A stretch of 64,000 nucleotides of DNA from NCBI GenBank assembly GCA_000165425.1, contig CT867990.1:62001-126000 (forward strand), given 5' to 3'. Below the pieces are notes generated by a model. The model saw only the letters and a program-made list of their open reading frames with translations, had not been told where the DNA came from and made no database searches. This stretch comes from Paramecium tetraurelia. Taxonomy: Eukaryota. A program made the translations under genes and the position numbers. This document shows positions 1 to 64,000 of the stretch, one piece after another (position 1 is the stretch's first letter; each line of letters starts with the position of its first letter).

Positions 1-311
1 TTACCTAAAATTGTTATCAGATTTTCTATTTTTTTGTATTAATATAAATGTACATCTAAATTTGTAAAAATGTCGACACACTTTTAGCTAATTCCTCTAT
101 CAGATGAGTGATGAGACCCAAATCGCCATTTTTAACTGAGGAAAGCAAACTGCATTCACTAAAACTCAATTTCATTTAAATTTAAATTATGAAATAATAA
201 AAGGGTCTGTTAATGGAAGACAGATTGTAATCACAGTATTTTTGTATATGAATTTGTGTTATAATTCTAGTTAATTAATATTAAAATCTGTTAAAATTAT
301 AGTTGTTAATA

Positions 312-2104
312 ATGAAATCAGACTCTTTGGCAGTAAGTGTATTATTTTTTGATTAGGAAGAATTATCAAATCAAGAACCCAATAGGTCGTGGAGCAGGTA
401 GTTTTGTGTGTAAAATTGTCAACCGTTTAACTAAAGTAGAAATGGCTGCCAAGATCATACAAAAAACTGTATAGAATGCGCAAAAAATATAAAATGAAGT
501 TACTATTCATTAAGAATTACATCATAAGAATATAGTGCATCTAATAGACATATTTGAAGATGCTGATAACAGTTATCTCATAATGGAATTATGTGATTCA
601 GATATCTATTAGTTGGTAAAAAAGGAACCATTCACCGAATAATAAATACGATATTATGGCAGAGAATTGGCAGAAGGCTTAAAGTATTTACATACTCACA
701 ATATAATCCACAGAGATATCAAATTAGGTAACTTATTGATCTAAAATGATACCCTTAAAATTGCAGATTTTGGATTGGCTGTAAAATTAAACAACGATGA
801 AGAAGAGAGAAACACTCTATGTGGAACTCCTAATTATATAAGTCCTGAAATCATAAACCAATAACCTTATGGAAAGAAAGTGGATTTGTGGAGTATGGGA
901 TGTTGCTTATATGCTATGGCTAAAGGACATGGACCCTTTGAAGAAAAGAATGCTCCTTTGGGTGAAGTTTTGAGAAGAGTCAAAATTGGCGATTTCGACT
1001 TACCCAAAGATTTCAGTGAGGTCTTTAAAGATCTAATAATCAATTTATTAAATTTGGATGCCGATTAAAGATACTCTATTGAAAAGATAATGAAACATCC
1101 TTTTTTTATTGAATCTATCCCACCTAAGGTTTAGAGTAGGAATCAATCTAGTTCATAAATTAAGTAACTTCTAGATTTGAGTCCTTTTGTAAAACAACAA
1201 TAACATAGATCTACTTGTTCGATGATTGGATTGGAGAAATAATAAATTGTAGCTTCTTTTATATAGAAATAATAACAATTAGGAGGAAAGAAGCTCTTAT
1301 TTGGTTAAACTACCAATAGCAAAGGAGGGTTAAAATAAAATTATCACCTGGAGAATGTTCCTCGATTTTTCTTGCCTTAAGAATCTCATTCTAATAACAC
1401 AAGCTGTAATCATTACAATAAAGAAAACATTTACAAAGAAAACTGCAATAAGGAAAACATAAGAGACAACAGTGTCAAACTAATAAAACATAATTCTTCA
1501 ACCATTAATGTTTATAATGAATCTCCGATAAAATTAGGGGATTTAAAACAATGTAAGTTATAGACAAAGAATGGATTATTGTAAATACATGAAGATGGCA
1601 GATTTTAAATGGATGTATGCAATAAAGATTTAAACTTTATTATTTAACCAAATGGATAAGAAGTAATTCTTATATTAATATGATAGGTTTTGGTTCAAAA
1701 AAAGGGGTAAAAACCAAAACAATATAGATTAAATGAACTACCTTAAAAACTGTAGAAGTTTTATACTTATTCAAAACAAGTTTGTAATGCAATCAGGGAA
1801 AGGAATTAAAAACAAAGGATTAATAATGAACATGGAAATTTTGCTTTGAAAAACACAAAATTAGGATAATGTTTTGAAGGATACATAGCATAGTCTAAAA
1901 TAAAAGTACATTCTTTATTAATAATATGATTAGATTTAACACATATTGAATTCAGATACAATAAAATTGTAAATGTAAAATGGATCTATCAAATCTATAA
2001 ACATAAATGAATTTCATGAGTTATCTACTTAAGCTAGAATGGATCCTAGTGAGGTTTATTCAATAAAAATAGCTCTCAAGTATTTACCTCAATGTTAATA
2101 ATGA
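312..2104 (+). CDS. Polo-like kinase 4 (SAK)-like Ser/Thr kinase with cryptic-polo-box-like C-terminus
   Basis: Ciliate-code translation with tiny introns: [50 protein letters not shown]-terminal [25 protein letters not shown]...[20 protein letters not shown] resembles PLK4 PB1. Confidence 0.85.
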
Positions 2105-2410
2105 TTTATTAGTTAGAATTATTTATCTTTTTCATTAACAACAAATGACTATCTATGAATATCTCTTAACTCATATTTCTTGCATTTCAAAGAAGTTTCT
2201 ATAATTAAAAGGTGTTAATCTTCTCTTTATTAAATTTATTCAAAAATATATGAATTTTCAATAATCTCAGGATAATCTCATTTGTTTGTTATTTTTGTTC
2301 CTTTTTATTTGGAATATTTTCATCTTCACGCCTCTCAAATTAATTAATTATGAGTCCCTTCTCCTTGCTATTAATTTCATAGTCCTTTTTCATGTATAGC
2401 CTTTTGAATC

Positions 2411-2805
2411 TCAGATATAGATTTCATCCTATATCAATCTATTAAATTTAAGGTTGTTCTTCTCTTTCATTTTTGTTAGAAAAGCAATATTGCCTAAAAT
2501 TCTGTTTCTATAAAATTTATACCAGGAGGTACTAGAATTTAAAACTATTTCATAACTGTAGCTTATTCAAAATCTTATTTGTATTTTGTTTACAGTAATT
2601 AGAGATACAGTCTTTCATTCTTGGTCTCCTTGAAGCAAATTGGAATTTGTTTATAATCATCAGATTCAGATTCAGATTGCTGATCTTCTTTGACAGCTTT
2701 CTCATCAGTTATGTGTATGACACTGGTTTTGACTATGAAGAATGACTATTTTCATCTAAGGTTTCTTTGGTTCTAGAGGAGGATTAGAGTTATTGTCAGA
2801 ATCAT
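2411..2805 (-). pseudogene. Possible decayed gene or hypothetical protein
   Basis: Coding-like frame (DEKAVKEDQQSESESDDYKQIPICFKE...) but all three frames hit TGA upstream and I found no clean intron that repairs it. Confidence 0.25.
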
Positions 2806-2823
2806 AATAGACTAACTTTTATA

Positions 2824-3330
2824 TCATAACAATTATTCAACTATGTATTCAACTAACATACGAGCATTCGATAGTAATGTAGTACGTGAAGTTATCTGGG
2901 TAATTAGATCATCTTTCTCAGCATTTAGAATATTGCTCACTTTCTTCTATTACTCACACAAAGTTTCTAATTATTCTTATGGAACACTTAAATGCTTATA
3001 ATTTCTAATTGTAAAATAGTTATACTGTCCTAGTAATTCCCATCTAAAGCGTAAATGCTTATAATATCGATTCTTCACCATAGCCAAAGTTTTCCCAGGA
3101 AAATGTCTGTGAATCTTTTAGAATTTAGGACCGTTATTCAATACTAACTACAGAATCAGCCGATCTTCCTCCTCAGTGAACCTTTGTCCTGACTTTTTAC
3201 TATTTGATCCATCCATCCCTCTTCTCTTTTTTCTATGATAATCATATTCATTTTTCTTCTTTTATTTTTTTGATCCTCCAAGTTTATTTGGTTAATCATT
3301 CTAAGATGATCTTTCTTCATTGCACTCCAT
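2824..3330 (-). CDS. Myb/SANT DNA-binding domain protein
   Basis: GQRFTEEEDRLILQLVLNNGPKFQKIHRHFPGKTLAMVKNRYYKHLR, a single Myb repeat; ATG 3330, TGA 2824. Confidence 0.85.
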
Positions 3331-3841
3331 AAACTTCTAAATTCTCTAATTTTAATAATATGAATTAATATTTGATACAACAAAAGATGTCATTAAATTA
3401 ATTCATAAATGCACTACATCTTATGAATTCTACAAAATTAATCAATCCCCTAAAATATTGTGATTTAACCAATATTTCTACTCAACTTTATTTTTAAAAT
3501 AAAATTACAATGTATTTTAGTTTATTTATAATTCTATTCGCCTACTCTCATGTAATCAAGTATTATTTCTAATAATAAACTGCATTAAATAGGAGATTAA
3601 AATTCATTTAAATATCATTAACTCTAATTCTACCTTTAATTTCAAATATAAAATCAAATTGAAAAACTCAAATAGAAATAATAAATTATCAAAATCACTA
3701 TCCTCCTTTTAAATATTATAATATCATATAAAACGATAGTATATTAAGTCTTTTAAGAATGTTGTTTTTTTTGAATAAATTACAATCAACATATTTAAAA
3801 CTATCATACAATTTTCCAGGTTATTATATTATTTTCTAATA

Positions 3842-5023
3842 ATGAATAAATTAAAAAATAATGTTATTAGAAGCATTCCAAATCTACATCAAGATATGAA
3901 AGTAGAGCATGGCAAAATATTGAGTGCAATCAAGTCTAATTAAATCTAAGAAACAAAAGCTGTGAAATATATTGATTTGGAACTGAAAAGGAAAATTAAT
4001 ACATCAATTAGAGAGAATATTACAAGTGTAAGCTCAGAGAGATAATAACCAAAAAAAGCAGAGAAAATTGATGGGAAAGTGGCAACAATTGTAGAATTGA
4101 TTAAATAAGACTTGCTTCCAATTTTGAATAATCAAAATAATAGAATTGAGAAATTAGAGAGGAGAATTAAGGTAAAGAATGATCCAGAAGATGATAGCAA
4201 TTTATGTTAGTTTTCAATTATAGCTGACAAAAAATCAAATTCAGTTGTAGAAAATGAAATTTAGAATTTATCCGTTAGTGTTGATGAAATAAATAAAAAT
4301 TTAACTCGTCTGGATAAATTTGTTAAATATCAATTCGTAAAAAGTAAATGTCAACCTTCGGAAATACAAGAAAATAAGAATAAAATGAGTGGTTCATAAA
4401 TCTCGGATAAATATAAGACAGAATGTAGTTAATAACAAATGGAAACTTAGTAAACAACTCAATAAATTTAATAATATCTCACAGTATAATTATAAGAAAT
4501 AAAGCATTGGATAAATAAATCATCTATCTAATAATAAAAGGAAATTGAAGTTAAACTAAATTTAATGGAAACTCAATTTTATCAATTTTTATATCAGCCA
4601 CTAGAAGTGTTGAGATAACTCTAAACAAATTAAATGGATTTTTAGATAAAGATTAAATAAATGGAATAATTACTTAACCCTTAAGTTGATGTGAATTGTA
4701 TTAAAAATGAAATTAACCATGATGTAAATACAATTCATAATGGTCATTTTTATCTAAAAGATTCTTTTTAGAAAGTAGTTGAAGAGAATCTTAAAGACAT
4801 GTAAAGTTAGTATTGCACAGAATGTCACACATAGTTATAATTCAACGATATCAATTAGATAAAAATTTCATAATAAATAATGCACCATATTTTTGATGAA
4901 TAAATTAAGAAATTAATTGAATTAAAAATTGACATAAGGCAATGTTTGAAATGCTAATTTTATTATATTAATGATTAATTATGTGAAACTCAGTAAAGTA
5001 TTTTTGTTAAATAATGTACTTGA
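3842..5023 (+). CDS. Hypothetical coiled-coil protein with degenerate C-terminal Cys/His (RING-like) motif
   Basis: Long Q/E/K-rich frame; C-terminal CTECH...HHIF...CLKC. Confidence 0.6.
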
Positions 5024-5092
5024 TTTAGAATAGATATGTTAAATCAATTAATAAGCAGTTTATATTATTTATATTAACACACTATATTTATA

Positions 5093-5548
5093 ATGGGTTG
5101 TAATGCACAAAAAGGAATCAAGAATCTAAAATCACACATCTCTACATAGCCTGTTGAATAATTTGAAGAGAGCGGCACTCTATGTCATATATGCAAAGTC
5201 AACTTAAAATAGGAATCAATCTATCTTGATACTTGTGGGCATTCATACCATTCGAAATGCATGATCAGTCTTATTGAGAAGTAAGTAGATGTTAAAAAAT
5301 AAAATGTAATCAAATGTACATGCGGAACAAAAACCACAACCAACTAAATTCGTTAATCCACTTTACCAAATAAGCTCATCCTTTTGAATTCATTATTTAG
5401 GAAACAATTAGAAATACTATTGAAATAATTGAGAAAAAAACCGGACTTTAATTTAATATTATAACAATTCGAAACATCTGCGTAACATCCTGATTTCTAT
5501 TTCTTCCCAAATTAAAATTAACTTGAATATGAAGAAACTCCTTTTTGA
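5093..5548 (+). CDS. Small RING-finger protein with MGC N-terminus (likely acylated)
   Basis: MGCNAQK...CHICK...CGHSYHSKC...KCTC. Confidence 0.75.
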
Positions 5549-5929
5549 GTATCTTATTTGTAATATTAACTTGTAAGCATTTTTATTCAATATTTTTTGT
5601 CCTTCTTGCTAAAGTTCTATTGATTTTATTATAAACAATTAGATAGTGTAATTGTATTATAAAAACAATGGAATATACATAGGTCATTATAAACCAATTT
5701 CCAAAATAAGCAATGAAATAACAATAATTAATTATTTTTATATTTAAATGATGAGTAATTATACTTGGTTTCACTTCTTCTTATTACAAGACGACGTAGA
5801 ATGTATAATTCCAAGTAATTTATCTAAATTTACCCAAATTTTGCTATTTTATTCCAATATTAAGATTTTATTATTGAATGTATCTAATCTTTAATTCCAA
5901 GTATAATTTAATTAATTATATTTTATAAG

Positions 5930-6649
5930 ATGGGAAATAAGAAAAAATTCCTACAAAAACTTTTTCGTATTCTTTAAGTAGTATTACAATAATGATGTTA
6001 GTCAAATTAACATGAAGATTGTATCTAATGGAGCTAGGATGGGAATTCAATTTTAATTATTTCTGCTGAATTATTTCAGGAAAAGGTAATGCCCTTCAAT
6101 TTTAATTCAACAAAAATTTCAGCGTTTTATAGGCAATTGAGTCAGTATGGATTTAAAGTGAAATAAAATGAGAAAAAACAAAAATAATTTCACCATTCTA
6201 ATTTTTAAAAAGGAAATATGTAATACAATAATATTTTATCTATTAGAGAAAAATTAATAGCCTTAGAGAAGAGAGAAAAATTATAAAGTCACTTAGATTA
6301 CAGAAGTAGTTTAAGTGAAGAAAATAAAAAATTAAATAATGAGTTAAAACTCCTACAAAAATAGTAATTGGTAATTTAAGCTTAATTGAATATCCACACG
6401 AAGATATATCTACAGATTTGTAAATAGATTAAAGGCATATATGAAGTAATAAAATTATAAATTTAGTTTTATTTTAGGTGTGATGAGGACTCTAAGGATT
6501 GTACTGTTTTTTTTGATACACTCATATCTGTATCTAAAGGATTCAACCCTGAGATTGCTTCAAATATTTTTGAAGAACTTAAAAATATAGGAGGTCCAAC
6601 AAGTCCTTAGCTTTCCCCACTTCTTTTTCCTTACCTAAAAATTAATTGA
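5930..6649 (+). CDS. HSF-type DNA-binding domain protein
   Basis: KFLQKLFRIL...CIQWSQDGNSILI...FNSTKISAFYRQLSQYGFKV followed by a coiled coil; tiny introns. Confidence 0.85.
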
Positions 6650-6790
6650 AAAATTTGAAATTATTTATTCTAAATTATAAAACAATTCAAAATTTCTTAT
6701 GAAAATTTATTATACTTCATTAATGTATAATTTTTTTGAGCTTATTTTACAGCTAATTATCTAGCTTTCTGAAACTGATATATTAACGTT

Positions 6791-6863
6791 GCCCATGTGG
6801 CGCAATTGGTAGCGCGACAGCCTTCTAAGCTGTAGGCTGCAGGTTCAATCCCTGCCATGGGTG
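6791..6863 (+). tRNA. tRNA-Arg, anticodon UCU, intronless
   Basis: Cloverleaf: acceptor GCCCATG/CATGGGT, D-arm GCGC/GCGC, anticodon arm ACAGC-CTTCTAA-GCTGT, T-arm GCAGG-TTCAATC-CCTGC, discriminator G. Confidence 0.95.
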
Positions 6864-6864
6864 A

Positions 6865-6872
6865 TTTTTTTT
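6865..6872 (+). terminator. Pol III oligo-T terminator of the tRNA gene
   Basis: T8 run directly after the tRNA 3' end. Confidence 0.7.
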
Positions 6873-7199
6873 AATAATTTTTTAAGTAGTTTTATGTATA
6901 TTGTAATTTAAACTGGTCAATTAATGTTTTGCTCTAATAAGAATGAATGCTCAACTTTGAGTTTGTTCATAATTTTTTGAATATGAATCAAGTGTTGTTT
7001 GAACATTCAATCAATTTAAAAATTACCATTCTTCATTCAAATCTGATATTATATTTTATGTATATTTTACACTACTAAGATTCAGATTGAAATATACTCA
7101 TTTTTAATTGAAAACACTCTAAATAAGAGATAGTATTTTATGTGAAATAAGTTTGTTGTTAAGTAAATAATAAATAAATTAAAATCAATTTTATATAAA

Positions 7200-9032
7200 T
7201 CAAAACTAATAGGTACAAACACTGCATATTTTAAGATTTTCATTATTTTCATCATTATAATTTTTTAATTTAATGGTTTTGTTATTTTTTTAAAAAGGCG
7301 CCTATCTTAAGACTAATTTAAATGGTTAATTTTTCACTGTTTCCATGAAAGGTGAAAGTAAATGTTTCATACACCTAATTCCATCAATCAGTTGTTTAAA
7401 ATATACTTTTTAAAGAATTTGATATCCTTTGTTAATCTATTTAGATTCCCTCAATTTGATATATTTATATAGTTTAAGACCCTGGAATGCAAGACTTACT
7501 AGTTTCCTTTTCTATTACCTCTGTCTTTTCTGTCTATTTTATTCTAGGACTCTTTTCATTGCATAAAATAAACTTGATAAATAGACAACTTAAGGGTAAT
7601 CTAAAAATCTAGTATTCTCTTATTCTACATTATTAATTCTTCGGAAATATCTTTTGATTCTTTTTTGAAATACTTTATTTAATGTTGATACCAAAGATTA
7701 AGCTTTTTGTTATCTTAATATCTCCCCTTTAACATCTGAATAACTCTTAGTAATTGTTTTCTCTTCTTCTATATTAATAACTTATTCTTCTTCTCTGGGA
7801 GATATTTCAAACTTGGATGGTCTTAAGAGTAATTTCTAAGGTGCTGGTTCTTCAGAGGATACTCTCTAAAATGGTTTCTATTTCCTCCTGAGAGTACGAA
7901 CACTCTAAGGAACACTTTGAATAGCATTTTATTTTAGATATGCAACTTAGGATACTAAATTTTTGAGCTCAGTTAACTTTAAGGTGGCAATTTACAATAT
8001 CGATTACACGTATTCTTGACGAAAAGGAAAGACTGGAAAGTATTGGAAAAACAACTCTTTCTCGTAATTGGGTATTGTCCTTTGTTTTCTGTATGTATTT
8101 GAAATGACTTCTTAGCATTTGATTTTATCCTTGAGAAATGTCGGAACTGTCTAAGCTATTTTGTGAGGTTCTTCTTGTGGTATGAGATCATTATCCTTCG
8201 GGTATAAATCAGAGGAGATATGCAATTGTGGTTTTTGGATTTTGAGGAATACTTTATAATAATTAGTTTTATCTCCATCATTTAATCTTATCAAGTAGTC
8301 AATAAATGCAGCATAATGATTGGAAGATTGCAATTTGATGATATCTTGAAATGTTTCATGATGTATCTTCTTCATTTCTTTGGTTTATGCTTAATCAAGT
8401 TCTTAACTATATGATATTGATTGAAGTAATTTGGATAAGTTCTGAAGAGAGGATGAATTGAGGAATGGTAACATTCTATCAATGAATTGCCAATCAATTT
8501 GTAACAAGAGATCGTTAGAGACAACCCTTAATTGTGACTGTTGATCAATCTCTTTAGTTGCACTTCTTAAGGATAATACTTTTTATATGTTTAACATCTA
8601 AATATTAAGTTATTATATCCATGGTACGAGCCATCTCGAAACAATTTCAGCCTGGATTCTTTGAGCTTTGACTATTCTCATGTCAACTGTCATTCCATCT
8701 AGTCTCTTAAGCTTTGGAAACAAATTATAACACACATCATGAGAATCATAAACAGTTAATGGATTGGTGTGAATTGATAAGTATTAGAGATTCTTATTAG
8801 CTTTTTGAAGTTCATTGATATCAACAATTTGATTATTTGATAGAGATAGGCTTTTTAATTATTTGAATTATTCAATGCCATCCAAAATTGATATGTTATT
8901 ATGACTAAGATGAAGATGCTATAAATTTAGAAATGGGGAGTTGTGAACTAATTTGCCAATTCGGATAATTTATTTTGAAGAGAGATTTAAGCTTTTATTG
9001 AACTAATTTGGTAGCAGTTAACATAATTCCAT
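7200..9032 (-). CDS. Leucine-rich repeat (SDS22-like) protein with long helical C-terminus
   Basis: LQHLHLSHNNISILDGIEQFKQLKSLSLSNNQIVDINEL...LQYLSIHTNPL...FPKLKRLDG (LRR cap). Confidence 0.8.
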
Positions 9033-9081
9033 AATAATAATTAAATATTTATTATAAATTAGAAAAGTATATTTTATTAGG

Positions 9082-11585
9082 ATGATCAAGCAGTCTATGA
9101 ATTTTTCATTGAAATAAAGAAGAACTCAGTCATCGGAACCTTTGTTTGATGAGGAAGTATTTGGAGAACTGAAAAATGAAAAGGATTTTGAGATGAGATT
9201 GCAACAATTGAGTGAGATACAACATATTCATCAAATGACTCAGAGTTCTGGAATTTCTATGTCTTCAGGTAGAAGCAAAGCTGGTAAACATTAGATGGTG
9301 GAGAGTTATGCTTATTTAATTTAAGAGATGGTGCATAATAAGGAATTACAGTAATTTTGTCACTAATTTGGATTCTCAATACAGGAATTGGAACAATATA
9401 GTTCTATTGAAGAGAGACAGAATTTTGTAATAAGAGCAATGTGTAAACACATAAAGGAATAGATGCAAAGTATAATTATGATTAAATAGGTTTGTTGTCT
9501 AAGGTTGAATTAAGAATGCATTCGTATAGAGTGGATGAATGGAATGAATTACAAAGAATGAACAAACAGAACATCAATATATTTGAATGGTTGAATGTCA
9601 AATCCAAATATGAGCATTTGAGGAAGAAACTGCAATATGCTTTAATTGATAGTATAACTGCAACTCAAGCCAAATAGTAATAGGAGAAAAGAAATAGGAC
9701 ATTCAGCTAGTCCAATGCATCACAGATAAGCAGGACAAGTACGACATGTGCTACATCTACTAGAAGGAGGTAGTCATCTATTTCAGAAGTGATCACAGTT
9801 AATCCAAAAGTGTAATTGGTGTCTCAGTATAAGGACTTTAAGACACAATGGAATGAGGATCTAGAGAAATAGTACAGGTTGAAAGGAAGATCACATAAGG
9901 TTTTGGGATTGTATCCTGTTATTTAGAAGGCCATTTTAGATAATGTAGGGTAGAGTGTTTGGAATCAACAGAGAGACAGGTTACTCACAAAATATACTGA
10001 AGGAGGGTGTTTAACAGAAGAAGAAGTCAAATTCATAGCCACTACTTCCTAATTATTGAATAGTTGTTCAGATAAGGAATTTCTATAGAAGACCATATCT
10101 CATTTGGATAAAAATATTATAGATGAAATTGAATTCAACATAGCTGAATGTATATTGGCAACATATACAAATATATCCAATGAAGTTAAATCAATTCGCT
10201 AAGTTTGGCTTAAAAAGATTGGGGCAAATCTCGAATAGTAAGTGAAGGATACTCATTACAGTGTCTTGAGGAAGATGTAATTGCAGAAGAGTTAGAAGGA
10301 ACTCGAGAAGGTTAAAGTGAAGATGGTTACAGTATTTAAAGATTTGCAAAGGAAACATTCATTGAAGTTATAATAGGAATTAGATAAGGATTGGTATATT
10401 TAATAGCAGAAGGGTGTCAATAAAGTTATTCTGAAATTCAAAGAGAAATTAATGAAAAAAGTTAAAAAGTATAGAAATGAAAAGAATCTTGGGATTACTC
10501 ATGATTTTATTACTAGGAATATTCCAAAATAAGAATCTCTGTTGTTTAAAATCAATAAAGAAATGAAGTCGACGGAATTCGTCTAACGGTTATTTCATCC
10601 TCCTTCAAAGTTAATTGTTAAGAATCCTGGGTCTCAAACTGAGAGAGCCATTAAGGAGGAATAAAAGTACAAAGTTAGATCCTCCAGTACTAAAAGATAG
10701 TCTGAGTTTAAGAGATATCTTAGTGGTGGTCCATAGACAGAGAGACAGTTTGTTTCTAAGGCTTTGGTTGATTAGAATCAATAGAAAATTAGTGGACACA
10801 AGAATCCTCATGAATGGATTACTAGTGAAATAGAAGTGACTGCAATTAATAAGATTAAGGCAGCAATTAAAGCCTATCTTCAAAGAAAGAAGTATTAGAA
10901 ATAGAAGCAATTGAAATAAGAGTAGGAGGAATTAAAAAAGAATGTATTGGCATCTTTTGTAAAGAAGAATCCAGAAAGAATCGAAAGGATAGAATTAGAA
11001 GTGAATAATGTTATTAAAAGTTTGACTCTAAATAAATAAAAGAGTTAATCAAGTATTTATTCTTCAAAATAACGAATACAATCTGATATGAAATTGAAGA
11101 CTAGAAAGTTGTTTTAGGCTGCTAAAAAACGATGTCTAAACATTGCAATTCAATCAGGCTTTATGTATACAACTGAAGATGCCAATCAGAAGGACGAATT
11201 AGGCAGAACTCCTCTTTCTTATGCTGCTGAGAATGGAGATGAAGCCATTTGCAATTATTTATTAAAAATTGGAAGCAATATCAATATTCCCAGTTTCGAT
11301 GGCATGACTCCTATGCATTTTGTGTTTAAGAGCAATTCAGTGTCTCTGATTATGAGATTCATCCAATTGGGAGGCAATTTGAACAAAATGAATACTGATG
11401 GATTGACTCCAGTGGCCTTTTGCAATCACGAAACATTAAAGAAGCTAAATCTTAATCAGATGATCTCTTCCTCTCTTAAATTAGGATCATTTGACAATCA
11501 CTCGATTTTGAATAAGAAATATCCTCAACACTCCGATATAATAGAAGCATTGGAATTTTCGGGTAATTTCAGTAAATTATAATGA
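9082..11585 (+). CDS. Large helical protein with C-terminal ankyrin repeats
   Basis: Long ciliate-code frame; DELGRTPLSYAAENG...DGMTPMHF...DGLTPV; TGA at 11583. Confidence 0.8.
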
Positions 11586-11623
11586 GAATTAATTTGTTAT
11601 ATACTAAATTAATTTATTAAAAA

Positions 11624-13069
11624 TCAAATTTTTTTGTAAGGTACACAAGTATTGAAATTGATCTTTAAATCATTTTATATTGGACCTGCCAATATAGTCT
11701 ATTCAATTTAGGAGATGAAAATGTTCTTGGTGTATTTGCATATAAACAGGAGGTAATTAAGAGTCGGGGGCAATTGGATACAAATGGTGTCTGTTTCTTT
11801 GTAGATGGATAAGAAGATGGGGATGGGTTTGTTTTCAGAGTGTCGTTTCCTCTTTTTCTCTTGATGCTCGTATATCTAAGTGAGAATCTGGTAAACTTGA
11901 ATCATGTATATGCGAATTAAATTGATATAGCCTGTGAATACGATGGTTTGATCTCCTTTCACAAAGAAATCGAATTATTTTTATTTCTGGTAAATAGCAT
12001 TCAACTTTTTAATTAATTTATAAAGTTATATTTCCTGAATGGTAAAATCATTAATTAGAAGTAGTGACATCATTCCCCAATTAAAAAAGACTTGACAAGA
12101 TTTGTTTGATGATTGTTTAATGTAAAAGCTCATAGACTTTTTGATTGACATCATTAGAGTCAGATCTGTATTCTGAGTTAGTGTATTATCTAATATAATA
12201 ATTTTATGTGTGTAATCAACACCAATATTTATGATTCGGATTTTAAATTTATATTTTCCATTGTGCACATTAATTGTGCCTGTAATGAGCTCCTGTAGTT
12301 AGTAGCCCAACTCTTTGTCGTCGCTTTTGTACATTCTCAGAAAACTTCTCACATTACATCCCTAACACATCTAATCACAATAGGAGGGGAACCTTTCAAC
12401 CTCATTCCAACTAAGCACATTATATTATAACAAATTCTTATTGTAAGTGATTTGGAAATACGGTTTCTTTATAATCTCCGGTAATTGCTGACACCATATA
12501 TTCTCGCAAACATTTTACAGAAATTCCTTACGCGAATGGGAATCACTAATGTAAATAACCATGGAAATTATTATTGCTGCTCCCACACTCATCAAAATAT
12601 CCTGTGGATCGACACTCTCTGTTTAGTAGATCGTGATTGACGATTTTATTAATGTATGACAAATTACCTGAACAACACTATCCAAAAAATCTGAAACAAA
12701 GTAAGCACAAGTCTAGAATTATGTAAAATTGCTTCCGTAACTATAGTACATCTAGGGTGAAGTGGTATCAGTAAAATTCATCTACAACAAAGCTGTTGAA
12801 ATATTAGCCACCATCAGAGTGTATCTAATGTGAATGGGCCATTTAATGCTCACCGGAACTAGGACAATGATGATACCGATCAGAGTATAATTGATATATT
12901 TAGTGAATGGCTTGAATTCTACAATATCAAGTATCACTTTAGAAATATTCAGAATCAAACCCAAAGCCATAAAGAGATAAAATACCCTCTTTCTTATTTT
13001 TTGAATTTTTTCTTCCTGATACTGAAGTTCAAGCTCTGGATTGTTAAATTTCAGTGTAAAATTATTCAT
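11624..13069 (-). CDS. Multi-pass membrane protein with cytoplasmic domain resembling a degenerate histidine kinase (paralog A)
   Basis: MNNFTLKFNNPELELQYQE, several hydrophobic helices, VCENIWCQQLPEIIKKP, CQGCNVRSFLR; collinear with 15490-16893. Confidence 0.7.
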
Positions 13070-13579
13070 AATTTAATAATAATCATTGCTTCTAATTTTT
13101 TCCATTATCATCCTAATACTGGGAATTTCAGATTTTGTTGTTCTCCCTCAAGGCTACATCCAAATTCAATCACCCAACCTTCAAAAGCTATTTTTTAGAG
13201 AATCTCTACATCTCTACTTTACGTTATTAGATTTTAGATTTTGTGATAAGTTTAATACCAAAATAAATCAAATTGTGTTATTTTACTAATCAAATAATTT
13301 AAGATGTTTCAAGTAAAAGCATTCTAATTTTCATATTAAATACTTCTAAATGAATTTCATTATTCGATCAATTCTATTGATATTATTCAATAGTATAAAA
13401 TAACCCAAATATTGATACGAAGTACTTGATATTAGATGAAGTCAAGTTTAATGGAAATGTAATTAAATTAGGGCTAAAAGTTGGATTAGTGTTTATTTAA
13501 CTTACAAAAGAGAGGTTGTACTTTAAAATATATTTCATATATTAATATTATTGCATATTTATCATCAATTTGATTTCCC

Positions 13580-15022
13580 TCACAAAAAGTTCATTAATAT
13601 AGAATTATAAGTATTATTTTTCCATTTAATTACAAACCCTAAATTATCATTTAAAGCTATCTAGACTCCTAATCTAGTTTACCATTTAAGGTTATTCTCA
13701 TTTTTTAAACTAATTTCTTTACCTTTTGGTTCAATAAAATAACCAGTTATTTTATTATTTATGTGTTTGTAACTTACATACCCTCCTTATTAATCGATTG
13801 TAAAGACAAAATTTCCCAAGATAAAAGTTGAATCGACAGTCTTTTGAGCCATTTGTTCAAGACTCTTAATTGCTTCAGACTCAAGATGTTGTTACTGATA
13901 GTTGTTTTAGAATTATTATTATAATGGGTTATTTTGATTTGGCAATCCTAAATTTGGATTTTTGGGAGGTGGCATGAATGGGTTATTTTAATTTTTTTGT
14001 AATGATTGATTTGGACTTTTTTCAGGTTGAATAGTATTAGGAGTGAAAGTAGGAGGAAACCCCGGTTATTGACCTTATTGAGGCTTTTAATTTGAATTTG
14101 GTTGATTCATTTAGAATGGCTTGTTGTTTTACATTTAAGAAATTATAGCAGATTGCCCTATGATATTAGATTGAAGAATCTATTGAGATTGCTACATATT
14201 GTTGTTAAAATTTTAGGGTTTTTGTTGTGGGAAATTTAGCTGGGGTTGAAAGCTTGTATTATGAATCTAACCCTTGTTTTACATTGCAGTAGCATTTAAG
14301 GGTTGTGGCTAGAAGGTTGTATTGTTGCTGAATTATTAGAATTATTAAAATGACTGTTGTTATTGATTTGGCAATTGTTACTAAAAATTTTAGTTTCTTG
14401 ATATATTAGGTTAGAATTCCTTCCTTGGTCCCTGAAATACTGGAAATTTCTAAGGGAATTATTAATTAAATTGAGTATTTTCTACTATTGGATCTTTTCC
14501 GTCAGTTGTAAAATGGATAGTTAGTTGAGGGTCTCTCGTATTTGGGTCAATGAGCTTAAACATCTGCATTTCCATTAAAGTTGCCAGGATTTGAGATTGT
14601 CTGTGATTTGTCACTTTGATCTATTATGGCATGCTTTGTATTATATTCTAGGATATCGCATCATCCAAAACCTAGATATTTCATTTGTTTACTTCTTCAA
14701 ATGTAAAGTCTGATCTTAATTGAACTCCTTATTCTAATTCTACTCCATCTCTTATGAACCAACATACTACATCCCCATACTGCGACGACTATTCAAATTC
14801 ATTTTCTATTATTTTAACAAAGATAATTTAGTTGATTCCTGCTTGTTCAATCCTCTAATCAGATCCAATCTCTCTTTGGCAATCTTTGTCATAATAAAGT
14901 CGAACATTCTATTTTTTAAGTTTTTATGCGCATCTTTCCACCAAGTCTCTAACATAGTGAAAATTACTCTCGATTTCGAAGATTTGGGGTCCGTATTCGG
15001 TCAATGCTTGTACTTTTATCAT
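13580..15022 (-). CDS. Hypothetical protein with folded N-terminus and long Q/N/P/F low-complexity region
   Basis: Continuous frame MIKVQALTEYGPQIFEIES...; central QNFQQPF-type low complexity; short C-terminal domain. Confidence 0.65.
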
Positions 15023-15489
15023 AATTAATAGAATTAGGTTTTAAATATGATAATTATATTGTCTATTAGAATTCTTGATAATATTCGTATTGCTATAAAA
15101 CACATTAATTTATAGGAAGAGTTAATAGCAATTGCGAATTCGAATTATCGCAAGCATTTTGTTGTCAGTAGTTTATCGACAATGAATCTAATGAATTTTT
15201 CATAAGCTTTGTTATGTTCATATTTATCATGAGAGTTTTCTTTTTGATTGCAAATTGTGATGAGTGGTGTGTTCAATGCTAATAGGAATTAATACGAATA
15301 AATGGTGTTGATCAGGTTATAAATTTTAAATTTTGAAATATATATATATATTGTTTTATAGTTGAAAATATATAGTAAATTTTTGATTCATATTGAGTCA
15401 GCAACAATATAAAATAATTATATATAGTGTTGTGCGGATAGAGAAAGATTTGAATTTTATTAATTGGATTTATATGTAATAATAAATTA

Positions 15490-16893
15490 ATGAATTTCAT
15501 CACTTTGAGATTTAAAGATTAAATTCTTGAAAAATAATATTAGGAACTCAAAACAAAATCTATTAGAAAACCAATATACTTTGGAATCCTATCATTTTGC
15601 TTTGTCCTGAATGTAGTTAAAATTATGAAAGATTTAATCTAGCATGAATAATGGCAACAACTTTATATAAATTATATTTTTTTAGCATTTATGATGTTGT
15701 CCATAATATTGATAGTTTAAAATCAGAATTTCGTGAAACAGGCTCTAGTAATATCAAATCTATTGTCTGGACTACTTCAGATGAATTTTGATGAATAATA
15801 GACGACAAAATAAGAATATTATTCTTTTGGCAGTAGTTTCGCTTAGTTACAAGCAGCTTCGTATTTCGTTTCAGATTTCTTAGATGGAATAATACAAGTG
15901 GGCGGACATCTGATAATGAAAATCTTGATTACATCTTTATCAACTCATAAAATTGAAGTTATGTGTACGAGCTTTGCTATTACTGGATCAGTGTTTATTC
16001 TGGTTACAATCTACATTTGCGATTGCAGTTCGAGGAAACAATTCCTATCAACTGTTTGTGAAAACATCTGGGATTAATAATTGCCAAACCTCATTAAAAA
16101 ACCATTTATCAAGCTCAGTTACTAAGATAAAGTGATCAATATCTTACAAAGTCACCTCATCCAGCTGTTTCCCAATTTCTCGCAAGAACAATGCGATGGA
16201 TGTAATGGGAGGCAATTTTTAAGAGAATGCCAGATTGATAAGGTCTCATTGTCAGATTGCATTCTAAAACAAAGTGATATCCTAAATAAGTCAATCAAGG
16301 CAAATTATAAATGCCATAGATTCGATCTTAGGGTCTGCCGATATGGAGTGGAGGACATGAATTTACTAGTAATTCTAGAGAAAATTATTACAACTGCCCA
16401 AACCAAAGTATTCCCACTTTAAGTCAGAGAGGATCTCAATCGACAGATACGCATCAATCGTCAAGACTATTTGCGCTTCTACAATTGGGGATTAATGTCT
16501 CTGGTTCTGCTCAATAATCACGAGATTAAGGAGATTAAGTTGTTTCAATTGATCAAAAGACTCAACAAATCTTATTGCAAATACCTGATACCAATCTAAC
16601 TCTTCACAAAATCCACCGAACTCCAGCTCAACACATATGCCAATTTATTGCGGATATATCTTATTCAAATATACCACATACTAATTGAGCTCTATTCGAA
16701 ATCATATCGAATCAGAATTTAAGTTAAAGAATGCGAAGAATACATAGAACTACATATTTTGATCAACTCTAGTATGTTTCATACTCTTTATCAAAACAAT
16801 GTGTTTATTTAAAACATCTAGAGATCCATTCTCTACGAACCCATAACTAAGGATCTACGAATACACCTTAGTAAGCAGTTATCTTTTAAATGA
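15490..16893 (+). CDS. Multi-pass membrane protein (paralog B of 11624-13069)
   Basis: MNFITLRFKDQILEKQYQE, TM helices, VCENIWDQQLPNLIKKP, CDGCNGRQFLR, NWGLMSL. Confidence 0.75.
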
Positions 16894-17019
16894 TTAATGA
16901 TATTTGTGTAATGCAAAAACGAATGTAGTTACTGTTCACTAATACCTTTACTTTAATTATTATTATTATTTTATAATCAAATTTTACACACAACAATTAC
17001 AGTGATTTTATATGAATAA

Positions 17020-18934
17020 TCATATTTAAGCATTAAAAGGAAATGGAGTAGGAGAATATTAAATCTCATTTATTGGAGTCTTTGGATCAATCCTTTTCAA
17101 TAAGAATCTAATTATTCTTACTAGTAATTCAGGTTGAAATCCGTCTATTAGATTAACAAAATTCTCTATCTTCTTTTCACTTAGGATTGTCTGATGAATT
17201 CTTTCATTGCACAACAGCTATCAATTGATATGGATATAAGTACATTGCTTAACTTCATCATTTTATCTATGATTGCTTTTTAAATAGTTTAATGAATCTC
17301 AAATTGTTTCACTAATCTTTTTTAGAATTATATCATCAAATTAAGTTACTATTTTAGTTCTTTATTTTCCTTCATTGTTTGATTCACATTATACATCTCT
17401 CCTTATATTTAGTCTGTTAATGACTTACCCTTCTAAATTTTAGATAAATTTTATCTAAAGTTATAAATGATTGTGTATACTATTGTCCTTTCGCAAAATA
17501 TATGTGATGAAATACTTTTTAACAGTTAGAATTTCTTTTAATTTTAAACCCATATATTCTTAATTGTCTATAGAATGACTAAATATTTGTGGTTTTAAAA
17601 TATTGTTTCATGACAATATCTTCAAATTTTTTGGTATCGGAGATGTAAAACATTTTGCAGCAATCAGCCCAATTGATAATTGTATCGAAATCTTCACACT
17701 GCCTTAGATAATACTAAATTACTTCCAAAATGTTGTACAGATCCAAAATAAATTTTGAGGTCTTCTACATCTATTTTCACCAAATCGAGATTATAAAATT
17801 ATTATAAAAATAGTAAAAATATCACTTTTCTTGATCGATATTGTAGATTGTCAGGTAAACTGCAATGGCTCTTCCTTCTAAAGATTCGAGTTTATTATAC
17901 TATTTTATTCAAAGTATTAAGGCTTCAAAATTTAATTCTAACAACTAAGATTATTTTCTCAAAATGTGAAAGTAAATTTTAAGACACTAAATCATGCTGA
18001 TTAAGTATATTTGGGTAATAACCTTAAATCTTTCTATGAAATCTTTAAGAATACTCTTTAAATAATTCTCTCATCTTTATTCATGAAGGTATGAATCATA
18101 AATTTTCTATAATAGTTGCGTTTATTTAATGTAAATTATCTCAAATATCTTTATCTATCCTACAGATTTTAACTATTTTACATTTATATTTATTCTCATC
18201 AAAATATTCAAATCTAAATAATCTTTTTATACCCTTAAGAGTTATAATCCTATATACCTCTTTAACACAAAATAGTGGAGTTTACAAATATAAATCAATT
18301 TCACTAAAAATCCTTTTTCAATCTTTAAGAATATAATCACATTCTGATGCTTAAACCTTACAGATTTAATTCTAATGTATCAACACTAAATAACACTAAA
18401 GACAGAGCAAATATTAAGAACTTTACAATCTGCATTTGTTTTTCTTTATAGCTATGATTCTACTTTTTCAAAAGTAACTATGAACATCTATAATTATGCA
18501 AAATTTATAATCTATTTCAACGAAAAAATGTTTAGATTTCAATAGGCAAAATTGAACATTAGATATTCTTTTTATTTCTCAATTTCTGTGGAATTCCAAA
18601 GTGTTGGTAAATACAGATTAACTAATTTTTACTGAATAACCCATATAATTTTCATCATCAACCAAATTTAATTGCCACCAATTCCAAATTAATACTTTTA
18701 AGTAATGAATTTTAACAGTTTTTGATTCATTTCTAGATGTGTTTAAGGACTCAATGAAACTTTAGGTAAAATGATTGAATTTTGAAGTATTTAGATATTT
18801 AGAAATTCCTATATTAATTAATCTTTAATCTAAAAGGTATATTTCTACCCTTATTCAATTTTTTTTCATTATAGGTAAACAGTTAAGTATGCTTGTTCTT
18901 AAGTATGAATGGAGATCGAATTATTATAAATCAT
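17020..18934 (-). pseudogene. Probable degraded gene or unresolved intron-rich hypothetical protein
   Basis: Coding-like, Cys-containing segments and a plausible C-terminus (...IDGFQPELLVRIIRFLLKRIDPK...), but in-frame TGAs and frame breaks I could not resolve. Confidence 0.3.
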
Positions 18935-19053
18935 TAAATTTATATATAATTGATAAAGAATGGCAGAATAGAATATTACAACTCACCCAAAAATAGGGGG
19001 AGAATCATCCAAAATTATATATGTATATCATGTAATGTACTTAAATTATAATC

Positions 19054-19564
19054 TCATTATTTCTTGGGTGCTGGAGCCTTCTTTTAGGCTTATGGTTTGT
19101 CAGCGGCGGCAGCAGCAGCGGCAGCTTTTTAGGCAGCGACAACTTGAGCATTTACAGTGAAGATGTATTATTTAGAGTTTTAATCTCCGGCTGGCACCAA
19201 CAAACCTGATTTTGCGAAATGTCTAATGCATCTTCTTGCCAATGAACTTAATAAGGTTTAAGAGACCAATAAATACCCATTAACTTTGAATTTATCTGAT
19301 ACTGTTGAGACTGTGATCAATGCACCCATTTTTGGTAATTAGGTCTCAATTTATTTGTAGGATGTATTGTCTAAAAACACGGCATTGTTTAATTTATCCT
19401 TTGCTCTTCCCTTAGTCCATTTCTATGCACGTTATCAAAGAACAATATTACCTTCTTTGTTTAATTACTTCTTTGGGAGGCTGCCTTAGAAATCTAATCC
19501 TTGGTTTTCTTTTATCCTTGTGTTGGTTGTTTTCCCTAAACTATAATTCATAATGTATTACCAT
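19054..19564 (-). CDS. RPS25: 40S ribosomal protein S25 (eS25)
   Basis: KKWTKGRAKDKLNNAVFLD...LITVSTVSDKFKVNGSLARRCIRH; three introns, the first (19536-19561, 26 nt) directly after ATG; Ala/Lys-rich tail. Confidence 0.95.
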
Positions 19565-20140
19565 GATTTTAAATCTTTAATAAAATTTTTTGAAAAAATT
19601 TTAATATAAATTAATGTAAACCTTAATTATGTTCATATAGATAAAATGAAACAGCAGACCCCATTTTCAGAGATATGAAAAATCACAATTTGAAACAATT
19701 CTGTCATAGAAAGAAATCCTGTTGATAGTCAACTTATACAATAGGATTGGGAACTGATTGGAAGTGGATTGCTTTGGATATATGAAGTGATTAAGAAGAT
19801 ATTTGAAATATTCGTTAATAAATTATATTATGAAATATGTTTGACTGTAATATTTGATATTAAAGATTAATGATTTTATGATTAATGATGTAAATAAGAA
19901 AGAGAATAAGATTTTTTTTATTAATTCTCGTATTTTTCAAACTGAGATGGACTAATTAAATCGTTTAACAATGTTAATATTGATTAAAAAACAATTGTAG
20001 AAGTTTAGAATTAAATTAGATTATGTTTGATATGAAATTTTCGGATAATTCAATTGAAGTTGTTGAAATTTCTGGCTTTTGGTTGTGTGATTTATATATG
20101 CATATAATTTATCTCATCTTATTATATTCTTTTTATAAAA

Positions 20141-23100
20141 ATGAACGATAACTTCATTGATGAAGAAAATGAAGGGCATATATAAAGTAACAGAAAAAAA
20201 CATTACAACTAATTATTAAGTACTTGTTAGAAGGTTTCTATTGGATGCTTGTCTCTATGCGGACTGACTATCTTTATTTTATCATTCTTTATTCCGTCGT
20301 TTGTTGAAAATATGATTAATGGCAAAGTGCCCGATTAGGTGATTCTAACAGAGTCAAATAGTGGATTGTGGGCAAAGCTACCAGGGGATTCCCAGGTTGA
20401 TTTAATGCGAGTATTGACAGTCTATGAACCAACAAATTTACTTGACGTCATTTTTCGTGGGCAAAAACCTTAATTTATAGAACATGAAAAAGTGTACTCA
20501 CTAATTCAAGTGCAAGAATTTACAAATCGAACTTATTCAGAAGATGGTAAGGAAGTAACTAGTAATCGTTACGTAACCTTTTAAGAAAAGAATGCAGAAG
20601 AAGGCACAAAAGAATACTCAGTGGTAAATCCAGGATTATTTGGAAGTTGGTATTTAGGTACTCATTTGCCATAGCCGAAATTGACTTGGATGACCATTGG
20701 ATAAGTGATGTAAAATCTGTAGGAATAATTAGTGTTGAATATCTATTATCAAGGGTTTCATTATCAATTTGTGAAGGATGAGGCCTCATGCAATGCATTA
20801 TTGAAAATGATCAATGATGAGCAAAAACGAAAGGACATGTTTTATGATCATTTCATGGGATTGGGAAATCCTGACACAATGGAGAATTGGGTTCGTTTGG
20901 GTTTGGAAGGACATAACTTTGGGCCAGCAGGCTAATTACTAAGGGATTACTTCGATCTAAACTAAGAACTTGTGAATGACATTCGAAAGGCCGTGAGTGA
21001 ACAAATTAAAGCCATCAATGTATCCGCAATGGCTAATAGTTATAATTGTAATCCTTACGGATAGGATCCAGATCAAAAGAAATACAAGTACGATTGCGAT
21101 GGCAAATATTTTACCGCTTTGTAATGGCAATCAAGTGGAATTTCAGCCAATCCCCCTCCAGGTTTGGGAATTCTGCCAACCGATTCTGTCAACTTTACAA
21201 ATAATACATTGCATGATTATATTGAAATTGCATACTATTACAAAGGAGGAGAGTTTGAAGCTGACTATGGAGATTAGACATTTGATTTAGATTGGGCATA
21301 TCAATTCCTAAATAGAAATTACGATTATCCAGTTGGTGGTTATATGAAGGATGAAAATCTCTTATAGCACAAGGGGAATGTTGAGTTTATCTATGAGGTA
21401 GGAGCCAAATTCGATAAGAGTAAGAACTTAGAAGACTTGAAACCAATATAAGAGAGATTTCAAATAAAATCATTAGAATTGGCTCATGTTGTTTATAGAT
21501 GGGTATAATAAATGGGTGTTAACTTTTCTTTTAGGAGAAATTTAGGAGGTAAGCTTGAACATGGAGGAATTGGTTTGTTTGCCAGTGAATCAATTTATTA
21601 TCACTTTAGGAATGTGAGTGAATACTTGTTGCCTTATTTGTTGAGCTCAGAAATGATATTTAAATAGAAATGGAAGGATTGTAAGACTATGTTCAAATCA
21701 AGTATCGGGAATATTGATGATAAATAGGCTGAATCCATTTGCAAGAGCATGGGGTATCAACTAAATGTTAATCATTTCATGACTATCTAATAATTGTGCA
21801 CTTTCGGAGTTTATGGAGCTTAGTTGTAAGAATTTGGGAAGTAGCACTCATTGACTTAAAATCAGATCTTTGAGATATGTTCAGAAAAGGGTTCCACTGA
21901 TCAATCCTTCTAGGATGCTTTTCAACTTGTACACGCAGAATTGAAGGAAAAATATAACTGTCAATATACACATTGTTCCAAATAAGAAATAGCAATCAAA
22001 TAATTTGCCAGATGTGAAATTACTCTAAATCCACCTCCATCTTTGACTAAATAGAAGAGCATTCACTATTGGAATAAAAAGTAATTCCCTCGTCCTTTTG
22101 AGTATGGCTACTTTATGACTGAATACAAAGATATTTTTACTAAGGAACCACCTCAAATGACAGATTTTCAAGCTAAAAAGCTCTTGCATTTCAAGGGGAT
22201 ATTTAATCCTTTAGCAATCACATCGGCATTCATTTATGAAAAAAATCATCCAGCATTTTATTTGAAATTCATAGATATCTATCAAGTAAGAGAATATGAA
22301 CATATTACTTAATATTTGAGATTTGCTGCCATTCAAGGAGTCATGGGTGGATTGGCAACTACTAGGACTCCAAAAGAGTTATTCTTTGGTTACTCAGAAC
22401 CTCTGGGGGAAGAATTGAAAAACAATGATCCAGCTGGAAATGGTGATCCATCCACTAATTCATGGGTTATGTTGGGAGATCCAAATATGACAATTGATGA
22501 TAGTTATAATTATCCATAAGTATTATTCACAGGGAAGGACAATTTAACAATGACAAGATATTTAAAGTCTATGAATAGATACGATTATGCAATTGTAATT
22601 CTGATTTATGATTAATATAGTACAATTATTCATATTTTGATGGGAATAAGACATTCACTAAATGGGAGAATCCTTGGAATGAAAAAGAATATATAACCTC
22701 ATCGACTGACGGAATTACTTTTAAGCCCTTTTTGGAAAAAGAAGACATGATTAGGCTCTATGTCCCTTAGCTATATCGAGTGTGTAATAATACAATATAA
22801 TTATAACTTTAGTGGAATTGAAATCAACATCCAGTGGTCCAAAAATCCATGGCTTAGATACTATTCACTTTGAATTAAGTATGGATAATCTCAAAATTGA
22901 TCCAAAATACAATAATTAATGGAATGGAACAATCAATATGGAGAAACCATTCAATGCTCCAGCCGTTGTATCTCTGCCTCACTTCTATCAAAGTTAGAGC
23001 AACCTTTCAGATCTCGTAACTATTGTTAATAAGGATGGACATGTGATAACTGCTAATGACTATGATAAAATATATGCAAATATAGAGAAATACTCTGGTG

Positions 23101-23399
23101 CTCCATTGCAAGCAGTCATTCAGTTTATGATTTCCATGAAAATTCAAAAGGATGAACTGTTTGTAAATGTTAAAGAAGACATGGTGTTGCCATTAATCAC
23201 TCTTTATAATTCAGGCAATTTCACAGAAAAAGGTGTGAAAGCGAACTTTGGAGAACTCAAAACTGGGCTTTCTACAATAAATTGGGGATGGTATTTAGTT
23301 ATGACTGTTGGAATAATTATGATTTTGGGTGCAGTTCTTATTGTAGTGATAGCCAAATACAAGAAATAGAAAGTAGAATCAGTCATTAGTGAACTATGA
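20141..23399 (+). CDS. CD36/scavenger receptor class B (LIMP-2-like) protein with large insertion
   Basis: N- and C-terminal TM helices; GGLATTRTPKELFFGY, IFTGKDN, STDGITFKPFL, LYR, APAVVSLPHFY, IEKYSGAPL. Confidence 0.85.
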
Positions 23400-23706
23400 A
23401 ATATTTAATAAATTCGAAAATATTAATTATAATTATAAATGACAAACGAGCTCAAATTGCTTCCCAGATGCATAACCAATATTGTCTCTAAGATTGCTTA
23501 GATTTAACTTTATCATAATAACATTATGGAGATGATAAATTGCAAGTAAGTATTATTATTATACTTTACTAATTACACTATATAATTTTTAAATATATTA
23601 AACAAAGAATAATATTAATTAATTCTATATTATTTATACAAAAAATAAGAATTAATATATTTAGTATTCAATTTAAGCACAAAAATATTGATAATAAATA
23701 ATTTCA

Positions 23707-25589
23707 TCATTTTTGCCTGTTATATTTAAACACTTAATATTATGTAAGTGTTTATAATTTAGCTTATGACAATGTCTTTCTTTTGTTGTTAGGACTTCTT
23801 GACAAGTTTGTATATTTTTCAAAAATCTGCTCTCGACTAGGTAAAAAGGGACTCTTTAACACAATCTTATCTTATTGGCTTTGAGAGTGGGATTCTGAAT
23901 GCTGATGATAATTTGATTTTCTTTTAATCAATTATTTATCAAAGAAACTATTATGAATTTCTTTGCTTGGTGTGATTTGTGTCTTAATCTTGCCATTTGA
24001 CAATTCTGAACGATGAGTTAACTCTTTCCATTCTAAATTCCTTAGTTGATTTACTGATTCCTATTCCTTGATTGAAGGATTTATGTTTTGCAATAGTTCC
24101 TACAATTAGGTTTATGGATTGAGACTTTGTTAATATAGAGGTTATGACTATCGAGCAGTTGCTTCCTTTATCTAAGGATTGTAAAAGAAGGTATCCAAAA
24201 TGTCATCCTCATGATCTGTTTCGCTTTTGTAACTAATGTTCTCAGCATTCTATTAGTGAATAGATTACAAAGCCTTAATTATAAGTTGTGCCTATTCCTC
24301 ATAATTCACTTAATTTTAACTGATGAATATTTTGACATATTTCTAATACTTTGAACTGATGTCATGAATTTCTAAATTCCTTTTCCTTTGTGGCAACCCA
24401 CAATTAAATTTGATTGAACTAACAATATGAGGCTTCTCATGCATTCTCAACTCACTTCCAATAAATAGCATAATTACATTGCAATTTGTACATTCTCTAT
24501 TCCCAATAGACTTTTGATTTCTGGACACTGAGTCGGATTGGTAAATTGATAATTAGAACTTAAATCCTTTCCACTCAAATTACATCTAGAATTACCTAAG
24601 ACCACACCGTCTGGATTGAGCATCGGTACAACAATCACATTTAATTTTGTTTACTTCAACTATTTTATCAATTCTTCAGCTAAATATGATGTATTTGCAT
24701 CTACGGGTCTAATGCGAGCAACTATCAAGGTTAATGGCCCATTTTATTTCTGAACCCAATAATAAATAGGGTATTATAACTTAGACAATCCCAATTGCCC
24801 ATATTGACCATTCTCCCTTAATTAATTGAATGTAAAGGGTTTCTAAAAGCTAATGATATAACTTTCATAAGAGGATTTGATCTCAAAAGAACATTACGCA
24901 AAATGACCCTCCTTACGCTTGATATTTGTCAACGAATAATGAGAAGGCACAAAGAATTCGTGATTATCAGATAGTCTCTATACATATACATCTCGATTCT
25001 TCTCCTATGCTCTCAAATTTATGATATTCACCCTTATGTTCATCTCTTTGAATGCATATATCTTCAATCCCAAAGAGAACCACTTACAAAATCCGTGAGA
25101 ATTTGTGTCTGATTTCAATACTATCTTAACAGTGTCATGTTTACAATAATAGATTTCTTATACGTTACACCCTTCAAAACCTCCGAAAATTTCATAATCT
25201 CTCGGATGATTTGCGTCGTACCTATATTTTAGATTTTTAAGACTTTCCTGCAATTCTGAAACATTTTTTATTGGTAAATAGTTTTATTTACAAATGCTTT
25301 CCTTCACATCTATGTTAAAATCCTCGTAATATATGAGATTTGTTGAATTATTAATTGATTGTGCTCCTTACAATTAATCACTATTGACAACACTAGTCCT
25401 ATAACTAATATTTCCCTTCGATGATTTAAAATGTTGTTAAGGATTACTTGTAAATGTTCTCTTTGAGAGTCTCCCCTAAATCATAGTTTACTATTCTTCT
25501 CCTAATTTCATCCAAATAAATTTTGGTTTAGGATCATCCGGCAATCCAAGCAAAATCGGAAGAGGTTTTGGAATTCGATTATAAAACAT
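23707..25589 (-). CDS. M14 cytosolic carboxypeptidase (CCP/AGBL)-like protein, zinc ligands substituted
   Basis: [39 protein letters not shown]; intron 24455-24477. Confidence 0.8.
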
Positions 25590-26383
25590 TAAGAAAATAA
25601 AATTACTTATTAGAACAATAATGGATATCTATATTATAATGATTAATGGTCAATTCCATTTTTGAATAAATAACTGGACTATAAAATATGCAAATTGATT
25701 TCATTCTCATTCTCACTATGCTTTTTATTTCATTTTTATAAAAGGATTACATCACTTATTGTTTAACATATTCGGTTAAACAATAATCCTATGTATTCAC
25801 CTTATGATATGGAAATCAAATATGTATGAGCCTTAAGTAAACAGAAATATGTTGACAATCAAAATATCTGTTATTCTCTTCCCTTTAAAATACTCACATT
25901 TGAAAAATCCAAGAAAAAACCAATCCTAAGTCGATATGGTATTTTTACTAATTTATACATTAGGATATTAGAATGAGATTACATCAATACATCAAATGAA
26001 CGAATCACATATCTCAAATCATATTAGAAACTTTTAGAAATATGTTTATAAATTTTGGATGTATATACGATATTACTGAATTACGTAATTTCAAAAGTAA
26101 TGTAGAAAGACCTCTTTGTAAAGTTATTTTTTTTACGTTTTGGAAAAGTGAAGAATAATTTATTTCTAAATAAAATGATAATGCAAGTACAATTATAGAG
26201 CAATATATGGATTTCAATTAAATATTTTCAGTTTTATATATGTACAAAATAACGTTTTCTTAGTTTTTAAATTTCTTCATTTTTATACAAAAACAAAGGA
26301 AACTTCTGATCCAGCCTATTGATTAAGCTTTAAGGAGCAACTATTTAAATGTTTTAAATGATTTATAGAAATATTATTAATTT

Positions 26384-28027
26384 ATGGGAGTTTGCCAAAC
26401 AAAAAAGTTAAACACAAAGTTAGACTCGTAAAGAGTGAAAACCGAAAGTAAGACAAAGATAGATCTGTCTGGTACCTAAGAGACTGAATTAAAAAAATCG
26501 CTTCATCAACATTAAGAGAAGCAAGCCAATACAGAAACCATTTGTATTCAAAATTTAGATTGTACAATCCCAGCAAGTCAAAGAGGTCTCGCTTTTACAA
26601 TGCCAAAACTATTGAATTCTCCTTAAAGCCTTAATAATCCTCTTTTAGAATCGACAAGTGCTTCTAAGAAGTATACTCTTATTGGTCAACATAAATCAAA
26701 TTATGTAATATATATATCTTATATATAGTAACTTTAAATTTTACAAAACAACAAAACTGGAATGCTTGTTTAAATGTAAAATATTCCAAAGCATATAGAG
26801 GGCAACGAGAAATATATTAATTAACTCCAAAAGATTTCAATTGTATTTAATTAAAATATCATTCTTTCAGGATCATCCAAATATCTTAAGAATCATCGAG
26901 ATCTACCAAGATAAAAGCAACTATTAAGTGATTTCTGAATACTTCAATGGATCCAATCTTTCAGACTTAATTATTGGAGAAGCCAAAGTATCAAAACCCT
27001 AAGTAGCTTAAATTTACGAATAAATTATATCAGCTATGTCTTATCTTCATCAAAAGAATATTGTCCATGGCAATTTGACTCTCAAATCATTTTAATATAT
27101 GAACCTTAATAATCGACTGGTTGTCAAGCTTACCAATTTAAAAACAATCTATTGCAAAGACTTAACAAATATTGAAGTTATAAAATTGCTCCCTCCAGAA
27201 TGTCTCTATCGTTAAGAACAATTTACAAAAGAAAGAGACATATGGACAGTGGGTTTGATTGGATTGATACTAAGAAAAGGTAAATTACCATATGAAATTC
27301 CATAAAATACTACTTAACAAATTATGATATAGATTATCAAAGATCATAAATTTAATTTCCAACATAAAAAGGATCAGAAATTCAAACATTTTCTAGAGAC
27401 AGTACTGTCTAAATATCCTTAAGAAAGACTTGATTTTGACAAATTACGTAAGCATGAATTTATAAAGTTTTATTCTAAGAAAAAAGCAAACACAAAAGTA
27501 TAATTACTCAAAAACTTCTTAACTAATAAACCATGCCGTCCCATCTAATAATTAATGTTAAGTTATTTTGGATAAGAATTCAATATAGAAGAGTATTTTG
27601 CTGCCTAAAAGCTATATATAGAAGCTAATACCAACAATGATGGTTCTTTAAGTAAATAAGAATTAATTAAACTATTTTACAATTACAAAATTAATAAAGA
27701 AAACATCGCTCAAAAAATAGATGATATATTCTAATAATTTGAAATAAATGATTAAATGGGAATGGATTAAAATAAATTTGTTTCTTTAACCTTATCTCGT
27801 TCAATCTTATTGACTCAAGAAAATATTGAAACATGCTTTGCTATCTTCTCATTCAACAAATCGGATATTTACTTGAAAGGATTGAAAAGACATTTACAAT
27901 GTGAAACTGTTGATATTAAATCAGAATTTGCATCTATGACTGATGATCTAAACTCAGTAATAATTTATATAATTTTTTTTAGCTTAATTAATAACAATTT
28001 GAATCTATGATGAAATTATTGAAATGA
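26384..28027 (+). CDS. Calcium-dependent protein kinase-like pseudokinase with EF-hands
   Basis: MGVC N-terminus; DHPNILRIIEIYQD, YLHQKNIVHGNL, KLTNLK, LPPE, DIWTVG; EF-hand ANTNNDGSLSKQEL. Confidence 0.8.
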
Positions 28028-28066
28028 TAATATATAATTTTATTCAAAATAATTTAGTAACATTAT

Positions 28067-29852
28067 TCAGTATTCTTTCGGTGTGGAACTAACTAAACTA
28101 GTTGTTATTAAATTTTTTATAAATTTCTAGTTGAATTCTTGTTCTTTGAATTTGTTGTTTAAGATTTATTATTGAAAGTAATCTATAATTTCGGTTTGAT
28201 CCTAATCTTCTTTACGAGGATATTAGATTGAATCCAATCGTTCATAGATCCTATTTGTTTTTTTTTTCGTTGATGAAAAGTTAGTTATAAATTGTTGAAT
28301 GCATTGACAAAATAAAAAGATATCTTTGGATATAAAACAGCCTGGCTTCTTAAAAATTCCAGCATAATTATGTGATAATTTAAATTTTAAGAATCTCTAA
28401 GTAATAGATTAAGAAGAAGAATGCCTTGTTATCTAGAAAGTTCTTGCAATTTCTTATAAAGGTCCTAGCATTTTCCCCAAGATAAGAGAGGATAGAAATG
28501 AGATTACAATTGCTATTAGAACTAAAATTGACATTCCTTTTAATAAGGTTTCTTATATTTAAGCTTTCATCTACTGTTAGTGTTGTTAGACGTACTATTT
28601 TAATATTCAATTTTAGTTTAATATCTAGATATTAATACAATAGAATTACAGAATTATTTTTAAATTATACTATTCTAAGGGAGTATGTGTCATATAATAA
28701 TCCTACTTGTCTATTTTATTTTGTCTACATATAAATCCAATATCAACATGATCGCAATTACTCGAATTTGTATAGATTAAGGATCGCCAATCTTCAATAT
28801 TAAAGCCAGTTATTGTTTCATTAAAAAAGTAGTCCTTTCCTAATTCATACTCAGAATTATTTAACAAGTTGCTTACTAATAACATTCCATCATTTGTAGT
28901 TAATATTAAGTTAGTTTTATTTGAAGTCTTATAAATGGTTTCTTATAAGACTTTCGATGAAATGTGAGCTCTAATGGCCCCTATCATACTTTTTTTGAAA
29001 TTGATTAACGGTAAAGCAATAGAGAATCTAATATCATTAAAAGGGATGGCTAATGAATTTGTATTTATTTTATACTTCTATAATGACCAGTTAATCGAAC
29101 AGAGTATTATGTAAATTTGCTTAAATTATATGCCTTTTGAGCCTCAATATACCATGGTCTGCTCTTTGGATCATATACTCTTTAATTTCCGAAATCTAAA
29201 CAAGGATATTAAAAGAGTTCTGCTTATGAGTATTCAAAAAAACCAATATACTATTGAACTCCAAACATTTGAGTAGGCAAAGCTGTTTAAAATTACTACA
29301 AATTCCTAATCGTGTTCTTATGATTATCATGACCCGAATTGATGTTTGACTCGTTAAGATGGCAAATACAAGGTATCTCAATCTAATTGATTTGCATAAA
29401 ATTACCTAAATTAATGGTTAATGGTAACAATTTTAATTTGTTTCCTTCGAACTCACTTTCAAATCATCTAGAAGCGAATAATAATTGTGAAGTCGATGCA
29501 AAGATATTAATGGCTAAGATACTTAAGGATATCAATAATTAATACTTGAGTGAATAAATGTAACCCAAAATTCTTTTATGCTTTGTTTTGCTATATCTTA
29601 TTATCTTTTCGAATAGAGATCGAATGTAAATTCTGAAGATTCCTAAAGTGTTTCAGAAATATATTAGGTGATTAAACTGAACAAAATTATTACGCTAGCT
29701 AAAATGATAAGCATAGAACAAGAAATGTAAATATATAATATTGTTTTTGCCCTTAAATTTGTAAAGCATTTAGTGATCGGTGATCTTAGAATAAATTACT
29801 TTAAGTTTGCTTAATTTCCCGTCTGATTATTTCTTCTAATTATTCCAAACAT
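28067..29852 (-). CDS. Receptor-like membrane protein (TM, large Cache-like loop, TM, HAMP-like)
   Basis: N-terminal TM, long loop with EDWRSLIY, second TM GMSILVLIAIVISFLSSLILG then GPLQEIA. 3' end uncertain around an A10 homopolymer. Confidence 0.55.
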
Positions 29853-29879
29853 AATAATTTTAATTTATATATACTCTAA

Positions 29880-30516
29880 TTTAAAATGAAAAAGATAGTC
29901 AGTCATTACTTTATACTAAACGAGTAAATAATTCAGCCTTTTTCGAACTTAATTTAATATTCCAGTTGCAGATCTTAACTAAATCATTAATTGGTTCCCT
30001 ATTAAACCTGCTATTTCTATATCAATCCTTATAGTCATTGAACTCAAAGACTCTCCCTATTCCTTTTCTACATAATCTTAATAAGCCACAGTCTCATGAG
30101 GGGATTGCAATTGAATTGGAAGGAGAACTAAAAAATTTCCATCTCTACATGGTTCTTTCTCTTCCGTGAAGATTAAATCTCTAAAGTTAGAATTTAGTTT
30201 AGAACTTTACTTGGCGAATAAAAAGTTTACATTTCATAATGGGCTTTACAATAAAACGAATAAGTTTACATTCACTATAGTGATTATAGTATGATCTTCT
30301 AATATGAGTAGGGAAAGTTCAAAGTAGGCTTCAATAGTTTGGTCAAAGTTCGCATTAATTTCAAAAGTAAAATATTCAAGCATTCTGACAATCTAAATAT
30401 TGATATGATATACTAGATGCATCTTTGGTATATGTAGATAATTTGGGATTTGCAAGCTTAATATGTCAAACTTTTAGAAATATTTTCTTCTTTATATTGA
30501 ATTATTAATTAATCAT
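29880..30516 (-). CDS. Hypothetical protein (boundaries uncertain)
   Basis: Coding-like exons (DLIFTEEKEPCRDGNFLVLLPIQLQSPHE...) separated by candidate tiny introns. Confidence 0.3.
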
Positions 30517-31007
30517 GCAATTATATTTAAGTTAAAGCTATATTAAAATGAGTTTTTTTCTCTATTTTACCTACCATTACACCATCCATTTTTCAAAACT
30601 ATATGAATTACCTCCTGATACATAGTTATTTCATAAAGAATTATCTAATTGAAGGCTATTCTTAATTAAAAAATAAAATGAGCATTCACGGCTAATCATT
30701 ACAAATCTTTCTAAAAAATTATAAATTAGGATAAATTTATATTTTTAATTTCTTCTTAGTGAATATTTATTGATTATTCTTCTCAATATCTTATATTTTG
30801 GATCAAGTTATCCCTTATTCTAAAAATAATTTAAACTTTCCCATTATTAGAGTGATTCATAAAAAACAGGACTAAACTCAAATTTATCTAATAAGCTAAT
30901 CAAATTGGTGAATATCTAGTCTCACTCTTATTAATTCCTATTGTATTTACTATAAATTTTGTGTATTTATAAAAAATCAAGTACATAAAATTTTATAATA
31001 AAATCAT

Positions 31008-32245
31008 TCATTAGACAATAATTTATAACTTTAATTCAAGTGATGTAATTTATTTATTAATGTGTCCATTTTGTAGTTATTCTCCTTCATTCTCTCTGAT
31101 GATAACCTACTATCTTACTTTTTTATTGACATAAAGGAAGTCTTATTTAAGTCTCTCTAAAATAAACCACTCTATTCACTAGTCTAATTATGATATTGTT
31201 GCATAATGTCTTTCATCTATCTAATTTAACTATCCTCCTGCTCACTGAGATTGCTAAAATCCATTTCTTTAGTTTATGTGTGATTAGTTCTTGGTAGAAA
31301 GGAGGACTCCTGTGATCGAAAGCTTTTATCGCTCATTTGTTATTCTATATTACTATTATGCAAGGTAACTTCTCCCAATTATTTTACTTTGTCTGAAAAC
31401 TCCTTCAATTACAATTTGACTTGCTTACTATCTTGTAAATTCCATTTGTTATCCAAACAAATTATTAATTTATTCAATAATTGAAGTTAGTTATTCATTT
31501 GATCATACATTTTTTTGAGTTCCTTACTATTCATTTATATTGATCCACTCAGATTACTTTTACTTGATTTCTTAGAATTAAAACAAGAAGTTTTCTCCAA
31601 ATGATGAAATATGTCTTGCATAACCTCTCTATCGTTATTCGTCAATTTTTCATCTTCAACTTTCATTATAGCTTTGGAAGTTGTCTTAAATAATTTTTAT
31701 TATTCTATGATAATATAAAAATTAGTACAATTATTAAGATTACTTATAATCTAGTTTACTTAATCTCCACGAAAGCTAACATTATTACTTTGTGGATATA
31801 CCACATATGGCTGATGCTATTAAGGTTGACTGTTTACAACATATTAAGGTTATTAAACTAAAGTACTTACTGGTACTGAGAAACTTTAATTACTCAAATA
31901 TTAGTTAGTTTATTATCTAATTGGGGGACAAGAAATAGCTTATTGAGTTTATACCCTATGTTAAATTAATGGCTGCTATTATCTTTTTATTTATTAGTTT
32001 GTATTAAACTCATCATATTTATTAGGGGATTTTGTCACTCTGGACACTCTAAATTGTTGAGTTTTATAAGAATAATATTGTGACTCGGATTTATAAGGTT
32101 ATGTAGAATTGTCATCAAATATTGGTTTCCTACAAATTGGTGCAGAATTATCTTCGATTTCAATAACACAAATACCTCTTGGTTGTTTGAATGGATTGAT
32201 TTATTCCAATCTATTCCTTATTCCATTGGCTTCGCAACATCCCAT
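31008..32245 (-). CDS. Hypothetical protein, MGCC N-terminus, Q/P/Y-rich middle and coiled-coil C-terminus
   Basis: MGCCEANG...; long frame with one tiny intron; TGA at 31008. Confidence 0.65.
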
Positions 32246-32678
32246 TATCGTTAATTTAATAATAAAACAGAAATATTAATCTAATTATAAAGTGAAATTG
32301 TGTTGAAAATCAATGATTAACTTTTACATTTTGTTAAAAATTCTTCATAGATGCAAGAATAAGAGTGTGCTTATACAAATATTATTAAATAATTAGAATA
32401 CATTTATTCTCAAAATAAATTAAAATTTTCTTGCTTTTCAAAAAGTTGAGCAATATTACAAAAGCCGAAAATGATACTGGTTATCTGTATGAAGGGTATA
32501 TAAATCTGTTATTACTGATTACAATACATAGCATATAAAATTAGGAATAATTTGGAAACAAAATAATGTTATAATTTAACAACTTCAACAATTATTTTAA
32601 TAATTATGAATCAAAATCATATATTATGAACTTTACTATGAGTTTATATTATTATATTAAATCCAATGAGGATAATTT

Positions 32679-33804
32679 TCAAATAGGAACTTGATTTTTA
32701 AATTTAGACGTAGAAAAGATTGGAATTATTGATTTTATTGTTGATTCATTAAAAGTCTAGTTAATTTGCAGAAGATAATCTAAAGATGCCATTAATATTA
32801 TGGTATTTACAATGGATTGGCTTTAGGATACAACATTTATTCAAAATAGACAAATTTTTTGAGATAAATGTTAAAATTAAATTTTAAGGCAGCATAATCT
32901 GATTTGAAGTTATACATTTATAGATGCTATAATTTTCTTAATCTAATTCATTTCAATATTTTGGTAATGTTAATTTTATGTATTTTAAATGTATAAATCA
33001 TTTATGTTATCTTTGAGTTTTCTCAAAAGATTAAATCTCTTTTAGGCATTACTTTTTTTAACTCTTTGATTATAGTATTATCTTATCTTCTTCCGCTTTT
33101 TTCTTTTACTTTAACTTATCTTCTAGTAAAGATGTGAGTTATTTGAAAAAATAAGCAACTTTATTTTATTAATCTTCAAATTAATCCATCTAATCCGATG
33201 ACTACTATTCTTCCTCATCTTGTGATTCACTTTAATTCTATTCTGAAGATTATGAGTTTGAAGATTATTAACCTTTAAGTAAATTTGGTATATGATCATT
33301 CATATGCCAATTTTTCATTATATTTCCAAAGTAACGATATAGATCTATTATTTAGTTATGTTCTGAAATAAATATACTATTCAAATCCTTATATTTTACT
33401 TTCTAATTTTTATTATGTTATCTCAGTAACTAAATCTTTAGGTCTTTTCTACTCAAGATTTTTTATAAAGCAAATACTTTCTCATGATGATCCTTATCAC
33501 TCTGTTTTAATTTCTCAATTTCTTCTTTTAAAGTAATAATTTAAATCATATATGCCATATATTTAGGCTCATCTTAGACATCTTTTATTTTAATCGTATA
33601 AAAGATATCACATACGTTCTTCATCTGCACCCTGCAAACTGGGCATTATTAGAAACCACTCGTTTTCAAGCTGGCAACACATCCTTTATGAAAAACATGG
33701 CCACAATCCACTATAGTGCAGAGATCATTGTTTAAGGGTAATAAGCAGATTGAGCATTCGGGAATCTGGACAATTTTATCATCAAGTGTGAATATCTTCT
33801 GCAT
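32679..33804 (-). CDS. RING-H2 finger plus coiled-coil protein (TRAIP-like architecture)
   Basis: ECSICLLPLNNDLCTIVDCGHVFHKGCV...CPVCR then coiled coil; 3' end approximate. Confidence 0.75.
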
Positions 33805-34291
33805 TGTTAAATTTTTATATAATTTCTTCACCTTCAAGAAGAACTAATTATATCTTATTATCAAAAAACCCTTAATAAATTGGCACAATATAATTATAAC
33901 CATCAAATAAATCACAATTTTAGATTAGAATACGATAATATATATTGATAGTGGAATTAATTTCTATTTGCCTAAATTACTAAAAATCTACTCTTTTATT
34001 ATAATAACAAGCACTTGAATTTAAGTTAGTTAGATAATCTACAATTATTCTACTTAATTAAGCAAGAAGTTAAATACAAATGCTCAATTTTGTTAATAAG
34101 TTACACAAATTTTTTGACTTTAAATCATGATAATACACTGTAAAATTCATAAGGGAATTTCATTTTATTTCACATAAATAAGACATCATTAAATTTAGAT
34201 TTATATATAATATTATTTAAAATTAATATAATATGAACTTCATTCAAAAAATAATGAGCTGATAAAATATTTTAATTGAGTTATATATAGA

Positions 34292-35079
34292 TCATTTTTT
34301 AAAATTAAAAAAGTCTACTGGTAATCCAGCTCTTGTAGTTTTGGGGATTGAGGTTTATTTTGTTTTTTTGTCTGATAGCTTGATTTTAAGTTCTCTTGTA
34401 GAGAGCAGGAGCAGATCAAGTATTTTTTCTTAAACTTCGGTTTTGAGTTTGTAATTCTTTCTGTGATTTTAATTTCTAATTTCTAATTTGAGATTCGTGA
34501 TTTCTTCAGCCGGCTTATGTTATGGAGATATTAAGTTGCAAATAGATTTAATCTATTCTTTAGATTGAATTTATTTTGGAATGATAATCGGAGTTTTATA
34601 ACATAGGATTCTGTCGCTGCAAAGTTATGTGTCAGGTTCAGTCTTTATAACAGTTTTATCTTTGTTAACGGTGTGGTAGTCAGAAATTTTTTATTACTTA
34701 TGAATTTGATAGGAATTTGAACTTAGTTATTACTTAACCAGATAACCATTAATACGTTTGGATTGTTTAGGTAGTTATCTGATAGCATCATTCATTATTT
34801 ATGAAATTTATTCTTCGTCTTGAGATTTTAGTCTTCGAGAAGAATGTAATTTGGTTGAGGAGATGTTTTTCTAACTTTTTATTGAGTGTTATTTATTCAG
34901 GTAGTCCTTGTTTGTGTGCAGTGATTGATTAACATGTTTTTTGGATTTAAGTAATTTTAATCTGATGATAATATAAATTTATACTTCTCAGCAATATTAT
35001 CGGGATTTCTGTTCTAACATGGTTACTGTTAAATATGGTAGCTAATTTGTTGGGAAGGTACATAATATGCATGATTCAT
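34292..35079 (-). CDS. Basic disordered protein with conserved C-terminal ILDLL..ST..IPKT.R..P.DFFN motif (copy 2)
   Basis: MNHAYYVPSQ...EKILDLLLLSTRELK...SIPKTTRAGLPVDFFNFKK stop. Confidence 0.7.
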
Positions 35080-35105
35080 GATGTTAGAAATTATAAAAAA
35101 ATTAA

Positions 35106-35996
35106 TCAATGTAAAATTGAATTGGGTTAAAGAGCATTAAAAAAATCAGTTGGAAATTTGGTTCTTCCGGTTTTAGGAATTAATAATTTGTTAGATTGTC
35201 TTGTATTAATTTTAGAGTTGCCTACTTTATTTAATTCTGCAAATTTTCTTTTTAAATCTTGAGTTGAAAGACATAACAAGTCTAAAATTTGTTCCTTGGT
35301 TTAAGAGTTATTTTGATGAAGAATTTGTTTTTTTTCTTTTGTTTCTTATAAGAACTGACTATCTTGTTCTATCCTAATAAAAAATGGATTAGAATTATCT
35401 ATCGAGTTTACTTTCTTGATACATCTGGTGAGTTGATTGCCTAAGATCTAAGACACTTTATCATCAGGTTCTGTGGGAATTGATTTCTTGTGCAAACGGA
35501 AGAGTATTTCTTGAGATTCATCCTTTTTGGAAATAGAATGAGCACATACGTCATTAGGTTCTGTCTTCATTTTTACAACAGGAGTATAATTAGGTTTTCT
35601 ATCTGTTCTAAATTTGATGTTATTCATGTGATTGTTCTGTGTTTTCTTAATTTGCTTAGGTGTTGCCACTTGTTCATCAGACTTCATTCTTCTTGCAGTA
35701 GGCATTTTGTAGCCAGAGAAATCATTTATTATCTTAAACTTCGAGATTGATCCTTCTGGAAGTGGGTGATTAATAGAAGTCCCTTTGGCTATTTAGTTTC
35801 GATATCTTCATATATATGCTGAATACAGATCCTTCAGATGAACTGGAGAATGCAATGGCTGAGATATTATCGGGGTCTTCCTACGAACTCCTTGGCTATT
35901 TGACGTTTCTACTTTGTTGGTGAAGCTGTTCTTATTGACAGAATGACAAGAGGAAAGATCAGCAGGAGGCCTGATGAAATAGGTTTATTATTTCAT
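35106..35996 (-). CDS. Basic disordered protein with the same C-terminal motif (copy 1)
   Basis: MKQQTYFIRPP..., 21-nt intron 35806-35826, ...EQILDLLCLSTQDLK...LIPKTGRTKFPTDFFN. Confidence 0.7.
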
Positions 35997-36704
35997 TTAT
36001 ATATAAAATAATTATACAATAAGAATTCTTATACTAATCGTTTCAATATGATTAAGCCTATGGGAAAACCTTCAATTATCTAAAGAAAATTTCATGTCTG
36101 AATTCCCATCATTTTACTCATTGAGAAGCTAGTCAGATTTGTATAGAATATGGTTTGCATTTTGGAATTCATAACAATTCTCTTCATTTTCTGTCTTAGG
36201 GAATAAAGCTGGAATGATGTTTTGAGAATTGCAAATTATAAAATCTAAGAAAAAAGGGAAGCTTTCAAAAACATTAATTATTTTTATTAATTATCATTTT
36301 AAGCTATAGTTATAATATTATCAATAATATCTTCACTAATAAACTGTTAAAATTTATTGGATGATTTAAGAAAATAAAGTAGAGTTCTGGGTTGAAATAT
36401 GAATGGATAACTTCTGGGCTTGCTTGAATTTTCATATATTATACATTATTATTGATTTGTATAAATTACAATATATTAGTATTAAAGTATTAAAGTATTT
36501 AATATTTTATTTTTTATTTTGATATTTTTATTATATAAAACGGTTTTCAATAAAAATACATTAGAAAGGTCTTTAATTTTATCAATTTTATATATAAAAA
36601 CATTCAAAATTCTCGTAATCATATTCACAGAGCATCAAACATCAAATCCTAAAATTATTTAAAATTAATCTAGAGATATAATCAATAAACTTACTTGATT
36701 ATTT

Positions 36705-38275
36705 TCATACGCTGCAAATTACTATTTTAGTTACTGCTTTTTACTATGATACAATTACTGCATCTTTGAAAGAGAAATGAAGCCTTCTACGTCGGATAAT
36801 ATGCGAAATGCCTCCTTTAAATTATCAATAGTTATCAAAGTATTACGATCTATGACTCCTATTAAGAATTCCTAAAAATCAATTTCACCGTTTCTATTTA
36901 TATCTACACCTTTGAAAACTGTGTCTACATGTTCCTTGACTTCTTACAGATTAGAAAAATGGTTCATGTAGGCCTGAGTCAATTCTTACCTATTGATCTT
37001 ACCATCATGGTTGATGTCAAATTACCCAAAGATTTGATACAAAGATTATTCCTAATCAGATTGAAAGGTAGTGATCATAAACTGCAAGAAACAACATTAT
37101 AAGAATGAAAGAGCGTGATTCTGATCAAGTTATTTAACAATTTGATCTTATTCAGCCTAAGATTTTTCTATGTTGTGCCTAACCCATTAATCATTCAAAG
37201 CCAGATTGAGTTTGATTCTCTTTTTTGGATCACTTCTTAGGAATTTCTTGATAAAATCGATACTAGTTTTAGGTAGGGCATCTGTGTCAAATTCATCGGA
37301 GGCTGAATATTTTTAAATTGATTAAAGTAGTTCGTCCTTATTTGACCCTTTAAATGGAAGTTGCCCAGATAGCATTTTGTATAACATTATGCCAATACTC
37401 CATGTATCTCTTTCTGGTGTGTAGATTTCTGGTTATAGGATGGCTTCTGGGGCCAAATACATTAAATTATCTTTTGTAGAAATCATTGATTTAACATAAA
37501 TAGCCCTATAATCAACTAATTTAATGTAATTTGAATTAGATTAATTATACTTTTAAAAAGATTATAACGATAATCCACAATGATTCAGTTCTAATTTATG
37601 TATATACGAAATTAATTCGACTATCTATTTCAATACAAGTGCTGCTTATTACTATGTGTAAACTGTATTCGATAGATATTATTGCAGGGAGCCTCCATTG
37701 CAAAAGTCGTGAATAATTTAATAATTGGAAGCGTCCTAAAAGACTTCATCTAATTTTATTAAATTAGGATGGTTCTAAAGGTTTAGGGGTATAATATTTA
37801 CAAGTTATGTTTTGATAATAGATTCCACAAGTTGATCACCTTCTGAGGTTTTTGGAATGAATTCAGCCACTCTAATCTTACCGCTTAGATTGTGTTGTAC
37901 AAGTGCCAGTTATTCATTCAATTTTATACGACATTTAGATTGTTCTTTGTTCAGAACAGAATAGTATTTAGAGAAATTAGCATTTTTAATTGAAATCCAA
38001 GTTTTTAGAGTGCCCCTTTGACCACCGTTTTCAACGATCTAATCTGCCCAGACCATTCGCTTAACAGGTTTAGTAGATGGACTCGGAGCCATTTTAGCTT
38101 TTTGGTTTTGCTTGTTTGATGGTGCACCTAACTTATTAGTAGTGATGTTAGTTTCGGATTTAAAATTTCTTTAGACATCTGAGGTAGGGTCAAGTTGAGG
38201 AGATTATTGAGGTAGGATTTCGTGCTGTTCCTTTCGTTCTTGCTTAGTTTTACCTTTCGCTGAACATATTCCCAT
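36705..38275 (-). CDS. Calcium-dependent protein kinase-like pseudokinase with EF-hands
   Basis: MGIC N-terminus; HPNLIKL, CNGGSL, NHCGLSL, KLVDYRA, YLAPE, DTWSIG; EF-hands DINHDGKINRQEL and DINRNGEIDFQEF. 3' end approximate. Confidence 0.8.
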
Positions 38276-38370
38276 TAAAATTATTATTTACTTTTGGATT
38301 ATTTGTATTTAGATAAATATTGGTACATATAATAGCAGATTTTTATATAAATAAAGTGATAAATTATTAA

Positions 38371-41300
38371 ATGAATATTGAAGAGTTGAAGGAGTCATTA
38401 TAGAGATTGGTATAGTCATAGGAGTAAGTTAAAATGGATTATTAAAGTTGTCAGAATGATTTGGAGATAATATGGTAATAGATCCAACATTAAGTGGGTT
38501 TGGATTTGATATATCAAAGTGGAAAGGCAGTGATTGAATTGAGATAGTATGCGATGGGATGGAAGGTAAGTTTTACTGTGATTGAGGATAGTAAGCAAAT
38601 AGGATCTTGTCGCATATAGTGAAGGTGTGTTTAAGTGCGAAGGAACAGATAAAGGCATGGGAAACGATGAGGATTGTGATGGATCCAGACAAGCAAATAT
38701 ATAAATGTTATGAGTTGCATTAGATTGATGTAAATTAGGTATCAGTAATAAAACGATGAGATAGTTTTCACATCATGAATTTACACAGCATGAGTTTTGT
38801 GCAGAATTGCAAGAAGGTTAATAAGTGGATGCATTGTATGATGATGAGAAAGGAAATGTGATAGGTTGGTGTAGAGCGACGATTGACAAGTTGAATGAGA
38901 AATTTGTGTGGGTCAAATGGCATGAGAATGATGATAAGAGGAAGATTGTCAGATACTCCATGGATTTGGCACCATTTAAAAGCAAGGTTACAGATGAAGA
39001 ATGGCAATGGAGACATTCTCTATAGCCTGGAGATCTGATTGATTGTTTAGATAATAGACAATGGCAGAATGCTACTATTATTGCTGCATTGAAGGAGGAA
39101 GAAGTCGAATATATCGTTGGCTTTAGGGTTTATGATGAAAAAGGCAATCTCTATGATTAGATGGGCAAGAGATACTTCGGTTGGAATTCGCAATATGATG
39201 AAAGAATTCGAGCAGTTAGTCCTAGAATTCAGAAAAAAAATACCTTTTCTAAAGGTCAATATCCAATTCCTTATAGTCAGGAAGATATCATCCAGGATTG
39301 CAATGACTTCCTATATCCTGAGAATCACTATGCTATTCCCAGATTCTAGACAAAACAAACTCGTCGTTCAATTGTTCTTACTTAGATGATCAATGATTTT
39401 GGATCTTAAGGATTGTTTCAATATATTTTGGAATAAATCTAAGCTAAATGCACTATCGACTTTCTTCATCTTTATATGCAAGTTCTCAATAACATCCATG
39501 AAATGTTACACAGATAGTTTGTTAGTAATTATGTCCCTGCTTTGTAAGTTGCTGTGTAAAACAACATTTTATAGTCTACAGATAATAATCTGCGTAATTT
39601 CTCAGCTCAGAAAATTACAGACATTTTGCAGTCATTGTCCAATTTATTGAAAAGAGTGTACCCTATCTAAAGAAAATCAGAAATCATTGATAGATTTGAT
39701 TTAGATATTGCATATAAATGTTTCACTAGTGATTTTTTGGAGAGAAAAATCTAGGGATTGAAAGCCATTTAAGAATTGATCAAACGAACTAAAGACCTAT
39801 TTAATTAATATGGAATGCAAGAATACCAAAAGCAAGCTGCCATTCAAATGATACTGGAATGGTTGAATGAGAAGAAGATTTTTGAAACCTTATATGCTGG
39901 TTCAGGTAATTCCCATTTAGTTTAAAGAAGTGGGGAATTCTTTAAGTTCCTGATTGAGGAAAGAATGATTGGAATCCAGAACCTCAAGGATATTTGGAAT
40001 AGTTTAGAAAAGGCAGAATATGAACATAAATTGGCCATTTACAAATTATTTAAGGATGCCTCGAATTCTCTAGAGAAGGAATGGTTGGATTTCTTAACTG
40101 ACGAAATTTGTAACAGAGACCCTAAACAAGTGAACAAAGATGAATTGGATTTATTGTAAGATATTATTAAATCAAATCATAAGTATAAGGAGGGTTATAT
40201 TACAAAATGTTGTAATTACTATTGGAATGTCTTAAAGAATGGGTAATTGAATTAGACTCTTTTTGAGTACTATCTAGCTTAGTATATAGAGTAAGTGACA
40301 TCATTTGAAATGAGGCCACATAAGGGAGTACAAATTAAGATGATCGGAGAAAGCATAGTAAAATAAGAATCAGCTAGTATTGGATTGAGAGTGCTTATTA
40401 AATTGATAGAAAAGTTGGATATCTCGCCAGCAACTTGGGAATAATACACTCGTAATGGTGCACTAACAGATCTATAATCTTAATGTGGAATTATTGAACA
40501 AATATTTACATAAATTAGAGAAATCAAAAAGTAATAAATTAGCTTAGAGGAAATCAAAGTTAGAATGCAGTTTATATAAATGTTCTATTAGAACATTAGC
40601 ACTTATGAATATCGTCTAACATTCAATGTTATATCCACTCTATGGGAATTGTTAGTTTGCTAATCTGAATGTTAATCTGAAAAAGATCTAGTTTATAAAT
40701 GGTTTAGCTCATTGTCAAATTAGGATGGACAGTCTTAATTGACATCAATGGTTGAAATATCTGAACTTAAGACTTTTTTCATTTAGAAAATGGCTAATGA
40801 TTTGGCTCATTTGAATGAAGAAGGATTTAATTGTCTCAAGACTGTATTATCCACAATTAATAAATTTGAGAGTTTTGGTTTTGATGTCTTATGGTAAATA
40901 ATATTAGAAGGGGAAAATGAAAAAGTCTCTTAGATGGCTATTGAATATATCCATTCATTCTAAATGACTATTGAGGAATTATTTAATAAATTGTAAGAAA
41001 ATAAGATATAAAATTAAAAATTACTAAGATGTTTATTAGTATTAGAAGATTTCATAGATTAAAGTGAAGTAAATGGAGTTGGAAACTTAAAGAGTTTGAA
41101 TGCTCTCTCTTAAGGTGAAGAACTTTCAATCTAAATATAATATGAAAATAGTTAGTAAAGAAGATTTACAATAAAAATAAATGACAATTAAACAATTGTA
41201 GAATTACGATTGGCAATCAGTAAGGTGATTAAACTATAATGGGATGCCATAGGTTTGAATAGTCTTAAAGGTGAAATAAAGTTTACAGAGAATGGTAAGA

Positions 41301-44300
41301 TGATAAAGGATCTAAGATTAAAGAAAGATGAAATAATTATGGTTTTTAAAAGACAAGTGAAGGATGCCCCTGAGACATAATTATTGGATGGGGAGAACTT
41401 ATCAGAATAAGCTAAGGTAGTGTTCGCAGAAATCTTCAGTGAATATTCAACTGATGGCAAAATGACAAAAGAGAATTGTGCTAGATTTGTAACTGGATGC
41501 ACTGGTAATCCATGTAGTATTGATGATGCTAACATTTAACGAACATTTGAACAATATGATAGGGACAAAGATTAGATCTTAACTCTATAGGATTTCTATG
41601 ACTTTTATACTGATTCAGTCAGAACCAAAAGGTCGACTGTTTGGTTGAATTTACAAACCTTACACTATAGAAATGATTTAATAAGAGGAGATCGAGTACC
41701 TCTGCCTGAAATCAATGCTTAGCAATTACCAAGAGGATAGATTGTTTAAAATTAAGAATATTTAGAGTTGCTATTCGAATTCCTCTAAAATTCTAGCAAT
41801 GAGGTTCAAGAGAAAACTTGGTATCTATTAAGAAGATTACCACCTTCTCCTTAATTGATCAAGCAGATGTTAACATTTGAGAACATCACCTAACCAACTG
41901 ATTGGGATTCAATCTTAGTGAGCAGTCATTATAGATTGTTATACAGTTTGTATATTATTGAATTTCTGATGAACCAATAAGATTCCAATCATTTATAGGC
42001 ACTTATAGAGGATTAAGATATTCTCACATTAAAGGATAAATGGATGAGTAAGTTCTTGCAATTGGGGGGGTTTGATAGATTATTGCAGTTTTTCAAAGAG
42101 TATTAAGGTAAGAGTGTTAGTACCTTATCGCAAATAGAGAAGGAGATATTATCATTTTTATTAAACACATTTTAAAATTATATTATCGCTGCTTGTGCTG
42201 CTTACATTCCTAATCTGTATAAGGCATCAAGAGGAATTTAATTAATTAAACCATTGGATTAAGTGTTATTGGATATTAGATAATCAGAAGAGTCGGAAGA
42301 ATTTCAACTGTTGGTTTAGAAATTGAAGGAAAGTAAATTAGGAGATGATATTATAGAGAAAATCGAAAATTTCATCCCTGTTTTAATACATCTGATACAA
42401 GAATTGTTAAAATGCAATGAGTTGGAATAGGAAGACAGATAAATTATTGAACATAGCATAATAATTGTAATAGTTATATTGCTGAATAATCAGAAATTAT
42501 TGGCAACAAGCATTGAAAACATTGAATTTATCAACATATTTTTCAGTGGCATCTTTACTGGTACATCTGATACCTTGCGTAATCTATTTAGCAGAGCAAT
42601 TCTAGTACTTTGCCATGAAAGTTAAAAGAAAAACAATTAACCAACAAGAATCATGTTATAATAATTGATAGTGATGTAAAACTCTTAGGGTAATTCAGCC
42701 CAATATTATGAATTATTGAGTCAATTAATAGATAGTGCTTTTGAGACTGAAGAATCTTAACAATTCATTGATTATTAACAGCTAAGTCAATAAATGTTTC
42801 AAAATTTAATGAATTACAAAAGTTAGGAAAATAGATAGAAGAATACTCCTACTGATAAAATATTGGTTGGTTTGTTGAATCTTTTGACTAAGTTATATAG
42901 ATTCATTAAATAACCAATTGATGATATTATATTCAATAATTGTCTCTTCAGCATGTCAGAAGACAAGGAGATTAAATGCAAATCTGTAGAAAGCAGACAA
43001 GTAGCCTTTAAATTGCTCCATAATCTAGCTTAAAAATAGAACATTGATACAATAGTAACAAACCTACAACAACTAAGTTAAAAAATACCAACTATAAATA
43101 GATGGAATTACATCCCCTCAAGTGATATGAGAAGTCACCTTGGGTATTGTGGTATCAAAAATCTCAGGTGTATTTGTTACATGAACGCTATGTTATAATA
43201 ATTTTACATGATAAAACCATTTCGATATGGCATTCTGTAAGCTAATGATCACAAAGATGTCGATTTGTAATTGAGTAAAACAGGATTCACATATGATGAT
43301 AATGTATTACATCAGTTGCAATAAATGTTCAGTTATTTAGAACAATCAGATCGTATTGATTACAATCCTTAAGAATTTTGTGCAGCATTTAAAGATTATG
43401 CTGGTGAGCCAGTCAACATATTTGTTTAATAAGATGCACAAGAATTCTTAAATATGATTTTTGATAAGTTGGAGAATCTGTTGAAGGATACTGTCTATAA
43501 AAACATTATGGATGGAGTATTTGGTGGAAAGACTTGTACATTGATACAATGCTAAAATTGTAAGGTAACAAAAAGCAAGGAAGAAATATTTTACAATTTA
43601 TCTTTACCGATCAAGAATTTAAAGAATTTGTAGGAGTGTTTTGATAAATTTGTTTAAGGAGAGCTTATTTCTGATTTCAAATGTGAAAGTTGTAATTAGA
43701 AAGTGGATGTGAACAAATGTTAACAATTGGCTCATTTGCCAAATATATTAATTTTACATCTCTAAAGAATTGTATTTAATTTAGACACTTTTATGAATGA
43801 TAAGATCAATACAAGATTGGAATTCCCAATCGATTTAGATCTGCAATAATACACGATTAACAAAGATCAATGCACATCATATAAATTGGTTGGAGTAGTT
43901 GTTCATGTTGGTTCTGCTGATGTAGGACACTATTTCAGTTATATAGATATCAAAAATTAAGATCAATGGCTAGAATTTAATGATCATAAAATTAAGGAAT
44001 TTAAATTAAAGTAAATGGAACAAGAATGTTTTGGAGGATCAAGTAATTTTGACTATAATGATGTTTGGGGAACAGGGTTTAGAGAGAATTCTCAAAGTGC
44101 TTATATGCTCATTTATGAAAAAGTTCAGAAGGATCAAATATCTTTAGTATTCAATAATGAACAAGAACTGTAAAATCACATAGATTTATTTGATAATTAC
44201 ATAATCGATCAGAACTAAAAGAATGTATTATAGGTTGACTATAACTCATTGAAACCTTATATTCCAACTGAATATCAATAGAAAGTGAATTGCGATAATC

Positions 44301-46374
44301 AGCAATTTTTATTAGAACGCAACTTGTTCAATTAAGATTTCTTGAAATTTATTCTAGATGTCAGTGAATTTGTAAATGAAAGTAATGCATCCAAGATGAT
44401 AGATGTGTTAATTAAGTTTAATTACGATCTGTTGTCAAGAGCATATGAGAATTCATTGATGGATTAATTTAATGCCAAAATTTTATAATTAATTTAATAA
44501 TATCCAAGTATCAGTTACCTTGATTTGATTTACTTTGGTAAATTAAGCAAAGTAGTGGATTTACTATTAGTGTGTCCTGAAGCAAGGACACGAAAACACA
44601 TTAGCAAATTGCTATCAACTCTATTTAATCAAGCAATTTAGTTAGAAGGCTAAATCACATAGAAATTAAATGAAGGATTAGATCAGTTATTCTTAATGAT
44701 TCAAGATTAAGTACCTAAGAATTGGTCAAGATATGAGTTTTATTTTCAATTTTGGTTAGATTTTTTGTAAGGAGGTAGACCTTAATAAGAATATTTAATG
44801 AAAAAAAACATGGTCTTGTATATGATAGATTTTGTACTAGATAAAAGCAGTCCGTTGTAATTATATGAGAAAAAAGTTTAAATGGGTAATGCCTATGTGG
44901 CCATGAATATACAAATCTAACTTCAAATTGTAACTGCTCTTTTGAAACAAAATCAATAATTAAGTTTGAATGAGAAAAAATTATTATATTCTCCTAAGTT
45001 CTACGATAAGATATTGAAAACTAAAGTGGAAGATATCTTACCTGTGATATTAAGGTTATCTTATAAGAATAGGTACTTCTCTGAGATTATTTCTGGATGT
45101 ATTATGCGTGGTATGTCAAATGGGGATGTTGATGAATTCAAAAACTATTTATCTGTAGCTAAATCGTTTTTATTGATTGAAGATGATCTCTAAATTGAAA
45201 GATTGGAATGGTTAATTGGGATTCCATCATCCAAACAAAAGGAGACCACCAAGATTTATGATAATCAATTTTCCGATATAGCCTCGTTTGGTTTATATGG
45301 TCTATCAAGTTTGGAAGAAGACTATTGGACCTTTGCCAGTCCATTGGGATGGTCAAATTGTTTGTTTGATTACTTCTGTTCTCATAGGATGAGTAAAAAC
45401 AATGATATTCAATGTCTATTAATTCTTAAGTGTTGCCTCTCCATAAGTTTAGAAAGTCCAATTTGCTTCAATTACATCTCAAATCTGCCATGTGTGAATT
45501 ATCAATATGTAAATCAATATAATCTATTTATAGAAATATAATGAAGAAATATTCAAGTCCTTTTTAGAAACCTTCATTTTAGATACAAAAAGATTCTATT
45601 CTTAAAACAATCGTAAGTAGGAATCTGAAGAAGTTAAACTACTACTTGAAGAGTATCAAAAGAGATTAGATTAAATTCGAGATCCCACTAAACCTCAGTA
45701 TGATTATATCATTGGCAAATCTGTTGAAGTTGCCAAAGTAACTAAACTTCTGTATCTATTCAATCCAACCACCAAAGAGGAATTGACAGCAAATGAAGCA
45801 TCTCCAAACTTTAATTAAATCAAATCATAAATTGATGATGGAACACTCCACAAAATCATCACATTAGAAGTAAAAATCATTGTAATCGTAGGAAAAAGTC
45901 TACACTACATATGTTTGTGATAATCTACCTACTGGTTAAACCAATGAGGCATTACCTCAATAATATGTAAAAGGAACTTAAATACATCATTTTTCTGTTG
46001 ATCCAAATTCTGAAGCAGCCAATTTCATCCAATCTAAGGCATGGAGTGCAGAAAATGAAGACAAAGCAGTCGTATCTAATTCAAGGTTAGCTGAAACTGT
46101 CAAATAAGTTCAACTGATCAATAATACAAATCGAAATCTACATGTCATTCTTGAAATCAAAGGACCATAAACAAGTCATTACATTCCTACCTCCAAAATC
46201 TAATCTTTGATGAATCCTAAAATTATTACAACTATGTTCACAATTATCAAATAGAAAAGTCAAGATGAGTTCCCAAAATTAGAATTGACTTTGTAGTATA
46301 AAAAACAGGAACCTAGATCAGAATCTTATCTATATATATCAAATATAAATGAAATGAACTTGGAGTTGTTATGA
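38371..46374 (+). CDS. Giant ubiquitin C-terminal hydrolase (C19, USP9X/USP24/USP34-like)
   Basis: Cys box GYCGIKNLRCICYMNAMLQQ, QQDAQEFLN, His box YKLVGVVVHVGSADVGHYFSYI, WLEFND; about 2600 codons. Confidence 0.92.
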
Positions 46375-46603
46375 AAATTGAAGTATATATATTTACAATT
46401 ATTATTATTGTAAACAAATTTCGCTTATTAGTTAAAATTATAATTCTTGTAACATCTGATATCACATTTAAAAAAGAATAGCAAATATTTTACTTCTGGA
46501 ATTGATAAATGACCGAATTATTCATAATTTTAAATTCTTAATAGGAAATTGAAAATGATGAAAATATTTTATGAGATTAAGTAATATGATTTTATAATTT
46601 ATA

Positions 46604-49600
46604 TCACTTAGCAACTTTTTAACATTATTTCATTTTTGGTTTCCCATAAAAAAAATTATGATTTTCAGTACCGACACTCTCATTCAACGAATTAATGCTA
46701 AACCTGTCTCTATGAGGTGATAGACTAGAATAATTAATTTAATTGATTTTGTGTTCTTCATTAATAAGTGAGTCAGTCATTGCCCCCTTACTGTGTTCAT
46801 TGAGATGAGAAGAGTCTAGCATAGGGTTATGCAACTATTTTTATTCAATGGCTTCAAAATCAACAAAATTATATTCTTGCTTTTTCTTGATTGTTGATTT
46901 ATGTTTGATTGGACCAATTTGAAAGCGGTCAGTCTTTTGCGAATCCGGTAGAAAAAGTATTCTACCTTCTGAGTGATTATTATAGCCTTGATCTAGAAAC
47001 TTTAATTTTTTATTAGCCTTATGTGATTCAATATACTTGGAAACCTAGACTTAGAAAGTTTCAACATCTTCACTATTTAATGATATTTGATGTTATGATT
47101 CCATTATTATGTCTTCTTTCAATGTATCCTCATCTTGTTCGCTTTAAGAACTAATTTATATCAATTATTTGGGGTGATTGGAATTTTCACGTGAAATAAT
47201 GGCTTCCTAAATTTTTCCAATCGTCTTAGCGGAGTAGGATTTAAAAGTTCTAAAGATCATTAAAAGAAATAGATATTCCTATAAAATATTGAAATTTCCC
47301 TTAAGATGCATCATTTCATATATTGGATATCTTCTATCCAAAATATCCTAAATAACTTGAAAATAACTTACAAGTCTCTTGAAATGCAATCTGAAACGTG
47401 TATCTTTATCAATCTACTTCATTAGTTTAATGCCTTCAGGGTGGCCAGTTCTAAAGATCTAATCTCTATAAACATATCGAATAGTCTCGTAAAGTACTTC
47501 TTAAAAATGAATGTAACCATTTAAATCAGCCTTGATTTTAAAATTAGAAGCACTTTTGGCAGCATCCCAAATATTATCACCTGGAGCTGATCCTAAAGGC
47601 GGTCCCAATTCTAATAGAAAATGTGCTAAATATCTGGAATGCATCTAGGCTCCTTTAGTTTCTGTAGAATACTTGCACCAGGTAGTTCTAAAGGGATCAA
47701 TATTCTCGATGTAGGTTTATAAGACACTATTCTAAGAATTAAAGAATTCTACAGTTTAAATATATTGATACTTTCAAATTGATCTACCAATGCTGTAATA
47801 AATAGATTGAATGCAACAAAATTGGAAATAAGAACAAATGTGTAGAAGAATATATTTGCATAAATCCATTTAACTCCACAATAGCTAGGTGTTTCAGGTG
47901 TACAGTATTAATTGCGTTCTGAAACATCTATCATTATTCTAATCCAATTGTTTTTCGTACAGATCTTAAACAAAATCAGTAATGCCTTGCCAATATTAGT
48001 GAAGTTCATGTAATCTGTTACATATGCTCCTTTCTCAATCATACCGAAATACTCACATCCAATAAATCCATAAAATAACAGGATTGAAAAGAAGAAACAT
48101 AAAATTTATAGTAGAAATGAAGCAGAAAAGTTCAAAATTCTGAGCAATCTAGTCAATCCTTTGAATTATTGAATGATTAATAGAGTTCTTAGATTTCTAC
48201 AGGCAAATGCTAATCTGAGAATCAGGAAGTATTTATCATTGATCGTGGATTTAAAGTAGTACTAACTCCAATTAATCGTAAGAAATAGAATCAAATCGAT
48301 CAGAGCAATAATGCCCAAGATAAATTCAATTTCTCTCCAAATGTATCCCCAATACCTTCTAATACCAAATGCCAATATTTTTAAACATGTGTCCAGAATT
48401 AAAAAACAACTGAGAGCATGATATATGTATTCTAAAGTTTATAACAATTCCAACGAAGCATCATCGTAAAAGAAGGTTAAAATTCCTATAAATAATTATA
48501 ATCTCTTAAATACCAGTGTTGATAAATATCGTCAATAAGATCATTCTTTCATATAGACTTTATTTTATTATATTAGAAGCCAGTTTTCTGATAAATGACT
48601 TTGGAGGATCTGAATAATTTGGGACTTCCTTCTAAATGATCTCGGTTATATTGGCAAACAATTATTGATCATTTGTTAATATTTGTTTCTGTAATTTAGT
48701 CTTATAAGTTTGAAAATTGATGAACAAAATTCCTGCAAAAAAGCCAAGAAAGAAGAGCACTCCAACCAAGATAAATAACATAAAGTAAATTAAGGTCACC
48801 CATCTATTTCCATATAGAATGGGCCCTTGATCCTCTGCTCTTGAATTCAAACAAATTTGCATGATGTACACCCAATCATCGCAGGCTGTCATTCTATATA
48901 GAGCCAACATCGCATTTCCCATATTATCGAAATTGTAGAGGTTATTTACCCATTCTTCACCTTCCTCAATGCATTCTTACTTGTTGATTCCAAAATTCAA
49001 AGGATATTTGCAATAACTCATTTTATCCTTATAAAGCATGACGCCGAAGATTGCAAATATTAGCCACACCATTATTTACACAAATAGAATATTCATCAAA
49101 TCAACAATTGACTTTGATATGGCACTGTTGATATATTTGAGTTATTCGAATAAATATAGGAAACGAAAAGGTCTTGCGTATTTTATAGCCTTCAAATATT
49201 GAAACGCATCATATTTCACAATATAATTGGTGATGTAGCATAACTAATAAACAAAATCTATGAATCTCCAAAACTCACTTGTAAAACTTCCTTTATCTTT
49301 CATAAATCCTAATGAGATAATCTTTAAGATTGAATCAATTAGTAACAATATATTTGTAGTCAACTCTACATAATTTGATATTTAAACAATTAAATCTTTC
49401 GAGATCTTATTCTCGTAATCAAAATAAGTGTGGACACACATATTCAAAAGTGCAATAAAGAAAGTAAATTAAATTAGAGTGATGTACAATTAATAATTGA
49501 TACATCGATAACATAACTTTCTGAACTAGTTTTATTTACTAAAAATATATAATGAATTCTCACTCTCATTATTAGTAAAAAATTGAAATTTAGCGAATAG

Positions 49601-52600
49601 TTATTCTAATAATAATTCAATTCTTGCCGACAAATCAAAAAAATTATTATTCTAAATGACTTATTTTTCATCATCTTACTTAGTATCTTAAAAAACATCA
49701 TTCCCATTTGTATTCTTTTAGATAATTTCTTTAGGAGTAGCAACCTTATCACTGCTTAACGTTACTTCAGTCAGATTATCATTCCCCTCTAAAATTGAGA
49801 ACTATGAATCTAGTCTATCCTCTCCTGATTCCGTCTCATTCTCGTAGGAAGAAAATGAATCTAACACTATAGCCAAAATGAATCCTATTGTCATTAGATT
49901 TAGGACGTAAACGGAGATAACACTAAAAAAAGTAGTGCCAATCTTACTACTATATTGCGATCCTAGCATTACCATCCCAAACCAATCTTCATTTGCAGCT
50001 CGTACAAAAACTGTTAAAAAAGCAGCTGCAAGATCATCAAATGACTATTGTAAACCAAAATCCGTGTTAATTGGGAATTTACCTTTGTATAAGTTCATCC
50101 CTATAAAAGCAAAACAGAAAATTAAAGTAATCATCAAAAATATTAAATTGAGAAAAGAAGGAAGGGACTTTTTTGTAATCTTTGCTATCTTTAATGCGAA
50201 ATTATTATATTTGATTATTCGATATATTAGAAGTGCTTGACTAGAGTTTAATAAATCAAGATAAATGTTTCCTTTGCCAGAGTTTTAATTCACATATACT
50301 GATTAAATTATAGAGCATGTTAAAATGAAAGTATCAACAAAATTGTTGGCCCTTGTGCAAAATCTCTTAATGCCTTAAAATACAAGTTTTAGAAATAACT
50401 CACCAAGTAGGATAAATACAAAATAATCGTTGAGTTGTCTGATGATATTTTAATCTACATAACCTATCATACTAAGTAAAAGGATATTGATCAAAACTAT
50501 TAAATCAAAAAAGATTTGAGCAGATCGGTTCCTCAACATCAAATTTAAATTTTTTGATATTAAACTCCATACACATGAGAGATCTGGTGTTTTCCATTAA
50601 TAAATATCAATATTATTAAGTTAATGAAATATTTTTATCGTTGATGGAATCTTCTATTTGGATTGCAATACGCAATTTCCTGACCAATTATTTTTGTAAA
50701 CTATTCCTTATTTACATTCTTCCAATCTGTATTTAACAAACAAGTCCTCAAAATCCTACATATCTTCTTAAATTTCAGGTATTTACCTGTTGATCCTTTA
50801 TTTTACAAAATCTAAATCATAATAGGTGATTTTGTCAACTTTTTCTGTTGTATTATTACTCTTTTAGTTATTTGGGATAATCTTGATGACTTTATGATCA
50901 TAACTATTATTTTCAATTTTCACTGCTTTTTCATTTTTCTCACTTTTTTCATTATTTAATTGTTATTTCTATTTTGATTTCTATTTTATTGGTAAGCGAC
51001 CATGGGAATGATTGAGAGAGTTTTAATTCTACGATTTAATAAAGGAATAATCTGATTTTTTTAATCGATAGCAATGATTTAATACAGATTTTCTAATGAA
51101 CTCAAATTCCCTTTCCCTCTTCTTTTGTTGTTACTCATTTCTGATTTTGAAACTAAATATATCACCCTCTGAAGTGCTATTATATTAAAAGTACTTATTA
51201 ATAACGATTCTCCAAGAATACAAAGGCACTTTTTTGAAGGTCTAAATATAAAACAATTTTAAATATTCTTTATCAAAGGCATCATTTTAAATGAGCTTCT
51301 GCATGAACTGTTCCTTGTTCTATTCAAATAAGAATAGCTTTTCTAATTTAAAATTATCTATTAAATTTTCCAGTTTGCTCATGTTTGATTTAATACCTCT
51401 TTTTCGATTTTTGATTTCATCCTATTCTTTGGTTTGTCTGGCAGATAAATATTTAAATTTGTAATTTATAACCTTCTAATTATTATTTTAAAGGATTGTT
51501 TTAGCATAGGTAGTTTACTCATCTACCTCACGAGGTTTTTTTCTTACCCAATCCTACTATGAATTGTTCTTCAAATCAAAATCAATTGAGTGATCTTTAA
51601 TAATTCTTAGATTCAAGATAACTTCAATGCTTGCAGATAATTTTTATATGTCTTCATGCTGATATTTCAATAGTGTTTGCGAATAATAGATTTTAAGAAC
51701 AGCGATGATCAAATTGGCTCCAAAAATAGCAATGATAAAAATAAGAAAAATAAAGTATATGATGGCAAAATCATGAAATGTGAGCATTGCTAAATAGATG
51801 GGTTCTGTCCATTCATTGAATATCATCAATCGGACGACTTCTTAAAAAGAATAAAAGATGTCATCAAAATTAGTTGGAACATTTGGATTAGTTAAAGATT
51901 TGCAACATATCATAGAATAATCTTAGCATTCCAGATTATATCCGCACAAGTAGTTGGTTTAAATACCAGATTCAGCATGATAACATTTATATAGGAACAA
52001 TCCTTAAAATAAATGCATTCCGAATAAAGCAAAGAAGTATGAAAATATAACTACAATAAGGAGCGATTCCAGTAAAAATCTTAAGGAGTGCTTTAATGCA
52101 AGAAGCATTATCTGTAATCTCTTACTAAATACGCTAATAACTGATAATATTTTCAGCAATCTTGCAGTTGAAAAATCAATGATCATCAAAGTTGGGTAAT
52201 AATAATGGAAGGAAAAGAGAATGAGAATGATCATATCAAATACATTCTGTAAATCCCAAAAGAAATCTATTACGCCTTAGCCAATTAGTTTGAGAATGTT
52301 TTCTGCAATAAAGAAGAATAGTATAACTAAATAATATATTGAAATTACTTTATTTTTATTATCTAAGGCTGGCCTAAACATCAGTCTATAAATTTTCACT
52401 TTAACTTTCTATGAATACCATTATATTAAATATGATTGAAATTAATACCAAAATAGTAAAGATACGATGATTTATTATTTTATTGGCAGTGTTTGCAATG
52501 ATCCTGATGATGAAAACTATAGTTTTTCTTAGATAGACTAGAGGATAATTATCCCAATAAAATTGATAGTCTTTAACTATCCATTCGTAATCTTCCTTGC

Positions 52601-53858
52601 TTTGCCAAATAAGTGGATACGGATCATAAATTGGGTCTCGCTTATATTTTCTTTGATATTTTTATATTTAATGATCCTATTATGTAGTTGGATCTCTAAT
52701 TGTTTAGGTAAATTGCTTTTCTAAATATTCCTCCTCTTCATCAACTTCTATTTCAGATGATTGTTCGGATTAAGCAACAAAATTAGAATCGTCGTTGCTT
52801 AATTCAAATTTAAAATTATCAATCAGTAATTTCATTCTGTCACTCATAAATCCATGGTTTTGGGTTTTGGTAAATACGTTATCTAGTATTGATGTCATAT
52901 TAATATTGGAGGGACTATTTTGAATATTTTAGGGTTCATATGCTCTGTTTCCAAAGAAAAGCGATTCATTCTAAGCAACAGAATAGACACTCATTTGATC
53001 TCCGTCTATTCCTTTCAATTAATTATCATCTTTATAGTATTGGTTAAATAATTGCACAAAGGTTTTTCTGACTTTCTATTTAATCCTATTTCTTCCAACA
53101 GGCACAATTTCTGCACATTATTTTTCGAGTTCTTCAATTATTTATTTATATTAGCTTTATTCTTATTCAGGTATTCCTGCTTAATCTAATATTTTTACTA
53201 AGCTTTTCAACTCTTATGTATCAGAAACATTTTTCGATGTAGAAATAGATCTTTCCCTGTTATATTTGGTTGAAAAATTTATTTTACTCTAAAAACTACT
53301 TTTTTTGGAATACTATGACAGTTATTTGATGCTTTTCATACTTTTCATTGTCTATTTCATTTGGCTAGTCTAACTGTTCTTTAGAAATGAGGTTGCTTTT
53401 TATTTGCTAAATATTACAGGTCAATACCTGATTGATGACAGCTACTAATGCAGAGTTTTATGTATAAATTCCATCTGTTCATCTATCACTTTGTCGTAGT
53501 TTATTATCGATGCTGGTCCTTTCTACTGAATTTTGCTTTTTTTAGATGCTCCATCTGAGGAGGAATTGCTATCTGAAGATTCTGATAGGAATAAGTCTTA
53601 ATATTCATAAAATAAGTTATTCTGTCTATTCTTCTAGCTTTAGAGGGTTGCTTTTCTTTATTAACTAAGATTGTCGATAGACAATTTTGATCTTTGATTT
53701 CTTGTAATTTAAGATTGTGAGCCTATTTTCGAAGATTGCCTCTTTTGAAGCCTACGACTGGTTTATTCAGGCGTATTATGAATATTCTTATTATGGCTTA
53801 TTAGTTGGTCATCCATAATTGAAGACCTTCGATCCTATTGAATAATATTAGGAAACAT
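46604..53858 (-). CDS. Four-domain voltage-gated cation channel alpha subunit (Cav/Nav superfamily)
   Basis: Four S1-S6 repeats; pore loops IFNEW, AANEDW, TACDDW, CTKNNW; C-terminal GPPLG and YIHFQEVL; long disordered N-terminus. Confidence 0.92.
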
Positions 53859-53892
53859 TTATAAAATATATTTCAAATTACATATCAATTCA

Positions 53893-56800
53893 TCATATCA
53901 CCTTCTAATTTAAATACTAATTTAAAATATCCTATTTTGAACCCAAAGCAACGATTTTTCCTTAATCCATAACCATCACCTGATCAAACATATCAAGCAA
54001 CTCTAATTTATGAGTTATTGCAATAACAGTTTTATCCTACTAATAACAAGATCATAATACTTTCATAAATAAATCAAGAGTCAAATTGATTAATTAGCAA
54101 TATTAATTGTCTAGGTTCCCTGTGCACTCATCCAAAATTACGATCCTTCTCTTTTACAATAATACTCGACACAAAACTAATAACTATTTTTCTCCCAATG
54201 ACAAATTAGAACCATAAGGTTCTACTTGATATTACAACTCTTCCAATAATTTTACTTAAGATAGCCCATATTTGGAGAGAGTTCTGATTATTTCTATAGG
54301 ATTATAAGCATTATTGGGATCAATATTCTATTAGATTGTGCCTTCGAAAACAAAAGGATCTTAAGACACAACAGAAAATAGAGATCTTATTCTATTAATG
54401 CTTGTGTGTCTATTATCCTATCCAAGTACCTTTAAAGATCCTGAATACGGTTCAACTAACCTTGTGATACAATGCATAAGACTGGTCTTTCCAGCTCCAG
54501 TTCTGCCAAGGATAGCAATCTAAAAATAGAATTATTGCAACATACTTTTTATCTCTATTTTAATTTGAATGAAACATCTGTTAATACAGTGGCATTTTTG
54601 TATTGTAAAGTCACGTTGCTTAATTCTAGGACATTTTATTCTTGCAATTCTTACACACTCTCAACAGAATTTATGGTCATCATTTCAATTTAACTGATGC
54701 TATCATGATCACTGAAATGAATATCGTCATTTCTTCTATCCATTGGATTCTCAAAATCGCTGTATTATTGAGTGGACAAATCTTCCTTTGGAATATTATT
54801 AATCAAAGATAGACACCTTTCAAAATAAACATTGTTAGAATAAAATGATTAAAATGATAGGATGAAACTAGTAAATCTTTCACCTAGACTTACTGCCAAA
54901 TACATTGAGATGGTTGCAGATTCCTTATTATCAATTTTGTAAATGTACTAATTATTGATTCAAAATATATACATTAACTATCAAAATGCATACATACATT
55001 ATCAGCATCAAAAAGCAAGTTATTTGGATGAACCAAGCAGATAATGCAGCAGCACAAATCGAATTCTTTGTATAAACATTAAATTGTTAATAAAAGCATG
55101 ATACTTAATTTTAAGTTTATTTGCAATGTCTATTAAATAAAATACCTTAATGAGTTTGAGTTAATGTGTTCAGCAAGGGAGATTTAGAAATTGCTTATAA
55201 TCTGGACACCTCTAAATTGATTCTAATGTATTTCAACATATATTATGTTTGCAACAACAAATAACAAATCAAAATTGGGTATGATAACGCACTTGATAGA
55301 AATAAACATCCTAATACTGATGCCATAAAACTAAAGATGCTATCAAATAAGGATGATATCAAAGAAGGAGTATTCATATCTAATCGTATTAAATAACATC
55401 ATACCGAATTGGAAAATATCATTTGTCATTCTATTTTTTATTATGCTAACTAAAGTAACATTATAAAAATCAGCTACTGATGCCTTTAATAGATTATTGA
55501 TAATGTTATTATGCAGAAGCATAGAAGCAGTCACTCCCTTTGAAGTTAAATAGATTCCACTAAATAGAGTGAACAAGGCCATCAAAATGTGAGAGAGTGG
55601 ATAAAATAATAAAAACTATTCGACTGCATCTGCCTTTTATTCTTCAGTGGACTGATCTGAATTGGAAATCTCAGTGATGGATTTCAATTTCAATTAATAA
55701 AATGTTGAACAACACATTCCTGATATACAAAATAGAATTGTCAACACTAAAGTCTAATATCTTCCAAATAATTGGTATAGATATTTGAAAATCTCCATTT
55801 GAAGACTTCCCAAAGATCTATCTTCACTTTCCATAACCATAATTTATTATTTATCAATTAGGCTATACAATTGTCTATTAGATTGCTAATTGATTGTAGT
55901 TTACTAGACTTATTAGACTTATTAAACTTATTAACCTTCAATTAAATCAAGAGAATCTAAGTCATTTGATTAAGAATTCCCTTAAAATTTATCTAAACTG
56001 CCATTATAGGTGATCGATCCATCTTCAAGTTAAATAATTCTGTCACATACTTTAATCTAGTTTACATCATTGCATGTCATAATTATAGTTTTCTTTTCCT
56101 TTTGACTAATTTAGTACAATGCATCCATTAATTTCTTAGCAGTTTTATGATCTAAAGATTCAAAGGGACAATCAAGCAAATAGATATCGCTGTGCCTATA
56201 TAAAGTTCTTGCTAAATGAACCCTCTTTCTTTGTCCTCCACTTAATGATTGACCGTCTTCTCCTACTTCACTATTATGTCCACTCTCCATCCTTTGAATG
56301 TCCTCTAACAATTAAGTTGTTTTTATAATTTCAAGATATCGATCCAATTCCATAACTGACTCATCAATGATATTTTATTTGATAGTTCCTTAAATCAAAA
56401 AAGGTTCTTATGATGCTACTGAAACACTTCCATTTAGGTATACAAATGAATTCTCAATTGTTTTTTCTAATTCTCCCAATAAACTATTCAATAAAGTACT
56501 TTTCCCTGATCCATTTTTTCCAACAATCACAATGAATTCCCCTTTTTATATTGAAAGATTGATATTCTTTAATTAAAATTGATTTTTAGAATTTCTCCAT
56601 CTAAAATTGCCTTCCCTAATTAAAATTTAGACTGATTATGCTTGCATCATTTATTATTCTACATCCTTAGATTAAATGAAATCCATATATCTCTTTATTG
56701 ATGTTTTAGCCATTAATAACTAACCCAAATTGTATGGGATAAAATTGACAGCCGAAATTAATTAAGCATAATTCTAAGTAACCATCAAGACAGATTTTAA

Positions 56801-57851
56801 ATTAAAGATGTCAAAAATCTTCATTGTAAAATACATAACTCCCACTGGAACAATAGAAAACGATGCCTTCACAAAAAAGGATAATTTCTATTAGATGGCA
56901 ATGTTGGACATCTCGATATTTCTTTTGTCTCTAATCTTTTATAAGTCTAACAATTACTCGATTGAAAAAGAATTTATAATAGCAATTCTGTTTTATTGTC
57001 AAAATGCCCTTCAATAGTTCATCCATATTTGATACACGACTATCTCTTGATTTCATTATCTTTTTTTACAAACTAAAATATCAAATTATATTTACTTAGA
57101 ATATATACTTCCATATATCAATGAAATTCCTACTTGGATAACCATTCCAATCAAACCGAAGGATGCTGCCAAGCCGACTGTTTAAAAGTATATATAAATG
57201 GCTCCACAGATTTAAAATGGTGTTAAAAATAGAGATACTCCGCAATCAAACAAAATTGTTATTTGTGGAATATCGATTTAAAACAAATTTATTATTTCTG
57301 CTTAGGAAGGCAATGGTAAGCATGCAGTAAATAATTTGTGATACAAAATAGAAGACAAAGCAGCTTACACCTCAATCTAGACTTATTTCTATTAATTATA
57401 AATGATGCATTACTAAATAAAAGCTTATTATGGAAACTTAACAATAAACTGACATTATCCATCCAGTAAACAACAAGGTGGTTTTTAAAAATTACCATAT
57501 ATCCAACCCAGGTGAATCAAACAGTTCAACAATCATGTTTATAAGAAAAGGATTTAACAACAAAATTCCCATAAGTCCAACTTTCAGCAAAACTATGCAA
57601 ATCCATTGTTTTGGATAACTTTTTAATAGTGAATATATCAAGCTCTCTTTGTTTAATTGAAATTTGATGGTCTAATGTTCGATACTCTCCTAGGAATTGA
57701 TATTGAAAACGTCTTTCTACTCCAAGTTTCTCTGATGAGTTTATACAAATTAATTTAACCAAGTAAATAAATATGTAGTTATTCCCTTTTTGTTAGTGTA
57801 ACATTCCAATAATTCCGATTATTAATGTTCAAAATTCTAATACTCTAACAT
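53893..57851 (-). CDS. ABC transporter, ABCC/MRP family (TMD-NBD-TMD-NBD)
   Basis: Lasso YLFTWL; NBD1 GKNGSGKST, LSGGQRKRV, IYLLDCPF; NBD2 GRTGAGKTS, LSLGEKQL, IVILDECT, ITHKL; several tiny introns. Confidence 0.92.
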
Positions 57852-57885
57852 ATAATTATATATATTAATATTAATATCAAAATAT

Positions 57886-58282
57886 ATGAGCGAAAGTGAA
57901 AGTGAAAAGTAAGATGCTTAAAAAGATTATTACAAAGAGGCTGTGAAATTATATTATTATAATTGTATCTTGTACAATCATGTAAGGAATATAATAAATG
58001 GAGTTGGAAAAAGTTATGACAGAGAGAAATGATCTAAAAACTAAAGTCCTTAAATATGAATTACTAGGGGGAGAATTGGCTTAATTGGATGACGAAGAAA
58101 TTATGAATTAACTGGAGGATAGAAAGAAGAAGAGTAGAAGAAGTGCTGCAGATATTGATCGTCAATTTTTTTGTTCCTTTAATAACTGCAAAAAAGCTTA
58201 TGGCACAGAAGCCTCACTTACTTAGCATTAAAAATTAAAACATGGTTAAAACAGCGGCATGGATGCATATTTTAGAATTTGA
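57886..58282 (+). CDS. Small coiled-coil plus single C2H2 zinc-finger protein
   Basis: RRSAADIDRQFFCSFNNCKKAYGTEASLTQHQKLKH; one intron. Confidence 0.85.
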
Positions 58283-59610
58283 TATAATTATTAGAAAATT
58301 TATATTGTTAATAAATTTCTTTTTAGCTATGACATTTTTTTTTGAGGAAAGGAAAAAATTATCTACTTACAAAGAAAACTGTACTAATTTTTTCACCAAA
58401 ATATCTTAATAGTATTATTGGGATGATTCCACAAAGTCATGTATATCTTTCATAAAATATTGAATGATTTGTATAATATAGAAAGAAATAATGCTAATAT
58501 TAAAATACCAAGAGATAAGTACATATCAACTTCCTCTTCAATAAAGAGCTAATTAATTAATAGATATTAGAGAGTACCCTATTGGCACATTGTGCTAAAT
58601 CAATGTTAAGACGTCCAGTACACCAATTTAGTAATTAAAAATAAAACGATTATCAATTTTTACAAAGCCATTTCTTAATGAATATTTGGATATTAATTCC
58701 CCTAAAAATAAGAATTAAAAAAACTTTGTTTGCAATTCTTGGGAAAGAGCATCAAAGCACTTTAGATGAATATCTAGAAACTATCTAAGAACCTAAATGA
58801 AATTGAAAAAAATAAAATGAAGTCTCGTATAAGAGATGTACTTTCAGATGGTTTGTAAAGCCTCTCCTTAATTAAACTTAAACGATCATTACATATTTAA
58901 GTTTATTAAATCTTCTCTTAATTTAATTAAGAATATTTAAGAGTTATCTTTTAATTTAGAAAATCATAATGACGAATTCAAAATTATAACGATATCAAAA
59001 AGATGAATAAATACTGATCCTCAATTCAAAAATTAATTTTGATGGTTCTAAATTTTAATTAAGCATCTTAAAGTAGATGATAAAAATTAATACCATTTTC
59101 CATTAATTCATTTACATTGCTTGAAATTATGTTTAACTTAAGTTTCCTTCATTATTTTATGTAACCTATATATAACAAAAATATGCTTGAATATATTGAA
59201 TTATTGGTTTAGGTATTGCGAAGTGTGCTTTATTCAGAAAATTAAGACTAATATTTGAAATAAGGATACTTTTGGGAGCAATTTATAAAGTACTAATAAA
59301 AAGATTATTGAAACAACTTAGATAAGAGGATAAATTAAATTCTAAATGTCATAATGGTACACCATAAAATTTTATTAAAAAAATTAACAAAACTTAACTA
59401 TCCCAATCTGAAATTTTTGCTTATTTTTAATTAAATATTCAATAAGTATATAATTTATCCTAGCTCAATTCTAGGTTGGATATTTAATAATGTTTAATGT
59501 TTAATTTTTCAGTTGAATTAAGGATTCTTCAGATTATGAAAACAGTAATTTCCGTAAAATTTATGAATTCATCATCATTTTATATTAATTAATTTTCTAA
59601 TTAAGTAATT

Positions 59611-61798
59611 ATGGACTTTGTAAATGAGAAGTATGCTGTCATTCCCAAATCGTTGAAGGTAAAATTAATTCTTTAAGTGAGAGTGATGAAGAAATTCAAA
59701 AAAGTATGGCACCAGAATGTAATTCATTTGTGGATAGGGCTAAATTTTTATTGATGAATGGATAAAGTTTCCAGAAATCGTTTGTGGCACAAAATATTCG
59801 AGAATCTTTATCAGATCCCAAAGGAGCATTATTATTATTAGAAATAATTGCAAATTAATTACATTCATTGCATGATGAATCTTTGCTAAAAGAATACATT
59901 AAAGCAGTGAGTGAAATTTTCAATAAAATCCAAGTATGAGTATTAATATTATTAGATCCCCAATCAAATAAAATAGTCTTATAGTGACATTTGCTTCAAT
60001 ATTTTTACAAAACAATATCAATAATATGAGATCATCAATTCTTGTGCTGAGATCTTAAAATATTTAGATGATCTTGACATTTATAAAGAAGGATTGTATC
60101 TTGAGACTGATAATCAGATGTACCAAATATTAAAGATAATCGAAATTTATTATCATAAATTTACACCTGAATTAAAAAAATAGGCTCACCTTTAAATTAA
60201 ATCCAGTATGAAGCATAAAGATGAACGAGTTCGTAAGGTTATTTCAGAAATATTACTCAGTAATCAATAATTATTAAAATCTATATTACATGAATTTGAT
60301 TGGATTGATAAATTTACAACATTAATATACGATTCATCAAAAGATGTTAGAATGAGTTCAGCCAAATTTTTTTTAGCTACTTATGACCTGAATGAAGAGA
60401 TTCATAAATCAAGATTACAACTTTTATTAGAAAATATTATCAAATAATTAGATTCTACATAATTTGAGTTCTGCCAATCAATTTCATAATATGTATAATA
60501 TTTTCATTATATTTAGAGTTTAAATCAGGACACCTTATAATCTCTTTTCATCGAAAAAATAAGCGATATAATTAGCAATAATAATGATAATCAATTTCTA
60601 TTTTTAGAAACATTACATTCCTATTATTCAATAATAAAATAGTTCAATGAGAAACACTCTATTTAGATAGATGATATGTTATTAAATTCGATATAAATTC
60701 TTTCAGAGGAGATGCGAAATTATGACATATTAAAGTGTTTGTCAAGTTTATATTCCAGTTTATCCTAGGATATGTAATTTAAAGTAATTTAAAAGCTATT
60801 TATTAATTTTGAATTGAATTAGCTTATATTTATTCCTTATTTATCTGAAATCATTGAAAAAGCAACATTGATAAATAAGAATAAAATTTGGCTATAGTAA
60901 CTTTAAACAATTTATGAGTTGTTTAAAAGAAATGTATTTCAATACGAAACAAAAGGGTTGTGGAATGAAATATCAAATATGATTGATATAATGATAATAG
61001 TATCCAGAATTTTATTTTTACAGAAGGATTTTCTATAATAATGTTTAAAAATGAGTCATATGGGTTCAAAATTTATAAGAGATAAGATTATGAATTTATT
61101 AATAGAAAAGATTATTGAATTAGACTCACTCGAAAGTAGAGATTCAATAATACAAAATTATTTAGGGTTTATTAATCATTCAAATTACTAATTAAGATAA
61201 TTATCAATAGAATTCATTTTGAAATTATGTTAATAAAGATCGAGAAAGTTCTTTATATCTAACAATTTGATTAACATATTATAGTTGCAATATGATGCTG
61301 TTGGGTTAGTAAGAGCAAAAATTCCGAAATTACTTTTTCAAATGAAGTTATTATTTTGGAATGATGAAAAAGAAATTCTAAGCAGGATTGCATAAATCTT
61401 CCAAAACCTGATGAATGATAAGAAATTATCCATTCAATAAGTACATACTTATATAATAAGATTTCCAAAGAATTTTGGGCTGAATTATCGAATGTGTAAT
61501 TTTTCAACGCGTAGAAAACAATTGAACAAAACTAAATAATGGATGAAAGGGAATAATAAGAATATGCAAATTTAAAAGTATAAAGAAATAATATAAGGTC
61601 ATTAAATAGCAGCTGCTGCTTAATCCTAAAAATATAAAGAATGATGTTAGCAAATCCAGAAATCAAACACCCACAACAAGATTGCCACCATTAAATAAAA
61701 GATAGAATAATTTCTTGTAAATTCCTAAAGGCGCTTAACCTAGAAAAATTTCTGCTTAAAGATCTATTTTATCAAAGTCTCCACAACCCTTTAAATGA
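59611..61798 (+). CDS. HEAT/ARM-repeat protein resembling PP4 regulatory subunit 4
   Basis: DRAQFLLMNGQSFQKSFVAQNI recalls the PP4R4 N-terminus; HEAT-like KDERVR, DSSKDVR; basic disordered tail. Confidence 0.55.
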
Positions 61799-61816
61799 TT
61801 TATTATATATTTTAAA

Positions 61817-62659
61817 ATGTTCACATTTAGAACAATTTATAAATACGCCACCTAAACAGTTGATACAGAAGCTCTATTAAAGAAACTCTAGACAAAGTCT
61901 CTAGTCACCTTAACAAGGGACAATTATTAATTGAACATGGGTTTATTGATCCAAAGAGATATAATATTTCTTCATTATACAGAAGAGGAGATGAAACTTA
62001 GAAAATTTAGATACTAATTAGGTAAGATTTGAGGTATAAACTGTTAATAGAAAAAAGAAATAATTATATTCCTAAATTGCCAAAGGAATTGCATGAATAT
62101 ACTCATTTTACTGGAGATTAAAACGTTTTTGGAGATGAGACTGCAACCCATGTTAGATTGGTTGGAGATGTCCGAACAGTATTTTTGGAAAATAGTAAAT
62201 TCTTTAAGCATTGCGGTAAATAGACAAGCTGATTCTTAGATCCAAATGAAAAGAATAATAAGCTGATTTAATACAATTCTTCACATACTGTATACTTATT
62301 AGTAAAATAAAATGGAGTTTGGGGATTTCCAAACATCAATATTGAAGAAAAAGAAACTTTTTAAGAAACACAAACAAAATTATTCGAAAAAATGACACAA
62401 AATTCTTGGCAAGTATTATTACCATCTCATTTAGGTATATTATTTCAACAGAGATCCAAGATTAGTGACCGTCAATCCTAATTCTGATGAAAATTCAAAA
62501 ATTAAAGGAGTCAAAACAATCTATTTTTAAGCAAAGCATTTATAAGGGAAAGTCAAGATTTTCGGATATGATGATTGGGCCTGGGCTTCCAGGTTAGAAA
62601 TGAATAAATACCTAACAGAAAATGCATATAATTAGGTTATTCATGCTTTAGATTTATGA
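61817..62659 (+). CDS. Mitochondrial ribosomal protein mL46-like (Nudix-like fold)
   Basis: Presequence-like MFTFRTIYKYA; TVYLLVKQNGVWGFP...KTIYFQAKHLQG...DWAWASRLEM; intron 62216-62239. Confidence 0.7.
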
Positions 62660-62737
62660 GTTATATATTTTTAAGTATATTTAAGAAAATAGTATATTTT
62701 CTATTTTGATGATAAAGTAATTAACAAACGATATTAA

Positions 62738-63361
62738 TCAAATTTTAAACTTAGGTTTCAGAGACTTCTTTTTTGGAAATATTTCTCTATTCTCCTTATC
62801 ACAATTTGGTTCTTGTAAAGAATAACTAATATTTCTTAATGGTTATTTCGTTATCAATTCAATTGAATAATTGTGTCTTTTCTACAAAGGAGTATTAGTT
62901 GAAAAGTCTTCATTAATATTATTTGAGATTTATTTCAGCTTCTTTTTCAAATCTTAATTCGTAGAACTTAATTTTTATATAGCAACTTAATGCTCTTGAT
63001 GAACCAATTTTAAAGCTTAAATTTCTTAACCATAACCATCCAAATTTTTTGCTAAAAACCTTTCGAATTAAAACAATTATTTATTTATGTTGCTGATCAT
63101 CTAATTATGATCTATTTTCAAATTTATTTCTCTAATTACCCAAGCACAAAGCTGTTTATACTCTATTAATACAAATTCTAAGATATTATTGTTGCTTGTG
63201 TGCGATTTTTTCGATAAACAATTTTATTAAGATCCCCCACTAAAATGAAGATAAATTAACTACTTGAAAGGTACTCTTAATGGAGTTATTGATTATTCTG
63301 ATTTACAGGAGGCTCTATAATTTTGAGAAATGTTTGAAATTGTACTCTTTAATGTCTTCAT
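62738..63361 (-). CDS. Hypothetical protein
   Basis: ATG 63361, coding-like frame with a candidate 24-nt intron; 3' end approximate. Confidence 0.5.
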
Positions 63362-63484
63362 ATTATTCGTTAAAATAATAATCAAAATTATATATTATTA
63401 GACAATACTAATTATCAAATGTTTATTATAATTCAAGTCAAACGGCATAACATCATTTTTATTTATAGGCAGAATGAGAATTAA

Positions 63485-64000
63485 TCATTTTTGATCTTCT
63501 TTGAATTATTAATAATGAGGGGTAATAACGATAGAAATAAATTCTAAAGAACCTTACACTTTTAACACCAAGTGAAAAACTTTTCTTACCAATTTAATTG
63601 AAAATCAAAAACTACAACAATAACTACTTTAGAAATTGACTATCTAAATATAATAAAAGATAATTATTAATCTTAAATTGTAAAAATAAATTTTGCCATT
63701 TAAGTACAAACATCTTTGTCTTATATAAACTCTCATATGACATTATAATTATTGAGATTTTTTGCTCATAATTTTTCATCATTGAATACATCCCTTAAGC
63801 CATAAGAATTTGTGCTTTGATAGCAATAAAATCTTCGAAGCTTTCAAAATTGACTGTTTTCTTTATTTGTGTTTTTCTTTTCAATGCTGATTATTTAAAA
63901 AAACTTTTTCAATATTTTTTATTCCTTTCAATTTATATTCTGTTAGATGATTATTTTTTTTATTATAATCCTATACTTTAGAAAGGGATTTTTCCTTCAA
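63485..64000 (-). CDS. 3' part of a hypothetical protein running off the window
   Basis: Long ciliate-code frame ending at TGA 63485. Confidence 0.5.

Follow-up and report, generated by a model that had tools for sequence, protein, structure and literature searches.

What a four-domain channel conducts when two of the four positions of its selectivity filter are neutral Asn, and what opens it, is the question raised by a gene in the macronuclear DNA of Paramecium tetraurelia. The gene lies in the 64,000-nucleotide stretch analysed here (the window), and its extent and introns are as follows.

53858 to 46604, minus strand: whole four-domain P-loop channel gene, located by tblastn of the deposited protein (P0004) on the window and by motif coordinates
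53858 and 46604-46606, minus strand: ATG start and TGA stop, respectively
53407..53427, minus strand: intron 1, 21 nt, GTA...TAG, in frame, with a stop inside it; once it is spliced out, the translation agrees with the orthologs P0005 and P0006
52327..52348, minus strand: intron 2, 22 nt, in domain I between S1 and S2; the junction between LRQQKQ and IILFFF is the same in the deposited protein and the orthologs
48486..48513, minus strand: intron 3, 28 nt, in S1 of domain IV; junction in agreement with P0004
47749..47771, minus strand: intron 4, 23 nt, directly past S6 of domain IV; the junction between ALVDQFE and KFFNSQ agrees with P0004 and the orthologs

Gene structure, product and transcription

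The window translation was 100% identical to XP_001424527.1 (GSPATT00028164001), a protein of 2368 aa in which domains I to IV (DI to DIV) span ~1,550 residues. Translation with the ciliate code (table 6) gives an open frame of 1453 codons on the minus strand (48461-52822) with overlapping frames on either side, and these adjoining frames connect through tiny GTA...TAG introns. Spliced at four clean, tiny introns, the reading frame stays open for ~2,370 codons. Pfam family PF00520 (Ion_trans) was matched at 6.8e-77 in the long exon (three stretches) and at 2.7e-22 in the domain IV exon, and as a single polypeptide with four Ion_trans (6-TM) repeats in tandem the protein belongs to the four-domain cation channel superfamily. 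The top relative of solved structure was human Cav3.2 (9ayg; HMMER, 5.3e-58 for the long exon and 2.3e-24 for domain IV), with Nav1 and Cav1/2 next. A representative-library search gave no close relative: its best match was 27% identical, two short fragments were 47% and 55% identical, and identity to full-length proteins outside Paramecium reached at most 28% in DII-DIII.

Three oligo-dT RNA runs contributed 270 reads located in the gene (80, 121, and 69). The first mate was on the plus strand in all 270 and on the minus strand in none, which is what most stranded libraries would give for a minus-strand RNA. Depth over the gene was very low, mostly <3x, and no splice junction rose above the reporting threshold in the reads of the three runs; the introns therefore rest on frame logic, the orthologs, and two RNA-library contig ends, exactly at 53428 (intron 1) and exactly at 48514 (intron 3), which are suggestive only.

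Pore loops and selectivity filter

The filter position was defined as the residue two before the conserved Trp of each pore loop, which gave the following assignments.

51800..51826, minus strand: domain I pore loop MIFNEWTEP, filter Asn at 51815-51817 (AAT), then HFS+1 Glu; aligned to ITLEGW of Cav3.2
49976..50002, minus strand: domain II pore loop RAANEDWFG, filter Glu at 49988-49990 (GAA), then HFS+1 'beacon' Asp
48863..48889, minus strand: domain III pore loop TACDDWVYI, filter Asp at 48878-48880 (GAT), then HFS+1 Asp
47935..47961, minus strand: domain IV pore loop CTKNNWIRI, filter Asn at 47950-47952 (AAC), HFS-1 Lys at 47953-47955 (AAA), HFS+1 Asn

The loops MIFNEW, AANEDW, TACDDW, and CTKNNW are as the first-pass annotation of this DNA had written them, and all filter codons fall within 47940-51870. 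That annotation had read an N/E/D/N filter, a next ring of E/D/D/N and a Lys before the domain IV site, and had asked whether alignment would instead put the adjacent acids at the filter and whether orthologs keep the pattern. Its reading was borne out on both counts. The gapless HMMER alignment with Cav3.2 (9ayg) paired N with E in domain I, E with E in domain II, D with D in domain III, and the Asn of domain IV with the Asp of Cav3; the adjacent acids were not shifted onto the filter. The NFD/NFT anchor and the Trp are 21 residues apart in each domain, as in Cav3.2 (aligned strings), so a one-residue shift that would place the neighbouring acid at the filter is unsupported. Five carboxylates remain around the pore, two in the inner and three in the outer ring, with one Lys beside it.

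Conservation and origin of the two Asn

N/(E or D)/D/N and the Lys preceding the domain IV Asn are invariant in 9/9 family proteins from five aurelia species, with Glu in domain II here and Asp in the paralog lineage. The beacon Asp at HFS+1 of domain II and the pore-loop Trp at its conserved place in all four domains (WWWW) are likewise present in all nine. The T-K-N of domain IV recurred in 8/8 short fragments covering that loop, down to 50% identity. The outer ring is less constant than the inner, with E or D in domain I and D or E in domain III, where one P. primaurelia protein has K. Identity to the P. sonneborni ortholog is 87-94% in the membrane domains and 68-75% in linkers and tails; the corresponding values for the paralog are 67-71% and 36-51%.

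As a background sample we used 137 other proteins with four recognised loops from the representative-library search. None of the 137 has Asn at any filter position; taken with the 9/9 and 8/8 counts above, this makes the pattern more than a chance one. Just one of the 137 has three acidic outer-ring (n+1) residues; its filter is QEEE with an outer ring of DDDG, so that its domain I filter residue is neutral too. The 11 sampled proteins with an EEDD filter (proteins unnamed) all have Lys or Arg at the HFS-1 position of domain III, and the Lys is thus not in itself exotic. EEDD is the filter of Cav3.

A sister group of channels (P0182-P0186), 36-40% identical over DIII, DIV, and the tail, carries Asp in each loop that was recognised; all four loops (D/D/D/D) are visible in two of the five, the DII loop having not been picked up in the other three. 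In a FastTree phylogeny, for which the program warned of long branches and which is the only tree computed, support was 100 both for the monophyly of the Asn clade (9 rows) and for its sister relation to the D/D/D/D group. Within the Asn clade, five rows form an NEDN clade and four an NDDN clade, and both contain several species. The D/D/D/D channels share with the Asn family their four-domain architecture, a conserved C-terminal region, and N-D-D in domain II (AANEDW in the NEDN gene itself), whereas they have Asp at the DI and DIV filter positions where the N/E/D/N channel has Asn. Loop by loop, D-N stands against N-E in domain I, D-G against D-D in domain III, and G-D-D against K-N-N in domain IV. 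As the nearest sister group is D/D/D/D, the two Asn are derived and predate the NEDN/NDDN duplication. The inner ring has changed from an ancestral D/D/D/D to N/E/D/N by neutralisation of domains I and IV to Asn, and in domains I and III a carboxylate has arisen at the next position outward, which makes the outer ring E/D/D/N.

Voltage sensors and C-terminal tail

The S4 segments and the tail motif correspond to entries in the supplementary tables of PMC5824947.

52121..52171, minus strand: S4 of domain I, STARLLKILSVISVFSK, 2/5 charge positions of the Cav2 reference filled (alignment with P0012); string in Table S2
50210..50257, minus strand: S4 of domain II, DLLNSSQALLIYRIIK, two innermost charges alone remaining (same alignment); string in Table S2
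49151..49201, minus strand: S4 of domain III, QYLKAIKYARPFRFLYL, K-K-R-R at every third position; string in Table S2
48166..48222, minus strand: S4 of domain IV, ILRLAFACRNLRTLLIIQQ, three Arg with irregular spacing; string in Table S2
47234..47290, minus strand: IQ-like motif of the C-terminal tail, NILQEYLFLLMIFRTFKSY, entered under Paramt11 in Table S3 as its IQ motif; kept in orthologs and paralogs

In the alignment to the Cav2 reference, domains I and II have charge-depleted S4 segments and domains III and IV retain their S4 charges, the register of the domain IV segment differing between the MAFFT and HMMER placements. No Pfam IQ family was found in the tail at E<=0.01, and the tail alone gave no solved-structure match at E<=1 and no Pfam family. 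A local profile of the family tail matched the C-terminal tails of further four-domain channels, also unnamed, from the sample (E ~1e-15 at best) and did not match a fish Cav2-like protein.

Classification and published record

The gene is Paramt11 of PMC5824947 (Pozdnyakov, Matantseva, Skarlato 2018), without sequence difference; S4 strings and accession XP_001424527.1 match the supplement of that study, and the paralog P0007 (XP_001455025.1) is its Paramt16. In its tree, Paramt11 stands with Paramt16 at the base of subclade Ic in ciliate clade I, a subclade described as having R/K-poor S4 and an IQ motif and as likely voltage-insensitive. The N/E/D/N and N/D/D/N filters are named there "with an unknown selectivity type"; the N/E/D/N filter has thus been in print since 2018, and the sequence fact is not new. 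What the present analysis adds is the conservation in five species, the directly checked D/D/D/D sisters, the outward carboxylate shift, the per-domain S4 charge counts, corrections to the gene model as deposited, and the RNA data. A literature search by gene and protein identifiers gave nothing on permeation, gating or localisation of this protein.

Placement in subclade Ic agrees with the position in a Paramecium-only clade next to the D/D/D/D channels (PMC5824947 tree and FastTree) and, at motif level, with the charge-poor S4 of DI and DII and an IQ-like motif without detectable pre-IQ. The filter departs from the dominant D/D/D/D of Ic; since PMC5824947 lists N/E/D/N as an exception within Ia/Ic, the gene is a variant member of Ic. 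The region encodes an intact, transcribed, and selectively maintained four-domain P-loop cation channel of this subclade.

Several other assignments were rejected. Cav3 shares with this channel the Glu of DII, the Asp of DIII, the DII beacon Asp, and the DIV HFS+1 Asn, but has filter Glu in DI, filter Asp in DIV, and HFS+1 Gly in DI and DIII; with filter agreement in DII and DIII only, all four Cav3 S4 segments charged, and a low-voltage-activated (LVA) Cav clade separate from ciliate clade I in the PMC5824947 tree, T-type membership does not hold. NALCN and fungal Cch1 resemble the channel in their four domains, lowered S4 charge in some domains, and non-EEEE filter. However, the NALCN/Cch1 filters contain Lys (EEKE/EKEE), in NALCN as a member of the filter ring (EEKE; PMC5824947, section 7), whereas here the filter positions are without Lys and the Lys precedes the filter by one residue, and NALCN was matched far more weakly than Cav3.2 with the same query (1.3e-09 versus 5.3e-58). 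By the published filter, the gene does not belong with the Paramecium ciliary channels CaV1a-c either, as PMC5824947 states that the ciliary voltage-gated Ca2+ channels carry E/E/E/E. The first-pass annotation had set permeation against that of the classic ciliary Ca2+ channel, which is the wrong comparator for a gene in Ic with D/D/D/D relatives of R/K-poor S4. A reading as a pseudogene or annotation artefact was discarded on the evidence of frame, conservation, and RNA. Asn in the filter ring also occurs in an aphid sodium channel with a DENS filter, for which the accessible part of PMC4332693 suggests loss of classical selectivity; as described there, that channel is of the animal Nav1 type, consists of two subunits, and has its one filter Asn in domain III. 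Its relation to the Paramecium channel is at the superfamily level only.

Ion selectivity and gating

The first-pass annotation had proposed that permeation is altered, the channel being, for example, monovalent-selective or non-selective. Judged from the pore loops altered permeation is plausible, although the retained DII beacon Asp, the three outer-ring carboxylates, and the basic HFS-1 residue in domain III of EEDD proteins weigh against a monovalent-selective or non-selective pore. The explanation that we favour, with a probability of about 0.55, is a maintained subclade Ic channel whose filter changed from D/D/D/D to N/E/D/N, with lowered Ca2+ affinity and weak voltage gating. Two inner and three outer carboxylates together with one Lys would still make a cation pore that binds divalents, its Ca2+ affinity would lie below that of EEEE or DDDD channels, and more monovalent cations would pass. 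As five carboxylates including the beacon Asp remain, the pore may still be permeable to Ca2+. Gating probably depends on voltage only weakly and through the domain III and IV sensors, because those of domains I and II have lost most of their charges, and the putative IQ-like motif may confer modulation by Ca2+/calmodulin.

The beacon Asp and the three outer carboxylates could, however, bring high-affinity Ca2+ binding back, and if so the favoured explanation is wrong on the reduced affinity. The channel would then still be essentially Ca2+-selective, with its high-affinity site rebuilt one residue outward (E/D/D plus the inner E and D), an alternative that we regard as unlikely yet deserving of serious weight. 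Presence of the beacon Asp in 9/9 proteins favours it: according to the accessible part of PMC10120453, this residue governs Ca2+ versus Na+ selectivity, its neutralisation rendering an animal Cav Na+-permeable and its addition rendering a bacterial Nav Ca2+-selective, and section 7 of PMC5824947 considers acidic n+1 residues important for Ca2+ selectivity. The single background protein with three acidic n+1 residues also has a neutral DI filter residue, which hints at compensation. Yet the inner ring is down to two carboxylates, when neutralisation of a single EEEE glutamate in Cav1.2 already lowers Ca2+ affinity markedly, and Lys at n+1 of domain III in one family member indicates that the outer ring is not strictly kept.

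Much less probable is a Na+-preferring, Ca2+/calmodulin-activated, and nearly voltage-independent channel forming the basis of the Ca2+-dependent Na+ current of Paramecium. Two neutral filter residues, the depleted S4 charges of DI and DII, and the putative IQ-like motif would suit it, and Na+-selective calmodulin-activated currents are described by electrophysiology only in the part of the literature located, where a search for RNAi-based gene identification gave a review only. The case is circumstantial throughout, the pore retains five carboxylates and the beacon Asp, ~20 other subclade Ic genes also combine an IQ motif with poor S4, and other channel families could carry the current. We give hardly more than a token chance to a decaying or non-conducting paralog, either a gene on its way to becoming a pseudogene or a channel-like protein that acts as sensor or scaffold and passes no ions. 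Many four-domain paralogs exist in Paramecium after whole-genome duplications (34 such channels are listed in PMC5824947), RNA depth is low, and two voltage sensors are degenerate, but the long open frame with clean introns, membrane domains conserved far above linkers in orthologs and paralogs alike, pore loops nearly invariant in nine proteins of five species, and a transcript of the correct strand all speak for a maintained channel.

Significance

The gene might supply the molecular basis for a Paramecium conductance, such as the Ca2+-dependent Na+ current or the hyperpolarisation-activated Ca2+ current; the passages located in the literature name no gene for the latter. The Ca2+/calmodulin-activated Na+ conductance has been recorded by voltage clamp and in excised patches since the 1980s, and the same portion of the literature names no gene for it. 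It is a long shot that GSPATT00028164001 (NEDN) and GSPATT00021260001 (NDDN) are the gene pair for the Ca2+/calmodulin-activated Na+ channel. If they were, the half-neutralised filter would pass Na+, the IQ-like tail would bind calmodulin, and the charge-poor DI and DII sensors would account for gating by Ca2+ and not by voltage.

With the sequence fact published, physiology is the remaining question, in a host for which voltage clamp, RNAi, and behavioural read-outs are routine. Models of four-domain selectivity are usually based on a few animal filters (EEEE, EEDD, DEKA, EEKE), and a natural, conserved filter with two inner Asn and three outer carboxylates would probe the share of each ring in the choice between Ca2+ and Na+.

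Gene structure and expression

The minus-strand gene encodes an intact, conserved and transcribed four-domain channel with an inner ring (the selectivity filter) of N/E/D/N and an outer ring (the residue following each filter position, HFS+1) of E/D/D/N. The window is AT-rich (G+C 24–34%), with open frames under the ciliate code only. A 1453-codon open frame (48461-52822, minus strand) has overlapping frames on both flanks, and four introns of 21–28 nt, each GTA...TAG, join the frames into one gene.

53858 (ATG) to 46604-46606 (TGA), minus strand: channel gene
53407-53427, minus strand: intron 1
52327-52348, minus strand: intron 2
48486-48513, minus strand: intron 3
47749-47771, minus strand: intron 4

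Pfam places three Ion_trans matches in the long exon (6.8e-77) and a fourth in that of domain IV (2.7e-22); the N-terminal 352 residues and the tail had no Pfam match. Across the region searched, the product is 100% identical to a P. tetraurelia protein of 2368 aa (P0004), recorded as XP_001424527.1 / GSPATT00028164001. This deposited model departs from its orthologs at three sites, all leaving the pore loops unaffected and all probably annotation slips. At the first (53300-53430, minus strand), residues ~145–175 are read in another frame and the 21-nt intron 53407-53427 restores ortholog-like sequence; at the second (51177-51194, minus strand), 18 nt coding KYFQY- are spliced out in the model and kept by all orthologs; at the third (47348-47371, minus strand), an in-frame 24 nt stretch (GTAAG...TTTAG) is retained in the model and absent from the ortholog proteins.

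Three oligo-dT RNA runs labelled P. tetraurelia gave 80, 121, and 69 reads over the 7.5 kb stretch, all with the first mate on the plus strand, as fits minus-strand RNA in most stranded libraries. Read depth was mostly <3x, higher toward the 3' end, and at this depth the runs yielded no splice junctions at the reporting threshold. In a fourth RNA library, contig ends fall exactly at 48514 and 53428, the edges of two exons, which is suggestive only as support for the introns.

Neighbouring genes

Directly upstream on the same strand lies an ABC transporter gene (55346-56998, minus strand; PF00005, 2.3e-23). A P. sonneborni record of 3603 aa (P0181) carries an ABC transporter fused to a second NEDN channel copy, which suggests that gene order is conserved, that the annotated model reads through, and that P. 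sonneborni has an additional channel copy. Elsewhere in the window, a single frame of ~2270 codons (38732-45544, plus strand) encodes a USP9X/UBP24-like deubiquitinase (UCH, 2.1e-52; ARM_UBP24_USP9X-Y, 2.7e-14), and there are three protein kinase genes (36638-38767, minus strand; 319-1683 and 26619-28010, plus strand), the first of which has an EF-hand pair at its C-terminus and resembles a Ca2+-dependent protein kinase. Two divergent frames of ~480–507 codons (11627-13147, minus strand; 15457-16893, plus strand) have clear mutual similarity by eye, share the strings VCENIW.QQLP..IKKP and SYFVSDFLD, and match no Pfam family at 1e-5; they look like a local paralog pair with hydrophobic N-terminal halves.

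Pore loops and filter register

The filter residue is the one two before the Trp of each pore loop.

51815-51817, minus strand: domain I filter Asn codon, loop MIFNEW
49988-49990, minus strand: domain II filter Glu codon, loop AANEDW
48878-48880, minus strand: domain III filter Asp codon, loop TACDDW
47950-47952, minus strand: domain IV filter Asn codon, Lys just before, loop CTKNNW

The closest solved structures are T-type channels, with Cav3.2 scoring 5.3e-58 against the long exon and 2.3e-24 against domain IV; Nav1 and Cav1/2 come next, and the NALCN match to the long exon reached just 1.3e-09. HMMER alignments to Cav3.2 are gap-free from P-helix to Trp and pair the domain I Asn with the Glu of ITLEGW, the domain II Glu with the Glu of TQEDW, the domain III Asp with the Asp of SKDGW, and the domain IV Asn with the Asp of TGDNW. 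In both channels the Trp lies 21 residues from the NFD/NFT anchor in each of the four domains, as counted on the alignment, so a one-residue slip placing a neighbouring acid at the filter is unsupported. The N/E/D/N filter and the Lys before the domain IV Asn, as proposed in the first-pass annotation, are thus borne out by the loop codons, the gapless alignment and the spacing; in the sequence alignment to Cav3.2, the neighbouring acids are not shifted onto the filter.

Conservation and origin of the Asn filter

Homolog searches recovered a family of nine full-length proteins from P. tetraurelia, P. pentaurelia, P. primaurelia, P. sonneborni, and P. octaurelia. Five have filter N/E/D/N with outer ring E/D/D/N, and four have N/D/D/N with E(D)/D/E(K)/N. 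The domain I Asn, the domain III Asp, the K-N-N of domain IV and the domain II HFS+1 Asp are invariant in all nine, and the filter is conserved as N/(E or D)/D/N with the domain IV Lys across the five species. Fifteen further short proteins match domain IV and the tail, and all eight that span the domain IV loop read T-K-N across the filter position, even one with just 50% identity (STKNGW). The P. sonneborni ortholog is 87–94% identical in the four membrane domains and 68–75% in linkers and tails; the corresponding values for the P. tetraurelia paralog XP_001455025.1 are 67–71% and 36–51%.

The nearest proteins outside the family (P0182-P0186, Paramecium) share 36–40% identity over domains III, IV, and the tail. 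They have Asp in every loop recognised; two of the five have all four loops and read D/D/D/D, and the domain II loop was missed by the profile in the other three. In a FastTree phylogeny of 27 rows, which drew a program warning about long outgroup branches, the nine Asn-bearing proteins form one clade (support 100) that divides into NEDN (n = 5) and NDDN (n = 4) branches, several species in each; its sister is the D/D/D/D group, again with support 100. Relative to that group, domain I has gone from D-N to N-E, domain III from D-G to D-D, and domain IV from G-D-D to K-N-N, and N-D/E-D in domain II is unchanged; carboxylates are thus shifted outward and away from domain IV. The filter Asn codons (AAT, AAC) are a single G-to-A step from an Asp codon, which does not prove the mutational path.

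A background sample was assembled from the best 150 of 4503 matches (exhaustive HMMER search, domains II–III query) plus other retrieved proteins, and pore loops were located with a small profile; 146 proteins had four loops, 137 of them outside the family. EEDD is the Cav3 filter. Among these 137 (best 150 of 4503 and others), filters were EEEE (n = 80), EEDD (n = 11), and DEKA (n = 4), Asn occurred at no filter position, and just ten had no more than two acidic residues in the filter, the four DEKA sodium channels included. All 11 EEDD proteins have Lys or Arg at HFS-1, the residue just before the filter, in domain III, so a basic residue there is not in itself unusual; in domain IV it is rare (1/137). 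Three acidic HFS+1 residues were likewise found in 1/137 of the same sample (best 150 of 4503 and others), a QEEE protein with DDDG. In that protein (P0065, representative library) the domain I filter residue is Gln, which is neutral, and it may represent a separate, independent pairing of an uncharged inner residue with additional outer carboxylates.

Prior catalogue and voltage sensors

Thirty-four P. tetraurelia four-domain channels were catalogued by Pozdnyakov, Matantseva, Skarlato (2018, PMC5824947). There, Paramt11 has accession XP_001424527.1 and four S4 strings identical to those of the present gene, Paramt16 is the paralog, and in the supplement tree the two branch basally within subclade Ic (ciliate clade I). 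The sequence is therefore already in the literature, and the N/E/D/N channel is known as a catalogued variant. The literature searched contained no paper naming GSPATT00028164001 or XP_001424527 and no functional study of the channel. The 2018 text describes Ic channels as having R/K-poor S4 segments, a mostly D/D/D/D filter and an IQ motif, calls them "likely voltage-insensitive", and mentions certain Ia and Ic channels with filters of other type, giving N/E/D/N and N/D/D/N "with an unknown selectivity type" as examples. An IQ-like string tabulated there is present in the tail; none of the Pfam IQ models matches it.

S4 charge positions were counted against two aligned references, P0012 (Cav2-like, from a fish) and P0011 (Nav1.5-like, from a bird). 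Domain I fills two of five positions, domain II retains the two innermost charges only, domain III has K-K-R-R at every third position, and domain IV has three Arg in a register that differs between MAFFT and HMMER. Acidic residues of S2 and S3 were found in all four domains, and the paralog has the same S4 pattern. We read the domain I and II sensors as degenerate and those of domains III and IV as plausible, and with two of each the voltage-insensitive label is not established.

Putative permeation properties

The interpretation in the first-pass annotation is partly supported: its residues and their conservation hold, and its proposal that permeation is altered is plausible but contestable. 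The channel could instead stay Ca2+-selective through its outer ring and the retained domain II HFS+1 ("beacon") Asp, a view that published statements on this Asp (PMC10120453) and on acids at n+1 (PMC5824947) support; we regard this as rather unlikely, yet worth weighing. Far less probable is that the NEDN/NDDN pair would be the Na+ channel that patch recordings have shown to be activated by calmodulin: the literature searched names no gene for that channel, but the basis for the assignment is circumstantial, and the features concerned are partly common to ~20 other Ic genes. The reading we favour, with moderate confidence, is a cation-conducting pore that bears five carboxylates plus one Lys and should still attract divalent ions. 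Compared with EEEE or DDDD channels its inner site would be weaker, and more monovalent current would therefore be expected.
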